Below the pieces are notes generated by a model. It saw nothing but the letters and a program-made list of their open reading frames with translations. It did no database searches and was not told the DNA's origin. DNA of 59,664 nt from Kiritimatiellia bacterium. GTDB taxonomy: Bacteria > Verrucomicrobiota > Kiritimatiellia > RFP12 > UBA1067. How positions within the stretch are numbered: position 1 is the stretch's first letter; every line of letters starts with the position of its first letter. The DNA lies in the NCBI GenBank assembly GCA_016284515.1, contig JAEEOY010000088.1, positions 1 to 59,664 of the forward strand. Reading direction: 5' to 3'. Made by a program: the position numbers and the translations under genes. Shown piece by piece: positions 1 to 59,664 of the stretch.

Positions 1-1
1 C

Positions 2-1468
2 TTCTCGCGACGGGTGATAAAGTCTGTCGATTCCGTTGCCGGCGAGGTCGAGACGCATTCCCCGGAGAACTGGGACGGCTGGAAGAAATGGAATTCAAAG
101 GAGACGCTCGTCTGGTTTGAGAATGTGCGCGGCGGATTTGACGCGCCCGGCGAATGGTTCTACGACGGGAAGAACGGGCGCATCCTCTACCGTCCGCTTC
201 CAGGAGAGAAGATCGAGTCGATCGTGGCATTCGCCCCCAGCTCCAAGCTAAGCCGGCTCGTGGAGATAAAAGGCGACCCCGACAAGAAGGAGCTTGTTCA
301 CGATATCCTGTTCAGCAACCTTGTGTTCGCCGTGACGGACGGCTGGGGCGAAGGGCGGGAGAACAACCGTCCGACACAGTCGTACCAGCATCAGGCCGCG
401 GGCGGAAGCGACGGCGCGGTAACGGCGAAAGGAGCCTGCCGCCTGACTTGGGACAGTTGCGTGTTCCGGCACACGGGCAACTACGCGCTCAGGTTCAACG
501 ACGGGTGTGTTTCAAACACGGTCGCGCGCTGTCTCATGGAGGACCTTGGCGCCGGCGGCGTGATCATGGGCTCATGGGCCGGACATGTTGCTGACGGCGA
601 GACGCTTTCCCGGCGCGTCATATCCAAGACGGCGCCGCATTCCGTCGCGTTCAACCGCATCGAGGACTGCATCATACGCGGCGGCGGACGTTTCAATCCC
701 GAAGCAACGGGAATTGTCTTTACCCACGTCTCAGACTCGAAGGTGCTTCACTGCGACATATACGACTTCTTCTATTCGGGAGTCTCGGTCGGATGGACGT
801 GGGGGTTCCGCGGCTCGGTCGCACAGCGCAACGAGATCGCGTACAACAGGATATACGACCTCGGGAAAGGCGTCATGAGCGATATGGGCGGTGTCTATAC
901 GCTCGGCACCAGTTTCGGGACTACGGTTCACGACAACGTCATCCACGATGTGGACAGCTATTCATATGGCGGATGGGGCATCTACTTCGACGAGGGAAGC
1001 GAAGGGGTTGTCGCGGAGCGCAACCTCTGCTGGAATACGACCGACGGAGGCTTTCACCAGCATTATGGCACAGGCTGCATAGTGAGAAACAACATCTTCG
1101 CCTGGAACCGCACACGCGGAGCGGTCAGGATGGAGCGTGCGGTCGTGCAGGACGTTCCGTGTACGCTTAACTTCCTGAACAACATCGTGATCGTGAAGGG
1201 GAGCCCTCTTGCCGGACGCGGCGTGCGCAACGTCGGCGGCATCTGGGCAGGAAACCTGTGGTACGACTTTTCGGGCAAGCCCGATTTCGACGGTCTCGAC
1301 TGGAACGGATGGGTCGCGAGCGGGAAGGAGATTCTCGGAAAGTACGCCGACCCGCAATTCGAGAATCCCGAAGTCTTCGACTTCCGGCTCAAGCCGTCCT
1401 CCCCGGCCTTCGCGCTCGGTTTCAAACCGTGGGACAGCTCAAAGGCGGGCGCGGCAGCCAGACAATAA
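2..1468 (+). CDS. Right-handed parallel beta-helix (pectin lyase-like) carbohydrate-active protein, 5'-partial
   Basis: Repeated beta-helix motifs (NRIYDLG, DMGGVYTLG, NVIHDV, WGIYFDEGS, RNNIF). The frame is open back to the window start. Confidence 0.75.
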   Translation, partial: FSRRVIKSVDSVAGEVETHSPENWDGWKKWNSKETLVWFENVRGGFDAPGEWFYDGKNGRILYRPLPGEKIESIVAFAPSSKLSRLVEIKGDPDKKELVHDILFSNLVFAVTDGWGEGRENNRPTQSYQHQAAGGSDGAVTAKGACRLTWDSCVFRHTGNYALRFNDGCVSNTVARCLMEDLGAGGVIMGSWAGHVADGETLSRRVISKTAPHSVAFNRIEDCIIRGGGRFNPEATGIVFTHVSDSKVLHCDIYDFFYSGVSVGWTWGFRGSVAQRNEIAYNRIYDLGKGVMSDMGGVYTLGTSFGTTVHDNVIHDVDSYSYGGWGIYFDEGSEGVVAERNLCWNTTDGGFHQHYGTGCIVRNNIFAWNRTRGAVRMERAVVQDVPCTLNFLNNIVIVKGSPLAGRGVRNVGGIWAGNLWYDFSGKPDFDGLDWNGWVASGKEILGKYADPQFENPEVFDFRLKPSSPAFALGFKPWDSSKAGAAARQ

Positions 1469-1507
1469 CCGACATCTAACTCAAAGCATACAAGAAAGGA
1501 ACATAAA

Positions 1508-3310
1508 ATGAACCAGACAGTGTTTACGCACAACCCGTTTCCCAAGGTGGGCATTCGCCCGATCATCGACGGCCGCAGGCGCGGCGTTCGCGAGTCGCTC
1601 GAAGACCAGACGATGGCGATGGCCAAGGCCGCCGCCAAGCTCATCAGCGACAACCTCCGCTATCCTGACGGATCGAAAGTGGAGTGTGTGATTGCCGACA
1701 CGACGATCGGCGGCAGGTTCGAGGCCGCGCAGTGCGCGAACAAGTTCGCCGCGAACAACGTCGGCGTTTCGCTCTCCGTGACGCCTTGCTGGTGCTACGG
1801 AACGGAGACGATGGACCTCGACCCCGTCATGCCCAAGGCCGTCTGGGGCTTCAACGGCACGGAGCGCCCGGGAGCCGTCTATCTCGCGTGCATGCTCGCA
1901 GGCTATGCGCAGCGTGGGATGCCGGCGTACGGCATCTACGGACACGAGGTGCAGAACCGCGACGAGTCCGACAAGATCCCCGCCGACGTCGCCGAGAAGA
2001 TCCTCCGCTTCGCGAAGGCGGGTCTCGCCGTCGCGATGATGAAGGGCAAGAGCTATCTTTCCATCGGCACTTCCGCGATGGGCATCGCGGGTTCGTTCGT
2101 CGACGTCAACTTCATGCAGGACTACCTCGGCATCGCGCCGGAGAACATGGACGAGTGCGAGATCCTCCGCCGCATCGAGGAGGGCATCTACGACAAGGAG
2201 GAGTACAAGAAGGCGCTCGCGTGGATGCGCGCAAACCTCAAGGAGGGCAAGGACTACAATCCGGTCAAGATCCAGAAGTCGCGCGAGGCGAAGGACAAGG
2301 ACTGGGAGTTCATCGCGAAGATGGCGATAATCGTCCGCGACATGATGGCCGGAAACCCCAAGCTCAAGGAGATGGGCTTCGGCGAGGAGGCGGTCGGCAG
2401 GAACGCCATCGCCGGCGGATTCCAGGGGCAGCGCCAGTGGACGGACCACTGGCCGAACGGCGATGTCGCGGAGGTGATGTGCAACACTTCGTTCGACTGG
2501 AACGGAAAGAAGATGCCGCAGATCCTCGCGACGGAGAACGACTCGCTCAACGGAATCTGCATGCTCCTCATGTGGCTCCTCACTAACAAGGCGTCGATGT
2601 TCGCCGACGTTCGCACCTACTGGAGCGACGCGGCCGTCAAGCGCGCCACGGGCAAGGGGCTTCCGAAGGACGCGAAGGCGGGGATCATCCACCTCCTCAA
2701 CTCGGGCTCCTGCTGCCTTGACGCGGCGGGCGAGATGAAGGAGAAGGGCAAGCCGGTCTTCAAGAACTGGTGGGATGTCACGCAGAAGGACATCGACGCG
2801 ACATTGAAGGCGACGAAGTGGGTTCCGGCGGGCGTGGAGTACTTCCGCGGCGGCGGCTTCTCGTCGTCGTTCCTCACCCCGAAGGGAATGCCACTCACGA
2901 TGATCCGCATCTCCATCGTGAAGGGGCAGGGTCCGGTCATGCAGATCGCCGAGGGCTGGTCGGTGGAGCTCGACGCTAAGCAGCAGAAGACGCTGATGGA
3001 GCGCACGAACCCCGAATGGCCGTGCACATGGTTCACGCCGCGCCTCACCGGGAAGGGCTTCTTCAAGGACGTCTACTCCGTGATGAACGCCTGGGCCGCG
3101 AACCACGGAGCGATCGCGTACGGACACATCGGCGCGGACCTCATCACGCTTGCCTCGATGCTGCGCATTCCGGTCGCTATGCACAACGTGCCGGAGGAGC
3201 AGGTCTTCCAGCCGCACTGCTGGGGCCTCTTCGGCGCGAGCGACGATCCGACGGGCGCGGACTACCGCGCGTGCGCGAACTTCGGTCCGCTCTACGCGAC
3301 CAACCGCTGA
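1508..3310 (+). CDS. fucI: L-fucose isomerase
   Basis: Motifs [77 protein letters not shown]. Confidence 0.97.
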
Positions 3311-3358
3311 GCGCGACGCCAGTTCTGCTGTTGCATCGCGACAGTGAACCGTAAAACC

Positions 3359-3439
3359 ACCTCGCGAGGTACCCTATGCCTACCTCGCGAGGTATCTTAT
3401 TCCCACCTCGGGAGGTACCCTATGCCTACCTCGCGAGGT
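3359..3439. repeat. Four copies of the 12-bp palindrome ACCTCGCGAGGT at a 23-bp period
   Basis: Copies start at 3359, 3382, 3405 (one mismatch) and 3428. Spacers 1 and 3 are identical (ACCCTATGCCT). Confidence 0.95.
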
Positions 3440-3457
3440 GCCCGCCACCTGCCTCGG

Positions 3458-3480
3458 GTATTTACCGGGGACTGTCCCCC
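3458..3480. repeat. GGGGACTGTCCCC palindromic element, copy 1
   Basis: GTATTTACCGGGGACTGTCCCCC; 22/23 identical to 5376-5398. Confidence 0.9.
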
Positions 3481-3540
3481 CTGTCTTCATGTTCTCTCAT
3501 ATCTTCGCAACGAGTTGCGTGATTCTCTCACGGTGTTTTG

Positions 3541-3549
3541 TGGTATAAT
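3541..3549 (+). promoter_or_regulatory. Extended -10 promoter (TGGTATAAT) of the GH2 gene
   Basis: TGnTATAAT consensus ~30 nt upstream of the probable ATG. Confidence 0.7.
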
Positions 3550-3579
3550 AGTGGAAAAATGATTAATGGGATGTGTTGC

Positions 3580-5310
3580 ATGAAAATGAAGTCGCATATA
3601 TTGTCGTTGTTGTTTTGTGCGGCCGCCGCGTGCGGCATGGCTGCGGAGTCGCTTTCGCTTGACGGGAGCTGGAGCTTCCGCTTCGAGGAGGGTAAGCCGA
3701 TAGAGGAGGCCGCGAAGGGGGACTTCGTGGCAACGGATTCGATTCCCGTCCCCGCGTGCTACGACATGATGCCGAAGTGGTACATGAAGCGCGGCACCGG
3801 ACTCTACCGCCGGTCGTTCACGCTCGCGAAGCTGATGAAGGACGCGGTCCTCGTCGTGGACGGAATGGGCGTCCGCGCGAAGTTCGAGCTAGACGGGAAG
3901 GACTTGGGACTTCATCCGTATCCATACGCGCGCCTCGAGATCCCCGTCGGAGCTCTCGCCGCGGGCGAGCACTCCGTCTTCGCGGCGGTCGACAACATCC
4001 TTTCGTGGCCGCGCGTGAAGCTGGCGCGTCCGTACTACGACTTCTATTTCTACGGCGGATTCTACCACGGCGTGAAGCTCGTCGAGCGCGAGCCGAAGGT
4101 CTTTGTCCGCACGCTGGACTACAAGACGGGCAAGGTCGAGGTCGAAGTTGAGAATGGCGGCGATTCCGCCGCGACGCTTGCATTTGACGGGGGGCGGGAG
4201 GTCAATGTCAAATTGAGCGACGGCCGCGCGGCCGTCACCGTTCCGAACTTCCGCCTGTGGTCTCCCGGCGCACCAAACCTTCACAGGCTGTCCGTTCAAC
4301 TTCCAACTTTAAACTTTAAACTTTCAACTCGTTTCGGTATCCGCAAGATCGAGGCGCGGGACAGGAAGATATACCTGAACGGCAGGGAGCTGTTCCTCAA
4401 GGGCTTCAACCGGCACGAGTCCGACTGGCTAAACGGCGCGGCCACGGGCGAAGCGCTCATGCTGCAGGACATCCAGCGCCTGAAGGCGCTCGGCGGCAAC
4501 TTCATACGCGGCGCGCACTACCAGCAGTGCGAACGCTTCCTCGACCTCTGCGACGAAAACGGCGTGCTCGTATGGGAGGAGTCGCTCGGATGGGGCAACG
4601 GACAGGACTACACGAACAACAACTTCCCGCCGAGCGAGCTGAAGGACGCGGAGTTCTGCGAGATGCAGGTGAAGGAGACGCGCGACATGGTGCGCGCGAG
4701 CTTCAACCATCCGTCGGTCATCATCTACGGATTCCTCAACGAGTGCGCCAGCCACAAGAAGGAATGCAAGTCGCTCGTCGACACTCTCGCCGAGACGATA
4801 CGCGCCGAGAATCCGGGGCGCCTCGTGACGTTTGCATGCAACATCACCGACGGCGACATCTGCTGCACGAACATGGACATCGTCTCGTTCAACGCATATC
4901 CGGGGACGATACCGATGGTTCCCGGCGACAACGCGCAGTTCAGGAAATCCGTTTCCTCAAACTTCAACGGAATCGTCGCGAAGTTCCGCGCGCGCTATCC
5001 CGACAAGCCGATCATGGTGTCCGAGTCTGGCTGCGGCGGCGAGTTCGGGCGGCGCGGCGAATACGCCTCGCCGAACACGGAGGAGTTCCAGGACGAGTAC
5101 CTGACGGACATCTTCGAGACGCTGTGGGCGAACCCCGACGTCGTCGGGTTCTCGATCTGGCAGATGAACGACGGCCGGACGCGCGAACGCTTCGGCGGCA
5201 AGGCGGTGTCCGCGATGTTCGGCGGCTCGATCGCCGGCGTCTTCGACCGCCTGCGGCGTCCGAAGCTCTCCGCCGAGACCGTCCGCAAATACTTCAACCT
5301 CAAACCATAA
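3580..5310 (+). CDS. Glycoside hydrolase family 2 (beta-glucuronidase/beta-galactosidase-like), secreted
   Basis: Signal peptide MKMKSHILSLLFCAAAA; motifs RFGIRKIE, LKGFNRHE, NFIRGAHY, LCDENGVLVWEE, NHPSVIIYGFLNE, PIMVSESG. Confidence 0.92.
   Translation: MKMKSHILSLLFCAAAACGMAAESLSLDGSWSFRFEEGKPIEEAAKGDFVATDSIPVPACYDMMPKWYMKRGTGLYRRSFTLAKLMKDAVLVVDGMGVRAKFELDGKDLGLHPYPYARLEIPVGALAAGEHSVFAAVDNILSWPRVKLARPYYDFYFYGGFYHGVKLVEREPKVFVRTLDYKTGKVEVEVENGGDSAATLAFDGGREVNVKLSDGRAAVTVPNFRLWSPGAPNLHRLSVQLPTLNFKLSTRFGIRKIEARDRKIYLNGRELFLKGFNRHESDWLNGAATGEALMLQDIQRLKALGGNFIRGAHYQQCERFLDLCDENGVLVWEESLGWGNGQDYTNNNFPPSELKDAEFCEMQVKETRDMVRASFNHPSVIIYGFLNECASHKKECKSLVDTLAETIRAENPGRLVTFACNITDGDICCTNMDIVSFNAYPGTIPMVPGDNAQFRKSVSSNFNGIVAKFRARYPDKPIMVSESGCGGEFGRRGEYASPNTEEFQDEYLTDIFETLWANPDVVGFSIWQMNDGRTRERFGGKAVSAMFGGSIAGVFDRLRRPKLSAETVRKYFNLKP
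4295..4329 (+). repeat. Five AT-rich 7-mers (TTCAACT-like) inside the GH2 coding sequence
   Basis: ttcaact tccaact ttaaact ttaaact ttcaact. Confidence 0.85.
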
Positions 5311-5329
5311 AATCTCAAGTTCCCACCTG

Positions 5330-5368
5330 ACTCTGTGAACTCTGCGGCTCTGCGCCTCTGCGTTAAAA
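5330..5368. repeat. CTCTGYG-type repeat arm after the GH2 gene, ending in TTAAA
   Basis: ctctgtgaactctgcggctctgcgcctctgcgttaaa; an opposite-orientation relative (cacagaggcgcggagag) lies at ~59484. Confidence 0.7.
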
Positions 5369-5375
5369 AAATCAA

Positions 5376-5398
5376 GTATTTCCCGGGGACTGTCCCCC
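5376..5398. repeat. GGGGACTGTCCCC palindromic element, copy 2
   Basis: GTATTTCCCGGGGACTGTCCCCC. Confidence 0.9.
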
Positions 5399-5678
5399 TC
5401 ATAATCCCCGGCTTCGACCGCCAGGTGTTCCCGTTCACGCTCGAGGGATGCGTCGTGCGCGTATCGGACATAATACTGATCGACGTGTCCGTTCTCGCTG
5501 ACAGGCAAGCACCGTCACGGACATGGTGCTACCCGGTGACGCTGCGGGACGCTGCGTCTCCTTGTTTACGTGAAGGTGAAGATGCGGGCAGTTGACGCCG
5601 GGCGGTTTGTGCGCGAGGTTTAGAAAATTATTTGGATTGCAGCCATTTTGCCATTTGGCACACGCGGGGCGCAATATT

Positions 5679-5687
5679 TGGTATAAT
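5679..5687 (+). promoter_or_regulatory. Extended -10 promoter (TGGTATAAT)
   Basis: Consensus match just upstream of ATG 5699. Confidence 0.65.
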
Positions 5688-5698
5688 ATCCGCCTGAT

Positions 5699-7015
5699 AT
5701 GAACAAACTGGCGATTGCTCTAAACAAGACGCTTGCCGACGCTGCGGGATTCCTCTCCCCCGCCGGCAGGAGAATGTATTTTCCGTACGGCGGCATCCTC
5801 GGCCAGGGCGCGGAGGCTAAGACCTGCGACATCAACGCCACGGTCGGCATGGCGTTCGAGGAGGACGGTTCCCCTCTGGTGATGGACTGCTTCAAGACGG
5901 GAGTGAACCTCGACAAGAAGGCGTTCCTCTATGCGGGCAGCTTCGGGCTTCCCGCCCTGCGAAAGGCCTGGAAGGAGATGGAGTTCGTGAAGAATCCGTC
6001 CCTCAAGGGCAAGCGCTTCTCCTCTCCAGTCGTCACGAACGCGCTGACGCACGGCATCCGCGTGTGCGCCGAGCTTTTCGCGGGTCCGTCCGACACGCTC
6101 GTCTGCCCCGACCTCTACTGGGACAACTACGAGCTCATCTTCCAGGAGGCGGTCGGCTGCAAGGTCGTCCACTTTAACACCTTCAGGCGCGGCGCATTCG
6201 ACGCGGCGGCGATGAAGGAGGCGCTTCTCGCCCCCGGCGCGAAGAAGATACTCATCCTCAACTTCCCCAACAACCCGACGGGCTACACGGCGACGCTCGA
6301 GGACGCGAAGAAGATCGTCGCGGCCGTGCGCGCCGCCGCGTCGAAGGGCAAGCGGATCGTCGTCATATGCGACGACGCCTACTTCGGGCTCGTGTACGAG
6401 AAGGGCGTCCACGGAGAGTCGATGTTCTCCGAGTTTGCGGACCTTCACAGGAACGTTCTCGCCGTCAAGCTCGACGGCACGACGAAGGAGGACTACGTCT
6501 GGGGTCTCCGCGTCGGGTTCGTCAGCTTCGCATTCAAGGGCGCGACTGAGGATCAGCTCAAGGCGCTTGAGGCGAAGGCCGCCGGCAACGTGCGCTCGGG
6601 CATCTCCAACGCGACGGCGATCGGGCAGCATCTCGCGATACGCGCGTTCGCCGACCCAGGGTATGTCTCGCAGAAGCGCGAGAAGTTCGCGGTCCTGAAG
6701 AAGCGCTACCACGAGATACGCGTCATCCTCAAGACGCATCCGGAGTACGCGAAGCACTTCGAGGCGATGCCGTTCAACTCGGGCTACTTCATGTGCGTGA
6801 AGCCCATCGGCGTGGAAGCTGAGAAGGTGCGCCGCCATCTGATAGAGAAGTACTCCGTAGGCACGATCGTCCTTTCGGGGCTCATCCGACTCGCGTTCTC
6901 GACCGTCCCGACCGCACGTCTGGGCAAACTCTTCGCGTCCGTTGACGCGGCGATCGCCGACCTCGTCGGCGAAACCACGAAAACCAAAACCTCCAAGAGG
7001 AGAAAAGCGAAATGA
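5699..7015 (+). CDS. PLP-dependent aminotransferase class I/II
   Basis: LNFPNNPTGY, DDAYFGL, KLDGTTKE (PLP Lys), WGLRVGF. Confidence 0.92.
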   Translation: MNKLAIALNKTLADAAGFLSPAGRRMYFPYGGILGQGAEAKTCDINATVGMAFEEDGSPLVMDCFKTGVNLDKKAFLYAGSFGLPALRKAWKEMEFVKNPSLKGKRFSSPVVTNALTHGIRVCAELFAGPSDTLVCPDLYWDNYELIFQEAVGCKVVHFNTFRRGAFDAAAMKEALLAPGAKKILILNFPNNPTGYTATLEDAKKIVAAVRAAASKGKRIVVICDDAYFGLVYEKGVHGESMFSEFADLHRNVLAVKLDGTTKEDYVWGLRVGFVSFAFKGATEDQLKALEAKAAGNVRSGISNATAIGQHLAIRAFADPGYVSQKREKFAVLKKRYHEIRVILKTHPEYAKHFEAMPFNSGYFMCVKPIGVEAEKVRRHLIEKYSVGTIVLSGLIRLAFSTVPTARLGKLFASVDAAIADLVGETTKTKTSKRRKAK

Positions 7016-8517
7016 AGAAAGCACTAGCGTCAGTTCTCGCGGCTCTGTCGATTTCCGCCTTTGCGGCGTGGGATCGCGTTGCGTCGCTACAGGTCGCGGA
7101 TGTCGCCGCACAGGGCGAGGCGGCGGCGAAGGTCGGTCAGATGGTCGGAAATCCTCTTGCGGCGGCGTCGCTTGCGGCGGCTCTCGCCGGCATGCCGACG
7201 GTGACGTTCTTCGGTCCGGCGCGCGAGAAGGCGACGATGCTCGTTCCGTTCTACCTCGACATGAAGGCGGTCGCGAAGAATCCGCAGGATGCGATCGATG
7301 ACATGAAGGTCTCCGTCCTGTATCCGGTTTCCATTTCGAAGGAAGAGTTCATCAAGCGCCACGAGGGGGCCGTCGAGAAGGAAGGGGCCGTCGTGGTCAA
7401 GGGCGATCTTTCCGGAGAGGACAAGGACGAGGAGAAGACGTACGTCGTGTTCTCCAAGGACGGAAAGTGGGCCGGTGCCTCCGACGATCCCGAGCGCGCG
7501 AAGCTCGCGCTTGCGGACGTCAAGCTCGCCGAGAAGGCGCTCAAGGGCGAGGTCGTGCGTCTGCGCGTTAACCCTAAGGCCGTCAAGGCGCTTGCCGCTG
7601 CGGTGAAGGACGTCCCCGGCATGACGGCGACGAACATGGAGATGATCAACGCGCTCAAGGCGTTCTCCCTCGGACTCAGGGTCTCCGACCGCGGGATTGA
7701 CCTGAACGGATCGATCACGTTCGCCGAGGGCACGGAATACGCGAAGTGCGGACTCAAGCCGCTCGGCGCGGATCCCCTCGCGTTCGCGGGCAAGGGCGCG
7801 TTCAGCGCCACGGCCGAGGCGGAGGACTGCGGCAACTACGGACGCATGACCGACAAGAAGTGGGCCGACATCCTCGCGCTCGTCAAAAAGCACGGTGGAT
7901 TCGACCTCTCCCAGTTCCTTGCGCGCAGCAAGGATGGTTCCGCGGAGAGGTATGTGTTCGACATCGCGGCGGTCATTAAGACCGTGACGGAGAATCCGGA
8001 GTCGTTTGGCAAGTTCGACTTCGAGAAGTTCTCCGCGGATGCGGAGAAGCTTGAGGAGACGGAGAAGTTCACCGCAAAGGCGCCTGCCTGCGCGAATGCG
8101 GGCGTCATCAAGGGATTCGAGTCGCAGTGGACGGTAGCGGAGCGCTTTGCGGCGACCGTGCCGGAGGCGGCCGCGAAGAAGCCGTTCTACGTCACATTCG
8201 GTTCCATCTCGTCTGTCGTAAAGGCCATCGTCCCGCATCTGCTTGCCCTCGTTCCCGAGGAGCAGCGCGCGGCTATCAAGCCCGTCGCAGACACTTTTGC
8301 CGTCGAGACGAAGACGGGCATCGCCGCCATGATGTGGCGCGCGAAGGCGGAGGATCCGATGCGCTTCATGATGCGCATCTCGGCTGACGAGATTCGCGGC
8401 ATCGGCGGAATCATCAACGCCGCCATGTCGATGGGCGCGCTTGGCGGAATGGGCGGCGGCGAAGACGGCGACTGTGGCGACGAAGACGGAAGCGACGACG
8501 GAGACGATGAAGACTGA
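7012..8517 (+). CDS. Hypothetical secreted protein with acidic C-terminal tail
   Basis: Signal peptide MKKALASVLAALSISAFA; host-like codon usage; ATGA overlap with the upstream gene. Confidence 0.8.
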   Translation: MKKALASVLAALSISAFAAWDRVASLQVADVAAQGEAAAKVGQMVGNPLAAASLAAALAGMPTVTFFGPAREKATMLVPFYLDMKAVAKNPQDAIDDMKVSVLYPVSISKEEFIKRHEGAVEKEGAVVVKGDLSGEDKDEEKTYVVFSKDGKWAGASDDPERAKLALADVKLAEKALKGEVVRLRVNPKAVKALAAAVKDVPGMTATNMEMINALKAFSLGLRVSDRGIDLNGSITFAEGTEYAKCGLKPLGADPLAFAGKGAFSATAEAEDCGNYGRMTDKKWADILALVKKHGGFDLSQFLARSKDGSAERYVFDIAAVIKTVTENPESFGKFDFEKFSADAEKLEETEKFTAKAPACANAGVIKGFESQWTVAERFAATVPEAAAKKPFYVTFGSISSVVKAIVPHLLALVPEEQRAAIKPVADTFAVETKTGIAAMMWRAKAEDPMRFMMRISADEIRGIGGIINAAMSMGALGGMGGGEDGDCGDEDGSDDGDDED

Positions 8518-9328
8518 GGCGTACGCCAAGGTCAACCTCACGCTTGAGGTGTTCGGAGTGCGTGGTGACGGATACCACGCGCTCCGTTCCATTGTGGCCC
8601 CCATATCGCTTTCGGACACGCTTGAGATCGAGCCGTCCGACGGACTTTCGTCCGACACAGGATATCCCGACGACCTCATCCTCAAGGCGGCGCGCGCGCT
8701 CGATCCGTCGCGCGGGGCGCGCTTCAGGGTGGCGAAGCGCATCCCTGCCGGCGGCGGACTCGGCGGGGGCAGCGCGGACGCCGCGGCGGCGCTTGTCGCG
8801 CTGAACGAGATGTGGAACCTCGGCCGCACCCGCGAGGAGCTTGCGGAAATCGGGGCGACGGTAGGGTCGGACGTCCCCGCGCTTGTTCTAGGCGGCCCAG
8901 TGCTCATGACCGGACGCGGCGAGTTCGTCGAGCGCATTGAGTGTCCGCGCCTCGACCTCGTCCTTGTGAATCCCGGGATAAACACCTCGACGCGCGAGGT
9001 ATACGCGCGCACCGCGGTGCGCGAGGAGGGCGGACCGTCCGCGACGGACGTGTGCCTTGAGGCGCTGGAGTCGGGCGAAATCGGCCTTATAGCGGAGACT
9101 TTTGCAAACGACCTCGAGGCGGCGGCGTGCGCGATGCACCCCGAGATAGCCTCGGCGATGTCCGCCCTGCGCGCGGAAGGCGCGCTCGGCGTGACGATGA
9201 GCGGAAGCGGCTCGTCGGCGTTCGGACTCGTGGAGTCCCTCTCTCGCGCGCAGGAAATCGCGCTTGCGCTGCGCGACCGCGGCCTTTCCGCCTGGGCTGT
9301 TCACACAATCGACGCGGATATGGTATAA
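8507..9328 (+). CDS. ispE: 4-diphosphocytidyl-2-C-methyl-D-erythritol kinase
   Basis: AYAKVNLTL, KRIPAGGGLGGGSADAAA, GSDVP, MSGSGS; followed by tRNA-Gln as is common. Confidence 0.95.
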   Translation: MKTEAYAKVNLTLEVFGVRGDGYHALRSIVAPISLSDTLEIEPSDGLSSDTGYPDDLILKAARALDPSRGARFRVAKRIPAGGGLGGGSADAAAALVALNEMWNLGRTREELAEIGATVGSDVPALVLGGPVLMTGRGEFVERIECPRLDLVLVNPGINTSTREVYARTAVREEGGPSATDVCLEALESGEIGLIAETFANDLEAAACAMHPEIASAMSALRAEGALGVTMSGSGSSAFGLVESLSRAQEIALALRDRGLSAWAVHTIDADMV

Positions 9329-9329
9329 T
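9321..9329 (+). promoter_or_regulatory. Extended -10 promoter for tRNA-Gln
   Basis: TGGTATAAT overlapping the ispE stop, 14 nt before the tRNA. Confidence 0.7.
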
Positions 9330-9343
9330 ATCTGCAATTCAGC

Positions 9344-9417
9344 TGTCCCATGGTGTAGCGGCTGCACACGGGTTTTTGATACCTAGAGTTCTGGTTCGAC
9401 TCCAGATGGGACAACCA
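9344..9417 (+). tRNA. tRNA-Gln (anticodon TTG)
   Basis: Acceptor stem TGTCCCA/TGGGACA, anticodon loop TT-TTG-AT, T arm TCTGG-TTCGACT-CCAGA, encoded CCA; C27-A43 mismatch in the anticodon stem. Confidence 0.93.
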
Positions 9418-9445
9418 GCGGGGATTTCGTTTATCTTGCAGCCCC

Positions 9446-9474
9446 TTGCATTGCGTCGGCGGATATGATATACT
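9446..9474 (+). promoter_or_regulatory. Sigma70-type promoter of rpsP-rplS
   Basis: TTGCAT-17 nt-TATACT with TG extension. Confidence 0.7.
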
Positions 9475-9510
9475 ATGCGCCAATCATTCACCGAAAAGGA
9501 AGAAAAAGAC

Positions 9511-9807
9511 ATGGTTAAGATCAGAATGCGTCGCACGGGCTGCACCAATCATGCAACCTACCGCATCGTCGCTGCGGACTCCCGTTCGCCCCGCGACGGC
9601 AAGTTCCTTGAGATCCTCGGCTGGTACGACACGCAGATCAAGGACGAGAACTTCAAGCTCGACCTTCCGCGCGTTGAGTACTGGCTCTCGAAGGGCGCCA
9701 AGCCCTCCACGACGGTGGCGTCGCTCATCCGCCGTGCGAAGAACCCCAACCTCAAGCCGCATCACGCGACCCCGGCCAAGAAGACCGAGGCGAAGAAGGA
9801 GGCCTAA
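9511..9807 (+). CDS. rpsP: 30S ribosomal protein S16
   Basis: MVKIRMRRTG, YRIVAADSRSPRDGKFLEILGWY, WLSKGAKPS. Confidence 0.97.
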   Translation: MVKIRMRRTGCTNHATYRIVAADSRSPRDGKFLEILGWYDTQIKDENFKLDLPRVEYWLSKGAKPSTTVASLIRRAKNPNLKPHHATPAKKTEAKKEA

Positions 9808-9810
9808 GCA

Positions 9811-10179
9811 ATGGGTATCAAGCTTATAGACAAGATCAACGCCGAGCAGACAGCGAAGCTCTCCGAGAAGAAGTTCCCCGAGTTCCGCACCGGCGACATC
9901 GTCCGCGTTTCCATCAAGATCAAGGAAGGCGAGAAGTTCCGCATCCAGGACTTCGAGGGCAAGGTCCTCGCGATCGACAACGGCCGTTCCAACGTTGCGG
10001 GCAACTTCACCGTCTCCCGCGATGCGTTCGGCGTCCGCGTCGAGAAGCTCTTCCCGTTCAACAGCCCGTGGATCCAGGCGATCAAGGTCGTCAAGAAGGG
10101 CAACGGATGGCGCGCGAAGCTCTACACGGAGCGCACCTTCTGCTCGCACAAGGCTGTCCGCAAGCTGGTGAAGAAATAA
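9811..10179 (+). CDS. rplS: 50S ribosomal protein L19
   Basis: PEFRTGDIVRV, IKEGEKFRIQDFEG, FTV, GVRVEKLFP. Confidence 0.93.
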   Translation: MGIKLIDKINAEQTAKLSEKKFPEFRTGDIVRVSIKIKEGEKFRIQDFEGKVLAIDNGRSNVAGNFTVSRDAFGVRVEKLFPFNSPWIQAIKVVKKGNGWRAKLYTERTFCSHKAVRKLVKK

Positions 10180-10217
10180 TCCCAGCGCACAGAGCCGCAA
10201 GTTCGGTGAATGAAACA

Positions 10218-10250
10218 GGCCGTCCCCAATGCGGGGGCGGTCCGTTTTTT
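10218..10250 (+). terminator. Rho-independent terminator after rplS
   Basis: GGCCGTCCCC/GGGGGCGGTC stem followed by a T run. Confidence 0.75.
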
Positions 10251-10258
10251 GGTATAAT
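10250..10258 (+). promoter_or_regulatory. Extended -10 promoter (TGGTATAAT)
   Basis: Consensus match upstream of ATG 10314. Confidence 0.65.
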
Positions 10259-10313
10259 ATCCCACACTTAACACCAACAGGAACATCTGCATTTCTACGA
10301 AAGGAATCTGAAA

Positions 10314-11492
10314 ATGGCAGTAACTGAAACGACCAAGGTATCGTGGGGTTCGAGGCTCGGAGCCTCCATAAAGGGCATTCTCGCGGGGCTCGCCCTCTTT
10401 GTGGTGGGCTTTCCCGTCCTCTTCTGGAACGAAGGCAACAGCGTGAAGACCGCCAAGGCGCTCGACGAGGGCGAGGGGGCGTGCATACCGGTCGAGTCGA
10501 TCGAGAAGATCGATCCCGAGATGGAGGGACAGCTCGTGCACATGACCGGCAAGGCGACGACCTCTGACGTCCTTTCCGACGACCAGTTCGGCGTTTCCGC
10601 CACGGCCATCGCGCTCGCGAGGAAGACCGAGATGTACCAGTGGGTCGAGCATTCCAAGACCGAGGAGAAGAAGAACCTCGGCGGCAGCGTCACCAAGACC
10701 ACGACGTACACCTACTCGCAGGAGTGGGTGGATAGCGCGATCGACTCGAGCGGATTCAAGGAGCAGGGACACGACAACCCCGGCATGATCGAGTTCCCCT
10801 CCGAGGAGACGCGCGCCGCGAACGTATCGTTCGGCGCCTTCCGCCTGAGCGAGAGCCAGATCGGCCGCATCGGATCCGAGCAGGCATATGCGTTCCCCAC
10901 CGACTTCGTCTGCAAGGTCGAGCGCGTGCAGATACAGGGCCGGACGATATATGTTCCGAACAAGACCACTCGCGACAACGAGAAGAACAACCGCGACGTC
11001 GCCTCGCAGCCGCGCGTGGGCGACATGCGCGTCAACTTCAGCGTCGTGTATCCGCACGACATCTCCATCGTCGCGAAGCAGAAGGGCGACACCTTCGTCG
11101 GATATCTCGCAAAGACAAAGAAGAAGATCGACATGCTCTCGGACGGAGTCAAGGACGCCGCGGAGATGTTCGAGGCGGCGCGCTCGGCCAACACGATGAT
11201 GACGTGGATCGTCCGCCTTGTCGGATTCCTCCTCATGTTCTTCGGACTCTCCATGGTCCTCAAGCCGCTGTCTGTTCTCGCTGACGTGCTGCCGATCCTC
11301 GGCAACATCGTCGAAATCGGCACCGGGCTTGTCGCAGGCGTCATTGCGTTCGTCTGCGCGCTCGTCACCATCGCCATCGCATGGATCTTCTACCGTCCGG
11401 TCCTTGGCATCCTGCTCCTCGCCGCGGCAGGCGCGGCAATCTTCCTCCTCTGGAAGAAAAAACAAGAAAAGAAGTCCGCCGTCGTCGCATAA
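10314..11492 (+). CDS. TMEM43 family (DUF1625) membrane protein
   Basis: LFWNEG, LVHMTG, RKTEMYQWVE, VGDMRV, several C-terminal TM helices. Confidence 0.85.
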   Translation: MAVTETTKVSWGSRLGASIKGILAGLALFVVGFPVLFWNEGNSVKTAKALDEGEGACIPVESIEKIDPEMEGQLVHMTGKATTSDVLSDDQFGVSATAIALARKTEMYQWVEHSKTEEKKNLGGSVTKTTTYTYSQEWVDSAIDSSGFKEQGHDNPGMIEFPSEETRAANVSFGAFRLSESQIGRIGSEQAYAFPTDFVCKVERVQIQGRTIYVPNKTTRDNEKNNRDVASQPRVGDMRVNFSVVYPHDISIVAKQKGDTFVGYLAKTKKKIDMLSDGVKDAAEMFEAARSANTMMTWIVRLVGFLLMFFGLSMVLKPLSVLADVLPILGNIVEIGTGLVAGVIAFVCALVTIAIAWIFYRPVLGILLLAAAGAAIFLLWKKKQEKKSAVVA

Positions 11493-11504
11493 ACGCCGAA
11501 AATT

Positions 11505-11513
11505 TGGTATAAT
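11505..11513 (+). promoter_or_regulatory. Extended -10 promoter (TGGTATAAT)
   Basis: Consensus match upstream of ATG 11563. Confidence 0.65.
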
Positions 11514-11562
11514 CCATCCATAAGTCAGTCAACAAACAAGCATTGCAAAGGAGCAAAAGACA

Positions 11563-12477
11563 ATGAAGAAGCTTACGACACTCGCGCTCGCGGCGTTCGC
11601 GGCCGCAGCGGCTTTCGCTGAAGGCGGAAACCTCCGCTACTCCATCATGGTCAACAAGTTCGAGAACAAGGCCAACTGGCGCGGACAGTGGGAGCTCGGC
11701 GACGCGTGGGGCACGATTCTCACCGACCAGCTTGTTCAGAGCGGCAAGTTCATCGTCCTCGGCGAGGCAGACATGCGCGGCGCGGCGATGCAGGAGCAGG
11801 ACCTCGCGGCGTCCGGACGCACCGCCGGCGGCAAGAAGGCTCCTCAGATGGGACGCATGACGCCAGCCCAGCTGCTCGTCAAGGGCGCGATCACCCACGT
11901 GCAGGAGACGAAGGGCGGCAGCGGAGGCTTCTCGCTCGGAAAGGGCATCCTCAGCGGCGTGTCCATCGGCGGCAGCGCCGGCGGCGCGGAGATCAACATC
12001 ACGATCTACATCTGCGACTCCGCGACCGGACAGGTCAAGGCGTCCAAGAGCGTGATCGGCAAGAGCGGAAAGCGCGGCATCGGTCTCGGCTACCACGGCA
12101 ACAAGCTCGGCGGCCTCACCGGCGACCTCGAGGGTTTCGAAAAGGACAATATGGGCCAGGCCTGCACCGATGCAGTCGCCCAGGCCGTCGAATTCCTCGT
12201 CGCCCAGCTCGAGACGATTCCGTGGGAGGGCTCCGTCTCTCTCGTTAAGCCGGACAAGCTCCTCATCAACCGCGGTTCGCGTGAAGGCGTCGCGGTCGGC
12301 ATGAAGTTTGACATCGGCAAGGTTGAGGAGATCGTCGACGAGGATACCGGAGAGGTGCTCGACAGCGAGATGACCAAGATCGGCACGGTAGTCGTAACAG
12401 AGGTGAAGGAGAAGATCTCCTACACGACTCCGCTCGAGGGCGCCGAAAAGGGCATGGGCGTCCATCCCGCAAAGTAA
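11563..12477 (+). CDS. CsgG/HfaB family protein with C-terminal beta domain
   Basis: Signal peptide; LTDQLVQSGKFIVL, EQDLAASGR, AQLLVKGAIT; C-terminal LLINRGSREGVAVG. Confidence 0.8.
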   Translation: MKKLTTLALAAFAAAAAFAEGGNLRYSIMVNKFENKANWRGQWELGDAWGTILTDQLVQSGKFIVLGEADMRGAAMQEQDLAASGRTAGGKKAPQMGRMTPAQLLVKGAITHVQETKGGSGGFSLGKGILSGVSIGGSAGGAEINITIYICDSATGQVKASKSVIGKSGKRGIGLGYHGNKLGGLTGDLEGFEKDNMGQACTDAVAQAVEFLVAQLETIPWEGSVSLVKPDKLLINRGSREGVAVGMKFDIGKVEEIVDEDTGEVLDSEMTKIGTVVVTEVKEKISYTTPLEGAEKGMGVHPAK

Positions 12478-12501
12478 TGTGAAGCGCAGCCAAACTGCGT
12501 G

Positions 12502-12534
12502 AAAAAGGGGCCGGCATCCGCCGGTCCTTTTTTT
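12502..12534. terminator. Rho-independent terminator (possibly bidirectional)
   Basis: AAAAAGGGGCCGGC-ATCC-GCCGGTCCTTTTTTT. Confidence 0.85.
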
Positions 12535-12562
12535 CATGCCCTGAAAATTTTTCGCACCCCCG

Positions 12563-12606
12563 TTGACAAGCCCACCCGATTTATGATAAAGTAATCGCGT
12601 GATTAC
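12563..12606 (+). promoter_or_regulatory. TetR-gene promoter (-35 TTGACA) with palindromic operator candidate GTAATCGCGTGATTAC (12591-12606)
   Basis: TTGACA at 12563; near-perfect 16-bp palindrome between the promoter and the RBS (AAAGGAG). Confidence 0.6.
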
Positions 12607-12625
12607 GATAAAAGGAGTTTCGGCG

Positions 12626-13282
12626 ATGGAGAAGACATTTAAGAGAAAGGCGCGGCAGGACGGCGTGGAGACGCGCGAGGCGATACTCGCTGCGGCGGAG
12701 GCGGAGTTCTCGGAGAAGGGCTTCGCGCTCGCCTCGGCGCGGGAGATCTGCCGCCGCGCGAAGGTCAACTCGGCTTTGATGAACCGCTACTTTGGCTCGA
12801 AGGAGGCGCTCTACCGCATTGTCGCGAAGCGGCTCTTCGGCGATCTCGGTGCGCCGCTTGCGCGGCTCGCGGACGGCGTGAAGGACGAAAAGTCGTGGCG
12901 TGCGGCTGTTAGCGAGTGGGTGGACGACATGCTCTTCATGACGCTTCCGACGGAGAAGGCGCAGAAGCTCTGCGCAGGGCTATTCCGCCACGAGGTGACG
13001 AGCCCCACGAAGTTCCACGCCGAGTTCAAGGAGTCGTTCGGACGTCCGGTATACGAGGGGCTGAAGAAGCTTCTCGCGATGAAGGTCAAGGACGACGAGC
13101 AGCTCGACCTCTGGGCGTCGTCCATCTGGGCGCAGGTTTCGGTCTATGCGCTTGCGGACGTCAAATGGCACGACTCCTTTAGGCCGAAGGGAATCGACAA
13201 CCGTGCCTGGGCCGAGAAGGTGAGAGACCACATCTGCGATGGAATCTTTGCATCGACAGCCGGGGAGAAATTAACCTTGTAG
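12626..13282 (+). CDS. TetR/AcrR family transcriptional regulator
   Basis: N-terminal HTH TREAILAAAEAEFSEKGF, REICRRAKVN, RYFGSKEALY. Confidence 0.92.
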   Translation: MEKTFKRKARQDGVETREAILAAAEAEFSEKGFALASAREICRRAKVNSALMNRYFGSKEALYRIVAKRLFGDLGAPLARLADGVKDEKSWRAAVSEWVDDMLFMTLPTEKAQKLCAGLFRHEVTSPTKFHAEFKESFGRPVYEGLKKLLAMKVKDDEQLDLWASSIWAQVSVYALADVKWHDSFRPKGIDNRAWAEKVRDHICDGIFASTAGEKLTL

Positions 13283-13340
13283 AACATGCAGAAAATGTAT
13301 CTACACGATCTACACGATCTACACGTTCTACACGGCTAAA
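13279..13340. repeat. Family B inverted 9-mer element (GTAGAACAT... / TCTACACGN x4, ending in CTAAA)
   Basis: gtagaacat gcagaaaat gta, then tctacacga tctacacga tctacacgt tctacacgg ctaaa; opposite arm also at 59404-59434. Confidence 0.85.
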
Positions 13341-13358
13341 CAATCAGGAGCAGAAGTA

Positions 13359-15404
13359 ATGAAAAACTCTTTTTTACCGCTTTATGTCACCAACTTCTTC
13401 GGGACGCTGAACGACAACTTCCTGAAGACGCTGGCGTGCCTGACCGTCATCGGATGGATTGCCGACGAGCGCGTGCGGTCGCTCCTGACGAGTGTTGTCG
13501 CGGGAATGCTCGTCCTGCCCTACATTCTCTGTTCGCCGCTTGCCGACCGGCTGACCGCCGTGTGGCCGAAGCGTCGGATCGTACGCGCGGCGAAATGGGC
13601 GGAACTTCCGATCATGGCCGTTGCGATTGCGGGCTTCGCGCTCCACTCACCGTGGTTCGTCATCGGCGCGGTTCTCCTGATGGGGCTTCAAAGCTCGCTC
13701 TACTCGCCCGCCAAGTACGCGCTTGTGCGCGACATCGGCGGCGCGGAGAGAATCTCGACCGGCATGGGCGGCATGGAGGGCGTCTCGTTTCTCGGCGTGC
13801 TGCTCGGCACTGTGGCGGGTGGCCTTGTGGCCGACCTTCAAGTCCGCCATTCCGAGTGGAATCTCGCCTACTGCTGCCTTGCGACATTCGCCGTGCTCGG
13901 CCTTGCGGCGAGCTACACAGTCAGGGCGAAAGAGGAGCTCAACCGCTCTTTCCACGCCATCAACCCGATTCGCTATATTGCCCGTGCCTACCGAATGGCC
14001 GGTCGCTACGACGGGCTCAATGCCGTCATCTTCACGCTCTCCGTCTTCTGGTGGGGCGCGGCGATGCTCCAGATGGGACTTCTCGTCTACGGCAAGTCGA
14101 AAGTCGGGCTAAACTTGAGCGACACCGGCACGGGGGTACTCCTTTGCGGCGCTGCCGTTGGCATCGTCGCCGGGCAGGTCATCGCCGGCTTTGTCGACAA
14201 ACGTCGCTTCCTTCTCGGCGCGACGCTCTTGACCGGCTGGATCGCCGCGGCGCTTTTTGCCGTTCTCTACTTCGTGCCGCTTTCGCCGACGGCGTTCGGC
14301 GTGGTGCTGGGGCTTCTTGCCTTCGATCTCGGCTTTTTCAAGCTGCCGTTCGACGCCGAGATACAGAAGGTCGTGAAGGGACCGAAGCTCAACACGATGC
14401 TTGCCTACTTCAACCAAGTGTCGTTTCTCTTCATGCTCGCGGCGAGCGGATGCTACGCGCTCGTGAGCTGGGCGTTCGGGCCGAAGGCGTTTCTCCTCTT
14501 GCTCGCGGTCGTCTTTCTCGTAGCGCCGTTCCTCTTCGTGTTCTGTTACCGCTCGGTTCTGCTGTGCGTCGGCCGCTGGGTCTTTGCCTGGAGATACAAG
14601 GTTGAGGTCGAGGATAAGACAGGATTAACAGGATTGACAGGATTAAGAGCTGGGGGAGATCCCCAGACCCCCGAAAATCTTGTTAATCCTGTAAATCCTG
14701 TCAAGAAAACATCGCTCCTCGTCTTGCCGAATCATCCGGCGATGGTGGACCCGATGCTCGTGGGCGTAACGTTCTGGAAGACGCCGCTTAAGCCGCTTTC
14801 AGACGAACTCTTCTTCCACACCGGCATCGTCGCTCCGCGCGTTTTGAAGACACTTGGCGCGGTGGCTGTTCCCGATCTTCGCAAGCACCGCACGGCGAAG
14901 GGCGCGACAATCGCGCGGGGTCTTGGCGACATCGTGAAGTCGACGCTTGAAGACGGCGGGAACGTCATCTTTTATCCCTCGGGGCACATCCAGACCGAGG
15001 GCGAGCAGGAAGACATCGGCACGCGCCAGCTCGCGTACAACATGTGCGGCGATCTGCCCGAGGGGGTGCGCGTCATTGGCGTCAGAACGCGCGGACTCTG
15101 GGGGTCGATCTGGTCGCGCAAGGGGCGCAAGAATTCGCCCTCGTTTGTGCCGACTTTCATCAAGAGCGTATTCCTGTGGTTCTTCTGGTCGCCGTTCGTC
15201 CCGCGCCGCCGCGTGACGATGCACATCGAGGACCTGACCGACCGCGTGAAGGAGTGGTCGAAGCTTACGCGGCTCGAGTTCAACCGAAAGCTGGAGGAGT
15301 GGTACAACGACGAACCACAGACCAACGCAGACGTGCCGTCGCTAACGCTCGGCCAAAATAACGCAAGCGTTAGCGCAGCGTTGTCTGCGAAAGTCTGTGG
15401 TTAA
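13359..15404 (+). CDS. MFS (LplT-like) transporter fused to a PlsC-like acyltransferase domain (Aas-like)
   Basis: TNFFGTLNDNFLK, LYSPAKYALV, ~12 TM helices; acyltransferase NHPAMVDP and FYPSG. Carries repeat-derived peptides at 14618-14702 and at the C-terminus. Confidence 0.85.
   Translation: MKNSFLPLYVTNFFGTLNDNFLKTLACLTVIGWIADERVRSLLTSVVAGMLVLPYILCSPLADRLTAVWPKRRIVRAAKWAELPIMAVAIAGFALHSPWFVIGAVLLMGLQSSLYSPAKYALVRDIGGAERISTGMGGMEGVSFLGVLLGTVAGGLVADLQVRHSEWNLAYCCLATFAVLGLAASYTVRAKEELNRSFHAINPIRYIARAYRMAGRYDGLNAVIFTLSVFWWGAAMLQMGLLVYGKSKVGLNLSDTGTGVLLCGAAVGIVAGQVIAGFVDKRRFLLGATLLTGWIAAALFAVLYFVPLSPTAFGVVLGLLAFDLGFFKLPFDAEIQKVVKGPKLNTMLAYFNQVSFLFMLAASGCYALVSWAFGPKAFLLLLAVVFLVAPFLFVFCYRSVLLCVGRWVFAWRYKVEVEDKTGLTGLTGLRAGGDPQTPENLVNPVNPVKKTSLLVLPNHPAMVDPMLVGVTFWKTPLKPLSDELFFHTGIVAPRVLKTLGAVAVPDLRKHRTAKGATIARGLGDIVKSTLEDGGNVIFYPSGHIQTEGEQEDIGTRQLAYNMCGDLPEGVRVIGVRTRGLWGSIWSRKGRKNSPSFVPTFIKSVFLWFFWSPFVPRRRVTMHIEDLTDRVKEWSKLTRLEFNRKLEEWYNDEPQTNADVPSLTLGQNNASVSAALSAKVCG
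14618..14702. repeat. Family A inverted element (ACAGGATTA x3 ... AATCCTGTN x3) inserted in frame in the CDS
   Basis: gacaggattaacaggattgacaggatt-N29-aatcttgttaatcctgtaaatcctgtc; translates as TGLTGLTGL...LVNPVNPV. Confidence 0.95.
15313..15402. repeat. Family C hairpin element copy 1 (forms the C-terminus of the Aas-like gene)
   Basis: Terminal IR AACCACAGAC/GTCTGTGGTT; inner IR CGCTAACGCT/AGCGTTAGCG; the final T begins the TAA stop. Confidence 0.95.
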
Positions 15405-15428
15405 AAACGAAGGATGATGAGATGAAAG

Positions 15429-15524
15429 AACCGCAGACGAACGCAGACGTGCCGTCGCTAACGCTCGGCAGAGATAAAGGAGGCGCAAGCGTAAGCGCAG
15501 CGCAGTCTGCGAAAGTCTGTGGTT
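15429..15524. repeat. Family C hairpin element copy 2 (also a 34-aa mini-ORF, 15422-15526)
   Basis: Near-identical to copies 1 and 3; ORF MKEPQTNADVPSLTLGRDKGGASVSAAQSAKVCG*. Confidence 0.95.
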
Positions 15525-15550
15525 AAACAATAAGCAAAAGGAGACAAGCT

Positions 15551-16027
15551 ATGGTAACAAAGGAAGAAACAGGTAAGATAATTGGCGTATGCATGGATGT
15601 GTTCCATGAACTTGGTTCAGGATTTCTGGAGCCTGTATACCAGGACGCGGCCGAGATAGCCTTCAGGCAGGCTGGCATTCCCTTTGTTCGCGAGGCGCAA
15701 TGTCCGATTTATTTCCGAGGTGTGAAGATCAATCGGAATTATGAGGCGGATTTTGTTTGCTATGGAGAAGTGATTCTTGAGTTCAAGGCGGTGAAGTGCT
15801 TTGCGCCGGAGCACAAGGCGCAGTTGATCAATTATCTCAAGGCGACACGCATTCCTCTTGGGTATCTCATCAACTTTCACGGTGAGAGGCTGATTTGGGA
15901 GCGCATCGTCTACACTTCGGCAGAGAGTAAACCGCAGACGAACGCAGACGGGCCTTCGCTAACGCTCGGCCAGGATAAAAAAGGCGCAAGCGTTAGCGCG
16001 GCGCAGTCTGCGAAAGTCTGTGGTTAA
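15551..16027 (+). CDS. GxxExxY protein (PD-(D/E)XK-like nuclease, PDDEXK_3), copy 1, with repeat-derived C-terminal tail
   Basis: GFLEPVY motif; YEADFVCYGEVILEFKAV; LLNYLKAT-like QLINYLKAT; GYLINF. Confidence 0.95.
   Translation: MVTKEETGKIIGVCMDVFHELGSGFLEPVYQDAAEIAFRQAGIPFVREAQCPIYFRGVKINRNYEADFVCYGEVILEFKAVKCFAPEHKAQLINYLKATRIPLGYLINFHGERLIWERIVYTSAESKPQTNADGPSLTLGQDKKGASVSAAQSAKVCG
15930..16025. repeat. Family C hairpin element copy 3 (3' end of GxxExxY copy 1)
   Basis: aaccgcagacgaacgcagac...gtctgcgaaagtctgtggtt(aa). Confidence 0.95.
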
Positions 16028-16070
16028 AAACGCAAAGAGGTATTAACAGGATTAAGAAAGGAGCGGAAGC

Positions 16071-17264
16071 ATGAATGTCAACAGAGTGTATGCCGAGGCG
16101 ATAGCGAAATGGGAAGGCGCCAAATCCTGGAGTGGCGACAAGGCGACAAAGCCGTTTGCCGTTCTGTGGGATGATCCGGAAAGCGGCGCGGACTTGAAGG
16201 TCGTGTACAGGACGCCGAAGGAAGAGGGCGTATCCCTGCTCCTGCTTGGGTTCGCGACATGTGTCGTCTTGGCGGCGATTACCGCTCTCCTTTGTCGTGC
16301 CTTTCAGCCAATGTGCGCCATCTTGATAGGCGTACCGCTAATCTTGGCTTTTGCTGTCATCGTGGTGGTTCGCGCCATGCGCCTTGGATGGGTTCGCATG
16401 GAGTATGAGTTCAGGCGAGGAATCGCCACCGTGCGCTATTCAATGGCGGAACACTGGAAGCGTGAGTGGTCGTTCCCCTACAACGACAGGACGAGGCTCT
16501 TCTCCCGCCTGCGGCCGTTCGCCTGTGGGTTCGTCATATCGGAATACGGATTTGTGGATGAGGCGGGCAGCGTCCTGTTTCGCACAAAGCAGGCGATGGA
16601 GCTTCCTCACTACGACTACTTCTCGCTTGTCGTGACGGGTTATCTTTCGCGCGACGAAGACGAAGATAAGTCCGCACGGGATATTGCGGAAAAGTATCGT
16701 GAATGCACTTTGCGTGACAAATCGCTGTCGAGAAAGTGGTGGGCTTTCGTTGTTGTTTCCGCTACGATTGTAATCGCCATGCAATTCATTGACAGCTGTA
16801 GAAAGCCGACAAAGGAAGAAGATCGTGTGCAGAAGGTGATATATGAGGCGTTCCTCAACGGCGGCGACTATCTGGCGGTTGCCGAGGCACAGAAGGCCAA
16901 GTGCGGCAATCGCGCGCAGAAGGGGATAGACGAGGTGTTGGATTACTGTGCGGAATTCTCGGCGGCGCGGCAAGAGCTGAAGGATGCGGGGGCGATTGAG
17001 GACGCTCGCAGTCGCCGTGAAGTGGCGCAGGGAGTAGCTTCAAGATTGCGCGAACGGGTAAAGGCGATGGAAGCCGTCAGACGCAGAAGCGTTGCCAATT
17101 ATGTCTTTGCCCATTCCTTCGAGGATCTGGTTGGGGTGGCCGAATCACTGCGTTCCGCTCCAGACGGCAAGGTAATCGTAATCATAAACGAGAACATGAA
17201 AACCATCATAAACGAGAACATGAAAACCGCCGCGCCGCAACAATCATCGGAGGAAACGAAATGA
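16071..17264 (+). CDS. Hypothetical membrane protein
   Basis: RBS AAAGGAG; three hydrophobic segments; lower GC than core genes. Confidence 0.75.
   Translation: MNVNRVYAEAIAKWEGAKSWSGDKATKPFAVLWDDPESGADLKVVYRTPKEEGVSLLLLGFATCVVLAAITALLCRAFQPMCAILIGVPLILAFAVIVVVRAMRLGWVRMEYEFRRGIATVRYSMAEHWKREWSFPYNDRTRLFSRLRPFACGFVISEYGFVDEAGSVLFRTKQAMELPHYDYFSLVVTGYLSRDEDEDKSARDIAEKYRECTLRDKSLSRKWWAFVVVSATIVIAMQFIDSCRKPTKEEDRVQKVIYEAFLNGGDYLAVAEAQKAKCGNRAQKGIDEVLDYCAEFSAARQELKDAGAIEDARSRREVAQGVASRLRERVKAMEAVRRRSVANYVFAHSFEDLVGVAESLRSAPDGKVIVIINENMKTIINENMKTAAPQQSSEETK
17181..17228 (+). repeat. 24-bp tandem duplication (IINENMKT x2)
   Basis: atcataaacgagaacatgaaaacc twice. Confidence 0.9.
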
Positions 17265-17308
17265 ATGCTCGGCTGATGTTTGCGCGGTGTGTCGCGGGAA
17301 GGTTTCTA

Positions 17309-17756
17309 GACAGGATTAACATGATTAACAGGATTAAGAATGATGAATATAGATGAATTATGCTATAAGGTCATTGGGGCTGCGATGGCAGTGCATCGGC
17401 ACTTTGGCCCCGGATACCTCGAGGAGGTGTATAAAAACGCCTTGATAGTGGAGTTGACGGCGCTTGGTATTCACACAGAAAAAGAAGTTCCCATTGCGGT
17501 TAACTACAAAGGCATTCGCGTGGGAGATTATAGGGCCGATGTAATAGTTGATAATCGACTCATTCTAGAATTGAAAGCTGTAACGAATATCAACCCAAGT
17601 CATGAGGCCCAGGTTGTGAACTATCTTAATGCGACTGGAATAGAGGATGGGCTCTTGATCAATTTTGGAGCGCACTCTCTTCAGCACAAACACAAATACC
17701 GTGTGTATCGCCAGCCGCAGGCTCTTAATCCTGTCAATCCTGTAAATCCTGTCTAA
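17309..17756 (+). mobile_element. Putative element: family A inverted arms enclosing GxxExxY copy 2
   Basis: Left arm 17309-17336 (GACAGGATTAACATGATTAACAGGATT); right arm 17727-17753 plus TAA. Mobility is inferred only. Confidence 0.55.
17340..17756 (+). CDS. GxxExxY protein (PD-(D/E)XK-like nuclease, PDDEXK_3), copy 2
   Basis: GYLEEVY motif; YRADVIVDNRLILELKAV; QVVNYLNAT; GLLINFG; ends in arm-encoded NPVNPVNPV*. Confidence 0.96.
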   Translation: MMNIDELCYKVIGAAMAVHRHFGPGYLEEVYKNALIVELTALGIHTEKEVPIAVNYKGIRVGDYRADVIVDNRLILELKAVTNINPSHEAQVVNYLNATGIEDGLLINFGAHSLQHKHKYRVYRQPQALNPVNPVNPV

Positions 17757-17826
17757 AAAACAAAAGGGAGAAGTAGAGATGAATATGCGAAAGAGATTTG
17801 CTCTGGGTAACGCGGGAAGGTTTTTA

Positions 17827-17902
17827 GACAGGATTAACAAGATTAACAGGATTATGAGAAGAGGATGGAAGTCTTAATCTTGTGAATCCTGTAAATCCTG
17901 TC
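17827..17902. repeat. Family A element, empty (about 22-bp loop)
   Basis: Left arm 17827-17853; right arm 17876-17902 followed by TAAA. Confidence 0.95.
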
Positions 17903-17928
17903 TAAAGCAGAAAAGGAAGGAAGCAGAA

Positions 17929-18132
17929 ATGATCAACGGAATGACATGGGGAATCTACTATCTGATTCTGTTTGCAGTTTCGTTTGCAGGCTGCCTTGGG
18001 TGGGCTTTGAAACTGATTCGCGGCAACAAGCAGGGGCGTGCGGTAATGGTGATGCTGCTGGGTCCGTTTTGCTTCGCCTCTGTAGTCTGGGTTGCAACAT
18101 TGATCGTCGTGCTTTGCATGTATGGTATTTAG
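17929..18132 (+). CDS. Small hypothetical membrane protein (67 aa, 2 TM)
   Basis: RBS AAGGAAGG; two hydrophobic helices; AT-richer. Confidence 0.65.
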   Translation: MINGMTWGIYYLILFAVSFAGCLGWALKLIRGNKQGRAVMVMLLGPFCFASVVWVATLIVVLCMYGI

Positions 18133-18160
18133 CCACAAAGAACACAAAGGTCACAAAGAG
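18131..18160 (+). repeat. CACAAAG 9-mer repeat arm
   Basis: agccacaaagaacacaaaggtcacaaagag, directly after the stop codon. Confidence 0.75.
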
Positions 18161-18197
18161 GAGCGGAGAAATGGAAATGAACGCGGGAAGGTTTTTA

Positions 18198-18434
18198 GAC
18201 AGGATTAACATGATTAACAGGATTTTAGCATGGAGAACAGGAGATACAGAAGATAGGGTTTTTGGCATGGAGAACAGGGGAAGCAGGAGGAAAACTGGGG
18301 TTGCCGCACCCTGCATTGACCCGCCTGCGGCGCTCGCTTCGCTCGGGGGATACCCAGCCCCCGCCGAAGGCGGACCTAAACTCTCCTGCATCTCTTGCTC
18401 TACCTGCTTAAAAAACAATCCTGTAAAACCTGTC
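18198..18434. repeat. Family A element with nested CAGGAG/CTCCTGC inverted arms
   Basis: Outer A arms; inner arms acaggaga.../ctcctgcatctcttgctctacctgcttaaa; near-identical to 19409-19607 apart from a ~40-bp insert. Confidence 0.92.
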
Positions 18435-18459
18435 TAAACAAAGACAAGGAGAAAGTGAA

Positions 18460-19311
18460 ATGAAACGAGTGATGGTTATGCTTGTGATTGTTGTGACCTG
18501 TCTGGCACAGCAGGGGTGTTATACGACCGTTGATCGCAAATGGCAATATTATGCATCAACAAAGTGGCTTTGGGAGAAGCGTCAATCTGGGCCTGGTGCC
18601 TGGTTTCCTGAAGTGCAGACCACTGGCGAGGGTATGTATCTTGTGGGATGTTTCATACCTGTGGTTGGCTGGGTTACGCTTTGCCCCGCTGGATTAGCGT
18701 TAGGTGTTGTTGAACGGTGTGTCGTAGCACCTGTGTTTGACACTGTTTGCCTTCCCATTGACTACATCAACAATGTGAATTATCGGATTGATGAAAAGCA
18801 CTTTAAGATTTTCGAGGACCGTCTTGATTCCGATTTGGATGCTGTTCTTGCGGATTCAATGTATTGGTCAGATCGGACAGATGACAAGTTCTGCTATTTG
18901 AGTCGGTGGCTTTCGCAAAACGGAGATAAGGTTGAATTGACGTCGAAACGTGTATCTGCGATACTATCACTTCTTGGGTGGTATGCAAAAGAAAGGAGGT
19001 GCCTGGATGATGAAATGTGGTCAATTTACCTGGAGATATTGAGGGTTATATACTACGATAAATCCTGCGAACGTGAAACGCTGACGGCATTGGCGAATTG
19101 GTTTGTTGAAATGAAGAATTCCACCAGAGTGTATGTGGATAGTTTTTTCCATGCTGGAATTTATCTCAGTCGTGAGGACTGGGTGAAGTTCACTGATGAA
19201 CAGTTGAAGGTTCTTCTGGATGCCGATATCATGAGTCTGGAGATAACGAGAGTTCTCAAGATACGCCAGGAAAAACGCGAAAAGGAAGCCAATGGGCAAA
19301 CCGTGGACTGA
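18460..19311 (+). CDS. Putative lipoprotein (N-terminus weakly YceK/YidQ-like), low GC
   Basis: Lipobox-like LAQQGC; PVFDTVCLPIDY; 23/60 G+C in line 18781-18840. Confidence 0.65.
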   Translation: MKRVMVMLVIVVTCLAQQGCYTTVDRKWQYYASTKWLWEKRQSGPGAWFPEVQTTGEGMYLVGCFIPVVGWVTLCPAGLALGVVERCVVAPVFDTVCLPIDYINNVNYRIDEKHFKIFEDRLDSDLDAVLADSMYWSDRTDDKFCYLSRWLSQNGDKVELTSKRVSAILSLLGWYAKERRCLDDEMWSIYLEILRVIYYDKSCERETLTALANWFVEMKNSTRVYVDSFFHAGIYLSREDWVKFTDEQLKVLLDADIMSLEITRVLKIRQEKREKEANGQTVD

Positions 19312-19408
19312 AGACTTCAAGTGTGAGTCAAAGTGCAAAAAGAGGAAAGGAGCAAACTTATGAATATGCGAAGAGGATTTGCTGCAGCTGCCGCGGGAAG
19401 GTTTTTTA

Positions 19409-19607
19409 GACAGGATTAACATGATTAACAGGATTTTTGCATGGAGAACAGGAGATGCAGAAGATGGTTTTTGGCTTGGAGAACAGGAGAGGCAGGAGGA
19501 AGACTGGGGTAGCCATCCCAGACCCCGCCGAAGGCGGACCTAAACTCTCCTGCATCTCCTGCTCTACCTGCTTAAAAAACAATCTTGTCAATCCTGTAAA
19601 TCCTGTC
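19409..19607. repeat. Family A element with nested CAGGAG/CTCCTGC arms (second copy)
   Basis: Left arm 19409-19435; right arm 19581-19607 followed by TAAAAAA. Confidence 0.95.
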
Positions 19608-19646
19608 TAAAAAAACAACTGGAACGAATTTCAAGGAGGAACAACA

Positions 19647-22085
19647 ATGAAAAGAATGATGTTTGCAGCTATGGTCGCCGCGGCGGCGTTTGCGCCGCTT
19701 GCGGGGCGGGCGGATGAGAGCCGCCTCAACCTCTGGCCGCTTGTCGGCTACGAAGATGGCGCGCTGGACGTCATCTGGCCGCTCGGACACTTCAAGGATT
19801 CGGACGAGTGGCGGTTCTTCCCCGTCATCATGGACCACGACCTCTTCTGCGTCTTCCCCGAGTTCTGGTTCATGGACGACGGTTTCGCCGTCCTGCCGTT
19901 CTACGCGAAGTACGACTTCAGGGAGGGCACGCTCTTCCCCGTGCTCTGGTGGGACCTCGCGGGCTCCGACAAGATGCACAGCGTCTTCCCGCTCTACTAC
20001 TACCATGGGCGCGAGAATGCGACGACCTTCTGGGCGGGCTGCGGACTTGCGGGCTACAAGCGCTACAACGACGAGACTTCCCACTGGCTTCTGCCGCTCT
20101 ACATGCGCACGGGGAGCGGATTCTACTCCATCCCGTACTCAAGGACGTCTCATTCCACGAGCAGGGACGAGGCGTATCTCTGCGGCTTCGCGGGGCGGAA
20201 GACCGCCCAGGACGGCACGACGTACGCGCACTGGTGCTTTCCGCTCTGGCACAAGGACCAGAACAGCTTCACTTCGCTGCCGTACCACCGCGAATGGGAC
20301 GACAAGGGGGAGACGACGTCATGGCTCTCCGTCCTTGCGCTCTCCGGCGGCTGGCGGGACCGTCCCTACTGGAAGGAGCGCTATCTCCTCGGCCTCGCCG
20401 GACGCAACAGGAACGACAAGAACGGATACAGCGACTCCTGGCTCGCGCCGTTCTACTACGCGGACAACCAGGGCACGCTCGTCACGCCCGTCTACGGTCA
20501 GGCCAAGACGGCGAAGTGGGGGCTTCCCGGGTGGTACACGGACGACCATACGTTCGCCTCTCCGCTCTGGTATAGCCATACGGACGACCAGAACCGCCTC
20601 GACCAGTGGATGGTTCCGCTCCTCCTGTCGGGCGGCGTCTACCGCGACGGCGTGCGCCGAAACGGCTTTCTCCTGAACGTCGCGGGCTGGATGTCGGGCG
20701 ACGACGGCTATTTCGCCTCGTGGTGCATGCCGCTCTACTTCAAGGACAGCGAGGGCACGTTCATCACGCCGCTCTACGGACGCAACAAGTCCTCGCAGTG
20801 GTGCTTCCCGCTCTGGTACAACGACGAGCGGTCGCTGTATTCCCTCCTCTGGTGCCAGAGGAAGGACGAAGCGGGCGAGCTCGAGTCGTGGGTGGCGCCG
20901 CTTCTCCTATCCGGCGGAAGGACGAAAAGCGACGGTACGCGCGAATCGGACATCCTCCTCGGACTCGGCGGCGCGACGTGGGGCGGCAAGGACGGCCTGC
21001 GCTCGAGCTGGGCGTTTCCGTTCTACTACGAGAACAGCGCGGGCGCGTTCGTGACGCCGCTCGGCGGCTGGAACCGGGACTCGAGCTGGATTCTGCCGCT
21101 TTTCTACACCGACAAGGAAGCCTTCGTCTCGCTCCCGTACATGCATGGCCGCAGCGAGTCCAAGAAGTCGGACACCTATGTCGTGCCGCCGCTTCTCTCG
21201 GGCTACACGAAGCACGACGACGGCCGCACGGACCTGTGCGCGCTCGTCCTGTACGGACACAGCCGCGGTGCGCAGGGCGAGACGCGCTACGACTACCTGC
21301 TGCCGCTCTACCACTACAACGGCGAGACGGGCGACTTCATCTCGCTCCCCTACGGCCGCGACGTGCGGGGCTCCTATACCAACACCTGGTGGGCGACGCC
21401 GCTCGTGGGCTTGCGCTCCGGGTCGAAGACGGGCGGCTGGCTGTTTCCGCTCTTAAACCGCCGGAAGGACGCCTCCTTCGACAAGGACCTTGCGCGGATG
21501 GATTCGCCTACGATCCCGGACGACATCACGTTCTCGGATCAGGTGAAGTGCTGGACGAACGGCGAGGGGAGGGTGTGCTTCCGCACGAACTGCATTGCCT
21601 CGGCCCGGATCGACTCCGAGGCGCGCGGCTCGGTGCTGCTGGCGTCCGACCACGACCATTGGGTCTATAGCGGCGTCTCCTGCGGGGAGAAGGAGTATAC
21701 GCTGCACGAGGGCTCCAAGCAGGGCAACCGCATTTTCTTCAACAGCGAGTCCTCGCGTACGGTGACGTACGACATCCCTTCGCGCCGGAAGAAGGGCGAG
21801 AGGTCCGACTCCGAGACGATGGCGCTCTGCGGACTCTTCTACAGCGAGCACAGGGAAGACTCGATGAAGGGTACGTCGCATACGCATACGCGCGTCCTCT
21901 GGAAGCTCTGGGACCGCGAGGAGCGCGACGGCAACGTGACGGTCGATGCCTTCCCGGGCTTCACCTACGACTCGAAGAAGAACGGCTATTCGAAGACCTC
22001 GTTCCTCTGGCGGTTCTTCCGCTACGAGAACGATCCCGAGAAGGGGAAGAAAGTCGACCTCTTCTTCATCCCCGTGTGGAGGTGA
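19647..22085 (+). CDS. Secreted aromatic-rich repeat protein of unknown function
   Basis: Signal peptide; recurrent W/F-x-x-P-L/F-Y motifs, e.g. SWLAPFYYADNQGTLVTPVYG, SWCMPLYFKDSEGTFITPLYG, SWAFPFYYENSAGAFVTPLGG. Confidence 0.85.
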   Translation: MKRMMFAAMVAAAAFAPLAGRADESRLNLWPLVGYEDGALDVIWPLGHFKDSDEWRFFPVIMDHDLFCVFPEFWFMDDGFAVLPFYAKYDFREGTLFPVLWWDLAGSDKMHSVFPLYYYHGRENATTFWAGCGLAGYKRYNDETSHWLLPLYMRTGSGFYSIPYSRTSHSTSRDEAYLCGFAGRKTAQDGTTYAHWCFPLWHKDQNSFTSLPYHREWDDKGETTSWLSVLALSGGWRDRPYWKERYLLGLAGRNRNDKNGYSDSWLAPFYYADNQGTLVTPVYGQAKTAKWGLPGWYTDDHTFASPLWYSHTDDQNRLDQWMVPLLLSGGVYRDGVRRNGFLLNVAGWMSGDDGYFASWCMPLYFKDSEGTFITPLYGRNKSSQWCFPLWYNDERSLYSLLWCQRKDEAGELESWVAPLLLSGGRTKSDGTRESDILLGLGGATWGGKDGLRSSWAFPFYYENSAGAFVTPLGGWNRDSSWILPLFYTDKEAFVSLPYMHGRSESKKSDTYVVPPLLSGYTKHDDGRTDLCALVLYGHSRGAQGETRYDYLLPLYHYNGETGDFISLPYGRDVRGSYTNTWWATPLVGLRSGSKTGGWLFPLLNRRKDASFDKDLARMDSPTIPDDITFSDQVKCWTNGEGRVCFRTNCIASARIDSEARGSVLLASDHDHWVYSGVSCGEKEYTLHEGSKQGNRIFFNSESSRTVTYDIPSRRKKGERSDSETMALCGLFYSEHREDSMKGTSHTHTRVLWKLWDREERDGNVTVDAFPGFTYDSKKNGYSKTSFLWRFFRYENDPEKGKKVDLFFIPVWR

Positions 22086-22105
22086 CAGCAAAGGAAAATG
22101 TGAAA

Positions 22106-22217
22106 ATGTGCAATTATCCAATATCCAGTATCCATTATCCAATATGCTGTATCCAGTATCCGATGATGGCGGAGAGATGTTGAGTATTGGCTATTGGATA
22201 TTGGATATTTGCACATT
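22106..22217. repeat. Inverted 7-mer (TATCCAN / TATTGGA) hairpin element, empty
   Basis: aatgtgcaa + tatccaa tatccag tatccat tatccaa ... tattgga tattgga tatt + tgcacatt. Confidence 0.85.
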
Positions 22218-22274
22218 GAACAAAAGATATTTGCACATTAAACAAAAATAGAACAACCTAAACAAAGGAGTGAA

Positions 22275-23174
22275 ATGACAATGGCTATAATGGCGGCGAC
22301 GGTGTGGTTCATCCCCGGGTGGCTCCGTTCGGAGAAGCCCGCGGACGGCGTCCTGGAGTGCGTCTCGAACGCATTCCCGACGGCGCAGGTCGAGTTCAAG
22401 GCGTGGGACGGCGACAACGTCGTCTGGCCGCTCTCGGTCGATTCGGCGGACAAGGAGTCGTGGCGCTTCGCGTTCGAGATCGCGATGATGCCGAAGGAGG
22501 AGCGCGAGTCGCTCACGCTTATCGGACACTCCCTCGGTGGACGCATCATCGCGCGCATCCTCGCGCGCCTCGAAGAGCACGGAATGAAGATACGCCAGGC
22601 GATACTTATGGGCGCGGCGATTCCGTCCGACGACCCCGACCTCGAGAAGATGGGCCGCGCAAGCGCGCTCCCGGTTCTTGCCGTGTGCAATCCGGACGAC
22701 GTCGTGCTGCGGTACGTCTACACGATGGTTGGCGCCGTGGTGGGCGGGGAGAAGGCGACGGCGTTCGGGGCGAACGGAACGCTGAGCCCGTGCGAGAACG
22801 TGGTCGAGTGCGTGACTCCGACGAACATAACTCGCCAGGTCGAGATTGGCGAGAAGTGGGCGAAGGTTTCCGCGTTGAAGGACATCGCAAACCACCACGA
22901 GAAGTTCTACATCGGATACGCCAAGCGCCTTCTCGACGGCGAGGAGCCGACGGGCAAGGTGATGGTTCCGCAGGGCTTCCCCGGCGTAGAGGGGCATGTA
23001 ATGGATTCGATGGTCTGGTGGGACGTCCTCGATTCGTCGGGCGGATGGAAGCTCGAGAAGAATAAGGTGACGGGCCACTGCCGGATCATAGACCCAGACA
23101 AGCTTCGCACTGCCTGGGGCCGCGAGGCGGAGATGCGCTCGGCGTTTGAGAAGGTGAAACAACAATTGAAGTAA
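22275..23174 (+). CDS. Alpha/beta hydrolase (DUF726-like) with a small C-terminal domain
   Basis: Nucleophile elbow GHSLGGR; ILMGAAI; NPDDVVLRYVY; C-terminal WWDVL...GWKLEKNKVTGHCRIID. Confidence 0.75.
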   Translation: MTMAIMAATVWFIPGWLRSEKPADGVLECVSNAFPTAQVEFKAWDGDNVVWPLSVDSADKESWRFAFEIAMMPKEERESLTLIGHSLGGRIIARILARLEEHGMKIRQAILMGAAIPSDDPDLEKMGRASALPVLAVCNPDDVVLRYVYTMVGAVVGGEKATAFGANGTLSPCENVVECVTPTNITRQVEIGEKWAKVSALKDIANHHEKFYIGYAKRLLDGEEPTGKVMVPQGFPGVEGHVMDSMVWWDVLDSSGGWKLEKNKVTGHCRIIDPDKLRTAWGREAEMRSAFEKVKQQLK

Positions 23175-23191
23175 TATTAGGAGGTAAAGTT

Positions 23192-25261
23192 ATGGGAATA
23201 GTAGTGATTGGCGTATTGGCCGTGCTCAGCGTTCCGATCATGCTGATTGTGGCTCTCGTTAAGCTGTCCTGGATAGAAGACCAGCTGTCGTCGCTCTGCA
23301 AGAAGATCGAGATAGCCGATGTCTCCAGAAATCTCAAGTCCGTGCCAAAGCCGGCCGCGCCGGTAAAAGACAATGCGGAGGAAACCGAAATGAAGAATCG
23401 AATTGAGAAGCAGGAAATGACTGGGGGAAGCGGCGTCTCGCCGCTTCAGGAAAGAGGAAATGTCATTGTTGTAGAGAAGCGCCGGGACGGCGCTTCCCCC
23501 AGTCAGGAAGAGGATGTTTACGAGAAGCGCCGGGACGGCGCTTCCCCCAGTCAGGAAGAGGATGTTTACGAGAAGCGGCGGGACGGCGCTTCCCCCAGTC
23601 AGAATGACGATTCATATGAGCCGACGGCGCTCGACATCTTCTGGATGCGCGTCGAGGACTGGTTCGCCGTGCGCGGCGACTTCGCGCCGAAGGGGATGAC
23701 GCACGAATTCGCCTTCGCGACGCGCTGGCTCGTGCGCGTAGGCGTGGCGCTGATCGTTGGCGCGATCATCTACTTCGTGAAGCTGTCGATCGACCGCGGA
23801 TGGATGGGTCCGACGGGACGCGTCGTCGCGACGCTCGCCTGTGGCGCGGCATTCAGCGTCGGCGGCTCGTGGCTCGTGAAGAAGGAGAGGTACTCGCTTC
23901 TCGGACACGCCATCGCCGCGCTCGGAGTCGTTGCGCTGTACCTCGGTTTCGGACTCGGACACCGCTTCTTCGATCCACCCGTGATCGCGTCGCCCGTGAT
24001 CGCGTTCTGCGCGCTCGCGGCGGTGACGTTCTGCGCAGGCGTGATGTCCGTCTACCTCCGTTCGCCCTACATCGCGGTGATGGGACTCGTCGGCGGATAT
24101 CTCGTCCCGGTGATCGCAGGTCGCGACAGCGGATTCCCGCTCTGGTTGGATGCGTATCTCCTCGTCCTGAACCTCGGCGCGTTCTACGTCGCGCGGATGC
24201 GCAGGTGGTCCGCGCTCGACTTCCTCGCGTCGATGCTTGCGTTCGCGATGTGCTGCATCTGGGGCGCGCGGCATCCGGAATTCGGCGGACGCGCCGCAGT
24301 GCTCGTCAACTTCGCGTTCCTCTCGGCCGTCCACGCGCTCTACATGACGAGCGTCATGGTCGGCTCGAGGATGCGCAGCGAGTCCGAGGACGCCATCGCG
24401 TGGGCCGGGCTCTCCGTCAACGCATGCTGCTATTTCGGATGGCTCGCGTGGGTCTTCCGCGCCGGATTCGCCGACCGCGCTACGGGGGTTGTGCTGCTCG
24501 CGCTCGTCGCCGCGTATTTTGCCGTCGCGTATCTCGCGACAAAGCGCGGTTGGGCGGACCGCGCGACCGTTGGCATACTCGTGGTCTTCGCGCTTACGTA
24601 TCTGTCCATCGTGCCGCTCCTGCTGTTCAGCCGTCCGTGGTGCGTCGTCTCTTGGTCCGTCCTCGCCGTCGCGACGGCGGAGGCCGAGTCGCGCAGCCGT
24701 CAGCGCATTCTCGGCATCGCCTCGTTTCTGCTTCTCGCGGCCGCGGCGTGGTCGGGCATTCTTTACTACGCGCCCCTCGCGTACTGCCAGCGCTCGGTCT
24801 ATGCGCTGACGGCGCTTTCCGGAGGGGAGTATTTCGTCGAGTTCGCGCTGCGGCTCGTGCGGCTCTGGACTCTTCCCGCGGCGGCCGTGTTTGTCGCGCG
24901 GCGACTCAGGGTCGACGCGCTTGCCATCGCCGCGCTCATCGTCGCGTTCCTATTCTTCACGGGGGAGGCGCGCAACTTCGGATACGTCTTCTTCCCGTCG
25001 CTCAAGACGGGTATGGTGTCCGTCGCGTGGCTGATTGCCGCGTTCGGCGGACTCTGGGCGGGCATCGTCTTCCGCAGCCGCCTGTCGCGCATCTGTTCGC
25101 TCTCGCTTCTCGGCGTCTCCGTCGCTAAGGTGCTCGTCATCGACACCGCGCACCTCACGACTCCGGTCCGCGTCGCGCTCTTCGCGCTCTCCGGCGTCCT
25201 CCTCATCGTCGGCGCGTTCCTCTACATGAAGTTCAGGGAAAGGTTCGAAGACAATGCGTAA
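23192..25261 (+). CDS. DUF2339 family multi-pass membrane protein
   Basis: EFAFATRWLVRVG, IYFVKLSID, GWMGPTGRV; C-terminal KVLVIDTAHL...RVALF; REP-derived linker. Confidence 0.85.
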   Translation: MGIVVIGVLAVLSVPIMLIVALVKLSWIEDQLSSLCKKIEIADVSRNLKSVPKPAAPVKDNAEETEMKNRIEKQEMTGGSGVSPLQERGNVIVVEKRRDGASPSQEEDVYEKRRDGASPSQEEDVYEKRRDGASPSQNDDSYEPTALDIFWMRVEDWFAVRGDFAPKGMTHEFAFATRWLVRVGVALIVGAIIYFVKLSIDRGWMGPTGRVVATLACGAAFSVGGSWLVKKERYSLLGHAIAALGVVALYLGFGLGHRFFDPPVIASPVIAFCALAAVTFCAGVMSVYLRSPYIAVMGLVGGYLVPVIAGRDSGFPLWLDAYLLVLNLGAFYVARMRRWSALDFLASMLAFAMCCIWGARHPEFGGRAAVLVNFAFLSAVHALYMTSVMVGSRMRSESEDAIAWAGLSVNACCYFGWLAWVFRAGFADRATGVVLLALVAAYFAVAYLATKRGWADRATVGILVVFALTYLSIVPLLLFSRPWCVVSWSVLAVATAEAESRSRQRILGIASFLLLAAAAWSGILYYAPLAYCQRSVYALTALSGGEYFVEFALRLVRLWTLPAAAVFVARRLRVDALAIAALIVAFLFFTGEARNFGYVFFPSLKTGMVSVAWLIAAFGGLWAGIVFRSRLSRICSLSLLGVSVAKVLVIDTAHLTTPVRVALFALSGVLLIVGAFLYMKFRERFEDNA
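23419..23600. repeat. Four 29-bp REP-like palindromes in frame within the DUF2339 gene (1 forward, 3 reverse at a 48-bp period)
   Basis: GACTGGGGGAAGCGGCGTCTCGCCGCTTC at 23419; reverse-type copies at 23476, 23524, 23572; identical intergenic copy at 59454-59482. Confidence 0.93.
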
Positions 25262-25312
25262 AAATCCAATCTTTGCGCACTTCCGCCACGATATATGATA
25301 TAATTACCTAAT

Positions 25313-26839
25313 ATGGAACAGGAAGATAACGCCAAGCTCGACCTCGGTTCGCTCGGGTCGTTCGATTTCACGCCCGACTGGGCGCGGAAAGACGCCGGAG
25401 TGACCGTGGGCAAGGTCCGCCCCGAAAGGGCGGAGGGAGACAGGAAGCCGTTCGGCGACAGGAAGCCGTCCGGCGATCGCAAGCCATTCGGGGAGCGCAA
25501 GCCCTTCGGCGACCGGAGGCAGTTCGGCGACCGGAAGCCCTTCGGCGACCGCAAGGGGTTCGGAGACCGCGGCAGGCCGCGCTTCGCCGAGAAGCCCCAG
25601 CCGCTCGACGCCGAGGTGAAGGTGCTGCCCGAGTCGAAGGCGCTTGGCACGGTCATGCGCAAGCTTCAGGGCGACTGCCACGCGTACAAGCTCAAGGACC
25701 TCGCGTACTTCTTCCTGGACAACCCCGGTTCCGTCCTTCTCAAGATCACGCCGAAGGCGCAGCCCGACAAGCCCGCCGCGGCGTTCTGCCAGTGCAAGGC
25801 GTGCGGCTTCGCGTCCACGAAGGAGGAGGATGTCATCGAGCATGCGCTGTCCGCGCATCTTGCCGACTACTACGACTCGAAGGTGATCGAGGTCGAGCCG
25901 CCCAAGGGCAACTTCAGCTGCGTGGCGAAGTGCGGACTTTCCGGCGTCCTTCTCGGGCCGCCGAACATCCACGAGTTCAACGCGACGGTGCGCGAGATGA
26001 TCCGCACGCGCTACCCCGACATGTCCGAGGAGCAGTACCGCTCGCGCATCGAGATGGTCCGTGACGCGGACGCCATCGAGGAGTGGCGCAAGGGCGCGAC
26101 GAAGAAGACGGTGTTCGTTCCGAAAGGCCAGGCCGAGACCGAGGGTGTCGCGACGATGACGCGTGAGCAGGCCGAGGGCGAGTTCAAGCGCAACGTGCTG
26201 CCTTCTCTCCTCGACAGGCCGAAGAACCTCATGATCACCGCCGAAGTCGCGCTCAAGAGCCCCGTGAAGCCGCTCGTCTGGGCGGTCCGCGACGCGCTGG
26301 AGGCCGAGCGCCGCATTCCCTCGGGCATGTGCTTCGCGCTCCGCGGCGCGCTTCACCACCGCAAGTTCAACTTCTTCCGCGCGAACGACGCGCGCGGACC
26401 CGAGTTCGTCACGAGCGCGGAGCTCAAGGAGTTCGACGCCGCGCACGCGATCCCCGAGCTCGCGTCCGTGGCGAAGTTCATCGCCGAGCATCCGTGCTGC
26501 GACAAGTCGGAGCTTCCGCAGGAGGAGGGCGTGCTGCAGCACCTGCAGTGGCTCGTCTCGACCGGGCACGTCGTCGCGTTCGCCAAGATGGGCGTCTACT
26601 CGGCCGTGGAGAAGTTCCCGAAGTACGGTCCGCAGTGGAAGAAGCGCTCGGCGAAGAAGCCCGAGGCGCCGAAGGGCGAGGCGGAGTCGGCGGGCGAGCC
26701 GCCGGTCCCGCAAGTCCCGCAGGACGCGCCAGTCCCTCCGGCTGAACAGCCCGCGGCCCAGGAGCAGCCCGCCGCACAGGAACCAATCGAAGAAAAGAAA
26801 GAAGAACCTCAGAATGAAGCTTCCACTCAGTTGGCTTAA
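25313..26839 (+). CDS. Hypothetical protein with KPFGDR repeats and a C2H2-type zinc-finger motif
   Basis: Host-like codon usage; CKAC-x12-H-x4-H; overlaps the pheT start by 26 nt. Confidence 0.8.
   Translation: MEQEDNAKLDLGSLGSFDFTPDWARKDAGVTVGKVRPERAEGDRKPFGDRKPSGDRKPFGERKPFGDRRQFGDRKPFGDRKGFGDRGRPRFAEKPQPLDAEVKVLPESKALGTVMRKLQGDCHAYKLKDLAYFFLDNPGSVLLKITPKAQPDKPAAAFCQCKACGFASTKEEDVIEHALSAHLADYYDSKVIEVEPPKGNFSCVAKCGLSGVLLGPPNIHEFNATVREMIRTRYPDMSEEQYRSRIEMVRDADAIEEWRKGATKKTVFVPKGQAETEGVATMTREQAEGEFKRNVLPSLLDRPKNLMITAEVALKSPVKPLVWAVRDALEAERRIPSGMCFALRGALHHRKFNFFRANDARGPEFVTSAELKEFDAAHAIPELASVAKFIAEHPCCDKSELPQEEGVLQHLQWLVSTGHVVAFAKMGVYSAVEKFPKYGPQWKKRSAKKPEAPKGEAESAGEPPVPQVPQDAPVPPAEQPAAQEQPAAQEPIEEKKEEPQNEASTQLA
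25436..25570 (+). repeat. 18-bp coding tandem repeat (GDRKPF, ~7 copies)
   Basis: ggcgacaggaagccgttc-like units with synonymous divergence. Confidence 0.9.
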
Positions 26840-29261
26840 CGAGTACGTCAAGGTTGACGACATCGATCCGAAGGACCTCGCGGAGAAACTCACGCGCGCG
26901 GGCCTTCAGGTCGAGTCCATTGAAACGGTCGGGGGAACTCCGCTCTCCGACCTCATCGTCGTCGCGGAGGTGCTGGAGTGCGAGGCGCATCCGAACAGCG
27001 ACCACCTGCACGTCTGCAAGGTGACGGACGGCAAGGAGACGTTCCAGGTCGTGTGCGGCGCGCCCAACATGCGACTTGGCATCAAGACGGCGTTCGCGAA
27101 GATCGGCGCGGAGATCCCCGAGTTCCTCGACAAGAACGGCAAGCCCGAGAAGATCAAGAAGGGCAAGCTGCGCGGAGTCGAGAGCTTCGGCATGTGCTGC
27201 TCGGAGAAGGAGCTCCACATCGGCGAGGGGAACTCCGGCATCATCGAGTATCCGGCCGAGACCCCGACGGGCGCGCTCGTGCGCGACGTGGCGAAGCTGG
27301 AGAAGCCCGAGGTCGTCTTCGACATCGAGGTGACGTGGAACCGTCCGGACGCGCTTTCGGTCGTCGGACTCGCCCGCGAGTTCGCTGCGATCCTGCACCG
27401 TCCGCTGACTCTCCCGCCCGTCGACTTCGAGGAGTGCGGAGTAGACGTGAACGACGAGGTCAAGGTCGTCGTTGAGGACAAGGAGAAGTGCCTCAGGTAC
27501 ACCGCGCGCGTCGTCACCGAGATGACGCCCGACGCGCCGTCTCCCGCGGTGATGGCGAAGAGGCTGGAGCTCTGCGGCGTCCGTTCGCTCGGACTCGCCG
27601 TCGACGTCACGAACTACGTGATGCTCGAGCTCGGGCAGCCTATGCACGCCTTCGACCACCGCACGCTCAAGGACCGCACGATCGTCGTGAGGGACGCGCG
27701 CGAGGGCGAGACGATGAAGACGCTCGACGGCGTCGAGAGGAAGCTCGACCCTTCGATGCTCATGATCTGCGACGCCGAGAGACCGAACGCGGTCGCCGGC
27801 ATCATGGGCGGAGAGGATTCCGGAATCGCCCCCGGCACGACGTCCGTCCTCCTCGAGAGCGCTCTCTTCGAGCCGACTTCGACGAAGTTCACCGCTACGA
27901 AGCTCGGACTCGCGAGCGAGTCGTCGTACCGCTACATCCGCGGAGTCGACAAGGATCTCGCGGACTTCGCGTCGCGCCGCGCTGCGCATCTCCTGCAGAA
28001 GTACGGCAACGCGAAGATCGCGAAGGGGATCGTCGACGTCGACAGCCGCGCGAAGCCGCTGAACGCCGACGTGACGCTCGACTTCGAGCGCGCGCGCAGG
28101 CTCATCGGAATCCCCGTCGGAAACGACGCGATGGTGTTCATTCTCCGCGGGCTCGGACTCGTCCCGCGCAAGGACGGCTGCCTGTACGCCGCCGAGAAGT
28201 CCGTCGCCTTCGGAATCCCCTCCTGGCGCTGGGACCTCCTCGAGGAGGCCGATCTCGTGGAGGAGATCGCGAGGCTCTACGGACTCGACAACATCCCCGA
28301 CACGATGCCGTCCGCACCGTCCGTCTCGCCGCTTTCCGACGCGCCGTTCCGCGCGAAGGCGAGGGTGCGCGAGCTGTGCCTTGCGCTCGGCTTCACCGAG
28401 GCGATGCACTACTCGTTCCTCTCGAAGAAGGAGCTCGACGACTTCGACACGCGCGCTGCGGACCGCAGGCTCGTCATCCCCGACCCCGTCTCGGCGGAGT
28501 ACGGAGTGATGCGCGACTCGCTTCTTCCGCAGATGATGGGCTCGCTCGGACGCAACGCCTCGCACCAGCTCGAGACGGCGATGCTCTTTGAAATCGGCAA
28601 GGTGTTCGGCGTCGCGAAGACTCCGAAGGGCGACGTCCCGTGCGAGAAGGAGACCCTCTCGCTCGGCTTCGTCGGACCGGTCGGACGCGAGGCGCTCAGG
28701 ACGCGCGCGCCGCTCTCCGAGGAGGAGGCGGTGCTGTGGATGAAGGGCGCCGTGGAGGAACTCGTCGCGCGGCTGCACGCAGGGAAGCTCGAGTTCGAGG
28801 CGGCGGACCATCCGGCGTTCGCGAAGGGCGCCGCGCTAGCGGTGAAGCTCAACGGACGCCAGATCGGCGTCATGGGCGCGCTCTCGGCGAAGATGCGGCA
28901 TCCGTACCGCCTCACGACGCAGATGGCGCTCTGCGAGATGGACCTGAAGCCGCTCCTCAAGCGCGTGAACGAGCTCGGACGCGTCTCGCCCGTGCCGCAG
29001 TTCCCGCTCGTGAGGCGCGACATCGCGATCGTCGCCGCGAAGTCGGTGTCGAACGCCGCCGTTGAGGATGTCATCCGCAGAAACGGCGGAAAGGACCTCA
29101 TCAAGGTGACCCTATTCGACGTCTTCAAGGACTCGCGCGCCTACTCGCTCGAGTTCAGGTCGGCGGAGAGGACGCTTACCGACGAAGAGGTGGGCAAGGA
29201 CTTCCAGCGGATCGTCGACGCCCTCAAGGCGACCGCCGGCATCGAGGTGAGGGAAAGTTGA
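26814..29261 (+). CDS. pheT: Phenylalanine--tRNA ligase beta subunit
   Basis: MKLPLSWLNEY, HPNSDHLHVC, VVCGAPN, GKLRGVESFGMCCSEKEL, VTWNRPDALSVVGLARE, ELGQPMHAFD, EEADLVEEIARLYG, RTLTDEE. Confidence 0.98.
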   Translation: MKLPLSWLNEYVKVDDIDPKDLAEKLTRAGLQVESIETVGGTPLSDLIVVAEVLECEAHPNSDHLHVCKVTDGKETFQVVCGAPNMRLGIKTAFAKIGAEIPEFLDKNGKPEKIKKGKLRGVESFGMCCSEKELHIGEGNSGIIEYPAETPTGALVRDVAKLEKPEVVFDIEVTWNRPDALSVVGLAREFAAILHRPLTLPPVDFEECGVDVNDEVKVVVEDKEKCLRYTARVVTEMTPDAPSPAVMAKRLELCGVRSLGLAVDVTNYVMLELGQPMHAFDHRTLKDRTIVVRDAREGETMKTLDGVERKLDPSMLMICDAERPNAVAGIMGGEDSGIAPGTTSVLLESALFEPTSTKFTATKLGLASESSYRYIRGVDKDLADFASRRAAHLLQKYGNAKIAKGIVDVDSRAKPLNADVTLDFERARRLIGIPVGNDAMVFILRGLGLVPRKDGCLYAAEKSVAFGIPSWRWDLLEEADLVEEIARLYGLDNIPDTMPSAPSVSPLSDAPFRAKARVRELCLALGFTEAMHYSFLSKKELDDFDTRAADRRLVIPDPVSAEYGVMRDSLLPQMMGSLGRNASHQLETAMLFEIGKVFGVAKTPKGDVPCEKETLSLGFVGPVGREALRTRAPLSEEEAVLWMKGAVEELVARLHAGKLEFEAADHPAFAKGAALAVKLNGRQIGVMGALSAKMRHPYRLTTQMALCEMDLKPLLKRVNELGRVSPVPQFPLVRRDIAIVAAKSVSNAAVEDVIRRNGGKDLIKVTLFDVFKDSRAYSLEFRSAERTLTDEEVGKDFQRIVDALKATAGIEVRES

Positions 29262-29274
29262 TTTTCTAGGACGT

Positions 29275-29394
29275 GGGTCCTGGGTTGCACGCGGATTCAG
29301 CAGAAATTTCTTCGACCGACATTTTTAAAAGGGGGCAACCCCTACTAGGAACGACGGGTTCCGGGGATTCTGTGCTACGGCAACGTGGGATCTT
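29275..29394 (+). ncRNA. ssrS: Putative 6S RNA, unusually compact (~120 nt)
   Basis: Directly downstream of pheT; ends pair (GGGTCCT/GGGATCT, GTTGC/GCAAC, GCAC/GTGC); TTCTTCGACC...TTTTAAAAGGG and ACGGCA resemble 6S conserved segments; GGGG-GCAA-CCCC apical hairpin. Confidence 0.62.
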
Positions 29395-29459
29395 TTAAAT
29401 TGCAAAGTAGTAGAATGTGAAGAGTAAAACATCGAAGCTTAAAAGGGGATGAAAACGGT

Positions 29460-30320
29460 ATGATGGCAAGATGTAGAATGGTATTGCTGGCAGCGGCGCT
29501 GGCAGCCTGCGCCGCCGGGGCGGCGGAGGTCAGGCGTTCGTTCGAGGCGGTGCCGAAGCAGGCGCTCGTCGAGCTCAAGGCCACGGTCGGACGGCCGTTC
29601 TCGTCCGGCCTCGTCTTTCTGGACGGCAAGTTCATTCCGCCTCCCTACAAGGTGGAGCGCTATGGCACGGCGCTTCGCATCAACGGGCAGCAGGTGACCG
29701 GGCAGATCATCCCGTGGGACGATTTCCTCAAGACGCAGGCAGGCGTGCGCGTGGAGCGCGTCGAAACTCCGGCGTCTGAGACTCCCGCCGTGGTTGAGGA
29801 GGAGGCTCCTGCCGAGACCTCCTATTCCGACGACCTTTCCGACGACTTCGACGATCTCTTCGACGACAACCCCAAGCCAAAGAAGAAGACGTCGCGTCCC
29901 GCGGCGCGCAAGCCCGCCGCGCCGCCTCCGCCGGCTGCGAAGGTCATATTCGACGGTGAGTTCAAGCCGAACACTAAGTCGAAGGCCATGGTGGCGAAAC
30001 TCAACAAGATACGTACAGACCTGGAGGTCTTTCTCCGCAAGGGGGGTGCGTGCTTCTTCGGGACGCGATACACCACCGTCACTGCGGACCGTGCGCCTGC
30101 GGACATGTTCCTTGAGGCGATTCCGCGGGTCATGAAGGACAGCACGACGTTCGAGGTGTTCTCCTCGGCAGCTCGCTCGAGAGGCATATCGTACCTCTCC
30201 GAGCCGGTGTTGCGCGACCTCTTCCGCAACAGGCTCGACTACATCAAGCTGCAGGAGCGCGCCAAAGCCGTCAAGGACGAGCGCAAATGGGAAGCGATGC
30301 TGAACAAGACCGGACAGTGA
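29460..30320 (+). CDS. Hypothetical secreted protein
   Basis: Signal peptide; host-like codon usage; acidic/Pro-rich linker. Confidence 0.75.
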   Translation: MMARCRMVLLAAALAACAAGAAEVRRSFEAVPKQALVELKATVGRPFSSGLVFLDGKFIPPPYKVERYGTALRINGQQVTGQIIPWDDFLKTQAGVRVERVETPASETPAVVEEEAPAETSYSDDLSDDFDDLFDDNPKPKKKTSRPAARKPAAPPPPAAKVIFDGEFKPNTKSKAMVAKLNKIRTDLEVFLRKGGACFFGTRYTTVTADRAPADMFLEAIPRVMKDSTTFEVFSSAARSRGISYLSEPVLRDLFRNRLDYIKLQERAKAVKDERKWEAMLNKTGQ

Positions 30321-31357
30321 CGGTCCTCATACCGGCGTACAATCCGGATGAAAAGCTGCTGGCGCTCCTTCCGAAGCTGAAGGAGCGCTTTTCGCGCATC
30401 GTCATAGTCGACGACGGGTCCGTCAAAGGGCGCGAGATATTCCCGCAGGCGGAGAAGTACGTCGAGAAGATACTTGTCCACGAGAGGAACCGCGGAAAGG
30501 GCGCCGCGCTAAAGACAGGCTTCGCGTATCTCGGCGACTCGACGGACGTCATAACGGCGGATTCGGACGGGCAGCACACGCCCGAAGACATCGCGAAGGT
30601 CGCGGAGGGGCTTAGGAGCCACCGCGACGGACTCGTCCTCGGCGTGCGCTCGTTCTCCGGCAAGGTCCCGCTGAGGAGCCGCTTCGGGAACTGGTGGACG
30701 CGCTGGTTCTTCTTCCTGATGACGGGGCTGATGATCCGCGACACGCAGACCGGGCTCCGCGGAATCCCCGCGGCGCTTCTGCCGCGCGTCGCCGGCATAC
30801 CAGGAGACAGGTACGAGTACGAGATGGCGATGCTCGCGGACGCGAAGAACCATCCGTCGCGCCCGCTGCAGATCCCGATCGAGACGGTCTACATCGACTC
30901 CAACGCGACGAGCCACTTCAATCCGCTCCTCGACACGATAAGGATATACCGCTCGCTCTTCCAGTTCTGCATATCGTCCGTGCTGTCGTTCCTCATCGAC
31001 AACGGAATCTTCGCCGCCGTTATGTGGGTGCTTACGGCGAAGGACACTCCGCGCCGGGACGACGTCCTGATTGCGCTCGTGGCGGCCAGGTTCGTCTCGT
31101 CGCACTTCAACTACTTCTACAACCGCTTCGTCGTGTTTCGTCGGGAGCGCGCGACGCCGCACCGGCGCCACCGCAGCTACTACGGCTACATCGCGCTCGT
31201 CCTTGCCGTCGGCGCGGCGAGCTATGCCCTCACCGAGGGCTGCGCGGCGCTGCTCGACGTCCGGGGCGTGGCCGTGACGGTGGTGAAGATCGCCGCCGAC
31301 ATCGCGCTCTTCGTCGCGAGCTACCTCGTCCAGAAGAAGCTCATCTTCCGCAGGTGA
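30287..31357 (+). CDS. Glycosyltransferase family 2 fused to a GtrA-like membrane domain
   Basis: LIPAYNP, IVDDGS, NRGKGAALKTG, TADSDGQH, DTQTGLRG; C-terminal FLID, ARFVSSHFNY TM region. Confidence 0.92.
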   Translation: MGSDAEQDRTVTVLIPAYNPDEKLLALLPKLKERFSRIVIVDDGSVKGREIFPQAEKYVEKILVHERNRGKGAALKTGFAYLGDSTDVITADSDGQHTPEDIAKVAEGLRSHRDGLVLGVRSFSGKVPLRSRFGNWWTRWFFFLMTGLMIRDTQTGLRGIPAALLPRVAGIPGDRYEYEMAMLADAKNHPSRPLQIPIETVYIDSNATSHFNPLLDTIRIYRSLFQFCISSVLSFLIDNGIFAAVMWVLTAKDTPRRDDVLIALVAARFVSSHFNYFYNRFVVFRRERATPHRRHRSYYGYIALVLAVGAASYALTEGCAALLDVRGVAVTVVKIAADIALFVASYLVQKKLIFRR

Positions 31358-31412
31358 CCTGCCGCTTCTGCGAATTGCGCAGGGCGGCGGCAATATGGTA
31401 AAATACCATCCT

Positions 31413-32066
31413 ATGAAAAGGATAGGGATTATCGGCGCGGGGCGGTTCGGAATGAGCCTCGCGGAGACGCTCGCCAACGGCGGGGCGGAAGTTGTGCTCA
31501 TCGACAGGAACAGGCCCGCGATGCAGAGTGCGTCGGAGTACGCGACGGCACTTCAGGGCGACGCGACGCAGCAGCATGTGCTGGCGGAGGCGGGCTTCGC
31601 CGAATGCGACGTCGTCGTGGTGGCGATAGGCTCCAACATCGAGGCGTCCATGATGGCGACGGCGAACTGCAAGGAGCTCGGCGTCCCGCGCGTCGTCTCG
31701 AAGGCGACGAGCGAACTCCACGGAAAGATCTTGAGGCGCATCGGGGCGGACAGCGTGGTGTATCCGGACCGCGACAGCGCGCACCGCCTCGCCCGCGCCA
31801 TCGCGAACCACGACGTGGTCGACTTCCTCGAAGTCGCAGAAGGGTACTCCATCGCGGAGATCGATGTTCCGGACGCCGCGCGCGGCAAGACGCTCGCCGA
31901 GGCGGACCTCAGGAAGAAGACTGGACTCACGGTTCTCTGCATCCGCCGCGGAGACGATTCCGGGCACGGCCGCACGGTGATCATTCCGCAGCCCTCCGAC
32001 AAGCTCGAGAATGAGGACAAGCTCGTCGTGTTCGGCGAGACAAAGCAGATCGACGCGCTGTCGTGA
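31413..32066 (+). CDS. TrkA/KtrA family potassium-uptake regulatory subunit
   Basis: IIGAGRFG, GDAT, VVVAIG, KIGAD-like RIGADSVVYPD, C-terminal TrkA_C. Confidence 0.92.
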   Translation: MKRIGIIGAGRFGMSLAETLANGGAEVVLIDRNRPAMQSASEYATALQGDATQQHVLAEAGFAECDVVVVAIGSNIEASMMATANCKELGVPRVVSKATSELHGKILRRIGADSVVYPDRDSAHRLARAIANHDVVDFLEVAEGYSIAEIDVPDAARGKTLAEADLRKKTGLTVLCIRRGDDSGHGRTVIIPQPSDKLENEDKLVVFGETKQIDALS

Positions 32067-33346
32067 GCAAATTCGTAATACAGGGCGGGAAGACCATCTC
32101 GGGTACGCACCGCGTCTCCGGCAACAAGAACGCGGCGCTGCCGATGATCGCGGCGTCGCTTCTCTCCGCAGAGCCTGTGACGCTAAGGAACGTGCCGGAC
32201 ATAGCGGACGTCGCCGCGATGCTGGAGGCGGCGAAGACGTTCGGCGCGAAGGTGTCGCGCGACGCGAAGGAGGGGACGGTCGTCCTCTCGACGCCGAAGG
32301 TCAAGACCGCCAAGATCGACTCGGCGCTCGCCGCGAAGATAAGGACGAGCTTCCTGTTCGCGGGGCCGCTCCTCGCGCGCGTGGGACGCGCCTCGCTGCC
32401 TCCGCCGGGCGGCGACCAGATCGGGCACCGCAGGCTCGACACGCATTTCGCGGGATTCCGCGCGCTCGGCGCGAAGGCCGTGGCGGGACGCAAGACGCTG
32501 CGCTTCAGCGGAGAGCTCAAGGGCGCGCGCATTCTCCTCGACGAGGCGTCTGTCACCGCGACGGAGAACGTCCTGATGGCGTCCGTCACGGCCCGTGGCA
32601 GGACAGTCATATTCAACGCGGCGTGCGAGCCGCACATCGTCGACCTCGCCAACATGCTCAACGCCATGGGCGCGAAGGTGTCCGGCGCGGGCACGAACCG
32701 CATCGAGGTTGAGGGGGTCGAGTCGCTGCACGGATGCGACGCGTCCGTCGGATGCGACTACATCGAGGCCGGGAGCTACATCGTCGCGGCAGCGGTCACG
32801 GGTGGCGAACTCACGCTCACGGGAATCGACCCCGAGCCTTTCGAGGTGCTCGCAGGCGCGTTTGCGCGCTTCGGGGTGACGTGGACGGTCAGCGCGCGCG
32901 AGCGGACGCTCACGTTCGTGCCGAAGCGCAGGCTCAAGATGAAGTACGACCTGGGCGACGCGATCCCGTCCGTTTCCGACGGCACATGGCCTGCGTTTCC
33001 GTCGGACCTCATGTCGATCCTCATCGTCCTTGCGACGCAGACGAGGGGAACTTGCCTTTTCTTCGAGAAGATGTTCGAGTCCCGTCTCTACTTCGTCGAC
33101 CACCTACGCCAGATGGGCGCGAAGATCGTGCAGTGCGATCCGCACCGCGTCGTGGTGACTGGTCCGTCCCAGCTCTACGGCGGAACGGTCACCTCGCCCG
33201 ACATACGCGCCGGCATCGCGCTCGTCATCGCCGCGCTCGTCGCGAAGGGCGAGTCGACGATCCTCGGCGCGGAGACGGTTGACCGCGGCTACGTCTCGGT
33301 CGAGACGGAGCTCTCGCGCCTCGGCGCGGGAATCGTGCGGAAGTAG
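32063..33346 (+). CDS. murA: UDP-N-acetylglucosamine 1-carboxyvinyltransferase (Asp at the catalytic Cys position)
   Basis: SGNKNAALP, PGGDQIGHRRLDTH, SVTATEN, EPHIVDL, DYIEAGS, FPSDL, FESRL, DIRAG, DRGY. Confidence 0.96.
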   Translation: MSKFVIQGGKTISGTHRVSGNKNAALPMIAASLLSAEPVTLRNVPDIADVAAMLEAAKTFGAKVSRDAKEGTVVLSTPKVKTAKIDSALAAKIRTSFLFAGPLLARVGRASLPPPGGDQIGHRRLDTHFAGFRALGAKAVAGRKTLRFSGELKGARILLDEASVTATENVLMASVTARGRTVIFNAACEPHIVDLANMLNAMGAKVSGAGTNRIEVEGVESLHGCDASVGCDYIEAGSYIVAAAVTGGELTLTGIDPEPFEVLAGAFARFGVTWTVSARERTLTFVPKRRLKMKYDLGDAIPSVSDGTWPAFPSDLMSILIVLATQTRGTCLFFEKMFESRLYFVDHLRQMGAKIVQCDPHRVVVTGPSQLYGGTVTSPDIRAGIALVIAALVAKGESTILGAETVDRGYVSVETELSRLGAGIVRK

Positions 33347-33373
33347 CGGCTGTCTTCGCGCCGGAACGGATTA

Positions 33374-33382
33374 TGCTATAAT
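33374..33382 (+). promoter_or_regulatory. Extended -10 promoter (TGCTATAAT) of galE
   Basis: Consensus match upstream of RBS AGGAAAGGA and ATG 33411. Confidence 0.65.
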
Positions 33383-33410
33383 ATACGAAACAGGAAAGGA
33401 AATACCAGCA

Positions 33411-34448
33411 ATGAAGATCCTAGTCACCGGCGGAGCCGGGTACATCGGCAGCCATACCGTCGTCGAACTACTCAACGCGGGCCACGACGTCGTAGTCGTC
33501 GACAATCTGTGCAACAGCTCGAAGAAGTCGCTCGCCCGCGTCAAGAAGATCACGGGGAAGGACGTGAAGTTCTACAAGGTGGACATCCGCGACGAGAAGA
33601 AGCTGAACGCGCTGCTGGACAAGGAGGCGCCCTTCGGCGCGACGATCCACTTCGCCGCCCTCAAGGCCGTCGGCGAGTCGACGAGGATTCCGCTCAAGTA
33701 CTACAACAACAACCTCGGCGGAACCTTCACGCTCCTCAAGTGCCTCGGCGACCACGGATGCAAGAACATCGTCTTCTCCAGTTCCGCCACGGTGTACGGC
33801 GACCCCAAGAGCGTGCCGATCCGCGAGGATTTCCCCACGCCTGGCTGCACGAACGCCTACGGATGGACCAAGCTCATGATGGAGCAGGTGTTCAAGGACG
33901 TCCAGAAGGCGGATCCCGAGTGGAACGTCATCCTGCTGAGGTACTTCAACCCGATCGGCGCGCACAAGTCGGGCCTCATCGGAGAGGACCCCGCGGGCAT
34001 TCCGAACAACCTCCTGCCGTTCGTGGCGCAGGTCGCCGTCGGACGCCGCCCCGAGCTCAGCGTCTTCGGCAACGACTATCCGACGCCCGACGGAACTGGC
34101 GTGCGCGACTACATCCACGTCGTCGACCTCGCCATCGGACACCTCAAGGCCATAGAGAAGATCGAGAAGAATCCGAAACTCGGACTCAAGGTCTACAACC
34201 TCGGCACGGGACACGGCTATTCCGTCCTCCAGATCGTCAAGGCGTTCGAGAAGGCGTCCGGAAGGCCCGTTCCCTACAAGATCTGCCCGCGTCGCCCCGG
34301 CGACATCGCGGAGTGCTGGGCCGATCCCGCGCTCGCCGCGAAGGACCTCGGATGGAAGGCCGAACGCGGCATTGACGAGATGTGCGAAGACGCCTGGCGC
34401 TGGCAGAGCAAGAATCCGTACGGATACGAGAAGTCGAAGAATGACTAG
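33411..34448 (+). CDS. galE: UDP-glucose 4-epimerase
   Basis: LVTGGAGYIGSHT, HFAALKAVGES, FSSSATVYG, YGWTK, LRYFNPIGAH, PNNLLP, DGTGVRDYIHV. Confidence 0.97.
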   Translation: MKILVTGGAGYIGSHTVVELLNAGHDVVVVDNLCNSSKKSLARVKKITGKDVKFYKVDIRDEKKLNALLDKEAPFGATIHFAALKAVGESTRIPLKYYNNNLGGTFTLLKCLGDHGCKNIVFSSSATVYGDPKSVPIREDFPTPGCTNAYGWTKLMMEQVFKDVQKADPEWNVILLRYFNPIGAHKSGLIGEDPAGIPNNLLPFVAQVAVGRRPELSVFGNDYPTPDGTGVRDYIHVVDLAIGHLKAIEKIEKNPKLGLKVYNLGTGHGYSVLQIVKAFEKASGRPVPYKICPRRPGDIAECWADPALAAKDLGWKAERGIDEMCEDAWRWQSKNPYGYEKSKND

Positions 34449-34477
34449 GTAGTTAGGTGGTTGGGTGGTTTCGGTGG
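34446..34477 (+). repeat. 8-mer repeat starting at the galE stop codon
   Basis: taggtagt taggtggt tgggtggt ttcggtgg. Confidence 0.65.
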
Positions 34478-35040
34478 AATATGTCTTGGACGGTTTGGAG
34501 GCCGAGCTCGAGCTTGAACGCGAGCTCGGCGTCCGAGTTGTCGAGATTGACCGCGCACTGCTAAGCCCCTCGCCAGCCGCGGCGGCAGTCAGGGCTGGCG
34601 TTCCACCGCCAGCCGCGGACATTCGCCAGCCGGCCACCGCCCCCGAACCGCCACCCGCCAACCACGCCCCACTCTCCACATCCCTCGACTTCGTGTTCCT
34701 GCACGACAGGCCGCTGTCGCCGGGCGGAATCGAGATGATGGCGAAGATAGTGACGGCGATGAAGAAGACGCCCGAAACCGCGCCGATCATCTTCACGGGG
34801 GAGCGTCCAGAGGCGAAGGCGTACGTGCTGCTGGGCTCGGGCGCGCTTCGCAAGTGGCTTCCTGGCGCGAGAGGCGCGCCGGGGGAGTGGGTTAAGGACT
34901 CGGAAGGGAACAGCTATCTCGTCACCTATTCGCCCGAGTTCATCCTCCGCATGGGTCCGGTGACGCCGGCAGTCAAGGAGATCAAGATGAAGATGTGGAC
35001 TTCCCTAAAAGGCGTCATGCAGAGAGTCGTTAGTCGTTAG
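34465..35040 (+). CDS. Degenerate uracil-DNA glycosylase-like protein
   Basis: C-terminal YVLLGSGA, GEW, TYSPEFILR, KMWTSLK resemble family-4 UDG motifs; no Cys cluster or GEAPG motif. Confidence 0.5.
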   Translation: MVSVEYVLDGLEAELELERELGVRVVEIDRALLSPSPAAAAVRAGVPPPAADIRQPATAPEPPPANHAPLSTSLDFVFLHDRPLSPGGIEMMAKIVTAMKKTPETAPIIFTGERPEAKAYVLLGSGALRKWLPGARGAPGEWVKDSEGNSYLVTYSPEFILRMGPVTPAVKEIKMKMWTSLKGVMQRVVSR

Positions 35041-35092
35041 TCGATAGTCGTTTCAACTTCAACCTTCAACCTTAAAACCTTCAACCTTCAAC
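35025..35092 (+). repeat. Two adjacent 7-mer arrays (AGTCGTT x4; TCAACCT-type x6)
   Basis: Read directly; spans the stop of the upstream gene and ends 5 nt before pyrK. Confidence 0.9.
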
Positions 35093-35097
35093 GGACC

Positions 35098-35889
35098 ATG
35101 ACAAACGAAAAATGCAGAGTCGTTTCGCACCGTGAAATCGGCAGCGGATACCGCTACATCGAGTTCGAGGCGCCGGCGATAGCCGCGGACGCGACTCCTG
35201 GACAGTTCGTGCACGTGCGCGTTCCGTCGCTTGAGAAGAGTGCGCTGCGGCGTCCGTTCTCGATTTTCAACGCAGAAGGGGATAGGCTTGAGCTTCTCTA
35301 CAAGACAGTTGGACGCGGCACGGCGGCGCTGAACGAAGTGAAGCCGGGCGACGAAGTCGAGGTGATGGGTCCGCTCGGACACGGCTTCCCGCTCAAGTGC
35401 GCGGGCGAGGCGCTGCTCGTAGGCGGCGGATACGGCGTAGCGCCGCTCTACTTCCTCGCCAGGCGGCTTCTTGCGTCAGGCGTCCAGACCATTCCCGCCA
35501 TCCATCTTTTCGTCGGCGGGCGCACGAAGAACGACCTCCTCGCGCTGGACCGTTTCGAGGCGCTGGGCGGGGTGAAAATCCATCTCGCCACGAACGACGG
35601 CAGCGCGGGCGCGAAGGGGCTTGTCACCGATCCGCTGGACGACGAACTCATACGCCTGCGTGGAGAGGGCGGGAAGTTCGAGCTCTTTGCGTGCGGACCG
35701 GATCCGATGCTCAAGGCCGTGGCGCTGCGCGCAACGGGAACCGGCTCCAAGGGATGGATTTCGATGGACCGCCACATGGTCTGCGGCGTCGGCGCGTGCT
35801 ACGCCTGCATCCAGAAGACGGTGCGCGGCAACTCCCGCTGCTGCATAGAAGGCCCCGTCTTCTCCGCCGCAGACCTCGTCTGGCAGTGA
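35098..35889 (+). CDS. pyrK: Dihydroorotate dehydrogenase electron-transfer subunit
   Basis: PGQFVHV, RRPFSI, GPLGHGF, LVGGGYGVAPL, ACGPDPML, MVCGVGACYAC, CIEGPVF. Confidence 0.93.
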   Translation: MTNEKCRVVSHREIGSGYRYIEFEAPAIAADATPGQFVHVRVPSLEKSALRRPFSIFNAEGDRLELLYKTVGRGTAALNEVKPGDEVEVMGPLGHGFPLKCAGEALLVGGGYGVAPLYFLARRLLASGVQTIPAIHLFVGGRTKNDLLALDRFEALGGVKIHLATNDGSAGAKGLVTDPLDDELIRLRGEGGKFELFACGPDPMLKAVALRATGTGSKGWISMDRHMVCGVGACYACIQKTVRGNSRCCIEGPVFSAADLVWQ

Positions 35890-35946
35890 ATCTCCTCGCC
35901 GCGACGGTGCGTCGGTGTTAATGTGGCGCGGCGAAAAGCTTGTCAA

Positions 35947-36007
35947 GGAGACGCGGCATCCTGCCGCGTTGCAGTCTGGGAGTGACGCGGCTGGAAGCCG
36001 CGTCTCC
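35947..36007. repeat. Pair of inverted REP-like palindromes
   Basis: GGAGACGCGGCATCCTGCCGCGT and GACGCGGCTGGAAGCCGCGTCTCC. Confidence 0.85.
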
Positions 36008-36105
36008 ATGGAGGCCGGCGGCCGCGAAGTGGAGCAGGGGTGCGTCTCGCCTCGTCGGAAATATGGTAAAATATATGGGTAAGGAAGACTAGAAAGTTTC
36101 ATTTC

Positions 36106-39100
36106 ATGACCCAGACACCGGCACCAGAAGCATTTCTCCTCAAGTGGCGCGGCGACGTGCTTTCCGTGACGCTCAGGCTCGATGCGCCTCGCAAGGGGCG
36201 CGCGGCGTTCCGCACGAACATAGGCCACGCCCGCGTGAGGCGGCGCGAGATAATCGCCGAGACCGAGCGCGGCGAGACTCCGCTCGCCAAGGCCTGGACC
36301 GACATTCCCCTACCCGAGGTCTCGCCCGGGGTCTTCTCCGCCGACATAGAGCTTGACGAGGTCGGCATATTCTCCGGCAAGGCGTGCTTCTTCCCGGAGG
36401 GCTCCAACGTCCCCGAGTGGCCGCTGGGGCGCAACACGCACATAAAGGTCGAGAGCGCTGAGACGCGCGCCAACAACACGATATACACCGTCTTCCCGCG
36501 CCAGTTCGGATCCTTCCGCGAGGTTGCGAGAAGGCTTGACCTCATAATGGACCGGATGGGCTTCCGCATCGTGCAGACGCTCCCACCGTTTCCCGTTCCG
36601 ACGACATACGCCGTGATGGGCGAGTACGGCTGTCCGTTCGCAGCGACCGACTTCCTCACCGTCGACCCCGCAATGGCGGAGTTCGACGAGTTCACCACCC
36701 CGCTGGACCAGTTCCGCGAGCTCATCGACGCGGTGCATGCGCGGCACGGGCTCCTCCTCGTCGACCTTCCGGCGAACCACACGGGCTGGGCGTCGACGCT
36801 GCAGACGCACCATCCGGACTGGTTCCGGCGCGAGGCGGACGGGCGCTTCCACTCGCCCGGCGCGTGGGGCGTGAAGTGGGCGGACCTCGTCGAGCTTGAC
36901 TTCGACAGGCCGGGGCTCAGGGCCTACATGGCGGACGTATTCCTCTTCTGGTGCCGCAACGGAGTTGACGGGTTCCGCTGCGATGCGGGGTACATGATTC
37001 CGCTCAAGACGTGGGAGTACATCGTCGCGCGCGTCCGCGAGGAGTATCCCGACACCATCTTCATGCTCGAGGGCCTCGGCGGGGAGCTCAAGCTCACCGA
37101 CGACCTCCTTGCCGTCGCGAACCTCGACTGGGCCTACTCCGAGATTTTCCAGACCTACGACCGCGGCGCCTTCGAATGGTACCTCCCGAGCGCGATAGAG
37201 CGCAGCGAGAAGTTCGGCACGCTCGTCCACTTCGCGGAGACGCACGACAACGACCGCCTCGCGAAGAAGGGCGAGACGTACGCTCGGCTCAGGGTGCAGC
37301 TCGCGGCGCTCCTGTCGTGGCAGGGTGCGTGGGGAATCGCCAACGGCGTCGAGTGGTTCTGCACCGAGAAGATCGACGTGCACGGAAAGAACGACCTCGC
37401 GTGGGGCGCGAAGTCGAACATGGTAGACCTCATCGCGAAGCTCAACCACATCCTCGGGAAGGAGCCCACCTTCTCCGGCGAGAGCCGTCTCTCCGTCGTC
37501 ACGCGCGGAGAGGGCAACACGCTCGCCGTGGTGAGGAGATGCGGGGCGGACGGGGCGAACACCCCCTGGGCTCCTTCGTCGGAGCACCGTGTCCTGCTGC
37601 TCGCAAACCTCGACTGCGGGGCGCCTGCGATGATCGACTGGGACCGCGAGGCGTTTCCCTATGCCGAGGCGTTCGACCTTCTGTCGCAGCGCAAGGTGAA
37701 GACGTCCGGCCCAGTGCCGCTGAAGCCGGGCGAGGTGGTCTGCCTCGCGGCGAAGGCGGGCGCGGCGCAGCGCCGGGCGAACGCAATGCGGCGTTCGGCG
37801 GTCTGCCACGAGGCGCGCTTCCACTGGATGTTCCCGCGCGACCTGAAGCGCGTCGTCTGCGTGCCCGAAAACGAGTGGGTGGAGGTCTCCGCGGCGACGC
37901 ACTTCCGCGTGAGGCTCGTCGACCCAGAGACCGGCAAGACGCTGCGCGTGTACCGCTCGCATCCCGACGGCGCGCGCCATGTCGCGATGTTCGACGCGCC
38001 GCACTACAAGGGCGACGGAACGCACTGCCGCAGGCTCGAGATCGCGATGATCGTCTACGCGGACGGCAAGGCGACGCGCACGCGCGCGGAGTTCCTCATT
38101 CCGCCGCCCGGCAACGTCGCGGCGGCGAAGCTTTCGATGACGGGCGACGAGGTGAGGCGCCATCCGGAGTACAGGACCGTCCTTTCCAACGGCGCCGGCG
38201 CGGCGTCGCAGGTGCGGATCGGATGGGGCTCCGTCGCGAGCCAGTACGACGCTCTGCTCGCCGCGAACACGAATCCGAACGTGCCGTCCGACAGGCTCAA
38301 CGTCTGGACGCGCACGCGCTGCTGGCTCCAGCGCGAGGGATACCTGCGCGAGCTGGACGCGAAGTGCGTGACGTCGTTCACGGCGGACCCCGCGGGGCGC
38401 GGCGCGCGGTGGGACTTCCTCGTTCCGTGCGGCATGGGGCACTCCGCGTCGTTCTCCTTCGTGCTGTCGCTCGCGGACGGACGCAACGCGGCGCGGCTTC
38501 TCGTGACGCGCTACGAGCGCGGCGAGAGCGATGTCGGCGACCAGGTGCGGCTGGTGTTCCGTCCGGACATAGAGTGGCGGAGCTTCCATTCCACGACGAA
38601 GGCGTATGCGGGGCTCGAGGATCTCTTCCCGAAGAAGTCCGTTCCGACGGAGGATGGATTCGTCTTCTCGCCGTACGACGGCGAGTTCAGGATGTCCGTC
38701 TCGAACGGCGTCTACCACCACGAGCCGCAGTGGACGTACAGCGTCCCGCATCCGGAGGAGGAGGCGCGCGGGCAGGACGGGTCGGGCGATCTGTACAGTC
38801 CGGGATGGATCTCCGCCGACCTCAAGTGCGGCGAGAGCGTCGGGATCGTTGGCGCCGTGGGCGACGCGGCGGAGGGCGCGCACTGGGGCGCGGAGCAGTT
38901 CTCGGCCGTCGCGTCGGCGTCGGTCCCGGACGTCCTCAGGAACTCCATCGACCTCTTCATCGTGAAGCGCGACGACCTCAAGACCGTCATCGCCGGATAC
39001 CCGTGGTTCCTCGACTGGGGGCGCGACACGTTCATCTTCATGCGCGGCATGATCGCCGCGGGGAAGATCGCGGACTCCGTGCGCATCCTCAAGGCGTTCG

Positions 39101-39999
39101 CCGCGTTCGAGGAGAACGGGACTCTGCCGAACATCATATACGGCGACAAGGCCGGGAACCGCGACACGACGGACGCGCAGCTGTGGTTCATCCGCTGCGT
39201 GCAGGAGCTCGACGGCAAGATCGGCGCCAACTTCGCTCCGCTGAAGGCGACGTGCGAGTCGATCGTGGACAACTACATCAAGGGGACGCCGAACGGAATC
39301 AAGATGGATGCCGAGAGCGCGCTCGTGTGGTCTCCCTCGCACTTCACGTGGATGGACACGAACTATCCCGCGTGCACTCCGCGCGAGGGGTATCCGGTCG
39401 AGATACAGGCGCTGTGGATATCGGCGCTGCGCTTCCTCGGACGGACCGAGCTCGCCGAGAAGGCGCTCGCGAGCGTGCGCAGGCTCTTCAAGCGCGACGA
39501 CGGACGCGGATACTACGACTGCCTCGCGGCGCCGAAGGACATCGGCGCGGCGGATGCGACGCCGGAGGACACGGTGCGTCCGAACCAGCTGTTCCTGCTG
39601 ACTCTCGGCATACTCGACGACAGGTCGATCCTCTCCGCGACCGAGGAGCTCCTCGTTCCGGGCGGAATGCGTTCGCTCGACGCGGGGAACGAACTCTACC
39701 GCGGCACATATGCCGGCGACGAAGACACGAGCCGCAAGCCGGCGTATCACAACGGAACCGTCTGGGGCTGGGTCTTCCCGCTCTACGCAGAGGCGCTCGC
39801 GAAGACCGGGGCGTGTCCGCGCGAGACCGCGCTCTCGCTCCTCGCGTCGTCCGTCGAGAACCTCAACGCGGGGTGCCTCTGCCACGCGAGCGAGAACGCC
39901 GACGGAGACGCTCCGCATGCGCAGAAGGGCTGCACGGCGCAGGCGTGGAGCGAGTCGGAGCTGCTGCGCGTCTGGCTCGGACTTTCAGCGGCTAAATAG
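36106..39999 (+). CDS. Bifunctional glycogen debranching enzyme (GH13-like glucanotransferase + amylo-alpha-1,6-glucosidase)
   Basis: GH13 GFRCDAG, MLEGLG, AETHDN; C-terminal IAGYPWFLDWGRDT, WMDT, TPREGYPVEIQALW, RPNQL, YHNGTVW, QAWS. Confidence 0.92.
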   Translation: MTQTPAPEAFLLKWRGDVLSVTLRLDAPRKGRAAFRTNIGHARVRRREIIAETERGETPLAKAWTDIPLPEVSPGVFSADIELDEVGIFSGKACFFPEGSNVPEWPLGRNTHIKVESAETRANNTIYTVFPRQFGSFREVARRLDLIMDRMGFRIVQTLPPFPVPTTYAVMGEYGCPFAATDFLTVDPAMAEFDEFTTPLDQFRELIDAVHARHGLLLVDLPANHTGWASTLQTHHPDWFRREADGRFHSPGAWGVKWADLVELDFDRPGLRAYMADVFLFWCRNGVDGFRCDAGYMIPLKTWEYIVARVREEYPDTIFMLEGLGGELKLTDDLLAVANLDWAYSEIFQTYDRGAFEWYLPSAIERSEKFGTLVHFAETHDNDRLAKKGETYARLRVQLAALLSWQGAWGIANGVEWFCTEKIDVHGKNDLAWGAKSNMVDLIAKLNHILGKEPTFSGESRLSVVTRGEGNTLAVVRRCGADGANTPWAPSSEHRVLLLANLDCGAPAMIDWDREAFPYAEAFDLLSQRKVKTSGPVPLKPGEVVCLAAKAGAAQRRANAMRRSAVCHEARFHWMFPRDLKRVVCVPENEWVEVSAATHFRVRLVDPETGKTLRVYRSHPDGARHVAMFDAPHYKGDGTHCRRLEIAMIVYADGKATRTRAEFLIPPPGNVAAAKLSMTGDEVRRHPEYRTVLSNGAGAASQVRIGWGSVASQYDALLAANTNPNVPSDRLNVWTRTRCWLQREGYLRELDAKCVTSFTADPAGRGARWDFLVPCGMGHSASFSFVLSLADGRNAARLLVTRYERGESDVGDQVRLVFRPDIEWRSFHSTTKAYAGLEDLFPKKSVPTEDGFVFSPYDGEFRMSVSNGVYHHEPQWTYSVPHPEEEARGQDGSGDLYSPGWISADLKCGESVGIVGAVGDAAEGAHWGAEQFSAVASASVPDVLRNSIDLFIVKRDDLKTVIAGYPWFLDWGRDTFIFMRGMIAAGKIADSVRILKAFAAFEENGTLPNIIYGDKAGNRDTTDAQLWFIRCVQELDGKIGANFAPLKATCESIVDNYIKGTPNGIKMDAESALVWSPSHFTWMDTNYPACTPREGYPVEIQALWISALRFLGRTELAEKALASVRRLFKRDDGRGYYDCLAAPKDIGAADATPEDTVRPNQLFLLTLGILDDRSILSATEELLVPGGMRSLDAGNELYRGTYAGDEDTSRKPAYHNGTVWGWVFPLYAEALAKTGACPRETALSLLASSVENLNAGCLCHASENADGDAPHAQKGCTAQAWSESELLRVWLGLSAAK

Positions 40000-40011
40000 G
40001 GGGAGTCCGTC

Positions 40012-42942
40012 ATGAAGACGAACATCCTCATCGAGGCGTCCGCCGGAACCGGGAAGACGCAGGCGCTCGCCGAGCGGCTCATCGAGCTCGCGAAGGGCGG
40101 GGTCGAGCCGAGCGAGATCGTCGCGCTGACGTTCTCGCGCGCGGCGGCGGGGGAGATATTCGAGCGCTTCGTCTCGCTCCTCGCAAAGAAGGCGAAGGAC
40201 GATCCGTCCTGCGTGGCGCTGCTCCGCAAGGTGATCGCCTCTCAGCACCTCTCCCAGATCGGCACCCTCGACAGCTTCCTCATGCGCGTGGTGCGCATGT
40301 TCCCCCTGGAGCTCGGGCTGGAGGGGAAGGCCGAGATAATGGACGAGTACCGCGAAAAGCAGGAGCTCGCGCGCGTTTCGTTCGGCATTCTGCGCCGCAC
40401 GGACGCGCAGACGCGGCGTGCGTTCGCGGACGCCTTTGCGCTGGCGATGAACGGGGAGGACGTGCGGAGCTTCGTGGATTCCTACCGCAAGTTCATAGGC
40501 GCGTGGCACAGGCTGCTGCTGGAGCATCCGGAGCGCTCCGCGTGGGGCGACCCCTCCGCGATATGGGGCGGCGACACGTCCTGGACGGAGACGGACGAGG
40601 CGGGGCTCTCGCGGCTCGCGGACGCGCTGGAGGGGCTCTGCGACGAAAAGTCGTGGCCGCTCTTCGCCGAGTGGGTGAGGGACTTCCGCGGAAGCTTCAC
40701 CGGCGTCAAGGGCTTCGCCAAGAAGTTCTTCGAGATGGGTCCCGAGGTGTTCGCACATGCGACGCTGGACGTGAAGTTCGGCAGGAAGACGTACACCTTC
40801 GCCGGCTCCGCCGCGAAGGCCGTGAGGGACGCGCTGCGCGGAGTGTGCGGCTATGCCGTCGGACGCAAGCTCGCGCTCGCGCGCGGCGTCTACGCGCTGA
40901 TGTCCCAGTACGAGGCGGAGTACGCGTCGCGCGTGCGCGGCGCGGGGAAGCTCGTTTTCGACGACGTGCCGAGGCTTCTCGCGAACCTGCCGGACGACGT
41001 CCGCCTCGCGCTGGAGTTCCGCCTCGACGCGAAGATAACGGGCTGGGCGCTCGACGAGTTCCAGGACACGAGCCGCGGACAGTGGCGCGCGATAGGTCCG
41101 CTCGTCGCGGAGGCGCGCCAGTCCGCCGGAGAGCGCAGCGTCTTCATCGTCGGCGACAGGAAGCAGGCCATCTACGGATGGCGCGAGGGCGATGTCGGGA
41201 TCTTCAAGGCGGAGAAGGACAGCGGAGAGTACGAGGTGATTCCGAAGGACCTCACCTACCGCTCCTCGCCGCCCATAGTCGACGCGGTGAACGCCGTGTT
41301 CGTCGACGGACGGCTGCGGCAGCTTTTCCCGCGCTGGGAGGCGAAAAGTCACGAATCCTACAACAAGGACTGGCCGGGATACGTCCAGGTCGTGGATGCG
41401 CCCGGAAGGGGCGTCGAGTCGTTCTTCGAGCCGATACGCGCTGCGCTCGCCGCGGTCGATCCGGTCGGGCGCGGCATATCCGCCGCGGTGCTTGTGAGGG
41501 GCAACGGAGACGGCGAGGCGATAGCGGCGTACCTGAAGAGCAAGGGAGTGGTCGGAGTCGTCTGGGAGGGCGAGAGCGCCATACTCGACACGCCCGCGCT
41601 GCAGGGGTTCATAGACCTCGTCAGGCTAGCGGACCATCCCGGCTACACGCAGCCGTACCGGCATTTCGCGTCCACTCCCCTCGCGAAGGCGATGTACCCC
41701 GACGGAGTGCCGAGCGCGTCCGACGTGTCTCAGCGCGCGGCGCGCGACTTCACGACGAAGGGCCTTGTGCGCGCGTTCCGCGAGATGCGGGCGCTTCTTC
41801 CCGAGGATCCGTCCGAGGCGTGGAGCGCGTTCACCGAGGGACGCTTCACGGACATGCTGCGCGCGGCGGCGGAGTTCGACATGGGGCTCGAGCCGGGAAC
41901 GCGTCTGTCGGATTTCCCGGAGTTCCTCGCGGCGAAGAAGAAGCGGAACCTCGCCGAGCCGGGGAAGGTGCGCATAATGACGATCCACCGCTCGAAGGGA
42001 CTTGGATTCGACTACGTGGTGCTTCCGCTGTGCGAGCCGTTCTCGCTCAACGCGGGCTCGGACCGTCCGCTGGTGACCGACGGATGGGTGGTGCCGAATC
42101 CGGGCGCGAGCGTCGCGCGCATGGTGCCGGGGCTTTCGGACGCGCTGGCGGACCGCCAGGAGCGCGCCGAGGAGGAGGCGCTTTGCGTGTACTACGTCGC
42201 GATGACGCGCGCGAAGTTCGCCATGACCGTCATCACGCGTCCTGCGGCGAAGTCCGGCTCCTCCGTCTACATGTCCGATCTTGTCCGCGAGGCGGTTCCG
42301 GAGCCGATTGGGGATCCGCAGTGGTATCTGCATCTTCCCGAGTTCGATCGGGACAAGCCTTCCGCGGCGCATGCGCCGCGCGCGTTCAAGCGCGGGGCGC
42401 GCACGGAGGTGCGGCGGCGGTTGCCGTCCATGTCGCTCCGCTCCGGGATGTCGGCGGGCGAGCTGTTCGCGGATGTGCGTCCGCGGCGCGAGGCGATGAA
42501 GGCGGGAACGGAGGCGCACGCGCGCTACGAGGCGGTAGGATGGATCGACCCCTCCGCGCCGAAGGACGATTTTGAGCGGCGGATACTCGAGTGCGGTTGG
42601 GACGAGGCGTTCGTGAAGGGCGCGGACGCGGCGGCGCTGTGGCGCGAGCGCAGCTACGAGCTGCTCGTCGGCGGGAGGTGGGAGTCGGGGACTCTCGACC
42701 GCGTCGTTTTCCGCGGCGAAGGCGCCGCGCGCAGCGCGTGCGTGTACGACTTCAAGACGAACGCGAAGCGCAGGGACGAGTCGGACGCGGAATTCGAGCG
42801 GCGCATGGCGGAAGCCTACGGCGGGCAGATGGCGGCGTACAGGGCGGCTGTCTCCTCGCTGACGGGGATTCCCCTCGAGAGGGTCCGCGCCGTGCTGCTC
42901 CTGGCCGCGACAGGCGCGAAGGTCGCGGCTGGCCAGCCGTGA
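40012..42942 (+). CDS. addA: UvrD-like helicase/nuclease (AddA/RecB type)
   Basis: ASAGTGKT, LDEFQDTS, VGDRKQAIYGWR, MTIHRSKGL, YVAMTRAK; C-terminal nuclease GTLDRV...DFKT...QMAAY. Confidence 0.88.
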   Translation: MKTNILIEASAGTGKTQALAERLIELAKGGVEPSEIVALTFSRAAAGEIFERFVSLLAKKAKDDPSCVALLRKVIASQHLSQIGTLDSFLMRVVRMFPLELGLEGKAEIMDEYREKQELARVSFGILRRTDAQTRRAFADAFALAMNGEDVRSFVDSYRKFIGAWHRLLLEHPERSAWGDPSAIWGGDTSWTETDEAGLSRLADALEGLCDEKSWPLFAEWVRDFRGSFTGVKGFAKKFFEMGPEVFAHATLDVKFGRKTYTFAGSAAKAVRDALRGVCGYAVGRKLALARGVYALMSQYEAEYASRVRGAGKLVFDDVPRLLANLPDDVRLALEFRLDAKITGWALDEFQDTSRGQWRAIGPLVAEARQSAGERSVFIVGDRKQAIYGWREGDVGIFKAEKDSGEYEVIPKDLTYRSSPPIVDAVNAVFVDGRLRQLFPRWEAKSHESYNKDWPGYVQVVDAPGRGVESFFEPIRAALAAVDPVGRGISAAVLVRGNGDGEAIAAYLKSKGVVGVVWEGESAILDTPALQGFIDLVRLADHPGYTQPYRHFASTPLAKAMYPDGVPSASDVSQRAARDFTTKGLVRAFREMRALLPEDPSEAWSAFTEGRFTDMLRAAAEFDMGLEPGTRLSDFPEFLAAKKKRNLAEPGKVRIMTIHRSKGLGFDYVVLPLCEPFSLNAGSDRPLVTDGWVVPNPGASVARMVPGLSDALADRQERAEEEALCVYYVAMTRAKFAMTVITRPAAKSGSSVYMSDLVREAVPEPIGDPQWYLHLPEFDRDKPSAAHAPRAFKRGARTEVRRRLPSMSLRSGMSAGELFADVRPRREAMKAGTEAHARYEAVGWIDPSAPKDDFERRILECGWDEAFVKGADAAALWRERSYELLVGGRWESGTLDRVVFRGEGAARSACVYDFKTNAKRRDESDAEFERRMAEAYGGQMAAYRAAVSSLTGIPLERVRAVLLLAATGAKVAAGQP

Positions 42943-42963
42943 CGGGGCGGGGGGGCTTGCGTC

Positions 42964-44214
42964 ATGTACGGGCTTGTCGACGGCAACAACTTCTTCGTGA
43001 GCTGCGAACGGGTGTTCGACCGTTCGCTCGTGGGGCGTCCCGTGGCCGTGCTGTCGAACAACGACGGATGCTGTGTCGCGCGTTCCAACGAGTTCAAGGC
43101 GCTTGGCATTGCGATGGGGACGCCGTACTTCCAGCTCAAGGACAGGGAGCGCACCGGCGAGCTGTCGTTCCGTTCGTCAAACTACGAACTTTACGGGGAC
43201 ATGTCGAGGCGGATCATCTCGATTCTGCGCGAAGAGGCGCTTGATGTCGAGCAGTACTCGATAGACGAGGCGTTCATACGTCCGCCGGCACTCCCCGGTC
43301 CGGAACTCCTTGAATACGGAAAGCGCTTGAGGGCCAGGATATTGCGGTGGGTGGGAATTCCGTGCGGTGTTGGCTTCGCGCCCACCAAGACGCTTGCGAA
43401 GATCGCGAACCACATCGCAAAGAAGAGACCGGACGGCGTGTTCGAGCTTCCTGCGGATCCGACGGAGACGCTTGCGTCGCTTCCGGCGGGCGAGGTGTGG
43501 GGCGTCGGGCGCAGGCTGCCGGCGAAGCTGCGCGCGGAGCGCATACTGACGGCGAAGGACCTGCGCGACGCACCAGACGACGTCGTGAGGTCCGTCGGCG
43601 GCGTCACGCTCCTCAGGACGGCGATGGAGCTCAGGGGGATCGCCTGCAGCGAGTCGCGCGCGTACGATGCGGATCCGGACTCCGTGTCCTGTTCGCGGTC
43701 GTTCGGCACGCCGGTGTCGGACGTCGAGGGGCTGGAGGAGTCGCTCGCGTCTTTTGCCGCGCAGGCGGCCGCTAAGCTTCGCCGACACTCGCTCCTCGCC
43801 ACGGGGTGCAACATGTATGCCCAGATTTTTGCCTCTGGCGGAGGAGGGGACGTCCTTGCGCGCACGGTGGTGTTCGACGCGCCCACGGACGCGACAAACG
43901 AGATGCTGTCGGCGATGCGCCCGAACGTCCCCGCGCTGTTCGTTCCTGGGGTTCGGTACCGCAAGACGGGAGTCGTCTTCTTCGGACTCGAAAAGGCTGG
44001 ATCGGCTCGTCAGGGCGACCTTTTCGCGCTCCCCGCGGCGCCATCCGGGCGCTCGGCGCTGTACAGGGCGATAGACGACCTAAATGCGCGCTTCGGGCGC
44101 GGAAAGGTGTTTTCGGCGGCGGAAGGGATGGGGGACAGGCCCTGGAAGATGAAGCGATCGATGCTTTCCAGACGTGCCACGACCCGCTGGGACGAGCTTC
44201 TTTCGGTCCGTTGA
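42964..44214 (+). CDS. umuC: Y-family DNA polymerase (UmuC-like, C-terminal DUF4113-like tail)
   Basis: LVDGNNFFVSCE, VLSNNDGCCVARS, YSIDEAF, PTKTLAK, VWGVGR, WKMKR...TTRWDEL. Confidence 0.92.
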   Translation: MYGLVDGNNFFVSCERVFDRSLVGRPVAVLSNNDGCCVARSNEFKALGIAMGTPYFQLKDRERTGELSFRSSNYELYGDMSRRIISILREEALDVEQYSIDEAFIRPPALPGPELLEYGKRLRARILRWVGIPCGVGFAPTKTLAKIANHIAKKRPDGVFELPADPTETLASLPAGEVWGVGRRLPAKLRAERILTAKDLRDAPDDVVRSVGGVTLLRTAMELRGIACSESRAYDADPDSVSCSRSFGTPVSDVEGLEESLASFAAQAAAKLRRHSLLATGCNMYAQIFASGGGGDVLARTVVFDAPTDATNEMLSAMRPNVPALFVPGVRYRKTGVVFFGLEKAGSARQGDLFALPAAPSGRSALYRAIDDLNARFGRGKVFSAAEGMGDRPWKMKRSMLSRRATTRWDELLSVR

Positions 44215-44228
44215 CTGCCCCCGCCCTA

Positions 44229-44257
44229 TTGACTGGAGGCACATTTTTAGGTAAAAT
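44229..44257 (+). promoter_or_regulatory. Sigma70-type promoter of the permease-galK genes
   Basis: TTGACT-17 nt-TAAAAT. Confidence 0.7.
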
Positions 44258-44292
44258 TACCGCAATAACCCATAAAAGGAGTTTCAACAAAA

Positions 44293-45621
44293 ATGAGCGA
44301 GCAGCAGGAAAAGGGCACCAACTGGGTGGCCGTCATTACCATGATGTTTATCTATGGCATGATTTCGTTTGTAACGAATCTTGCCGCGCCGATGGGCAAT
44401 GTCTGGAAGTACCAGCCCGGCATCGACGGCTCCAACATGCTCGGCATGATGGGCAATATGATGAACTTCCTCGCCTATGTTTTCATGGGTATTCCCGCTG
44501 GCAGGATGCTCACAAACTGTGGATACAAGAAAACCGCGATGATTGGCATTGCGACGGGCTTTGTCGGTGTTCTTATCCAGTTCCTCTCCGGCAAGATTCC
44601 GTTTACGGACAGCGCGATTGTTCCGTTCAGCGTCTATCTCCTGGGCGCGTTCGTGTGCGGCTTCTCTGTCTGCATGCTGAACATGGTCGTCAACCCGATG
44701 CTCAACCTGCTCGGCGGCGGCGGCAATCGCGGAAACCAGCTGAACATGATCGGCACGACGTTCAACTCTCTCGCCGGCACTGCGACCCCGGTGCTGGTTC
44801 TCTCCCTCATCGGCGAGGTTTCCAATACGACCAAAGTCGCCGATGTCAACCTCGTGATGTACATCGCGCTCACCGTCTTCGCGGTAGCGTTCGTGATTCT
44901 TGCCTTCATCCCGATCGCCAATCCCGAACAAGGCACGACGAGCGAAAAGATTCCAGTGCTGTCTCCGCTCAGGTTCCGCCACTGCCTTCTCGGTGTCGTT
45001 GCGATCTTCATGTATGTCGGCGTCGAGGTCGGCATTCCTGGCACGATGGGACTTTGGCTTCCCGCCGCCAATGGCCCCTTGGTGAAGGCTGGCATCGCGA
45101 ATGCTGCGACCGTGACGACTGGTTGCGTGGCCGTTTACTGGCTTCTGATGCTCGTCGGGCGCACGATCGGCGCGTTCATCGGCGGCAAGGTCTCCTCCCG
45201 CATTCTGATGATCGTTACGACGGTCGCCGCCATGTCCTTGCTTCTTGTCGGAGTTCTTCTCCCCGAGACTGTCACGGTTTCGATGCCGGTCATCGACGTT
45301 GCGCACCTCAAGTGCTGGATGGCGACGGTTCCCATGACGGCGCTGCTCTTCGCGCTGTGCGGACTGTGCACCTCGATCATGTGGCCGTCCACCTTCAACC
45401 TCGCCACCGAGAAGCTCGGCAAGTACACCGCCGCGGCATCGGGCCTGTTCATGGTGATGGTCGTGGGCGGAGGCGTTCTCCCGCTCATCCAGAACGCGAT
45501 CGCCGACAAGGCCGGCTTCATGATCGCCTACATCGTTCCGATTCTTGGCCTTGCCTACATGTTCGTCTACTCCGCGTTCCTCTCGAAGCCGCCGGCGGAC
45601 ATCGAGGAGCGCGTTAAGTAA
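44293..45621 (+). CDS. MFS sugar permease (FucP/GluP family)
   Basis: 12 TM; MGIPAG, LNMVVNP, YVGVEVG, SIMWPSTF, VVGGGVLP. Confidence 0.9.
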   Translation: MSEQQEKGTNWVAVITMMFIYGMISFVTNLAAPMGNVWKYQPGIDGSNMLGMMGNMMNFLAYVFMGIPAGRMLTNCGYKKTAMIGIATGFVGVLIQFLSGKIPFTDSAIVPFSVYLLGAFVCGFSVCMLNMVVNPMLNLLGGGGNRGNQLNMIGTTFNSLAGTATPVLVLSLIGEVSNTTKVADVNLVMYIALTVFAVAFVILAFIPIANPEQGTTSEKIPVLSPLRFRHCLLGVVAIFMYVGVEVGIPGTMGLWLPAANGPLVKAGIANAATVTTGCVAVYWLLMLVGRTIGAFIGGKVSSRILMIVTTVAAMSLLLVGVLLPETVTVSMPVIDVAHLKCWMATVPMTALLFALCGLCTSIMWPSTFNLATEKLGKYTAAASGLFMVMVVGGGVLPLIQNAIADKAGFMIAYIVPILGLAYMFVYSAFLSKPPADIEERVK

Positions 45622-45650
45622 GAACGTTTAGAAGTTGAAAAGTTTAGAAG
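45619..45650 (+). repeat. 8-mer repeat starting at the permease stop codon
   Basis: taagaacg tttagaag ttgaaaag tttagaag. Confidence 0.7.
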
Positions 45651-45680
45651 CGGACGGAGAGTCCCGGAAGGAGTGTTGAA

Positions 45681-46853
45681 ATGCTGAATCAGGAAGTCTA
45701 CGACGAGCTCGTTTCGAAGTTCGAGAAGCTCTACGGCGAGAAGCCTCAGGTCGTCGCCTACGCGCCCGGACGCATCGAGGTCCTTGGCAACCACACGGAC
45801 TACAACGAGGGCTACGTCTTCTCGGCGGCCATCGACAAGGGCACGTTCTTCGCGGTCTCGCCGACGGCCGACGCGAGCTGCGAGCTGACGGCCGGCGACT
45901 TCATGGAGACGGCGAAGTTCACCACCTCCACTGTCGCCCCCGCGAAGGAGATGACGTGGCAGAACTACGTCACCGGAACCTTCAACTGGCTTTTCGACGG
46001 CAATCCCGCCGCGGCGAAGCACGGCTTCAAGGCCATGTTCCTCGGCAACATCCCGCTTGGCGCCGGCCTGAGCTCCTCCGCCGCGCTTGAGATGTGCACG
46101 GCGCTCGCGCTCTCGAAGATCTACGGAATCGAGAAGGACAGGACCACGCTCGCCAAGATCGGGCAGAAGGCGGAGCACACCTTCGCGGGCTGCCCCTGCG
46201 GGCTCCTCGACCAGGCCTCCTCGATGTATGGCAAGGCCGGCGCGCTCGTCAAGAGCGACTTCCGCACGAACGAGTTCGAGTCCGTCCCGATGGGCGACGG
46301 CGTCGCGTTCATGATGGTCAAGTCGAACGCCAAGCACGCTCTCGTCGACGGAGCGTACGCGTCGCGCCGCCAGGCGTGCGAGGACGCGGCGAAGTTCTTC
46401 GCGGGCGTCCTGAGGAAGCCGGTCACGCATCTGCGCGACGTCACGATGGCGGAGTGGGTGCTGTACCACGGCGGGCTCAGCGAGACCACGGCCAAGAGGG
46501 CGGTGCATCCGATCGGCGAGGACGAGCGCGTTCTCCAGGGCGCGGCGCTCCTCGAGAAGGGCGACTTGAAGGGCTTCGGCGCGCTCATGTACGATTCGCA
46601 CGAGTCGAGCCGCAACTGGTTCGAGAACTCCTGCGAGGAGCTCGACGCGATCGTCGACGCGGCGAAGGCGATTCCCGAGGTCTACGGCGCGCGCCTTTCG
46701 GGCGGCGGATTCGGCGGCAGCTGCTGCCTTCTCGTCGACCCCTCGGCGGCCGACAGGATCGCGGCGCAGATTTCAAAGGAATACAAGGCGAAGTTCGGCG
46801 ACGAGCCGGTCTGCAGCCTCATCAAGCCCTCCGAGGGCGCTCATCTCGTCTAA
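45681..46853 (+). CDS. galK: Galactokinase
   Basis: APGRIEVLGNHTDYNEG, IPLGAGLSSSAALE, CGLLDQ, GARLSGGGFGG. Confidence 0.93.
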   Translation: MLNQEVYDELVSKFEKLYGEKPQVVAYAPGRIEVLGNHTDYNEGYVFSAAIDKGTFFAVSPTADASCELTAGDFMETAKFTTSTVAPAKEMTWQNYVTGTFNWLFDGNPAAAKHGFKAMFLGNIPLGAGLSSSAALEMCTALALSKIYGIEKDRTTLAKIGQKAEHTFAGCPCGLLDQASSMYGKAGALVKSDFRTNEFESVPMGDGVAFMMVKSNAKHALVDGAYASRRQACEDAAKFFAGVLRKPVTHLRDVTMAEWVLYHGGLSETTAKRAVHPIGEDERVLQGAALLEKGDLKGFGALMYDSHESSRNWFENSCEELDAIVDAAKAIPEVYGARLSGGGFGGSCCLLVDPSAADRIAAQISKEYKAKFGDEPVCSLIKPSEGAHLV

Positions 46854-46879
46854 AACAAGCATTCTGAAGGGAGAAATCA

Positions 46880-47998
46880 ATGAAATCTATCGTTCGCTCT
46901 CTCGCGGTGGCCGCGGCGGTGTCGGGGCTTTCCGCTTTCGCGCAGGACATTGAGGAGCTCGACGAGGAAGAGGTCGAGTCCTCTTCCGAAGCCGAGACGA
47001 CGGAGTCAGGGGAGGCTCCCATTGAAATCGGCGGACAGCTCCACCACCAGAAGGCGGAGGCCAGGTTCTTCTACACCCTTCCCGAGGTCCATAAGCTTGA
47101 GGGCGTGGCGGAGTTCCTCCAGCCCGGCAGCGAGACGTGGGCTCCCGTCGAGGAGGGGCGCCACTATCCGCTCGGCTCGTCCTTCCGCTCAATCGGCAAG
47201 GACACGCGCCTTACGGTTCAGTTTGGGCGCGAGTGCAGCATCATCGCAATCGGAGATGCGTCCTTCGGAACGCGTGCGCAGGGGCTTGAGGAGAAGTCCC
47301 GCGCGGTCATGCTCCAGGGCGGCGTCCTCGCGGTGAAGCTTCCCCGTAACCTCCCGGAGGGTCTTTTCTCCGTGACGGCGCCGGGCTTCTCGGTGGTCAA
47401 TCCGGCCGGCGAGTCCCGCTACCGCTACGCCAAGACTGGTGATGGCGACAGGGCGACGATCCGCTGCGTCACCGGCTCTCTCGCTGTCGAGGGACGCCAC
47501 TTCCGCATCCTTTCGATGCGCGCGGCCAACGAGGTGTGCATCCAGACCTCCCAGGACATGCTCTTCACGGGCATCTACGGAACGCGCGGCGACTATATCT
47601 GCAAGCTTGACCAGGGCCTCGTCAAGGTCACCGACGTCGAGACCGGAGAGTCCCACATCAACCCGAAGTTCCTCGAGTGGAAGATCTCGCCCCAGACTGC
47701 GGTCCGCATCCAGCGCGCCGTCCCCGAGATCGGCAAGAACATGTCGGTCAGCGTGATGACCTTCGACGCCGCCGGAAACCTCAAGAACCGTTGTGCGTTC
47801 GCCGAGAACCGCTTCGAGATCAACTCCGGAGAGCAGGCTCCCAGCACCAAGAGCGGACAGGCCGAGCTTGTGAAGAAGGCGGCCGAGGTCGCGTCCGACA
47901 CGACGGCTGTCGAGGCCGAGGCGGTCGAGACCGAGGCCTCCGATGGCGAGGATTCGTCCGACTCCGGCTCGTCCGACGATGACGATTTGGATTTCTAA
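46880..47998 (+). CDS. Hypothetical secreted protein, possibly FecR-like beta fold, with acidic termini
   Basis: Signal peptide; central beta-rich region (VMLQGG, GSLAVEG); acidic N- and C-terminal tails. Confidence 0.65.
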   Translation: MKSIVRSLAVAAAVSGLSAFAQDIEELDEEEVESSSEAETTESGEAPIEIGGQLHHQKAEARFFYTLPEVHKLEGVAEFLQPGSETWAPVEEGRHYPLGSSFRSIGKDTRLTVQFGRECSIIAIGDASFGTRAQGLEEKSRAVMLQGGVLAVKLPRNLPEGLFSVTAPGFSVVNPAGESRYRYAKTGDGDRATIRCVTGSLAVEGRHFRILSMRAANEVCIQTSQDMLFTGIYGTRGDYICKLDQGLVKVTDVETGESHINPKFLEWKISPQTAVRIQRAVPEIGKNMSVSVMTFDAAGNLKNRCAFAENRFEINSGEQAPSTKSGQAELVKKAAEVASDTTAVEAEAVETEASDGEDSSDSGSSDDDDLDF

Positions 47999-48064
47999 CA
48001 AAGACGCCGAGGAAAATTCCGGCGCCCATACGACAAAAGACAAGAGAAAGTTCAGAGCAACAAA

Positions 48065-49714
48065 ATGGTTATCCTGCAATTCAACAAGCTGATTCGCAAC
48101 AAGTGGATTTGGGGCGTCTTTGCCATCATCGTAGGCGGCGCGTTCGCGTTCGACTTCCTTGTGGACGACCTTATCAGGGACGACAAGAGCGACAGGAACG
48201 AGGCGAGCGCCGGAACTCTCGCGGGCGAGAGCGTCGGATCGTCGCTCTTCCGCGACATCACCGAGGAGCTGCGCGGCTTCGGACAGAACCGCGACTGGCG
48301 CCGGAAGTCGAGCGAGATCAACCGCGAGGCGTGGGAGATCTGCGCGATGCTCGAGGCGGCGAAGCGCAACGGAGTCGTCGCAACGGATGCGGAAGTCGCA
48401 AAGGCCATCCGCACCGACCGTTCGTTCCAGAAGAACGGACAGTTCAGCTTCGCGCTCTACCAGGGCCTTCTCCGCGAGAACTCCCTCACGCCCGAGCGCT
48501 TCGAGGAGTTCCTCAAGCGCCGTCTGACGATGACGAAGATCGCCGAGGGCGGCGCCGGTTCCGCCGTGTGGGCCTCCCCGATGGAAGTCGACCAGGCGGT
48601 CAACGACATGACCGACACCTTCACCGTCAAGGTCGCGAACTTCGCGGAGGACAAGAAGGAGGCCGACGCCGTCAAGCTCGACGACGAGGGTCTCAAGAAG
48701 TGGTATGACGAGAACTCGAAGTCCCTCGAGCTTCCCGAGCGCATCAAGCTTCGCATGGTCGCGTTCGACGCGACGGACACGAACGTGCTCGCGAAGATGA
48801 TCGTCTCCGAGGATGCTCTCCGCGACCACTACGATGTGACCGTCGACAAGTATACCTCCACCGACACCAACGGCGTCGAGACCGTCAAGAAGTTCGAGGA
48901 GGTCCGCGATCTCGTCGACAAGGAGGTCCGTCAGGTCGAGGCTGTCGAATACTACGTCACGAACCTGAACTCCCGCGTCTACGGCGTTCCTGCCGCGGAG
49001 GGCAAGTCCAGGCTGGACGAGATCGCCGCCGAGGAGGGTCTCAAGGTTGTCACCACCGACTGGTTCGCCCCCGACGGGACGTACAAGGAGGGCTTCATGA
49101 AGCGCTCCTACCAGATCTGCCCCGGCGCGCAGACCCTCAACGAGGTTGTTGCCGAGCTCGATCCCGACACCGAGGATCTCCGCTACGGCGTGGTGCGTTC
49201 CGACAGGACCGTCTGGCTGGTCGAGAAGATCGAGACGAGTCCCGCGCACGTGCCGACCTTCGAGGAGGCCAAGGAGATCATCCGTCCGCGCGCTCTTGAC
49301 GCGGCCAAGGAGAAGGCGTTCAAGGACAAGGTCGAGGCTGTCGCCAAGAAGGGCGTCGAAGCCGTTCTCGCGTCCGGCAACGTCTCCACGAACATCACCT
49401 TCGCCGTCTGCGACCTGAAGTCTGGGGACTTCCCGGACCAGAACGCGGTCGCCGGCGCGGCGATCAAGCTCTCCAAGGGACAGGTCTCCGACTTCGTCCG
49501 CACCGGCAAGGGCAAGGGCATTCTCGTCGTCTGCGAGGACCGCGTCCCCGGCGATGCCGCTAAGGCGCAGATATGGAAGCTCCAGGTCCGCGGAACGGTG
49601 GAGATGCTCCAGCGCCGCGAGATTCCGGAGTCCTGGAAGAAGTGGAACCTCGAGCGCCTTGGCTTCGAGCCGGGCGAGGGTTCCTCGATAGTCGACGTGG
49701 AAGAGGAAGAATGA
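48065..49714 (+). CDS. PpiD/SurA-N-like periplasmic chaperone
   Basis: N-terminal anchor [11 protein letters not shown]; [34 protein letters not shown]. Confidence 0.75.
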
Positions 49715-50139
49715 TCCTCCGCTTCAAGAAAGTCCATCCGGACGCAACCCTGCCCGCGTATGCTCACAAGAGCGACGCGGGCATGGATTTGAGGAGTGTC
49801 GCCGATCTCGTCATCGCTCCAGGAAAGCGCGCGCTCGTCCCTACGGGGCTTGTGATGCTTCTCCCGCCCAACTACGAGGCCCAGGTGCGTCCGCGCTCGG
49901 GCCTCGCCCTGAAGCACGGCGTTACTGTCCTGAACACCCCTGGAACGATAGACTCCGGCTACCGCGGTGAGGTCGGGGTGATACTCGCGAACTTCGGCGA
50001 CGCCGATTTCACGGTGAACAAGGGCGACAAGATCGCGCAGATGGTAATCGCGCCGGTAACGCAGCCGGAAATCGTCGAGACGGACACTGTCGACGAAACC
50101 GACCGCGGGGCGGGCGGCTTTGGCTCCACTGGGGTTTAG
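49711..50139 (+). CDS. dut: dUTP diphosphatase
   Basis: [38 protein letters not shown]. Confidence 0.97.
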
Positions 50140-50150
50140 CATCCCTCGAC

Positions 50151-50190
50151 TCAACCTTCAACCTTTCAACTTTTTTAACCCTTGAACCTC
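50151..50190 (+). repeat. TCAACCT-type 7-mer array between dut and def
   Basis: tcaacct tcaacct ttcaact ... cttgaacct; same family as 35052-35092 and 4295-4329. Confidence 0.8.
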
Positions 50191-50727
50191 AAGATAATCA
50201 AATACGGCGATCCTGTTCTCCGCGAAAAGGCGGAGCCGGTCGCGGTCGTGACGGATGCTCTCCGCGCGCTTGCCGCGGACATGATCGAGACGATGCACCG
50301 TTCCAAGGGCGTGGGGCTCGCCGCGGAGCAGGTGGGGCGCACCGAGAAGCTCTGCGTGATCGACATTCCCGAGGGATGCGAGAACGAGGAGGACGAGGCG
50401 TTCAACGCTCCGATCCAGATGCCGCTCGTCCTGTTCAATCCCGAGATCGTCTCCCAGGAGGGCAGCCAGCGCGACAAGGAGGGATGCCTCAGCTTCCCCG
50501 GCGTCGGAGGTTCGATAACGCGCGCGGCGCAGGTCGTGTGCCAGTACCTCGACGAGAACAACATGCCGCAGATGATCACCGCGCGCGGATTCCTCGCGAG
50601 GGCGATACAGCACGAACTAGACCATCTTAACGGAATTCTCTACGTCGACCACATGTCGGCTGTGGAGCGGCTCACCTACGCGCAGAAACTCAAACGCCTC
50701 GCAGCGGCGAACGGCGGGGCGCGCTGA
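50182..50727 (+). CDS. def: Peptide deformylase (TTG start)
   Basis: YGDPVLR, GVGLAAEQVG, EGCLS, QHELDHL. Confidence 0.96.
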   Translation: MNLKIIKYGDPVLREKAEPVAVVTDALRALAADMIETMHRSKGVGLAAEQVGRTEKLCVIDIPEGCENEEDEAFNAPIQMPLVLFNPEIVSQEGSQRDKEGCLSFPGVGGSITRAAQVVCQYLDENNMPQMITARGFLARAIQHELDHLNGILYVDHMSAVERLTYAQKLKRLAAANGGAR

Positions 50728-50757
50728 GGCTCGGTCTTTGAAGGAAGGGGGTTTGGC

Positions 50758-51639
50758 ATGGCAAGAAAGGGCATAATACTCGCAGGCGGCGCTGGAACGC
50801 GTCTTCATCCGCTCACGCGCGTCGTCTCGAAGCAACTTCTGCCGGTGTACGACAAGCCGATGGTCTTCTATCCGCTGTCGACGCTGATGCTTGCCGGAAT
50901 CCGCGAAGTGCTCGTCATCTCGACTCCGGAGGACCTGCCGAACTTCGAGCGGCTTCTCGGCGACGGATCGGACCTCGGCATGAAATTCTCCTACAAGGTG
51001 CAGGAGAAGCCGAACGGACTCGCCCAGGCGTTCGTTCTCGGGGCGGAGTTTCTCGGCGGGGACGACGCGTGCCTCGTTCTCGGCGACAACATTTTCTACG
51101 GGGCGGATCTTCCGCGCCTTCTCAAGGGTGCCGCGGCGAGGAGCGAGCCGACGGTGTTCGGATACCGCGTGAGCGATCCGGAGCGCTACGGCGTGGTGGA
51201 GTTCGACGCGGAGGGCCGTGCGGTCTCGCTGGAGGAGAAGCCGGCGAAGCCGAAGTCCAACTACGCCGTCGTGGGGCTTTACTTCTATCCCAACGACGTC
51301 GTCAGGAAGGCGGCTGCGCTCAAGCCCTCGGCTAGGGGCGAGTACGAGATCACTGACATCAACCGCGCGTATCTCGAGGAGGGCCGGCTTTCGGTCGAGA
51401 CGATGGGGCGCGGCTTCGCGTGGCTCGACACGGGCACGCACCAGTCGCTTGCCGACGCAACCAACTTCGTGCGCGCGCTCATCGAGCGCCAGGGGCTGCA
51501 GATCTCCTGCATCGAGGAGATCGCGTGGTCGAAGGGCTGGATAGACGACGCGCAGCTGAGGCGCCTTGCCGACGGCTACGGCAAGTCGACCTACGGCGCG
51601 TATCTTCGCAACCTCGTGCGCGAGACGCAAGGGGCGTAG
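50758..51639 (+). CDS. rfbA: Glucose-1-phosphate thymidylyltransferase
   Basis: [51 protein letters not shown]. Confidence 0.97.
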
Positions 51640-51646
51640 CCGCCGA

Positions 51647-52135
51647 ATGAGCATGTCCATCATGTATGAATGGATCGGGTGGGTTCTGATTGCAATTGGA
51701 ACCATCGGCTGTTTTCTTCCTGTGCTGCCGGGTCCGCCGATTGCATATGCGGCGCTATTCCTTGCCCTCGCGCGAGGCGACCACTCGTCGCCGGAAGTTT
51801 CCACTTTTGTCGTCGCCGGATTGGTGATGGCGGTGGTGTTGGTTCTCGACTGGATTGTCCCGGCGCTCGGAGCGAGAAAGTTCAACTGCTCGCGCCTCGG
51901 GATGCTCGGATGTTTCATTGGAACAATCGCCGGGCTTTTCTTCCTTCCGCTCGGCGTCGTCGCGGGACCGTTCCTCGGGGCGCTTGCGGGTGAAATGGTG
52001 TCTGGCAAGCCGTTCGGCATGTCGCTCAAGGGGGCGTTTGGAGCACTCCTTGGGTACGTGTGCGGAGTGATGCTGAAGGTCCTCTGCTGCGGATTCATCG
52101 CCTACCAGTTCTGGCTGGCGATCCACGGCTCGTAG
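51647..52135 (+). CDS. DUF456 family membrane protein
   Basis: GCFLPVLPGPP, GARKF, GPFLGALAGE. Confidence 0.85.
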   Translation: MSMSIMYEWIGWVLIAIGTIGCFLPVLPGPPIAYAALFLALARGDHSSPEVSTFVVAGLVMAVVLVLDWIVPALGARKFNCSRLGMLGCFIGTIAGLFFLPLGVVAGPFLGALAGEMVSGKPFGMSLKGAFGALLGYVCGVMLKVLCCGFIAYQFWLAIHGS

Positions 52136-52230
52136 GCGTCTAGGCCGGGATGTTTGGCTGTATCGGCGCACTGTCCGACTGGATATGGCCCGTATGATAC
52201 TCTCGTATAATTGTCAGAGAACGGCCATTA

Positions 52231-52239
52231 TGCTATAAT
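52231..52239 (+). promoter_or_regulatory. Extended -10 promoter (TGCTATAAT)
   Basis: Consensus match 10 nt before ATG 52250 (possibly a leaderless or short-leader transcript). Confidence 0.6.
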
Positions 52240-52249
52240 TTTGCGCGAA

Positions 52250-54817
52250 ATGAGGATACTAGCGTCAGCGTTTGCCGCGGCCGTTCTGGTCATGCAGTGC
52301 GTTTATGCCCAAGAGCCCGTGTCCGCCGCCGTCGAGACTCCTGAGGGAACGGCGAGCAGGTCGAAGCTCGTGTGGGCTGGGGATGGTGTTGTGACAAACG
52401 GAATCGTCTCGTTCTACCGCCATTCGTTCTCCCTGCCCGCGAAGCCCGAGAAGGCGGCGCTCGATTCGTATCTCGACGACGACGGACAGGTCTTCATAAA
52501 CGGACGCGAGGTGCCGTCCCGCGGAGACGTCACGGCACTGCTGAAGCGCGGGGCGAACACCATCGCCGTCCGCGTCGAAAACGCCGTTTCCACCTCTGCC
52601 ATGATCTATCTCGTCTCCTGCGAGGACGAATACGGCAACAGGTTCTACGTCCACAGCGGCACTTCGCTCAAGGGGACGGTGAAGCCCCAGCCTGAGGGAT
52701 GGGAGCAGCCGGACTTCGACGATTCGGGGTGGCCGAACGTGAAAGTGTGCGCAGACGTCCTCGGAAAGCCCTGGGCGCTCCACTACGATTTGAAAAACCG
52801 ATTCACGACGAGGGACGAGCGCGCCCGCCTTGCCAAGCTCGAGGCGCCGCTGATGGTTCTTCAGAAGGGGCTTGAAGACGAGCCCGATCCCGCTGTGCGC
52901 GTTGTCTACCGCGGCAACCAGCCGAAGATTGAGATCAACGGCAGGCAGCTCGACGCGGCGGTCAACATATGCAATCCGGGCGACTCCTATCGCGACAATG
53001 CGATCGTCAGGTGCGCTGAGGCCGGATTCGGAATCGTCGAGCTCCGATTCGTGATGGAGAGGTTCTGCGACGACGAGGGCGCTCCGATTGGGTTCGGCAT
53101 GATCGACGAGGCCGTGCGGCGCGTGCTCGGACTCTGTCCCGAAGCCTATGTGGTGCTGGGGCTCGACTTCAGGATGAACAAGTGGGCGGAACGGCATCCG
53201 TCCGAGCAGGCCGGAGGCGCCTCGTCGCGCCGTCCGCGTCCGTCGGTCGCGAGCGACGCATATCGCGATCAGGCGCTCCGCGTCATGCAGGAGTTCGCTG
53301 AGTTCGCGAACGCGAAGCCGTGGGCGAAGCGCGTTGTGGGAATCCGTCCGCTGTGCGCCGTGTATACGGAGTGGGTCTATGGCGGAATGATCGAGGCGCC
53401 TGACACGGGCGAGAGAATGCGGGAGAGGTTCCGTGCCTTCATGAAGGCGCGTCGTGGGGTAGAAAACGCCGAGATCCCGTCCGCGCTGCGGTGCAGCAAG
53501 GATGGCGCCCTCCATGATCCGGCGGAGGACGGACTCGTCCTCGACTACCTCGAATGCCACGCGGATGCCGTAGCCGATTTCGTCCTCGCGCTTGCGGGCG
53601 AGGCGCGGCGGCTGTTCCCGGGGCGGCTAGTTGGCGTCTGCCATGGCGGACTCTGCTCGCGCGGCGCATGTGACGCGTCCGGCGCACCAGTGGACAGGGT
53701 CATCGAGAGTCCGGACGTCGACTTCATCTCGAACCCTCCTTTCGCCGATGCGCGCGCCCGGCTTTCCGGCGGCGGGTTCGCCCCGCGGACATCGCCTGCG
53801 ACGCTCCGCCGGCTCGGGAAGTTCCTGCTCGTCGAGGACGACAGCCGGTTCCATCATCTCTCGGGCTGGCTCAAGGGCTCGCAGAACCTGGCGACGAAAA
53901 CCGAGCTGGAGACGGAGATGAACGTGCGCCGCAACTGGCTGAACCAGTTTTTCGACGGCGACGGAATCCAGCTCTGCGATTCCGTCAAGGGCGTCGGGGA
54001 GCGTCCGAACGCCTTCGACGACCCCGCTGTGTTCAAGGGCATAGCGGACGCCAAGGCGGCGCTAAGGAAGGCTGGTGTCGCGTCCTTCTCGTCCGGAAAC
54101 ACCGTGGCCGTCGTGACAAGTCCGCGCGAGCGGCTCAGGATGGACGGCAGGCCCGACTCGCCGTTCACGCGCCTTGTCTGCCAGCAGCCGTTCATTGACA
54201 TCTGCCGCAGCGGCGCTGCGTTCGACATGCTGTCGCTTGAGGACTACCTCGCGAATCCGCGCGGATACAAGACCGTCGTCTTCCTCGACGCGTTCTACCT
54301 GACCGCGGAGGAGCGCGCTGCGCTGAAGAAGCTGACGCGAAAGCCATGCGTGACGTCCGTGTGGATCGGACCCGCGGGCGGAGTCACGGACGCCGGTTTC
54401 GACGACGCGGCGATGTCCGATCTCACCGGCGTGGCGGCAGCGGGTATCGCGCGCAGGCCGCGAATCGTCTGCCGCGACGGCGCGGCGAAACCCGTCTGCG
54501 ACGGAAAGGCGTACTCCAAGACGCTCGCCGCGGGCGGAAGGAGCATTGTCGTGCCGGAGATGCCGAAGTCTCCGTCGGAGTACGCGTCGATACTCAAGGA
54601 GGCGGGTGCGTGGCTCTACACGACGCCAGGAAGCTATTTCAGGCGCTACGGCGACATATTCATGCTGCACACGGGCACGATCGGAAGGCACACGATACGG
54701 CTTCCGAGAAAGCGGGACACCGTGCGCGAGCTGTTCACGGATGCGAAGTTCGCCTCATCGGTCGTGACCGTCGAGACGAGCGGACCTGCCACGTGGCTGT
54801 TCAGAATCGAACGGTGA
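52250..54817 (+). CDS. Putative secreted glycoside hydrolase (clan GH-A-like, GH42-like) with N-terminal beta-sandwich
   Basis: Signal peptide; GWEQPDFDDSGW; YTEW and VEDD candidate catalytic Glu motifs; paralogous to the next gene. Confidence 0.6.
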   Translation: MRILASAFAAAVLVMQCVYAQEPVSAAVETPEGTASRSKLVWAGDGVVTNGIVSFYRHSFSLPAKPEKAALDSYLDDDGQVFINGREVPSRGDVTALLKRGANTIAVRVENAVSTSAMIYLVSCEDEYGNRFYVHSGTSLKGTVKPQPEGWEQPDFDDSGWPNVKVCADVLGKPWALHYDLKNRFTTRDERARLAKLEAPLMVLQKGLEDEPDPAVRVVYRGNQPKIEINGRQLDAAVNICNPGDSYRDNAIVRCAEAGFGIVELRFVMERFCDDEGAPIGFGMIDEAVRRVLGLCPEAYVVLGLDFRMNKWAERHPSEQAGGASSRRPRPSVASDAYRDQALRVMQEFAEFANAKPWAKRVVGIRPLCAVYTEWVYGGMIEAPDTGERMRERFRAFMKARRGVENAEIPSALRCSKDGALHDPAEDGLVLDYLECHADAVADFVLALAGEARRLFPGRLVGVCHGGLCSRGACDASGAPVDRVIESPDVDFISNPPFADARARLSGGGFAPRTSPATLRRLGKFLLVEDDSRFHHLSGWLKGSQNLATKTELETEMNVRRNWLNQFFDGDGIQLCDSVKGVGERPNAFDDPAVFKGIADAKAALRKAGVASFSSGNTVAVVTSPRERLRMDGRPDSPFTRLVCQQPFIDICRSGAAFDMLSLEDYLANPRGYKTVVFLDAFYLTAEERAALKKLTRKPCVTSVWIGPAGGVTDAGFDDAAMSDLTGVAAAGIARRPRIVCRDGAAKPVCDGKAYSKTLAAGGRSIVVPEMPKSPSEYASILKEAGAWLYTTPGSYFRRYGDIFMLHTGTIGRHTIRLPRKRDTVRELFTDAKFASSVVTVETSGPATWLFRIER

Positions 54818-54946
54818 TGCCTCCGTTTTTTGCAGTATAGTGCCCTTTGTATACTCGCGTATAACAGTTTCGTATACACCTGTATAATTGTTGTTTCGGT
54901 GTGATTTTTGCTAAAATTTTCACGTCGTTTCACAAAGGGAAAAACA

Positions 54947-57900
54947 ATGAAAATCAAAGCGATTCTCGCATCCTTCGTTTTAGCCGCGTCCGCCTTTGCC
55001 GCGCTCGCTGGCGATTCACAGTCCCCCGTCCCCGTGGGGCAGGCGGGAGGGATCCTGCTGAGCGAGCAGTACTACTCCGCCTCGCGCTGGATATGGGGCG
55101 CGGCCGAGGCGCATTCGCACGAGACATACTCGTTCCGCGGAACGTTCAACGTCCCGGGTGCGGTGAAGAAGGCGAGCTTCAAAGTGTACGTCGACGACGG
55201 GGCGTACTACTGGATGAACGGAGAGCAGTTCTCGCGCAGCGCCGTCTTTGATGGCTCCGGCGTGCAGCAGGGGCGCAACGTCCTCGCGATCATGGCGACA
55301 AACCACGTGAGCAAGGCGGGAATCATCCTCCGCGGCGACATTGAGCTTACGGACGGAAGCCACGTCATCGTCAACAGCAATGCCGAGACCTTCAAGGTGA
55401 CTGACGGCACTGCGTCCGGTAACTGGCAGTCGCCCGACTATGACGATTCTTCCTGGCGAGCGGCGACGGAAATCGGCGACGCATGGACGAACATCGCCGG
55501 AGAGATTACTCCCTACGTGAACAACTGCACGACGGAGGAGGAGCGCGCCGCAAAGGCCGCGGCCGAGGCGGGCGGATCCGGCGAGTCGGGCGAGTCTGGT
55601 GGATCGGGCGAGTCGGGCGAGTCGGGCGGAGATACTGCGGGCACTCCCAACGCGAAGATCGTCTATGTGAACGGCATGCCGAAGATCTCGCTAGACGGAA
55701 CGCTTGTCGACCCGGTGTTCAACCAGAGCGGCGTCGACAGCTCGTACTGCGAGACCGCCGTCGCAAAGATGGCCGCGCTCGGAATCACGATCAACCAGAT
55801 CAACCTGCGTCCTTCTGAATACGAGAAGTCCGCCGGGAGCTATTCGTTCACCGCTGCCGACTCGAAGATACGCAAGCTGCTCAATTCCGCGCCGGACGCG
55901 CGCATCCTGCTGCTGATCCGCATGGAGCTCCCCAAGTGGCTCGCGGCGCATCCGGACGAGATGATCGGCTATGCGAAGGGCGACGTGCAGACTTCCGGCG
56001 ACCTCGACGAGCGCAAGGACCGCGTCGCGCGGCCTTCACCGGCCTCGGCCGCGTACTGCGCGGAGGCGAAGCGCCTTCTGACGCAGCTTGCGGCGTACGT
56101 CAAGTCGCAGCCGTGGGGCGACCGCGTCATCGGCGTGCGTCCGTGCTGGGGCATCTACACCGAGTGGCACATGTACGGCATGGACCAGGGTCCGGACACC
56201 GGGCTTAGGATGACCGAGGCGTTCCGCAAATGGAAGAACGGCAAGTACGCTGGTCAGAATCCGCCGTCGATGTCCGACCGAATCAACGACGACGACCGGT
56301 TCTTCCTGAACCGCGCGAACAGCTCGACCGAGCAGAAGGTTATCGACTTCTACGAATGCCAGGCGACCGTGATCGCCGACCTCATGACGAACGTCGCGCA
56401 CACGATCAAGACGGAGCTTCCGGGGCGGCTTGTCGGAATGTACTACGGCTATGTCATGACGACGCATCCGCCGGAGGGCGCGAACGTGATGCTGGACCGC
56501 GTGCTTTCCTCGCCCGACGTCGACTTCCTCTCGAATCCCGCCGACTACACCAAGGACTGCAGACTGGCGGGCGGCGCGTACTACCACCGGACCATTCCGT
56601 CGACCTTCCACCGCTACGGGAAGCTCGTCATGCTCGAGGACGACATGCGCCACTACCACGTCAGGGACTACGTCCAGCTCCAGTACATCTGCACGCGCAG
56701 CGACCGCGAGTCGGAGATGACCACGCGCCGCAACTGGCTCAACACGTATTTCGACGGGTGCGGACTCCAGATGCTCGATCCCGAGCACGACATAGACAAG
56801 CGTAATTTCTCGATGGACACGCCGCCTGTCCTTCAGGCCATCTCCGACACGCAGCAGGTCCTCGCTCAAATCGGCGCGCGCCCGGAGGATTCCGGCAACG
56901 AGGTCGCCGTCGTGGTGGACTGGCGCGAGCGACTTCGCTGCTCTACGAAGGAGACGTTTACGCACACTCTTGTCTACACTCACTCCCTGCCGGGCCTCTA
57001 CTCTTCGGGCGTGCCGTTCGACATGATGACGCTGGACGACTTCCTCGCAAAGCCGGCGAACCGCTACCGCAAGGCCGTCTTCATCAACGTCTTCGCCCCG
57101 GAGGGCGACATGAAGACTGCGCTCCAGCAGCGCGTCAGCGCGTCGGACTTCAGGTCCGTCTGGCTCTTCCACTGTCCGTTCAGCCTCCCGTCCTCCCAGG
57201 CGACGGTGTGCGACATCAACAACATGCCGTATCATGTCACCAGGCCGACCGTGTGGCGTGACCTGCTCGTCGGAATGGGGGCGACTCCGCTTGCGCCGCT
57301 CGGACACTGCATCCGCCGCCACGGCGACGTCGTGATGTTCCACACCGCGTCTAACGCGACGATCAAGGTGAGCCTTCCCGCCGGCATGACGAGGGTGCGC
57401 GAGCTCTACTCCGGACAGGTCTACGAAACCTCCGAGCTTACGCTTCAGAGCGACGGACCGAACACGTGGGTCTTCAAGGCGGTCTCGTCGCAGCCGGAGG
57501 CGTGGCAGGTCGGAGAGGCCGTCTCCGCCACGCTCTCTGCGGACGGCGTCCTTGCCTTCACCGGCACGGGATCGACCTACGACTTCGCGTCCGCGTCCGA
57601 CCTTCCGTGGAATCCCGCGTCGGTCACGGGCGTCTCGATCGGCAGCGGCGTCGCAGTCGGCGCGAATGCGTTCGAGGGGATTCCCGACGCGGTGCCGGTG
57701 AGCATTTCGCTTGGCGACTTCAGAAGCGGCCTCGGCGCGGCGTCAGTTCCCGAGAACATGCTTCTTGTCGCGAAAACCGAACTTCAGGCTCCGGGAGTGG
57801 AGGCGATTGCGATAGAGAATGGAAGGGCGGTCCTCGGAATCAGCGTCTGCACGAACGCCGATCTCAGGTCCGCGACGTCGGAATGGAATCCGGTCGCGGT

Positions 57901-58003
57901 GAAGAAGTCCGACCTTGACGTCAGCGCGGACGGCAGCAAGATCCTCGTTCCGGTGCCGGTAAGCGCCGACAGGGGCTTTATGGTCCTTCGCGCGGGGAAG
58001 TGA
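54947..58003 (+). CDS. Putative secreted glycoside hydrolase, paralog of the upstream gene, with a BspA-like fragment and C-terminal extension
   Basis: Signal peptide; NWQSPDYDDSSW, IYTEW, DFLSNP, LEDDMR, RRNWLN; C-terminal LSADGVLAFTGTG...VSIGSGV and ...GFMVLRAGK. Confidence 0.6.
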   Translation: MKIKAILASFVLAASAFAALAGDSQSPVPVGQAGGILLSEQYYSASRWIWGAAEAHSHETYSFRGTFNVPGAVKKASFKVYVDDGAYYWMNGEQFSRSAVFDGSGVQQGRNVLAIMATNHVSKAGIILRGDIELTDGSHVIVNSNAETFKVTDGTASGNWQSPDYDDSSWRAATEIGDAWTNIAGEITPYVNNCTTEEERAAKAAAEAGGSGESGESGGSGESGESGGDTAGTPNAKIVYVNGMPKISLDGTLVDPVFNQSGVDSSYCETAVAKMAALGITINQINLRPSEYEKSAGSYSFTAADSKIRKLLNSAPDARILLLIRMELPKWLAAHPDEMIGYAKGDVQTSGDLDERKDRVARPSPASAAYCAEAKRLLTQLAAYVKSQPWGDRVIGVRPCWGIYTEWHMYGMDQGPDTGLRMTEAFRKWKNGKYAGQNPPSMSDRINDDDRFFLNRANSSTEQKVIDFYECQATVIADLMTNVAHTIKTELPGRLVGMYYGYVMTTHPPEGANVMLDRVLSSPDVDFLSNPADYTKDCRLAGGAYYHRTIPSTFHRYGKLVMLEDDMRHYHVRDYVQLQYICTRSDRESEMTTRRNWLNTYFDGCGLQMLDPEHDIDKRNFSMDTPPVLQAISDTQQVLAQIGARPEDSGNEVAVVVDWRERLRCSTKETFTHTLVYTHSLPGLYSSGVPFDMMTLDDFLAKPANRYRKAVFINVFAPEGDMKTALQQRVSASDFRSVWLFHCPFSLPSSQATVCDINNMPYHVTRPTVWRDLLVGMGATPLAPLGHCIRRHGDVVMFHTASNATIKVSLPAGMTRVRELYSGQVYETSELTLQSDGPNTWVFKAVSSQPEAWQVGEAVSATLSADGVLAFTGTGSTYDFASASDLPWNPASVTGVSIGSGVAVGANAFEGIPDAVPVSISLGDFRSGLGAASVPENMLLVAKTELQAPGVEAIAIENGRAVLGISVCTNADLRSATSEWNPVAVKKSDLDVSADGSKILVPVPVSADRGFMVLRAGK
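55571..55630 (+). repeat. Gly/Ser/Glu linker repeat (GGSGESGES)
   Basis: Read directly in the CDS. Confidence 0.85.
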
Positions 58004-58042
58004 GCGCCGCGGGGCGTGAATCAAGAACAGGATTGAATCTGG

Positions 58043-59206
58043 ATGATGCGTCTTCTCATCTGTCTCCTTGCTGCAGCGTCGGCGTCGTCGGTCTATGCCA
58101 AGTCCCGCGTCGTGAACGAGATACTCGTCACGGAGTCGGGCGACCTTGGGACGCTGGCGCTGCACCAGCCGAGTTTCCGCGCATGGCTCGACGATCCCGA
58201 GCCGGCGAACTACAAGAGCTACGACTGGAGCACGTCGAAGAGCTACAGCAATCCAATCGCGATCAGGATAACGGACGGAGTGGACTCGCAGCTGTTCGCA
58301 AATCTATACCCCGGCTCCAACTACACATGGAAGGTCGGCGGCTTTACCGGGACGTTCACGACCGAAGGCCAGGCTCCGCGGACAGTTTCGGCCTATTTCG
58401 GCGAAGAGGAGATGGTGTGGAACTTCCGCGATCTTGGGGGGTGGCGCCTGATTGGCAGCAGCCGTCGCGCGAAGTACGGCGTGTTCTACCGGAGTTCGTA
58501 CTGGGTTGGATACGACACCGAGGCAAAGCGGGCGGAATGTCCGATGAACAGCGAGTTCGGCATCCGCTGCCACATCGATCTCCGCGCCGACAGCGGCTAT
58601 TCGGACGCCACCGTTCCGGAGTATTCTCCTGCGATGCCGGCCGGGGACACGTCCGTTCGTTTCTTCAACTACGGGGTGGACCAGCATTTCCAGAAGCCCG
58701 GAAGCGGTTATGCGGGAAATTACGGAAAGATATTCCAGACCTTGGGGCAGCGACAGTTCCGTCCGGCGGTCTTCCACTGCGCAGGCGGACTCGACCGCAC
58801 GGAAACGGTCGCGTTCTTCATAGAGGCGCTGTGCGGCGTGGAGTGGGTCGACATCCTGCGGGACGACATCATCGGCGCGTTCCGGCAGGGGCGTCCCAGC
58901 AATGTCCCGCCGTCGGAGTTGAGGAATGCGCTTTTTTCGGACGCCAGGTACGAGAAGTACGGCAATTCACTGGCCGGGCACACCAGGGCCTATTTGGAGG
59001 AGCTGGGCGTCACGTACGACCAGATTGCCGAAATCACGATGGCGTACGTCGGCGAGATGCCCGAGACGGTGCTGGCCCGTGTCGATTACTTCGAGGAGCA
59101 CGGCGAGAGGCTTCCTCCGGCGATGGACCACGGCGACGATAATACGCCGAGCCCGATTAAGGTCCGGAACGGCATCAGGCTGCTGCTGTCGGCCATCGCG
59201 CTCTAG
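58043..59206 (+). CDS. Secreted tyrosine/dual-specificity phosphatase family protein (Y_phosphatase3-like)
   Basis: Signal peptide; NFRDLGGW, FYRS, IDLR, P-loop FHCAGGLDRT (CX5R). Confidence 0.88.
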   Translation: MMRLLICLLAAASASSVYAKSRVVNEILVTESGDLGTLALHQPSFRAWLDDPEPANYKSYDWSTSKSYSNPIAIRITDGVDSQLFANLYPGSNYTWKVGGFTGTFTTEGQAPRTVSAYFGEEEMVWNFRDLGGWRLIGSSRRAKYGVFYRSSYWVGYDTEAKRAECPMNSEFGIRCHIDLRADSGYSDATVPEYSPAMPAGDTSVRFFNYGVDQHFQKPGSGYAGNYGKIFQTLGQRQFRPAVFHCAGGLDRTETVAFFIEALCGVEWVDILRDDIIGAFRQGRPSNVPPSELRNALFSDARYEKYGNSLAGHTRAYLEELGVTYDQIAEITMAYVGEMPETVLARVDYFEEHGERLPPAMDHGDDNTPSPIKVRNGIRLLLSAIAL

Positions 59207-59251
59207 CCTCCCGCCGCGTCGCCAGGGGGTTGCGTCGGGCCTGTGCTCTAC

Positions 59252-59350
59252 AGGGGGTTCCGTCGCTCCGCGACGCAACAATGAAGGGCGTGGAGCAGAT
59301 GACTAGAAAACCACTTTCCATTCGCCACCCTCGCATGCTCCCGATTATTT
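59252..59350 (+). repeat. 99-bp direct repeat copy 1 (starts with a GTTGCGTCG/CGACGCAAC-type hairpin)
   Basis: Matches 59558-59656 with one mismatch. Confidence 0.95.
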
Positions 59351-59403
59351 AATTTCGTGCGAGAGTTGTGAATGTCCGTCGCTCGGCCGTCATGGTAGAG
59401 GTC

Positions 59404-59525
59404 TAGCCGGGTAGAACATGTAGAGCATGTAGAAGGGGGTGGAGAGGCCGTTTGACTGGGGGAAGCGGCGTCTCGCCGCTTCAAGATATCTCACACAGAG
59501 GCGCGGAGAGGCCGAGAGCGCAGAG
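59404..59525. repeat. Cluster of repeat arms: family B arm, 29-bp REP, CACAGAG/GCAGAG arm
   Basis: tagccgggtagaacatgtagagcatgtagaa; gactgggggaagcggcgtctcgccgcttc; cacagaggcgcggagaggccgagagcgcagagg. Confidence 0.88.
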
Positions 59526-59557
59526 GGGCTTAGATGTGCAGAGCGGGTTGGAGTTTT

Positions 59558-59656
59558 AGGGGGTTGCGTCGCTCCGCGACGCAACAATGAAGGGCGTGGA
59601 GCAGATGACTAGAAAACCACTTTCCATTCGCCACCCTCGCATGCTCCCGATTATTT
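59558..59656 (+). repeat. 99-bp direct repeat copy 2
   Basis: agggggttgcgtcgctccgcgacgcaac...gattattt. Confidence 0.95.
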
Positions 59657-59664
59657 GATTTCTT

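What the first reader, a model, noticed from the sequence alone, without database searches (positions are those of the whole stretch)
13279..23174. Candidate new system: GxxExxY nuclease genes within a cassette array punctuated by inverted 9-mer-repeat hairpins
SEEN: between the TetR gene and the DUF2339 gene, almost every gene boundary is occupied by a palindromic element built from ~3 copies of a 9-mer and its inverse. In order: B(13279) - Aas-like gene - C,C - GxxExxY-1 - C - membrane gene - A-left - GxxExxY-2 - A-right - empty A - 67-aa gene - nested A - lipoprotein - nested A - 812-aa gene - 7-mer hairpin - hydrolase. Right arms of the different 9-mer families all end in (C/T)TAAA, which supplies a stop codon, and are usually followed by an A-rich tract, an RBS and the next gene. 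KNOWN: GxxExxY proteins (TIGR04256/PF13366) are small PD-(D/E)XK-fold proteins of unknown function. INFERENCE: these proteins may recognise or cleave the hairpins and drive gene capture, shuffling or element spread, an integron- or REPIN-like system with no integrase or HUH transposase in the window.
Basis: partly seen in the sequence, partly recalled or inferred. Interest (0 to 1): 0.9.

Follow-up and report, generated by a model that had tools for sequence, protein, structure and literature searches.

The report
Hairpin-armed GxxExxY nuclease cassettes
Small nuclease genes of unknown function (GxxExxY) sit between inverted arrays of short repeats here and in many other bacteria; they and gene-less hairpin copies behave like insertion elements, and genes are reshuffled at the hairpins, so this may be an undescribed kind of mobile DNA.

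Summary
Between TetR and DUF2339, 8 of 9 gene boundaries carry very stable hairpins whose arms are 2-4 tandem 7-10 nt units, in families A, B, C, D and a 7-mer family. One more A copy sits in frame inside the Aas-like gene.

Three results go beyond the window:
1. GxxExxY genes are generally bracketed by such inverted arms. This held in 50 of 74 diverse metagenomic loci, against 13% of neighbouring genes. Polarity is fixed (38:3) and the unit sequence is specific to each subfamily. The ACAGGATT arms persist at 48-51% protein identity and in other phyla. A cultured Sphingomonas carries such a unit between fabD and fabG.
2. The gene-less hairpins show presence/absence polymorphism, nest in one another and can be read through in frame.
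3. In close relatives (about 90% nt identity) the TetR-to-DUF726 interval differs in gene content and order, with breakpoints at arm edges.

GxxExxY-2 models as a RecB/Cas4-like PD-(D/E)XK nuclease with its catalytic residues intact. I found no description of this in Rfam, the PDB or the searchable literature.

Nuclease action on the arms is inferred, not shown. A RAYT-like HUH gene in relatives remains a rival, as does plain homologous recombination. An integron-like mechanism is not supported.

The parts
13271..13339 (.). B hairpin. Left-arm units are GTAGAACAT-like; the right arm is TCTACACGA x4 ending in CTAAA. The TetR stop codon (TAG, 13280-13282) lies in the left arm.
   Evidence: z -4.7. 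The same element follows TetR in L211 and L214.
13359..15404 (+). Aas-like gene (MFS/LplT domain plus acyltransferase), 681 aa. It carries two element-derived segments.
14618..14704 (.). A hairpin inserted in frame in the interdomain linker. It is read as TGLTGLTGL...NLVNPVNPV and has no stop codon.
   Evidence: z -8.8. It is absent from at least 31 orthologues and replaced by other inserts in some.
15313..15402 (.). C hairpin fused to the 3' end of the Aas-like ORF. It adds about 30 codons and supplies the TAA stop.
   Evidence: z -8.0. Absent in L210 and L214.
15429..15524 (.). Second C hairpin, intergenic, with its own ATG and a 34-codon ORF.
   Evidence: z -6.0
15551..16027 (+). GxxExxY-1 (158 aa). 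Its C-terminal 32 residues and its stop codon are encoded by a C hairpin.
   Evidence: Relatives at 61-63% identity (L129, L130) have C-like arms.
15930..16025 (.). Third C hairpin, inside the 3' end of GxxExxY-1.
16045..16056 (.). Remnant of the inner end of an A left arm (AACAGGATTAAG), followed by the RBS of the membrane gene. The same junction precedes the 115-aa gene in L210.
16071..17264 (+). 397-aa membrane-protein cassette gene with no family match.
17261..17339 (+). Conserved leader plus the A left arm (arm at 17303-17339). The leader has an ATGA start/stop overlap with the upstream gene and a short ORF ...AGRFLDRINMINRI.... The arm abuts the GxxExxY-2 start codon.
17340..17756 (+). 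GxxExxY-2 (138 aa), a RecB/Cas4-like PD-(D/E)XK fold. Its tail NPVNPVNPV and its TAA stop are the A right arm.
17722..17759 (.). A right arm (AATCCTGT x3, then CTAAAAA).
17781..17906 (.). Leader plus a gene-less ('empty') A hairpin (hairpin at 17821-17906).
   Evidence: (z -6.3)
17929..18132 (+). 67-aa membrane peptide cassette gene. It occurs in other array positions in L209 and L214.
18192..18437 (.). Nested element: A arms enclose a D element (GGAGAACAGGAG... / ...CTCCTGC...TTAAA), which encloses a GC hairpin.
18460..19311 (+). 283-aa lipoprotein-like cassette gene.
19402..19614 (.). Second nested A/D/GC hairpin.
   Evidence: z -8.7
19647..22085 (+). 812-aa cassette gene. Its homologue lies upstream of the Aas-like gene in L209.
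22105..22217 (.). Hairpin built of 7-mer units (TATCCAA / TTGGATA), ending in ATTAAAC. It is conserved before the DUF726 gene in L211.
   Evidence: z -7.3
22275..23174 (+). DUF726-like alpha/beta hydrolase, the conserved right border of the variable interval.

Best explanation
The interval is a chromosomal hotspot colonised by hairpin-armed insertion elements of two kinds.

(i) Full units. A GxxExxY nuclease gene is bracketed by inverted arrays of 2-4 tandem 7-10 nt units. GxxExxY-2 has A arms and GxxExxY-1 has C arms.

(ii) Short gene-less copies of the same arms, which are MITE/REPIN-like hairpins.

Both kinds are built to sit harmlessly inside co-directional operons. A T-run comes before the hairpin and an A-run after it, so there is no terminator on either strand. 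The right end carries a TAA stop and is followed by an A-rich tract and an RBS. The purine-rich left arm abuts the next start codon.

Inferred mechanism. Each GxxExxY protein recognises the unit arrays of its own arms and cuts at or near them. This copies the unit and mobilises cognate gene-less hairpins in trans, as RAYT is thought to do for REPINs. The many near-identical copies then serve as junctions for recombination. That recombination moves, deletes and adds the genes lying between them and gives a cassette-like array.

What is shown: the anatomy, the conservation, the polarity, the insertion polymorphism and the breakpoints. What is inferred: the catalysis, the recognition of the arms, and who does the mobilising.
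For: Anatomy and excess over chance.

Gene and arms form one unit.
- Nearly all of the 120 closest homologues (68-92% identity) keep the NPVNPV tail, and over-extended gene calls start in the left arm.
- DNA of L001, L003-L005, L007 and L008 shows both arms.
- 50 of 74 diverse loci (40-63% identity to GxxExxY-1) have inverted arms scoring above every shuffle. The figure for neighbouring genes is 13%.
- The unit sequence differs by subfamily (CACGAAT, CGCAGAT, ACGGATT, CGCGAAT, ACAGGATT), but both arms of a gene always change together.
- Polarity of arms relative to the ORF is 38:3.
- Proteins only 48-51% identical still carry ACAGGATT arms.
- In 120 A-type loci from many phyla, the two hairpin loops of about 400 nt, the size of a GxxExxY gene, both hold a GxxExxY gene (L028, L103).

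Insertion behaviour.
- The in-frame A element is present or absent among orthologues of 81-96% identity, and other inserts occupy the same site.
- A fabD-[arms+GxxExxY]-fabG arrangement occurs in Sphingomonas parapaucimobilis. The site is empty in S. paeninsulae and other alphaproteobacteria.
- The genes are co-oriented with their neighbours, 42:4 upstream and 34:6 downstream.
- Cognate units are enriched elsewhere in the same loci, 0.52 against 0.14 per kb.

Reshuffling at the arms.

Nuclease. The model has pLDDT 89.8 and the arm-encoded tail is disordered. The best structural matches are Cas4 SSO0001, lambda exonuclease, RecE and AdnAB. E28, D67, E77, K79, Q91 and Y95 are invariant or nearly so.

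The hairpins are not terminators.
Against: - No biochemical or in vivo evidence links the protein to the arms.
- No target-site duplication or clean empty/filled pair could be resolved. The junctions show replaced sequence rather than a simple insertion.
- 118 of 120 A-type hairpin loci have no GxxExxY gene within the DNA held for the locus. Whether those genomes encode a cognate one elsewhere could not be tested.
- In the Kiritimatiellia relatives, orphan A left arms with the leader also precede genes that are not GxxExxY: 115 aa, 117 aa and about 155 aa.
- 24 of 74 GxxExxY loci showed no arms with my ungapped test.
- A Y1_Tnp-like gene lies in the same interval in relatives.
- Reshuffling needs nothing more than RecA acting on 90-130 bp repeats.
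Confidence: 0.5

Rival explanations
1. REPIN/RAYT system. The hairpins are REP doublets mobilised by an HUH Y1 (RAYT-like) transposase encoded elsewhere in the genome. GxxExxY genes are passengers that became trapped in hairpin loops or prefer to insert there.
For: - Relatives carry a 369-382 aa Y1_Tnp-like gene (HUH motif; 24.8 bits against a cutoff of 23) inside this very interval, and its 3' end is a B right arm. L001 has another (30.9 bits, with a C-terminal HTH) 5 kb from a GxxExxY unit.
- B units contain GTAG, the head typical of REPs (PMC3733652).
- Nesting shows that hairpin loops are favoured insertion sites.
Against: - No Y1 homologue occurs in the 59.7-kb window, nor in any of the 200 loci fetched by the two collection scans (L009-L208).
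- A and C arms lack GTAG/CGTC heads and are arrays of short units, not single 20-40 nt palindromes.
- Arm type follows the GxxExxY subfamily across phyla, with fixed polarity. A passive passenger would not be expected to do this.
- The Y1 gene in relatives itself carries an in-frame hairpin insert.
Confidence: 0.2
2. RNA-level operon punctuation plus ordinary homologous recombination. The hairpins act in the polycistronic mRNA, in stability, RNase III processing, or translational coupling and masking of the GxxExxY start. They spread and shuffle genes only through RecA-dependent recombination and horizontal transfer. GxxExxY has some other role, for example an RNA or DNA nuclease for defence or addiction.
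For: - Co-orientation with operons is strong.
- There is a conserved leader with an RBS, an ATGA overlap and a short ORF running through the left arm.
- The arm abuts the start codon and contains SD-like AGGA/GAGG.
- No terminator is formed.
- Breakpoints lie within or at repeats long enough for homologous exchange.
- ORF-containing hairpins excised at the RNA level are known from 23S rRNA intervening sequences (PMC4990558).
Against: - Stem mismatches show no excess of G:U over A:C on the sense strand (32 against 38, p = 0.55). The commonest mismatches are A:A and T:T at the spacer between units. Selection therefore seems to act on the units rather than on a continuous RNA helix.
- The same 8-nt unit is conserved across phyla where flanks and loops differ.
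- Different elements have inserted independently at one coding site. Recombination between resident repeats does not explain first arrival.
Confidence: 0.2
3. An integron-like or CALIN-type array. The hairpins are attC-like sites recombined by a site-specific recombinase, and the genes are captured cassettes.
For: The array consists of co-oriented genes separated by hairpins, and its content varies between close relatives.
Against: - None of the 20 window genes scanned is an integrase.
- The arms are symmetric unit arrays without the R''/L''/L'/R' organisation or the GTTRRRY core (sequences).
- Single units also insert alone into unrelated operons and into coding sequence.
- Several unrelated hairpin families share one array.
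Confidence: 0.05

Closest known systems
REP/REPIN elements with their RAYT (HUH Y1) transposases (PMC3116915, PMC3337134, PMC3733652)
   Same: - Short palindromic intergenic repeats in many copies.
- A small enzyme gene flanked by its own cognate repeats.
- Repeat sequence that co-varies with the enzyme lineage.
- Clustering and local amplification.
   Different: - The enzyme is a RecB/Cas4-like PD-(D/E)XK protein, not an HUH enzyme.
- The arms are arrays of 7-10 nt tandem units, not a single imperfect palindrome with a GTAG/CGTC head.
- The arms directly abut the start and stop codons of the gene.
- Two GxxExxY genes lie within 2 kb here, and one unit type is shared across phyla.
Bacterial MITEs that tolerate transcription and translation: Rickettsia palindromic elements (in-frame in ORFs) and Correia/NEMIS elements (named from my own knowledge of the field)
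   Same: - Hairpin-forming elements of about 60-220 nt with terminal inverted repeats.
- Inserted within operons and, in frame, within coding sequence.
- Presence/absence polymorphism.
   Different: - Here a candidate autonomous partner shares the arms.
- The arms have an internal tandem-unit architecture.
- The ends carry a built-in stop codon and an A-rich tract.
Integron cassette arrays and CALINs (named from my own knowledge of the field)
   Same: Co-oriented genes, mostly of unknown function, are separated by hairpin-forming sites, and the array content varies between strains.
   Different: - There is no IntI and no attC architecture.
- Several hairpin families are mixed in one array.
- The elements also occur singly, outside arrays and inside genes.
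23S rRNA intervening sequences that carry a small ORF (S23p / PF05635; PMC4990558)
   Same: A small ORF of unknown function lies in the loop of a long stem made by inverted flanks. The whole is regarded as a selfish insertion in a transcribed unit.
   Different: The host context is mRNA operons rather than rRNA, the protein fold is different, and excision at the RNA level is not shown here.
Free-standing or intron-borne PD-(D/E)XK homing endonucleases (e.g. I-Ssp6803I) and IS elements that target REP loops (IS1397, ISPpu9; PMC8450116)
   Same: There are precedents for a small PD-(D/E)XK nuclease driving its own spread, and for insertion into hairpin loops.
   Different: No intron, transposase or defined target site has been identified here.

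Membership tests
GxxExxY protein family (TIGR04256 / PF13366 PDDEXK_3) | Profile score above the curated cutoff | tested here: met
   TIGR04256 gives 128.5 and 142.5 bits (cutoff 35). PF13366 gives 122.7 and 138.5 bits (cutoff 22).
GxxExxY protein family / PD-(D/E)XK nucleases of the RecB-Cas4 type | GxxExxY motif, the catalytic D...ExK, a QxxxY motif, and the alpha-beta nuclease core fold | tested here: met
   G25, Y31, D67, E77, K79, Q91 and Y95 are invariant and E28 nearly so. The model has pLDDT 89.8. The top PDB matches are Cas4 4ic1 (E 5e-5), lambda exonuclease, RecE and AdnAB. Activity was not tested.
REPIN/RAYT | An HUH Y1 (RAYT) gene flanked by the cognate repeats | tested here: not met
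   No Y1 homologue occurs in the window (tblastn). The genes flanked by A and C arms are GxxExxY. A Y1_Tnp-like gene in relatives abuts a B arm on one side only, so family B remains open.
REPIN/RAYT | REP is a 20-40 nt imperfect palindrome with a GTAG or CGTC head (PMC3733652) | tested here: not met
   A arms (TAGACAGGATT...) and C arms (AACCGCAGAC...) have no such head and are unit arrays. B units do contain GTAG.
Integron / CALIN | An adjacent IntI tyrosine recombinase | tested here: not met
   There were no integrase hits among the 10 array genes or the 10 flanking genes scanned. Not every ORF of the window was scanned.
Integron / CALIN | attC architecture (R''-L''...L'-R' with a GTTRRRY core and extrahelical bases) | tested here: not met
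   By inspection of the arm sequences. There was no Rfam match, but I did not check that Rfam holds an attC model.
Integron / CALIN | Co-oriented cassettes separated by hairpin sites and variable between strains | tested here: met
MITE | A short non-coding element with terminal inverted repeats, in several copies, with presence/absence polymorphism | tested here: met
MITE | Target-site duplication | tested here: inconclusive
   The filled/empty comparisons show replaced or diverged junctions. All ends lie in T-run/TAAA sequence, and no duplication could be defined.
MITE | An autonomous partner with the same ends that encodes the mobilising enzyme | not testable with these tools
   The structural half is met: GxxExxY units share their arms with gene-less copies. 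Whether the protein mobilises them needs experiments.
Intrinsic terminators | A GC-rich hairpin followed by a T-run on the transcribed strand | tested here: not met
   13 sites were found against 13.1 expected, and none coincides with the elements. The elements have the T-run before and the A-run after.

The most novel reading that the evidence does not exclude
GxxExxY proteins form a pan-prokaryotic family of at least 30,000 clusters at 50% identity with no assigned function. In this reading they are the nucleases of a hitherto unrecognised class of mobile element. Each lineage recognises its own arrays of 7-10 nt units, moves its hairpin-armed gene cassette, and mobilises cognate gene-less hairpins. 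As a by-product it builds integrase-free cassette arrays in which host genes are exchanged at the hairpins.
Probability: 0.35. Interest if true: 0.9.

Novelty: new variant of a known kind. Interest (0 to 1): 0.8.

Why it matters
GxxExxY/PDDEXK_3 is a very large family: 30,767 clusters at 50% identity at E<=1e-3. The only functional statement found for it in the searchable literature is 'unknown' (PMC3424549).

The regular association shown here gives a concrete, testable function: a nuclease acting on its own arms. The association has three features. The arms are polar, they are specific to each subfamily, and gene-less hairpin copies of them exist.

It would also explain several puzzles:
- the odd peptide tails seen in annotated proteins (NPVNPV, SVTSV, SADSAD and the like);
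- read-through fusion proteins;
- fragmented metagenome assemblies around these genes;
- strain-level hotspots of gene turnover.

If the nuclease is sequence-specific for short tandem units, it is also a candidate source of new DNA-recognition modules.

If the rivals hold instead, the finding still documents two things. One is a cross-phylum hairpin element with a conserved 8-nt unit. The other is a mechanism-agnostic way in which repeats create cassette-like arrays.

Tried and rejected
- **Exact look-up of window proteins.** They are not on record, so relatives were reached through homologues.
- **Rfam.** The gathering search found only a tRNA. The permissive search found only spurious miRNA hairpins.
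- **PDB by sequence.** No match.
- **Phage and plasmid collections.** There was no DNA match for the GxxExxY-2 unit in plasmids and no protein match in phages. Plasmid and chromid records did give eight annotated GxxExxY genes in isolates.
- **Literature.** Nothing was found on the motif strings or on GxxExxY, PF13366 or TIGR04256 function. Subscription journals are not covered.
- **RNA-versus-DNA test by wobble asymmetry.** No bias was seen, so it does not decide between RNA, ssDNA and dsDNA.
- **Target-site duplication.** It could not be resolved.
- **Terminator hypothesis.** Rejected.
- **Chance or low complexity.** Rejected.
- **Sequencing or assembly artefact.** Rejected because the same elements occur in frame in independent assemblies and in finished genomes of isolates.
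- **Genome scan for the A motif.** By my own estimate the whole collection would give about 70 chance matches, yet most of the 120 loci (48 with the plain left-right arrangement) have the inverted partner arm nearby.

Full report
**1. What is in the window**

The window has 62% G+C. Its genes are chromosomal housekeeping genes: fucose isomerase, GH2, an aminotransferase, PheT and a tRNA. Close homologues of its proteins are labelled Kiritimatiellia in public records.

From 12.6 to 25.3 kb all genes are on the + strand:
- TetR
- an MFS-acyltransferase (Aas-like) gene
- GxxExxY-1
- a 397-aa membrane protein
- GxxExxY-2
- a 67-aa peptide
- a 283-aa lipoprotein-like protein
- an 812-aa protein
- a DUF726-like hydrolase
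- DUF2339

The A motif occurs 19 times against 0.01 expected, all within 5 kb. As single strands the elements fold with z-scores of -4.7 to -8.8.

They have a T-run before the stem and TAAA plus an A-run after it. No terminator is therefore formed on either strand, and a terminator scan shows no excess.

The right-end TAA is the stop codon actually used by the Aas-like gene, GxxExxY-1 and GxxExxY-2. The TetR stop lies in the B left arm.

It sits exactly between the two domains and is read as TGLTGLTGL...NLVNPVNPV.

**2. The GxxExxY gene and its arms are one unit, far beyond this window**

The 120 closest homologues of GxxExxY-2 (68-92% identity) nearly all keep the NPVNPV(NPV) tail. Gene calls that start too early begin with DRINRI, which is the left arm. 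Variants such as DRIYRI with NSVNSV change both arms together. DNA from six contigs shows both arms, in unrelated operons.

A metagenome scan with a family alignment gave 80 diverse loci at 40-63% identity to GxxExxY-1.
- In 50 of the 74 loci with enough flank, the region just upstream of the start and the region at or after the stop form an inverted repeat stronger than any shuffle.
- Non-cognate pairings have a median score of 8 against 14 for cognate pairs.
- Only 13% of neighbouring genes pass the same threshold.

The unit differs between subfamilies (CCACGAATT, CCGCAGATT, ACACGGATT, CGCGAAT, ACAGGATT, AATCTGA). It shares a loose CRSRRA(T) pattern.

The purine-rich version lies on the sense strand upstream of the ORF in 38 loci against 3. 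The pattern was derived from the same data, so it is descriptive.

The genes are co-oriented with their neighbours, 42:4 upstream and 34:6 downstream.

Proteins from other lineages that are only 48-51% identical to GxxExxY-2 still have ACAGGATT arms. GxxExxY-1 is 39% identical to GxxExxY-2 and has C arms, as do its 61-63% relatives.

In cultured Sphingomonas parapaucimobilis, a unit with CGCGAAG arms sits between fabD and fabG. S. paeninsulae and other alphaproteobacteria have the short empty spacer there.

**3. The gene-less hairpins are insertion elements**

The 120 stretches came from Acidobacteriota, Verrucomicrobiota, Kiritimatiellia, Chloroflexota, Bacteroidota, several proteobacterial classes and a Methanoperedens MAG.

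Most have the inverted partner arm, at a median distance of 42 nt. In this sample, loops of about 400 nt, the size of a GxxExxY gene, occur twice (L028, L103), and both hold a GxxExxY gene. The stems often extend a few bases beyond the units, using sequences that differ between genomes.

Among 120 orthologues of the Aas-like protein (81-96% identity):
- at least 31 lack the in-frame insert;
- many have it, some with a longer loop;
- some carry unrelated inserts at the same site.

The C element that extends the Aas-like ORF is absent in L210 and L214.

Elements nest inside each other's loops: A contains D, which contains a GC hairpin.

**4. The interval is a hotspot reshuffled at the arms**

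Four relatives sharing about 80-95% nucleotide identity in common genes have different gene sets and orders between TetR and the DUF726 gene.

The module A-left/GxxExxY-2/A-right/empty-A lies after the 397-aa gene in the window. In L209 and L220-L222 it lies directly before the DUF726 gene. The 67-aa gene and the 812-aa homologue also change place.

Alignments place the breakpoints at the inner end of the A left arm (window 17340), about 10 nt outside it, and immediately after the terminal CTAAA of the empty A. Almost every boundary in all four arrays carries A, B, C or D arms.

In this lineage a conserved leader runs into the A left arm. It consists of an RBS, an ATG and a short ORF ending ...GRFLDRIN.INRI. 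Orphan left arms with this leader also precede genes that are not GxxExxY.

**5. The protein**

The GxxExxY-2 model is confident (pLDDT 89.8), and the arm-encoded tail is disordered.

The best structural matches are Cas4 SSO0001, lambda and LHK exonucleases, RecE and the AdnAB nuclease domains, with TM about 0.5 on the query.

The motif residues expected of a RecB-type active site are invariant. These are the E of GxxExxY, D67, E77-x-K79 and Q91xxxY95.

The family has 30,767 clusters at 50% identity. Many members have arm-derived tails or are read-through fusions.

**6. Mechanism and rivals**

I favour a model (about 0.5) in which each GxxExxY nuclease acts on the unit arrays of its own arms. 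The gene-less hairpins are non-autonomous derivatives, and the repeats then mediate cassette exchange.

The argument has the same form as the one that linked REPs to RAYTs: cognate repeats flank the enzyme gene and co-vary with it.

What is shown is the structure, the conservation, the polarity, the polymorphism and the breakpoints. The catalytic step is inference.

Stem mismatches show no sense-strand G:U excess (32 against 38) and cluster at the spacers between units. This points to selection on the units as binding sites rather than on a continuous RNA helix, but it does not exclude RNA roles.

The rivals are:
- a RAYT-like HUH enzyme, because a Y1_Tnp-like gene lies in this interval in relatives and abuts a B arm;
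- RNA-level punctuation plus RecA recombination;
- an integron-like system, for which the defining features are absent.

**7. Comparison and novelty**

The system works most like REPIN/RAYT and like translation-tolerant MITEs. It fails the membership tests for REPIN/RAYT (no HUH gene, no GTAG head on A and C) and for integrons (no IntI, no attC).

No Rfam family, solved structure or searchable paper describes the arms or assigns a function to GxxExxY. I therefore rate it a new variant of a known kind, with a substantial chance of being a new class of mobile element.

Noticed in passing
window 23418-23601 (inside the DUF2339 ORF) and 59454-59485: Another palindromic repeat family (GACTGGGGGAAGCGGCG...). 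One left arm and three right arms at 48-nt spacing lie in frame in the DUF2339 gene, giving the peptide repeat EKRRDGASPSQEEDVY three times. A further copy lies near the end of the window.
   Followed up: partly
window 59280-59356 and 59587-59664: A near-identical direct repeat of about 78 nt, 307 nt apart, at the very end of the window. It lies next to B-like units (59411-59433). Its nature is unknown.
   Followed up: no
window 3358-3440, 3467-3479 and 5385-5397: Two copies of a 36-nt palindromic block (CACCTCGCGAGGTACCCTATGCCTACCTCGCGAGGT) lie between the fucose isomerase and GH2 genes. The small palindrome GGGGACTGTCCCC recurs after both genes.
   Followed up: no
window 5330-5375 and 35024-35090: Orphan arm-like tandem units without an inverted partner. 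The first is CTCTGCG x3 ending in TTAAAAAA. The second is GTCGTTA x3 followed by CAACCTT x5 with an internal TTAAAA. They are probably half-elements of further families.
   Followed up: no
L210 8853-10001; L211 4401-5510 (hairpin at L211 4625-4716); L001 15587-16705: Relatives carry Y1_Tnp-like (HUH) genes of about 370 aa. The one upstream of the Aas-like gene ends in a B right arm. It also contains an in-frame GC-rich hairpin insert just after its HUH motif.
   Followed up: partly
L216 (Sphingomonas parapaucimobilis NZ_CP155749.1) 2467-2932: A GxxExxY gene with CGCGAAG arms is inserted between fabD and fabG of the conserved fatty-acid synthesis operon. The site is empty in S. paeninsulae (L219).
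   Followed up: yes
proteins P0241, P0245, P0249 and others; P0256, P0265, P0269, P0272: Many family representatives are 250-295 aa with two GxxExxY domains. Others are read-through fusions, via an NPVNPV arm, to a downstream protein whose N-terminus looks like a prepilin type (FT.LELLV).
   Followed up: no
L210 about 11885-11935 and L214 about 11890-11925: Directly after the last conserved codon of the Aas-like gene, each lineage has a different orphan unit array (CGCAGAG x3, or CGCAAAGNA x3). An A arm follows. The gene's 3' end is therefore a recurrent insertion or exchange point.
   Followed up: partly
L209 7355-9060 and 19031-20775: The DUF2157-GDYXXLXY gene pair occurs twice in the variable array of the closest relative, and alpha/beta-hydrolase genes also occur twice. 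Segmental duplication has taken place within the array.
   Followed up: no

Follow-up and report, generated by a model that had tools for sequence, protein, structure and literature searches.

Analysis of a 59,664-nt stretch of DNA from a Kiritimatiellia bacterium (GCA_016284515.1 JAEEOY010000088.1:1-59664), referred to here in its entirety as the window, identified a small nuclease gene of the GxxExxY family that exactly fills the loop of a palindrome, a layout that was found to recur across about nine phyla. This recurrence points to an undescribed selfish or mobile partnership between a nuclease and a repeat, and no description of an association of GxxExxY with palindromes was found in the literature. 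On balance, the GxxExxY gene is probably the coding core of a selfish palindromic element, REP/RAYT-like or homing-like in nature, with putative specificity for its cognate arms. The features concerned are listed in Table 1.

Table 1. Features of the window discussed in the text, with positions counted from its first nucleotide
Feature	Position	Strand	Remarks
Family B hairpin/array	13276..13337	.	TCTACACGN in four copies; upstream of MFS gene
Hairpin A1 (family A, gene-less)	14617..14704	.	In frame inside MFS/acyltransferase ORF
Low-GC variable island	15313..19640	.	Short genes alternating with hairpin repeats
Hairpin C1 (family C)	15313..15404	+	Fold -29.8 kcal/mol, z -6.9
Hairpin C2 (family C)	15429..15527	+	Directly 5' of GxxExxY-1; fold z -5.3
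GxxExxY-1	15551..16027	+	PD-(D/E)XK nuclease-like, 158 aa; PF13366 and TIGR04256 matches
Hairpin C3 (family C)	15930..16028	+	Overlaps GxxExxY-1 3' end and stop; fold -34.6 kcal/mol, z -7.1
Membrane-protein ORF	16071..17264	+	397 aa; no family match; variable island gene
Family A left arm	17303..17339	+	GACAGGATT-AACATGATT-AACAGGATT-AAGA; homologous arm upstream of L001-L019 homologues
GxxExxY-2	17340..17756	+	PD-(D/E)XK nuclease-like, 138 aa; PF13366 and TIGR04256 matches
Family A right arm	17723..17759	+	Codes for NPVNPVNPV and TAA stop
Hairpin A3 (family A, gene-less)	17821..17906	.	Fold z -7.2
Hairpin A4 (family A)	18192..18441	.	Loop module of ~190 nt
Hairpin A5 (family A)	19402..19614	.	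Loop module of ~140 nt, related to that of A4

The initial annotation had described two divergent GxxExxY paralogues, and this was borne out. GxxExxY-1 matched PF13366 with an E-value of 1.3e-35 (122.7 bits) and TIGR04256 with 1.5e-37 (128.5 bits), while GxxExxY-2 matched them with 1.7e-40 (138.5 bits) and 6.8e-42 (142.5 bits); all scores exceed the curated cut-offs (22 for PF13366, 35 for TIGR04256), and both proteins are members of the GxxExxY/PDDEXK_3 family. They share 33% identity, with E28, D67, E77, K79, Q91, N94 and Y95 invariant in both. The eponymous motif reads GFLEPVY in GxxExxY-1 and GYLEEVY in GxxExxY-2, with catalytic segments of ADF..LEFK and QLINY in the former and ADV..LELK and QVVNY in the latter. 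The residues of the E…D…ExK…QxxNY motif are intact in both and were invariant over 18 diverse family members. The domain search gave no Y1_Tnp match for either protein.

Comparison of an AF2 model of GxxExxY-2 (pLDDT 89.5) to known folds using Foldseek showed the nearest to be Cas4 SSO0001 (4ic1), lambda exonuclease and AdnAB (E 9e-5 to 3e-3, TM about 0.5), with the catalytic domain of I-Bth0305I (3r3p) at rank 26; no solved relative of GxxExxY was detectable by sequence. Nuclease domains of the Cas4/RecB family possess the same E…D…ExK…QxxxY catalytic signature. However, GxxExxY proteins are only about 120 aa in length, without an Fe-S cluster module, helicase or partner domains, and unlike Cas4 they have no CRISPR context at these loci. 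The family comprises 17,652 clusters at 50% identity and includes tandem two-domain fusions, which suggest a dimer. No member was found among 2.9 M viral contigs and plasmids rarely carry one, so the family is chromosomal.

Each family A arm around GxxExxY-2 consists of three ACAGGATT units at 9-nt spacing (37 nt), and the two arms are 89% complementary with 383 nt between them, in agreement with the earlier description of this gene as enclosed by A arms. The motif (AATCCTGTNAATCCTGT) has 19 matches in the window, where 0.01 would be expected, and every one lies within 14.6-19.6 kb. The gene sits at the dyad, with ATTAAGA before it and GCTCTTAAT after it, versus ATTAAGAGC/GCTCTTAAT in uninterrupted copies. 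Its AGGA, 6 nt before the ATG, comes from the inner unit of the left arm, and the right arm provides the gene's stop as the TAA of GTCTAAAAA, giving the A-encoded tail NPVNPVNPV* that had been noted previously. More than 100 homologues of GxxExxY-2 (69-100% identity) terminate in such an arm-encoded peptide of NPVNPV type, and several begin with left-arm peptides of DRINRI type. Among family A elements the arms are ~89-90% identical, the genes 59-68% (DNA) and the outer flanks ~56%, a comparison partly biased by the method of arm detection. None of 80 family A elements had a target-site duplication of at least 3 nt; flank matches of 2 nt numbered 15 versus 5.3 expected, with redundant loci counted. 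Family A hairpins are not intrinsic terminators, as their stems are AT-rich with a T-run before and an A-run after on either strand.

GxxExxY-1 is placed between two complete family C hairpins of ~97 nt, C2 and C3, of which C3 encodes the protein's tail (PQTNAD..SAKVCG*) beyond a core of about residues 1-120; in this the initial annotation was correct. Its treatment of family C as a 9-mer family was not upheld, given that the layout is one of two units at 10-nt spacing with an inner stem. The family C motif has 3 matches in the window (0.21 expected). C1 codes for the final ~30 codons and stop of the MFS/acyltransferase ORF and is missing at the orthologous gene end in L212. The 5' hairpin C2 has counterparts in L210 and L211, where the context differs. 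The C-encoded tail is common to seven of eight close GxxExxY-1 homologues. That the repeats encode these tails is incidental, translation simply reading through to a TAA at the outer arm end: the tail of GxxExxY-2 (residues 121-138) is disordered in the AF2 model, distant GxxExxY clades terminate before reaching the arm, and such tails are not special to GxxExxY, as hairpins likewise encode the ends of the acyltransferase and of a RAYT-like protein of sister strains. The term 'fused', as previously applied to both proteins, overstates the nature of these tails.

Both genes lie in a low-GC island (46-55% vs about 62%) bounded by the MFS/acyltransferase gene on one side and by a gene starting at 19647 on the other, and its gene content varies among sister strains (L208, L212-L216 and L008). 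Strain differences consist of whole gene modules with junctions at arm and leader sequences, and the polymorphisms seen involve whole blocks with arms, none being of the gene only. The 397-aa membrane ORF, preceded by a partial A unit and a shared leader (16040-16070), is found in L208 and L216 but not in L210 or L212. Strains L212-L215 lack the C-hairpin/GxxExxY-1 module, which L210 and L211 carry in different surroundings, and a 615-bp block (17298-17912) comprising the GxxExxY-2 element and A3 was found at a different locus in MAG202. A1 encodes a linker peptide of the MFS/acyltransferase (TGLTGLTGL..NLVNPVNPV), for which orthologues carry empty, A-filled and other-filled hairpin alleles. 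Other genes can also lie between family A arms: the example in L015 is a GIY-YIG-like ORF, and those in the island are small membrane genes.

Among 77 loci selected by protein, an inverted repeat, mostly of tandem 9-mers, was found to bracket the gene in 58, the criterion being a score of at least 30 for the upstream flank against the reverse complement of the downstream flank; the highest score after shuffling was 30, and a control in direct orientation reached at least 30 in 15 of the 77. These loci belong to Cyanobacteria, Acidobacteria, Verrucomicrobia/Kiritimatiellia, Planctomycetes, Bacteroidota, Ignavibacteria, Cloacimonadota, Gemmatimonadota and Proteobacteria. Of 55 loci, 35 have arms with a 9-nt period, and about a quarter of loci have no clear flanking repeat. 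As the 80 genome loci are weighted to Nostocales and Kiritimatiellia, they are not independent. Single elements were also found alone inside ordinary operons, such as a polysaccharide cluster (L001). Sampling from the side of the arms, without selection for the gene, gave 120 metagenome loci, of which five carried a GxxExxY ORF and 115 did not. Loops of these family A loci were either gene-less (up to 213 nt) or 375-441 nt long and then always occupied by GxxExxY, with one 309-nt loop holding a truncated copy. Gene-less hairpins far outnumber gene-bearing ones: in the window itself, four hairpins of family A carry no gene and a further two belong to family C, and in the source metagenomes the arms have 3-5 times the depth of their flanks. 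At the spacer positions that separate the 8-mers, complementarity reaches only 0.33 and 0.24, which indicates that the repeated motif is under selection, in the manner of a protein-binding site, and not base pairing.

Mapping of the adjacent repeat family onto the protein phylogeny, as the initial annotation had proposed, gave a positive result. Arm family tracks protein clade (Mantel Spearman 0.44, with 0 of 500 permutations as high), and the nearest protein neighbour has the same arm class at 46 of 53 loci overall and at 24 of 25 within Nostocales. There, CGCAGAG and CGCCAAG arms split proteins that are up to 93% identical, the change being concerted over the repeated units of both arms, and one metagenome-assembled genome (MAG) was found to carry three GxxExxY paralogues with three arm types. 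These observations together indicate that the pairing is real, family-wide and beyond local chance. The suggestion of a co-evolved protein-repeat pairing holds to that extent; however, simple co-descent, with gene and arms inherited as a single unit, would give the same clade-arm correlation.

If the GxxExxY gene is the core of a selfish element, a minimal RecB/Cas4-like nuclease of about 120 codons, encoded at the dyad of a palindrome with arms built as short arrays of an 8-10-nt motif, would recognise the motif repeated in its own family of arms, probably as a dimer, and would nick or cut there. This would promote copying, insertion or recombination of hairpins and of the nuclease gene itself, the gene either mobilising the hairpins or, in the manner of a homing gene, inserting itself into the centre of cognate ones. 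Gene-less hairpins would then stand to the gene-bearing copy in the relation of REPINs to RAYT genes, or of MITEs to autonomous elements. We infer DNA binding, cleavage and this mechanism of mobility for GxxExxY; against them, a RecB-like domain of 120 aa is small for the specific recognition of an 8-mer, and its nearest folds are mostly end-processing exonucleases.

In the main rival reading, which is rather unlikely, the hairpins would be REP-like repeats mobilised by another enzyme, either a RAYT-like HUH transposase or host recombination, with GxxExxY merely lodged in loops that tolerate insertions, gaining a ribosome-binding site, stop codon and insulation from the arms while performing an unrelated job and leaving the arms themselves untouched. 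Sister strains L212-L215 carry a RAYT-like gene that abuts the family B repeat; its 382-aa product (motifs MPNHVHFII and WQRDFWEK..YIRENP; Y1_Tnp 24.8 bits) ends within a family B array, and its 2.5-kb segment is bordered by such arrays. A different enzyme could therefore move such hairpins, and GxxExxY elements are not alone in having the 9-mer-array design. In L141, another RAYT-like gene was found 1.1 kb away from a GxxExxY element, and the excess of hairpins over genes, the hairpin-encoded tails of the acyltransferase and RAYT-like genes and the lack of target-site duplications, as in HUH transposition, would all be accommodated. However, a tblastn search of the window with the RAYT-like protein as query gave no hit, and family B (CGTGTAGAT units) is the sole family of the three to contain GTAG, family A (TTTTAGACAGGATT) and family C (AACCGCAGAC) both lacking a GTAG / GT[AG]G signature. 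Passive lodging also leaves unexplained why one protein family is nested in arms at 58 of 77 loci, why it alone fills every 375-441-nt loop of the family A sample, and why arm type follows subclade.

That the arms act in RNA, pairing into a long stem that encloses the ORF and either undergoes processing (by RNase III, for example) or controls translation, is improbable. In that case cis-regulation, and not nuclease specificity, would account for the pairing of gene and arm family, and the nuclease might act on RNA. The layout resembles that of the Coxiella IVS (PMC4990558), the AGGA would be a Shine-Dalgarno hidden by the stem, the hairpins fold strongly (z scores of -5 to -8) and arms are abundant in metatranscriptome contigs. 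Spacers are nevertheless non-complementary, and the excess of G·T over A·C among arm mismatches (58 vs 42) is weak, giving no signal of strand-specific RNA pairing. Elements are not consistently co-directional with their neighbours (37+/31- upstream, 49+/21- downstream), an Rfam search gave no match, and gene-less copies, in-frame copies within genes and whole-block relocation are left unexplained. Far less probable still is an integron-like cassette array with the hairpins as attC-type sites and GxxExxY as just a frequent cassette gene. The island does alternate short co-directional ORFs with imperfect palindromes, strains do differ by whole modules joined at arm and leader, and the end of family C (GGTTAAA) is near the GTTRRRY core of the attC R''/R' pair (RYYYAAC / GTTRRRY); yet the family A end (GTCTAAA) does not match it, no integrase was found among the neighbours scanned, lone elements lie in ordinary operons across about nine phyla, hairpins occur in frame within a gene, and the nested form has arms on both sides of the gene.

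Among known systems, the preferred reading of a selfish nuclease-palindrome element has parallels in homing endonuclease genes, both free-standing and intron-borne, which include the PD-(D/E)XK enzyme I-Ssp6803I: a small nuclease gene is central in a (pseudo)palindrome that is possibly its own interrupted target, its presence is polymorphic, and a second nuclease type (GIY-YIG-like) occurs within the same arms in L015. Unlike homing endonuclease genes, the putative targets are multicopy repeats and not a unique conserved gene site, no intron or intein is involved, cleavage is putative, homology extends only about 30 bp per side and GxxExxY is absent from phage collections. As with MITEs and their autonomous IS, there are terminal inverted repeats and many short non-coding derivatives per coding copy, but the coding element measures only about 450 bp in all, has neither a DDE nor any other known transposase, and lacks target-site duplications of 3 nt or longer. 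The intervening sequences (IVS) of 23S rRNA, which exist as short gene-less versions in taxa other than Coxiella, differ in that GxxExxY elements do not lie in rRNA, are multicopy, intergenic or in frame within genes, encode a nuclease versus a four-helix bundle, and have motif arrays as arms. The Coxiella IVS is a 428-nt selfish element of 23S rRNA bearing an S23p ORF and excised by RNase III (PMC4990558), and the likeness is that of a selfish element of ~430 nt with a ~120-codon ORF in the loop of a terminal-inverted-repeat stem.

The likeness to RAYT-REP pairs raised in the initial annotation stands as a functional analogy. In REP/REPIN-RAYT systems, repetitive extragenic palindromes are associated with a REP-associated tyrosine transposase (Bertels & Rainey 2011, PMC3116915), and shared with them are one small enzyme gene with a short palindromic repeat in inverted copies on either side, many scattered gene-less hairpins, distinct repeat groups matched to distinct enzyme paralogues within one genome, and no target-site duplication. 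The analogy does not extend to the enzyme, a RecB/Cas4-like PD-(D/E)XK nuclease and not an HUH/Y1 (IS200-like) tyrosine transposase, nor to the arms, which are 2-3 tandem 8-10-nt units without GTAG; moreover, the gene lies inside one palindrome and not between REPs, and its paralogues are numerous in a family spread over about nine phyla. If true, the partnership would represent REP/RAYT logic run by a different enzyme.

Two ORFs of the window, GxxExxY-1 and GxxExxY-2, were found to match the PDDEXK_3 family and to share 33% identity, with E28 (of GxxExxY), D67, E77-x-K79, Q91, N94 and Y95 common to both and invariant across 18 diverse members. This bears out the description in the initial annotation of two paralogs that differ outside their core motifs. 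The AlphaFold model of GxxExxY-2 (pLDDT 89.5) was confident at residues 1-120, with residues 121-138 disordered. Its nearest solved folds, identified with Foldseek (E 9e-5 to 1e-2, TM ~0.5), were Cas4 SSO0001, lambda exonuclease, the AdnAB nuclease domain and MGME1; searching the PDB by sequence with the GxxExxY proteins detected no solved relative. Based on the family matches, invariant residues, model and nearest folds, both proteins are predicted to be intact, minimal RecB/Cas4-like PD-(D/E)XK nucleases.

The family is large, comprising 17,652 representative clusters (50% identity) at E<=1e-3 and 5,057 at E<=1e-10. A 2012 survey of the PD-(D/E)XK superfamily gave the function of GxxExxY/PDDEXK_3 as 'Unknown', full-text literature on GxxExxY/PDDEXK_3/PF13366/TIGR04256 held incidental mentions only, and no description of an association with palindromic repeats was found in the searchable literature. 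No GxxExxY match was found among 2.9 M viral contigs or with PADLOC and PHROGs, and 8 of 72,556 plasmid records (all non-mobilizable) carried one, ruling out a defence-system or phage gene. Some members (P0361, P0370, P0372 and others; 250-295 aa) possess two tandem GxxExxY domains, which could be natural pseudo-dimers or adjacent elements read through.

Positions of the GxxExxY genes, palindromic repeats and neighbouring features in the window
Feature	Position	Description
GxxExxY-1	15551-16027	158 aa; PF13366 PDDEXK_3, E 1.3e-35; TIGR04256 'GxxExxY protein'
GxxExxY-2	17340-17756	138 aa; PF13366 PDDEXK_3, E 1.7e-40; TIGR04256 'GxxExxY protein'
MFS/acyltransferase ORF	13359-15404	
A1	14617-14704	family A palindrome
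A2	arms 17303-17339 and 17723-17759	37 nt, 89% complementary
A3	17821-17906	family A palindrome
A4	18192-18441	family A palindrome
A5	19402-19614	family A palindrome
C1	15313-15404	supplies last ~30 codons and stop of upstream MFS/acyltransferase gene
C2	15429-15527	23 nt ahead of GxxExxY-1
C3	15930-16028	supplies last ~30 codons and stop of GxxExxY-1
A4 and A5 loops	18224-18417; 19438-19578	common 140-190-nt module
Inner inverted repeat, A5 loop module	19434-19464 and 19546-19576	
ATGAAT module	17261-17307; 17779-17825; 19360-19406	~45 nt, ahead of family A left arms
ATGAAT module, partial	18170-18190	
Additional 9-nt-periodic array	18134-18158	CACAAAGAACACAAAGGTCACAAAG
Tandem duplication	17181-17228	perfect, 24 nt
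615-bp block	17298-17912	starts 5 nt ahead of left arm, ends just past A3
Common junction	16026-16070	
B hairpin	13276-13337	
Direct copies upstream of gene 22275	22190-22260	two copies of GATATTTGCACATT(G/A)AACAAAA
Direct repeat, cut end of contig	59228-59350 and 59560-59664	~100 nt, with hairpin GTTGCGTCGCTCCGCGACGCAAC
Arrays, cut end of contig	59405-59434	family B-type array and CACAGAGG/CGCAGAGG array

Both genes lie on an island (~15.3-19.7 kb) of 46-55% GC, compared with ~62% elsewhere. The contig derives from a ruminant or gut Kiritimatiellia bacterium, as the window sequence was present in bovine or gut metagenome runs, with homologues named Kiritimatiellae/Kiritimatiellia. The family A motif AATCCTGTNAATCCTGT has 19 matches, all at 14.6-19.6 kb (0.01 expected), and these form five palindromes. 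The 383 nt that separate the two arms of A2 correspond exactly to the GxxExxY-2 ORF, as its earlier description as enclosed by family A arms had it. The left arm is followed by AAGA and the ATG, with an AGGA from the inner arm unit 6 nt upstream, and the ORF enters the right arm as NPVNPVNPV, terminating at the TAA within GTCTAAAAA. The three copies of family C, a palindrome of ~97 nt, fold as single-stranded DNA at -29 to -35 kcal/mol (z -5 to -7). Its reported flanking of GxxExxY-1 and encoding of that protein's end were likewise found, with C2 upstream and C3 encoding the tail; its reading as a 9-mer array was not, as it consists of two units at 10-nt spacing with an inner stem. The tails of both proteins are thus repeat-encoded as proposed, but by read-through into an arm rather than by true fusion, nor are such tails particular to GxxExxY, as C1 also supplies that of the MFS/acyltransferase. 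A functional role for them was ruled out, the tail being disordered in the model and members of distant clades stopping before the arm.

Further repeats were identified on the island. The module common to the A4 and A5 loops contains an inner inverted repeat, giving nested palindromes in which no gene is evident. The ATGAAT module (ATGAAT..GC..GCGGGAAGG) resembles a signal or lipoprotein peptide start (MNARK.FAR.VAG), and at locus L208 a lipoprotein gene that looks genuine opens with this start. Interrupted genes may have left the module behind, or it may serve as a common leader. An additional 9-nt-periodic array beside family A arms also occurs in L003 (~590-615, CGCAAAGAACGCAAAGAGCGCAAAG), and this module distinguishes L003-L006 from L001/L002 at the same locus. 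The tandem duplication lies near the 3' end of a 397-aa ORF (IINENMKT twice).

Pairing of gene and repeat was found to extend well outside the window. Nearly all of 120 listed GxxExxY-2 homologues (69-100% identity) end in the NPVNPVNPV type or close variants such as NLVNPVNPV and NSVNSVNTV, and several start with DRINRI-type peptides, indicating a left arm just upstream of the gene. Of the eight homologues closest to GxxExxY-1 (79-96% identity), seven have the C peptide at their end; those at 55-64% identity have other repeat peptides as tails (e.g. RTTDNTDRLR) and those at ~50% have none. The order left arm, ATG...gene, right arm was confirmed in the DNA of seven contigs (proteins 70-81% identity), one of these loci lying in a polysaccharide operon. 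For 80 loci chosen by protein similarity alone, with one genome per species, the upstream flank was aligned to the reverse complement of the downstream flank. Scores of >=30 were obtained for 58 of 77 testable loci (highest shuffle score 30; median 45 against a shuffle mean of 17), compared with 15 loci in a direct-orientation control on the same flanks; the sample overweights Nostocales and Kiritimatiellia, and its loci are not independent. The bracketed layout was seen in every major clade of this sample, which covers Cyanobacteria, Acidobacteria, Verrucomicrobia/Kiritimatiellia, Planctomycetes, Bacteroidota, Ignavibacteria, Cloacimonadota, Gemmatimonadota and Proteobacteria. Arms were 25-50 nt long and usually of about three tandem units (e.g. 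ATCCGCAGATTACGCAGATTACACAGAT, AACCGCAGAGGCGCAGAGAACGCAGAG, AACCGCCAAGACGCCAAGAACGCCAAG, GTCCACGAATTCCACGAATTAACACGAATT, GACAGGATTAACAGGATTGACAGGATT), with a best period of 9 nt in 35 of 55 arms. Chance or a local artefact was ruled out by the shuffles, by reproduction of the modules in independent assemblies (L208, L216, L008) and by recurrence across phyla. In a crude ORF-based test, neighbours of GxxExxY elements showed no consistent co-direction, ruling out a promoter-less operon hitch-hiker.

Arm family was found to follow protein clade, in the phylogenetic comparison that the initial annotation had called for. Protein identity and arm similarity were correlated (Mantel Spearman 0.44; 0/500 permutations as high), clustering gave one arm family per protein clade, and the arm class of a protein matched that of its nearest neighbour (<95% identity) in 46 of 53 cases. 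Among Nostocales, CGCAGAG and CGCCAAG arms split proteins that are on average 84%, and up to 93%, identical; the nearest neighbour had the same arm type in 24 of 25, and the motif change was concerted over the repeated units of both arms. A single metagenome-assembled genome, MAG202, has three paralogues, each with a different arm type (ACAGGATT at L008, ACAGAATT at L013 and the family C type at L216). Arms of 13 distinct family A elements were ~89-90% identical, a value partly constrained by the arm detection procedure, with genes at 59-68% DNA identity and outer flanks at ~56%. The protein-repeat pairing is therefore real and a family-wide rule. Of the RAYT-REP-like co-evolved specificity proposed previously, the pairing is supported by sequence comparison, with the mechanism remaining hypothetical.

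Most hairpins lack the gene. Scanning metagenome contigs (soils, sediments, peat, guts) for the family A arm gave 120 loci, five of which contained a GxxExxY ORF of any kind. Across all loci, loops between left and right arms were either <=213 nt without a gene or 375-441 nt and always with GxxExxY, a single 309-nt loop holding a truncated copy. The 8-mer cores were conserved in aligned arm pairs, partly by construction, while the free spacer positions 10 and 19 were complementary no more often than by chance (33% and 24% of pairs), and mismatches showed a slight excess of G·T over A·C (58 vs 42). Judging from these spacer and mismatch patterns, the conserved feature is a repeated 8-mer in inverted arrays, resembling a protein-binding site, and not one-strand RNA base pairing. 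No target-site duplication of >=3 nt was found around 80 family A elements, ruling out a DDE-type MITE; intrinsic terminators (T- and A-runs wrongly arranged) and known RNA families (sub-threshold miRNA-like hairpin matches only) were also ruled out.

Close strains were found to differ at these repeats. A1 lies in frame in the MFS-acyltransferase linker (peptide DKTGLTGLTGLRAGGDPQTPENLVNPVNPVKK), and orthologues (82-96% identity) carry four kinds of linker allele: 'empty' (..VEIDGLKSVAQDKPLLVL..), the A1 hairpin, a family A hairpin whose loop is longer, and unrelated inserts. In the DNA, ~29 nt of the empty allele give way to the hairpin. The occurrence of several alleles at one spot marks the linker as a hot spot for insertions, where translated hairpins are tolerated. 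L212-L215 lack both the C-hairpin/GxxExxY-1 module and GxxExxY-2, L216 and L208 possess GxxExxY-1 with the 397-aa gene, and L210 and L211 carry hairpin-GxxExxY-1-hairpin in other contexts. In MAG202 the 615-bp block occupies the site just ahead of the orthologue of window gene 22275. The window has no A hairpin at this site, which is that of the two direct copies at 22190-22260, indicating that the arm-bounded unit changes place between related genomes. A common junction, 'AACAGGATT(A/G)AGAAAGGAGCGGA(A/G)GC-ATG', precedes different island genes (397 aa, 115 aa) in the window, L208 (1813-1852) and L212 (~8925-8971). Gene-content differences have their joints in this stretch of arm plus leader, suggesting that the arms recombine. 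Logan contigs break at arms, and the joints found in an excision-joint search mostly reflected other genomic copies.

The most economical reading of these comparisons is a selfish nuclease-palindrome element, a repeat family with its cognate enzyme. Its gene-bearing copy would stand to the hairpins as RAYT does to REPINs (PMC3116915), or as a homing endonuclease gene does to its target, and the recognition site of the nuclease would be the motif repeated in its own arms. GxxExxY may act as mobiliser of the hairpins, an option favoured by the relocation of whole arm-including blocks, or may invade cognate hairpins, which would fit a GIY-YIG-like ORF nested in arms in L015. This 271-aa ORF (2106-2990; FYIGETGE..RFRTH; E 5e-4, below the Pfam cut-off) is enclosed by a left and a right family A arm and directly precedes the GxxExxY gene there. 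Alternatively, an HUH enzyme could move 9-mer-array hairpins. L212-L215 encode a 382-aa RAYT-like HUH protein (MPNHVHFII; WQRDFWEK…YIRENP; Y1_Tnp 24.8 bits over a short stretch) that ends inside a family B 9-mer array, which encodes its C-terminal tail, so that tandem 9-mer arrays are not exclusive to GxxExxY; B arrays bound the 2.5-kb segment of this gene, and L141 has a second RAYT-like gene near a GxxExxY element. Such an enzyme would, however, leave the near-exclusive nesting of GxxExxY and the subclade-specific arms unexplained. The IS200-like gene (L212 5853-7001, also L213-L215) is situated between a TetR gene and the MFS gene, where the window has the B hairpin only, and its product contains an in-frame palindromic insert (VAGLSPRPEKAGLSPRIEKAG). 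An RNA-level role of the arms, by analogy with ORF-bearing 23S rRNA intervening sequences (PMC4990558), is a weaker candidate. Arms and GxxExxY-1 do appear in metatranscriptome contigs from RNA libraries, which carry no end information and may reflect DNA carry-over. An integron-like reading is weaker still, attC being ruled out by missing core sites and by the lack of an integrase among the neighbours scanned.

The selfish nuclease-palindrome element can be taken further, to GxxExxY as sole protein of an unrecognised, widespread class of mobile or selfish DNA, reading own-arm motifs and driving the spread of gene-less hairpins; we advance this tentatively and consider it rather unlikely. A 120-aa Cas4/RecB-like nuclease would then recognise tandem 8-10-nt arm motifs and would spread and recombine hundreds of gene-less hairpins, its specificity diversifying readily, with proteins up to 93% identical carrying different motifs; the scope would be ~17,600 clusters at 50% identity in at least nine phyla, and the element would be a PD-(D/E)XK counterpart of RAYT-REPIN. 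More generally, a link between the family and cognate palindromic repeats would give an origin to the hairpins built of 9-mer arrays that are frequent in Cyanobacteria, Acidobacteria, Bacteroidota, Planctomycetes-Verrucomicrobia and others, and explain repeat-derived peptides (NPVNPV, DRINRI, PQTNAD and similar) in gene predictions. The island and acyltransferase linker already identify these repeats as a source of strain variation. For a very large family, the repeat association offers a functional hypothesis that makes a definite prediction: the nuclease should be sequence-specific and have its own arms as substrate. Were specificity simply encoded, such tiny nucleases could be useful reagents.

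What the first reader, a model, noticed from the sequence alone, without database searches (positions are those of the whole stretch)
15313..16027. Family C hairpins are frame-preserving (90/96/96 bp), stop-terminated, and rewrite protein C-termini
SEEN: three copies with nested inverted repeats (AACCRCAGAC/GTCTGTGGTT; CGCTAACGCT/AGCGTTAGCG) are all read in the same frame and all end in TAA. They give the Aas-like protein and GxxExxY-1 nearly the same ~30-aa tail, and the middle copy forms its own 34-aa ORF. KNOWN: Aas-type MFS-acyltransferases often continue into an AMP-binding domain. INFERENCE: copy 1 may have truncated such a gene, or the shared tail may act as a tag (degradation, localisation, interaction).
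Basis: partly seen in the sequence, partly recalled or inferred. Interest (0 to 1): 0.65.

Follow-up and report, generated by a model that had tools for sequence, protein, structure and literature searches.

The report
Hairpin repeats add incidental protein tails
Three copies of a 90-96 bp hairpin-forming repeat sit at gene ends in a gut Kiritimatiellae genome and lend two proteins a dispensable ~30-residue tail; the repeat looks like the gene-less form of a widespread small inverted-repeat element that carries a GxxExxY nuclease gene.

Summary
Three palindromic copies lie at 15313-15404, 15429-15526 and 15930-16027. All are read in the same element frame and all end in TAA. They form the C-terminal tails of the Aas-like protein and GxxExxY-1, and a 34-aa ORF.

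Of the 120 closest Aas-like orthologues, 105 lack the element and end within 0-2 residues of the junction (...EEWYNA/AE/D*) or in other short repeat-derived tails. So nothing was truncated. Presence is scattered among near-identical strains.

The tail is predicted disordered. Some copies have lost the frame. It shows only a weak coding signature. An open frame through such a sequence is expected in about 73% of shuffles.

The element's termini (TTAACCGCAGAC-N3-CGCAGAC) also bound short repeats in Desulfobacterota and other phyla. In those phyla the same termini enclose ~0.5 kb units carrying a GxxExxY (PD-(D/E)XK) gene. GxxExxY genes in Treponema, Lentisphaeria and Fibrobacter are bracketed by related inverted repeats.

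Family C is therefore best read as the gene-less derivative of a GxxExxY-associated inverted-repeat element, and the tails as by-products. How the element moves is unknown.

The parts
13359..15404 (+). Aas-like ORF (MFS/LplT-like domain plus weak PlsC-type acyltransferase match). The last 30 codons (15312-15401) and the stop come from Family C copy 1.
   Evidence: Orthologues without the element end at the same residue, give or take 2.
15313..15404 (+). Family C copy 1: 90 nt from AACC to GGTT, plus AA completing TAA. The short-loop variant.
15405..15428 (+). Spacer duplicated together with the element. It carries AAGGA and the ATG at 15422 that starts the 34-aa ORF. An extra unit of this spacer plus element is present in L121.
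15429..15526 (+). Family C copy 2 (96 nt plus AA). Together with the ATG at 15422 it forms the 34-aa ORF MKEPQTNAD...KVCG.
   Evidence: The orthologous copy in L121 has a 4-nt deletion and loses the frame.
15527..15550 (+). Spacer with AAGGAG ahead of the GxxExxY-1 start codon.
15551..16027 (+). GxxExxY-1 (PD-(D/E)XK, PF13366/TIGR04256). The family profile ends at residue 120. Residues 127-158 (15929-16024) and the stop are encoded by copy 3.
15930..16027 (+). Family C copy 3 (96 nt plus AA).
16028..16070 (+). Spacer shared with unrelated loci (L109, L121, L125). It contains a fragment of the ACAGGATTA repeat family and AAGGAG ahead of the next ORF (16071-17264).
17303..17759 (+). Related architecture: GxxExxY-2 (17340-17756) enclosed by 37-nt inverted arms, each built from three ACAGGATTA-type units.
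14617..14719 (+). Palindromic element of the ACAGGATTA family, inserted in frame in the interdomain linker of the Aas-like gene.

Best explanation
Family C is a small, hairpin-forming, gene-less inverted-repeat element, MITE-like in form. It belongs to a superfamily whose termini are built from two or three direct 7-mers at about 10-bp spacing: TTAACCGCAGAC-N3-CGCAGAC, inverted at the other end. The longer members of that superfamily carry a GxxExxY (PD-(D/E)XK nuclease) gene between the arms.

In this gut Kiritimatiellae lineage the copies sit in the short spacers of a hypervariable string of co-directional genes downstream of the Aas-like gene. They flank the GxxExxY-1 gene on both sides.

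Where the left arm abuts a gene in place of its stop codon, the ORF runs on through the one frame of the element that is open. It then stops at the TAA formed by the element's right tip (GGTTAA). This yields a disordered tail of about 30 residues.

The tails are by-products of insertion and of recombination between copies. Those processes also create tandem copies and gain or lose the GxxExxY cassette.

Shown: the repeat, the hairpin, the ORF geometry, the orthologue ends, the presence/absence polymorphism, the shared termini, and the GxxExxY association. Inferred: that the element is mobile, and that the tails have no function. Unknown: the enzyme and mechanism of movement.
For: Repeat and hairpin.

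Orthologue ends and polymorphism:
- 105 of 120 Aas-like orthologues lack the element and end within 0-2 residues of the junction or in other short repeat-derived tails.
- Empty and filled junctions were read at the DNA level.
- Presence is scattered on the orthologue tree: 16 tips, at least 13 changes. The window's nearest relative, at 97.7% identity, lacks the element.

Tail properties:
- The GxxExxY family profile ends at residue 120 of 158, and the median homologue is 126 aa.
- The tail has pLDDT below 50 while the core is above 88.
- Frame-shifted or stop-less copies exist: P0019, P0011, P0012, P0162, and the 92-nt copy in L121.
- A sister GxxExxY clade reads the same kind of arm in another frame and stops at the inner TAA...RTTDNTDRLR*.

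Rarity: the tail peptide is found in only 28 and 12 proteins among billions, always in one narrow lineage and in several unrelated protein contexts. One of these, P0156, is an internal in-frame insertion.

Recombination: copies are mosaics. L125 holds a single chimeric copy where the window and L141 have copy-GxxExxY-copy.

Superfamily and GxxExxY link:
- The same termini bound 72-350-bp elements in Desulfobacterota and other taxa.
- The same termini enclose GxxExxY genes in L043 (two copies), L017, L004 and L053. In L043 the two units share 517 nt at 78% identity exactly from terminus to terminus, with unrelated flanks.
- The two L043 cargo genes differ mostly at third codon positions: 61 of 82 differences.
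- GxxExxY genes in Treponema, Lentisphaeria and Fibrobacter are bracketed by 25-35-nt inverted repeats with related 7-mers and a GCTAACGC-like motif.

Transcription: RNA-derived contigs run from the Aas-like 3' end through copies 1 and 2, and across copy 3.
Against: - No target-site duplication or clean empty site could be defined. The TTAA-like tips are themselves palindromic, and empty alleles differ downstream as well.
- No recognised transposase lies between such termini in any locus held.
- In the window the GxxExxY gene lies between two complete hairpins, not inside one, so the direction of derivation (gene-bearing to gene-less) is inferred.
- Six of eight length classes are multiples of three.
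- Synonymous changes are somewhat enriched in the tail frame: 16 of 33, against 9-10 of 33 in the other two frames.
- Stand-alone copies have an AAGGA motif and an ATG 7 nt upstream, or an ATGA stop-start overlap.

The last three points hint at some selection for translation through the element.
Confidence: 0.7

Rival explanations
1. The open frame through each hairpin is selected so that ribosomes melt the hairpin. Every copy in the operon-like string is covered by an ORF, either a gene tail or a mini-ORF with its own start. That ORF ends exactly at the 3' base of the stem, 17-43 nt before the next start codon. This would keep a -50 kcal/mol structure from blocking expression of downstream genes and would couple their translation. 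The peptide itself would be irrelevant. This reading is compatible with the element being a mobile repeat.
For: - All copies in the window and in syntenic loci are covered by an ORF in the same element frame.
- Stand-alone copies carry AAGGA-N7-ATG, or an ATGA stop-start overlap with the upstream hydrolase gene.
- Stop-to-start distances are 17, 24 and 43 nt, with AAGGAG motifs.
- Six of eight length classes are multiples of three.
- G-U intermediates, but almost no A-C, occur at the two variable stem pairs on the + strand.
- RNA contigs span the elements.
Against: - An open frame is expected by chance in about 73% of shuffles.
- Copies that have lost the frame or contain an internal stop persist: the 92-nt copy in L121, L140 and L143.
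- Half-elements at other sites are not covered by the upstream gene.
- The copies are few and related by descent, so they are not independent trials.
- No translation data exist.
Confidence: 0.2
2. The shared tail is a functional peptide module (degradation, localisation or interaction tag) added to several proteins.
For: - Nearly the same peptide sits on at least five unrelated protein contexts.
- Tail identity among Aas-like orthologues (87.6%) is close to that of the preceding 100 residues (89.6%).
- There is a modest excess of synonymous changes in the tail frame.
Against: - The tail is dispensable in 105 of 120 orthologues and is polymorphic among strains about 98% identical.
- It is predicted disordered.
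- Variation concentrates in the hairpin loop and in the unpaired 3-nt spacers, as expected for a nucleic-acid-level constraint.
- Frame-shifted versions exist.
- The sister clade uses another frame.
- The reverse strand encodes almost the same peptide simply because the DNA is a palindrome.
- Third-position bias is 45%, against 74% in the real cargo gene.
Confidence: 0.1
3. The hairpins act mainly at the RNA level, like rRNA intervening sequences or REP/ERIC/Correia elements. They would be RNase III or other processing sites, or 3'-exonuclease barriers, that excise or stabilise the GxxExxY message within a polycistronic transcript.
For: - The hairpins are long and stable and are co-transcribed with flanking genes.
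- GxxExxY genes are enclosed by inverted arms, as ORFs are in rRNA intervening sequences.
- Stem changes on the + strand tolerate G-U.
Against: - No compensatory double changes were seen.
- Both strands fold equally well.
- No Rfam family matched.
- No read-end data are available; only assembled contigs could be laid.
- The 3-nt spacers between the 7-mers are never complementary between the arms, which fits phased protein-binding sites on DNA at least as well.
Confidence: 0.2
4. The hairpins are attC-like recombination sites of an integron-like cassette array (a cluster lacking the integrase), and GxxExxY-1 and its neighbours are cassettes.
For: - The hairpins are imperfect palindromes of 60-140 nt bounded by AAC...GTT. 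All share one orientation and sit directly after co-directional small ORFs.
- Gene content downstream of the Aas-like gene differs between strains cassette by cassette.
- Toxin-antitoxin genes neighbour the related loci L156 and L158.
- The GxxExxY cassette is precisely present or absent between copies.
Against: - The RYYYAAC/GTTRRRY boxes fit only partly: GTTAAAC at copy 2, but GTTAAAA at copies 1 and 3, and the left ends do not fit.
- Each arm holds direct, not inverted, 7-mers.
- No tyrosine recombinase was found among the 26 window ORFs scanned.
- The same termini enclose single genes scattered in ordinary intergenic sites in Desulfobacterota.
- Homologous recombination between copies explains the presence/absence equally well.
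Confidence: 0.05
5. The elements are REP/REPIN sequences mobilised by a RAYT (Y1/HUH) transposase.
For: A RAYT-like gene (NF047646, E = 9e-12, below the family cut-off; PF01797 above its cut-off) lies directly upstream of the Aas-like gene in L153, L155 and L135.
Against: - That gene is not flanked by any CGCAGAC-type motif and is absent from the window.
- The arms are direct 7-mer repeats, not the short palindromes typical of REPs.
- The elements co-occur with GxxExxY genes instead.
Confidence: 0.05

Closest known systems
Rickettsia palindromic elements (RPE), and MITE-derived peptide segments in general (from my own knowledge: Ogata et al. 2000; Delihas 2007-2008 on ERIC/MITE ORFs)
   Same: Short palindromic repeats are tolerated inside or at the ends of protein-coding genes. 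They add in-frame, structurally independent peptide segments without destroying the host protein. Here that means C-terminal tails, one internal insertion (P0156) and the linker insertions in the Aas-like gene.
   Different: No sequence relationship was tested. Family C sits mostly at stop codons and in intergenic spacers. It has phased direct 7-mers in each arm and is linked to a GxxExxY gene, none of which is described for RPEs.
Correia / ERIC / BOX-type MITEs of Neisseria, enterobacteria and pneumococci
   Same: They are hairpin-forming repeats of 100-150 bp with terminal inverted repeats. They are co-transcribed with neighbouring genes, polymorphic between strains, and have no transposase of their own.
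   Different: The termini differ. No TA duplication was seen. Here gene-carrying relatives exist, and their cargo is a PD-(D/E)XK protein.
REPIN-RAYT systems
   Same: Hairpin-forming repeats occur in intergenic spacers, and a Y1-type gene is present in some related genomes.
   Different: The RAYT-like gene is not flanked by the repeats, and the arms are not REP-like palindromes.
23S rRNA intervening sequences that enclose small ORFs
   Same: A small ORF is enclosed by a long inverted-repeat stem. This holds for GxxExxY-2 in the window, the L043 units, L162 and L165.
   Different: These elements are not in rRNA (no rRNA in the window). They lie between protein genes. Excision at the RNA level was not shown.
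Integron attC sites
   Same: Imperfect palindromes bounded by AAC...GTT follow each ORF of a variable, co-directional gene string, and ORFs run into the site.
   Different: The consensus boxes fit only partly, the 7-mers in each arm are direct repeats, and no integrase was found.

Membership tests
MITE (miniature inverted-repeat transposable element) | Small size (under about 600 bp) with no coding capacity for a transposase | tested here: met
   The element is 90-96 nt. Its only ORF is the read-through frame.
MITE (miniature inverted-repeat transposable element) | Terminal inverted repeats | tested here: met
   AACCRCAGAC-N3-CGCAGAC is inverted at the other end.
MITE (miniature inverted-repeat transposable element) | Several copies, with presence/absence polymorphism between close relatives | tested here: met
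   There are 3 copies in the window and 5 in L121. 15 of 120 orthologous sites are filled, and filled sites are scattered on the tree.
MITE (miniature inverted-repeat transposable element) | Target-site duplication | tested here: inconclusive
   The tips read TTAA in most relatives, but this is itself palindromic. Empty alleles differ downstream, so no duplication could be read.
MITE (miniature inverted-repeat transposable element) | A longer partner with the same termini that encodes the transposase | tested here: inconclusive
   Longer units with the same termini exist, but they carry a GxxExxY PD-(D/E)XK gene, whose role in movement is unknown. No known transposase was found between such termini.
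REP/REPIN-RAYT | The RAYT gene is flanked by the repeats it mobilises | tested here: not met
   The RAYT-like gene in L153 and L155 has no CGCAGAC-type motif around it. There is none in the window.
Integron attC | R'' RYYYAAC and R' GTTRRRY boxes at the two ends | tested here: inconclusive
   AAC and GTT are present. GTTAAAC fits at copy 2, but GTTAAAA at copies 1 and 3 does not, and the left ends (GACGAAC, AAAGAAC, AGTAAAC) do not fit. No attC model was available.
Integron attC | An integron integrase (tyrosine recombinase) next to the array | tested here: not met
   No recombinase domain was found in the 26 window ORFs scanned against Pfam. About a third of the ORFs of the window, mostly beyond 36 kb, were not scanned.
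Intrinsic (Rho-independent) terminator | A G+C-rich hairpin followed by a run of U on the transcribed strand | tested here: not met
   The stems are followed by AAAAACG or AAACAAT. The scan finds no + strand terminator at the copies, and the total equals the shuffle expectation.
Known RNA families (Rfam 15) | A match to a curated covariance model | tested here: not met
   No match at gathering score in the window except one tRNA. No match at E <= 1 in 15250-16100.
In-frame palindromic insertions of the Rickettsia RPE kind | A palindromic repeat adds an in-frame peptide segment to an otherwise intact protein | tested here: met
   The Aas-like and GxxExxY domains are complete ahead of the tail. 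P0156 holds an internal in-frame copy. In-frame linker insertions occur in the Aas-like gene.
In-frame palindromic insertions of the Rickettsia RPE kind | Sequence relationship to the described RPE families | not tested
   No RPE sequences were at hand.
rRNA intervening-sequence-like ORF elements | An ORF enclosed by a long inverted-repeat stem | tested here: met
   GxxExxY-2 arms 17303-17339 and 17723-17759 are 89% complementary. The same architecture holds for L162, L165 and L043. GxxExxY-1 instead lies between two complete hairpins.
rRNA intervening-sequence-like ORF elements | Location inside an rRNA gene and excision from the transcript | tested here: not met
   There is no rRNA in the window. 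Excision could not be tested, because only assembled RNA contigs were available.

The most novel reading that the evidence does not exclude
GxxExxY proteins (PF13366/TIGR04256) form a large PD-(D/E)XK family listed as of unknown function. They may be the resident genes of a phylum-spanning class of very small (about 0.45-0.6 kb) inverted-repeat elements. The arms of these elements are phased arrays of a 7-9-mer (CGCAGAC, CACGGAT, ACAGGATTA).

Under this reading the nuclease recognises those arrays and drives spread by homing or transposition, or drives excision of the unit at the RNA level. Gene-less hairpins such as Family C would be its non-autonomous offspring. They litter operon spacers, carry stops in all three frames, and occasionally rewrite protein ends.
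Probability: 0.35. Interest if true: 0.75.

Novelty: new variant of a known kind. Interest (0 to 1): 0.5.

Why it matters
For the finding as written, the result is sobering. The shared tail is most likely an incidental product of a repeat landing on stop codons. That is a known way for bacteria to acquire short disordered extensions, and it is a caution for gene callers and domain-architecture comparisons in repeat-rich uncultured genomes.

The wider value lies in the link to GxxExxY. It gives an uncharacterised and very widespread nuclease family a concrete, testable nucleic-acid partner: phased 7-mer arrays in inverted arms. It also gives that family a plausible selfish-element lifestyle. 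Finally, it explains why the spacers and even the linkers of genes in this Kiritimatiellae lineage are filled with palindromes.

Tried and rejected
1. Lost left stop codon. I asked whether the tail arises from loss of a left-tip TAA still present in '...WYND*' alleles. It does not: those alleles are empty sites with TAG and no element.

2. RAYT as mobiliser. The RAYT-like gene next to the Aas-like gene in L153, L155 and L135 has no element motifs around it and is absent from the window.

3. Conventional autonomous transposon between the same termini. Only one candidate pair enclosed a long ORF (L045), and that ORF looks like an alpha/beta hydrolase sitting between two separate elements.

4. 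Integron reading. No recombinase was found among the window ORFs scanned, and the boxes fit only partly.

5. Rfam, at both thresholds: nothing.

6. Terminator and promoter scans: nothing at the copies on the + strand.

7. Covariation. Seventeen distinct copies give no compensatory pair changes. The family is too young for this test.

8. Literature. Searches for the terminus sequence, GxxExxY, PDDEXK_3, PF13366 and TIGR04256 returned only primer coincidences and a catalogue entry listing the family as 'Unknown'.

It spent the only genome-contig scan, but it is what exposed the Desulfobacterota relatives.

11. Solved structures by sequence: none. PHROGs: none. Fold search gives only generic PD-(D/E)XK neighbours such as Cas4 SSO0001 and lambda exonuclease.


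Full report
**What is there.** Three copies of one palindromic element lie at 15313-15404, 15429-15526 and 15930-16027. From AACC to GGTT they measure 90, 96 and 96 nt. The following AA completes a TAA. The arm patterns occur nowhere else in the 59.6 kb window and are expected about 0 times by chance.

Each copy folds into a single long imperfect hairpin on either strand, with dG of -50 to -59 kcal/mol and z-scores of -6 to -10. The fold has four parts:
- a 10-bp outer stem (AACCRCAGAC/GTCTGYGGTT);
- a 3x3 internal loop;
- a 7-bp stem (CGCAGAC/GTCTGCG);
- an imperfect inner stem holding GCTAACGCT/AGCGTTAGC, closed by a variable loop.

The Aas-like ORF (13359-15404), a 34-aa ORF (15422-15526) and GxxExxY-1 (15551-16027) all read the element in the same frame and stop at its terminal TAA. 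The three peptides are 84-85% identical.

**How much of this exceeds chance.** The repeat and the hairpin clearly do. The open frame does not. The other two forward frames are closed by the TAA of GCTAACGC and the TAA of the GATAA loop. About 73% of composition-matched shuffles also keep at least one frame open. Because the DNA is a palindrome, the reverse strand encodes almost the same peptide, PQTFAD...VCG.

**Organism and setting.** The Aas-like protein has 120 listed orthologues at 81-96% identity, and the named ones are Kiritimatiellae MAGs. Runs holding the sequence are bovine, sheep and other gut metagenomes. The window is ordinary chromosome, carrying pheT, murA, fucose isomerase and similar genes. 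The 26 window ORFs scanned against Pfam include no integrase or transposase.

**Was the Aas-like gene truncated?** No. Of the 120 orthologues, 15 carry the element tail. The other 105 end as follows: WYN-AE (38), -A (24), -D (8) or -DK (1), with the rest in other short tails such as DGVGVF or DGVILAAKNAKDAKCF that come from other repeat families.

All orthologues are 613-699 aa long. The length differences come from the interdomain linker.

At the DNA level, empty sites read AAC GAT TAG (L153, L154) or AAC GCG GAG TGA (L120). Filled sites read AAC GA[TC] GAA CCA CAG AC.... The element thus replaces the stop codon.

Presence is scattered over a tree of the gene bodies: 16 tips and at least 13 changes. 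The window's closest relative, at 97.7% identity, lacks the element. The tail is dispensable for this protein.

**GxxExxY-1.** The TIGR04256 profile is complete at residue 120 of 158. More distant homologues have a median length of 126 aa and end 2-10 residues after the last conserved motif.

An AlphaFold model gives pLDDT of 83-98 for the core and below 50, with no secondary structure, for residues 125-155. Fold neighbours are generic PD-(D/E)XK nucleases.

Of the eight closest orthologues, seven carry element-derived tails and the eighth (P0165) a tail from another repeat family. Two of the seven change frame within the element (P0162, P0166).

**Is the peptide selected?** The evidence is weak and mixed.

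Among 17 distinct copies there are no compensatory stem changes. The outer stems are invariant, and variation concentrates in the loop and the unpaired 3-nt spacer.

In the tail frame, 16 of 33 substitutions are synonymous, against 9-10 of 33 in the other frames. Fifteen of 33 (45%) fall at third positions. In a real gene of the same system, the two GxxExxY copies of L043, 61 of 82 differences (74%) are at third positions.

Six of eight length classes (63, 90, 93, 96, 99 and 240, but not 89 or 92) are multiples of three.

Frame-shifted and stop-less copies persist. A sister GxxExxY clade reads the same kind of arm in another frame and stops at the inner TAA...EWIRTTDNTDRLR*.

Searches of 5.8 and 1.8 billion proteins found the peptide in only 28 and 12 entries. 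All come from this narrow lineage. Most are small ORFs, plus tails on a few unrelated proteins and one internal in-frame copy, P0156.

**Dynamics.** L121 is a syntenic Kiritimatiellae MAG. It has an extra tandem unit (spacer plus element) and one copy with a 4-nt deletion. L141 has Aas-copy-GxxExxY-copy with no tandem copy.

L125 has a single chimeric copy, with the left end of the Aas-side copy and the interior of the copy that follows GxxExxY, and no GxxExxY gene. Copies are mosaics of a few arm and loop variants.

Recombination between copies therefore duplicates units and gains or loses the GxxExxY cassette. The whole stretch downstream of the Aas-like gene differs gene by gene between strains.

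**Transcription.** RNA-derived contigs from rumen and gut metatranscriptomes span 15246-15527, 15501-15870 and 15930-16037. The elements are therefore transcribed with their neighbours. The caveat is that these are assemblies and may contain DNA.

**The wider family.** The loose pattern scan of one genome per species returned mostly Desulfobacterota, plus Nitrospirota, cyanobacteria and others. A stricter scan of metagenomes returned 31 loci.

In these loci the same termini bound otherwise unrelated elements of 72-350 bp, many of them A+T-rich. The termini read TTAACCGCAGAC-N3-CGCAGAC(-N3-CGCAGAC), inverted at the other end. The 3-nt spacers are not complementary between the arms. The 7-mers are spaced by one helical turn.

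Loci fetched only because they contain these termini hold GxxExxY genes next to or between them:
- L043 has two units. They share 517 nt at 78% identity, running exactly from terminus to terminus, and their flanks are unrelated. Their genes are under purifying selection.
- L017, L004 and L053 show the same architecture: arm, small hairpin, ribosome-binding site, GxxExxY of about 115-127 aa, small hairpin, arm.
- L110 and L137 show the hairpin-gene-hairpin arrangement seen in the window.

Pig-gut and other metagenome paralogues (L156-L158) are flanked by sister hairpins. These use CACGGAT-type 7-mers and the same inner GCTAACGC motif.

GxxExxY genes chosen only for taxonomic spread are each bracketed by 25-35-nt inverted repeats with related 7-mers. 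They come from Treponema (L162), Lentisphaeria (L165, sitting between wzm and wzt) and Fibrobacter (L159).

In the window itself, GxxExxY-2 lies between 37-nt arms made of three ACAGGATTA units.

**Interpretation.** Family C is the gene-less, self-pairing form of an inverted-repeat element whose longer forms carry a GxxExxY nuclease gene. The tails arise because the left arm abuts the end of a gene and the only open frame ends at the right tip's TAA.

What moves the element is not established:
- No target duplication could be read.
- No known transposase was found between such termini.
- The RAYT-like gene seen in some relatives is not associated with the repeats.
- The integron reading lacks an integrase and fits the attC boxes only in part.

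Two non-exclusive functional rivals remain open. One is selection for translation through the hairpin so that ribosomes keep it melted and couple downstream genes. The other is an RNA-level role in processing or stabilisation. A functional tag is the least supported reading.

**Literature.** The library held nothing on these termini or on a link between GxxExxY genes and inverted repeats. The PD-(D/E)XK catalogue lists PF13366 as 'Unknown'. In-frame palindromic insertions (Rickettsia RPEs) and MITE-derived peptide ends are known from my own knowledge, so the tail phenomenon itself is not new.

Noticed in passing
window 14617-14719: A palindromic element is inserted in frame in the interdomain linker of the Aas-like gene. 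It consists of ACAGGATTA x3 facing TAATCCTGT x3 and encodes TGLTGLTGL...NPVNPV. Forty of the 78 orthologues that could be scored have a plain 13-14-aa linker. The others carry this or other palindromic insertions of 37-82 aa.
   Followed up: partly
window 17303-17759: GxxExxY-2 (17340-17756) lies between 37-nt inverted arms (89% complementary) of the ACAGGATTA family, and its last residues (NPVNPVNPV) are encoded by the right arm. Further copies of this family fill the spacers at 17821-17900, 18197-18451 and 19408-19624.
   Followed up: partly
L043 (reverse-complement coordinates 1088-1626 and 4481-4997); also L017, L004, L053: Units of about 0.52 kb in Desulfobacterota consist of TTAACCGCAGAC-type arms enclosing a GxxExxY gene. 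Two copies in one contig are 78% identical exactly from arm to arm. 61 of the 82 differences between the two genes fall at third codon positions.
   Followed up: yes
L165 1165-1600; L162 1107-1610; L159 1104-1668: GxxExxY genes in Lentisphaeria (between the wzm and wzt transporter genes), Treponema and Fibrobacter (after a split MmeI-type gene) are each bracketed by 25-35-nt inverted repeats with CACGGAT-like 7-mers.
   Followed up: partly
L153 1886-3004; L155 1892-3001; L135 about 13367-14107: A 370-aa RAYT-like Y1 gene (PF01797 and NF047646 matches) lies directly upstream of the Aas-like gene in some relatives. It is absent from the window and has no Family C motifs around it.
   Followed up: partly
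L120 5885-6010; L155 4875-4975: Other short repeat families follow the Aas-like stop in element-free strains: CGCAAAG x3, CGCAGAG x3, and then ACAGGATTA hairpins. They account for alternative tails such as GVILAAKNAKDAKCF.
   Followed up: no
L109 6985-7015: A left half-element (ATGAATAAACCGCAGACGAACGCAGAC) supplies the start codon and first nine residues (MNKPQTNAD) of a 336-aa protein with a signal-peptide-like N-terminus.
   Followed up: no
L138 about 1020-1142; L144/L145: Right half-elements sit inside what look like fragments of a YpsA/SLOG-like gene (…SGGQTGVDRGA… and …EWNVTHSDATLIIT…). This suggests gene disruption or assembly breaks at the repeats.
   Followed up: no
window 3334-3448: A tandem array of a 23-nt unit (CCACCTCGCGAGGTACCCTATGC, four to five copies) containing the palindrome CCTCGCGAGG. 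It lies between the fucose isomerase and glycoside hydrolase genes.
   Followed up: no
window 23467-23620: Three tandem copies of a 48-nt unit with an internal hairpin (GCGCCGGGACGGCGC), near the 5' end of the DUF2339 membrane-protein ORF. A related 34-nt piece recurs at 23418-23451 and 59453-59486.
   Followed up: no
window 59252-59356 and 59558-59662: A 105-nt direct repeat, 98% identical, spaced 306 nt apart at the end of the window.
   Followed up: no
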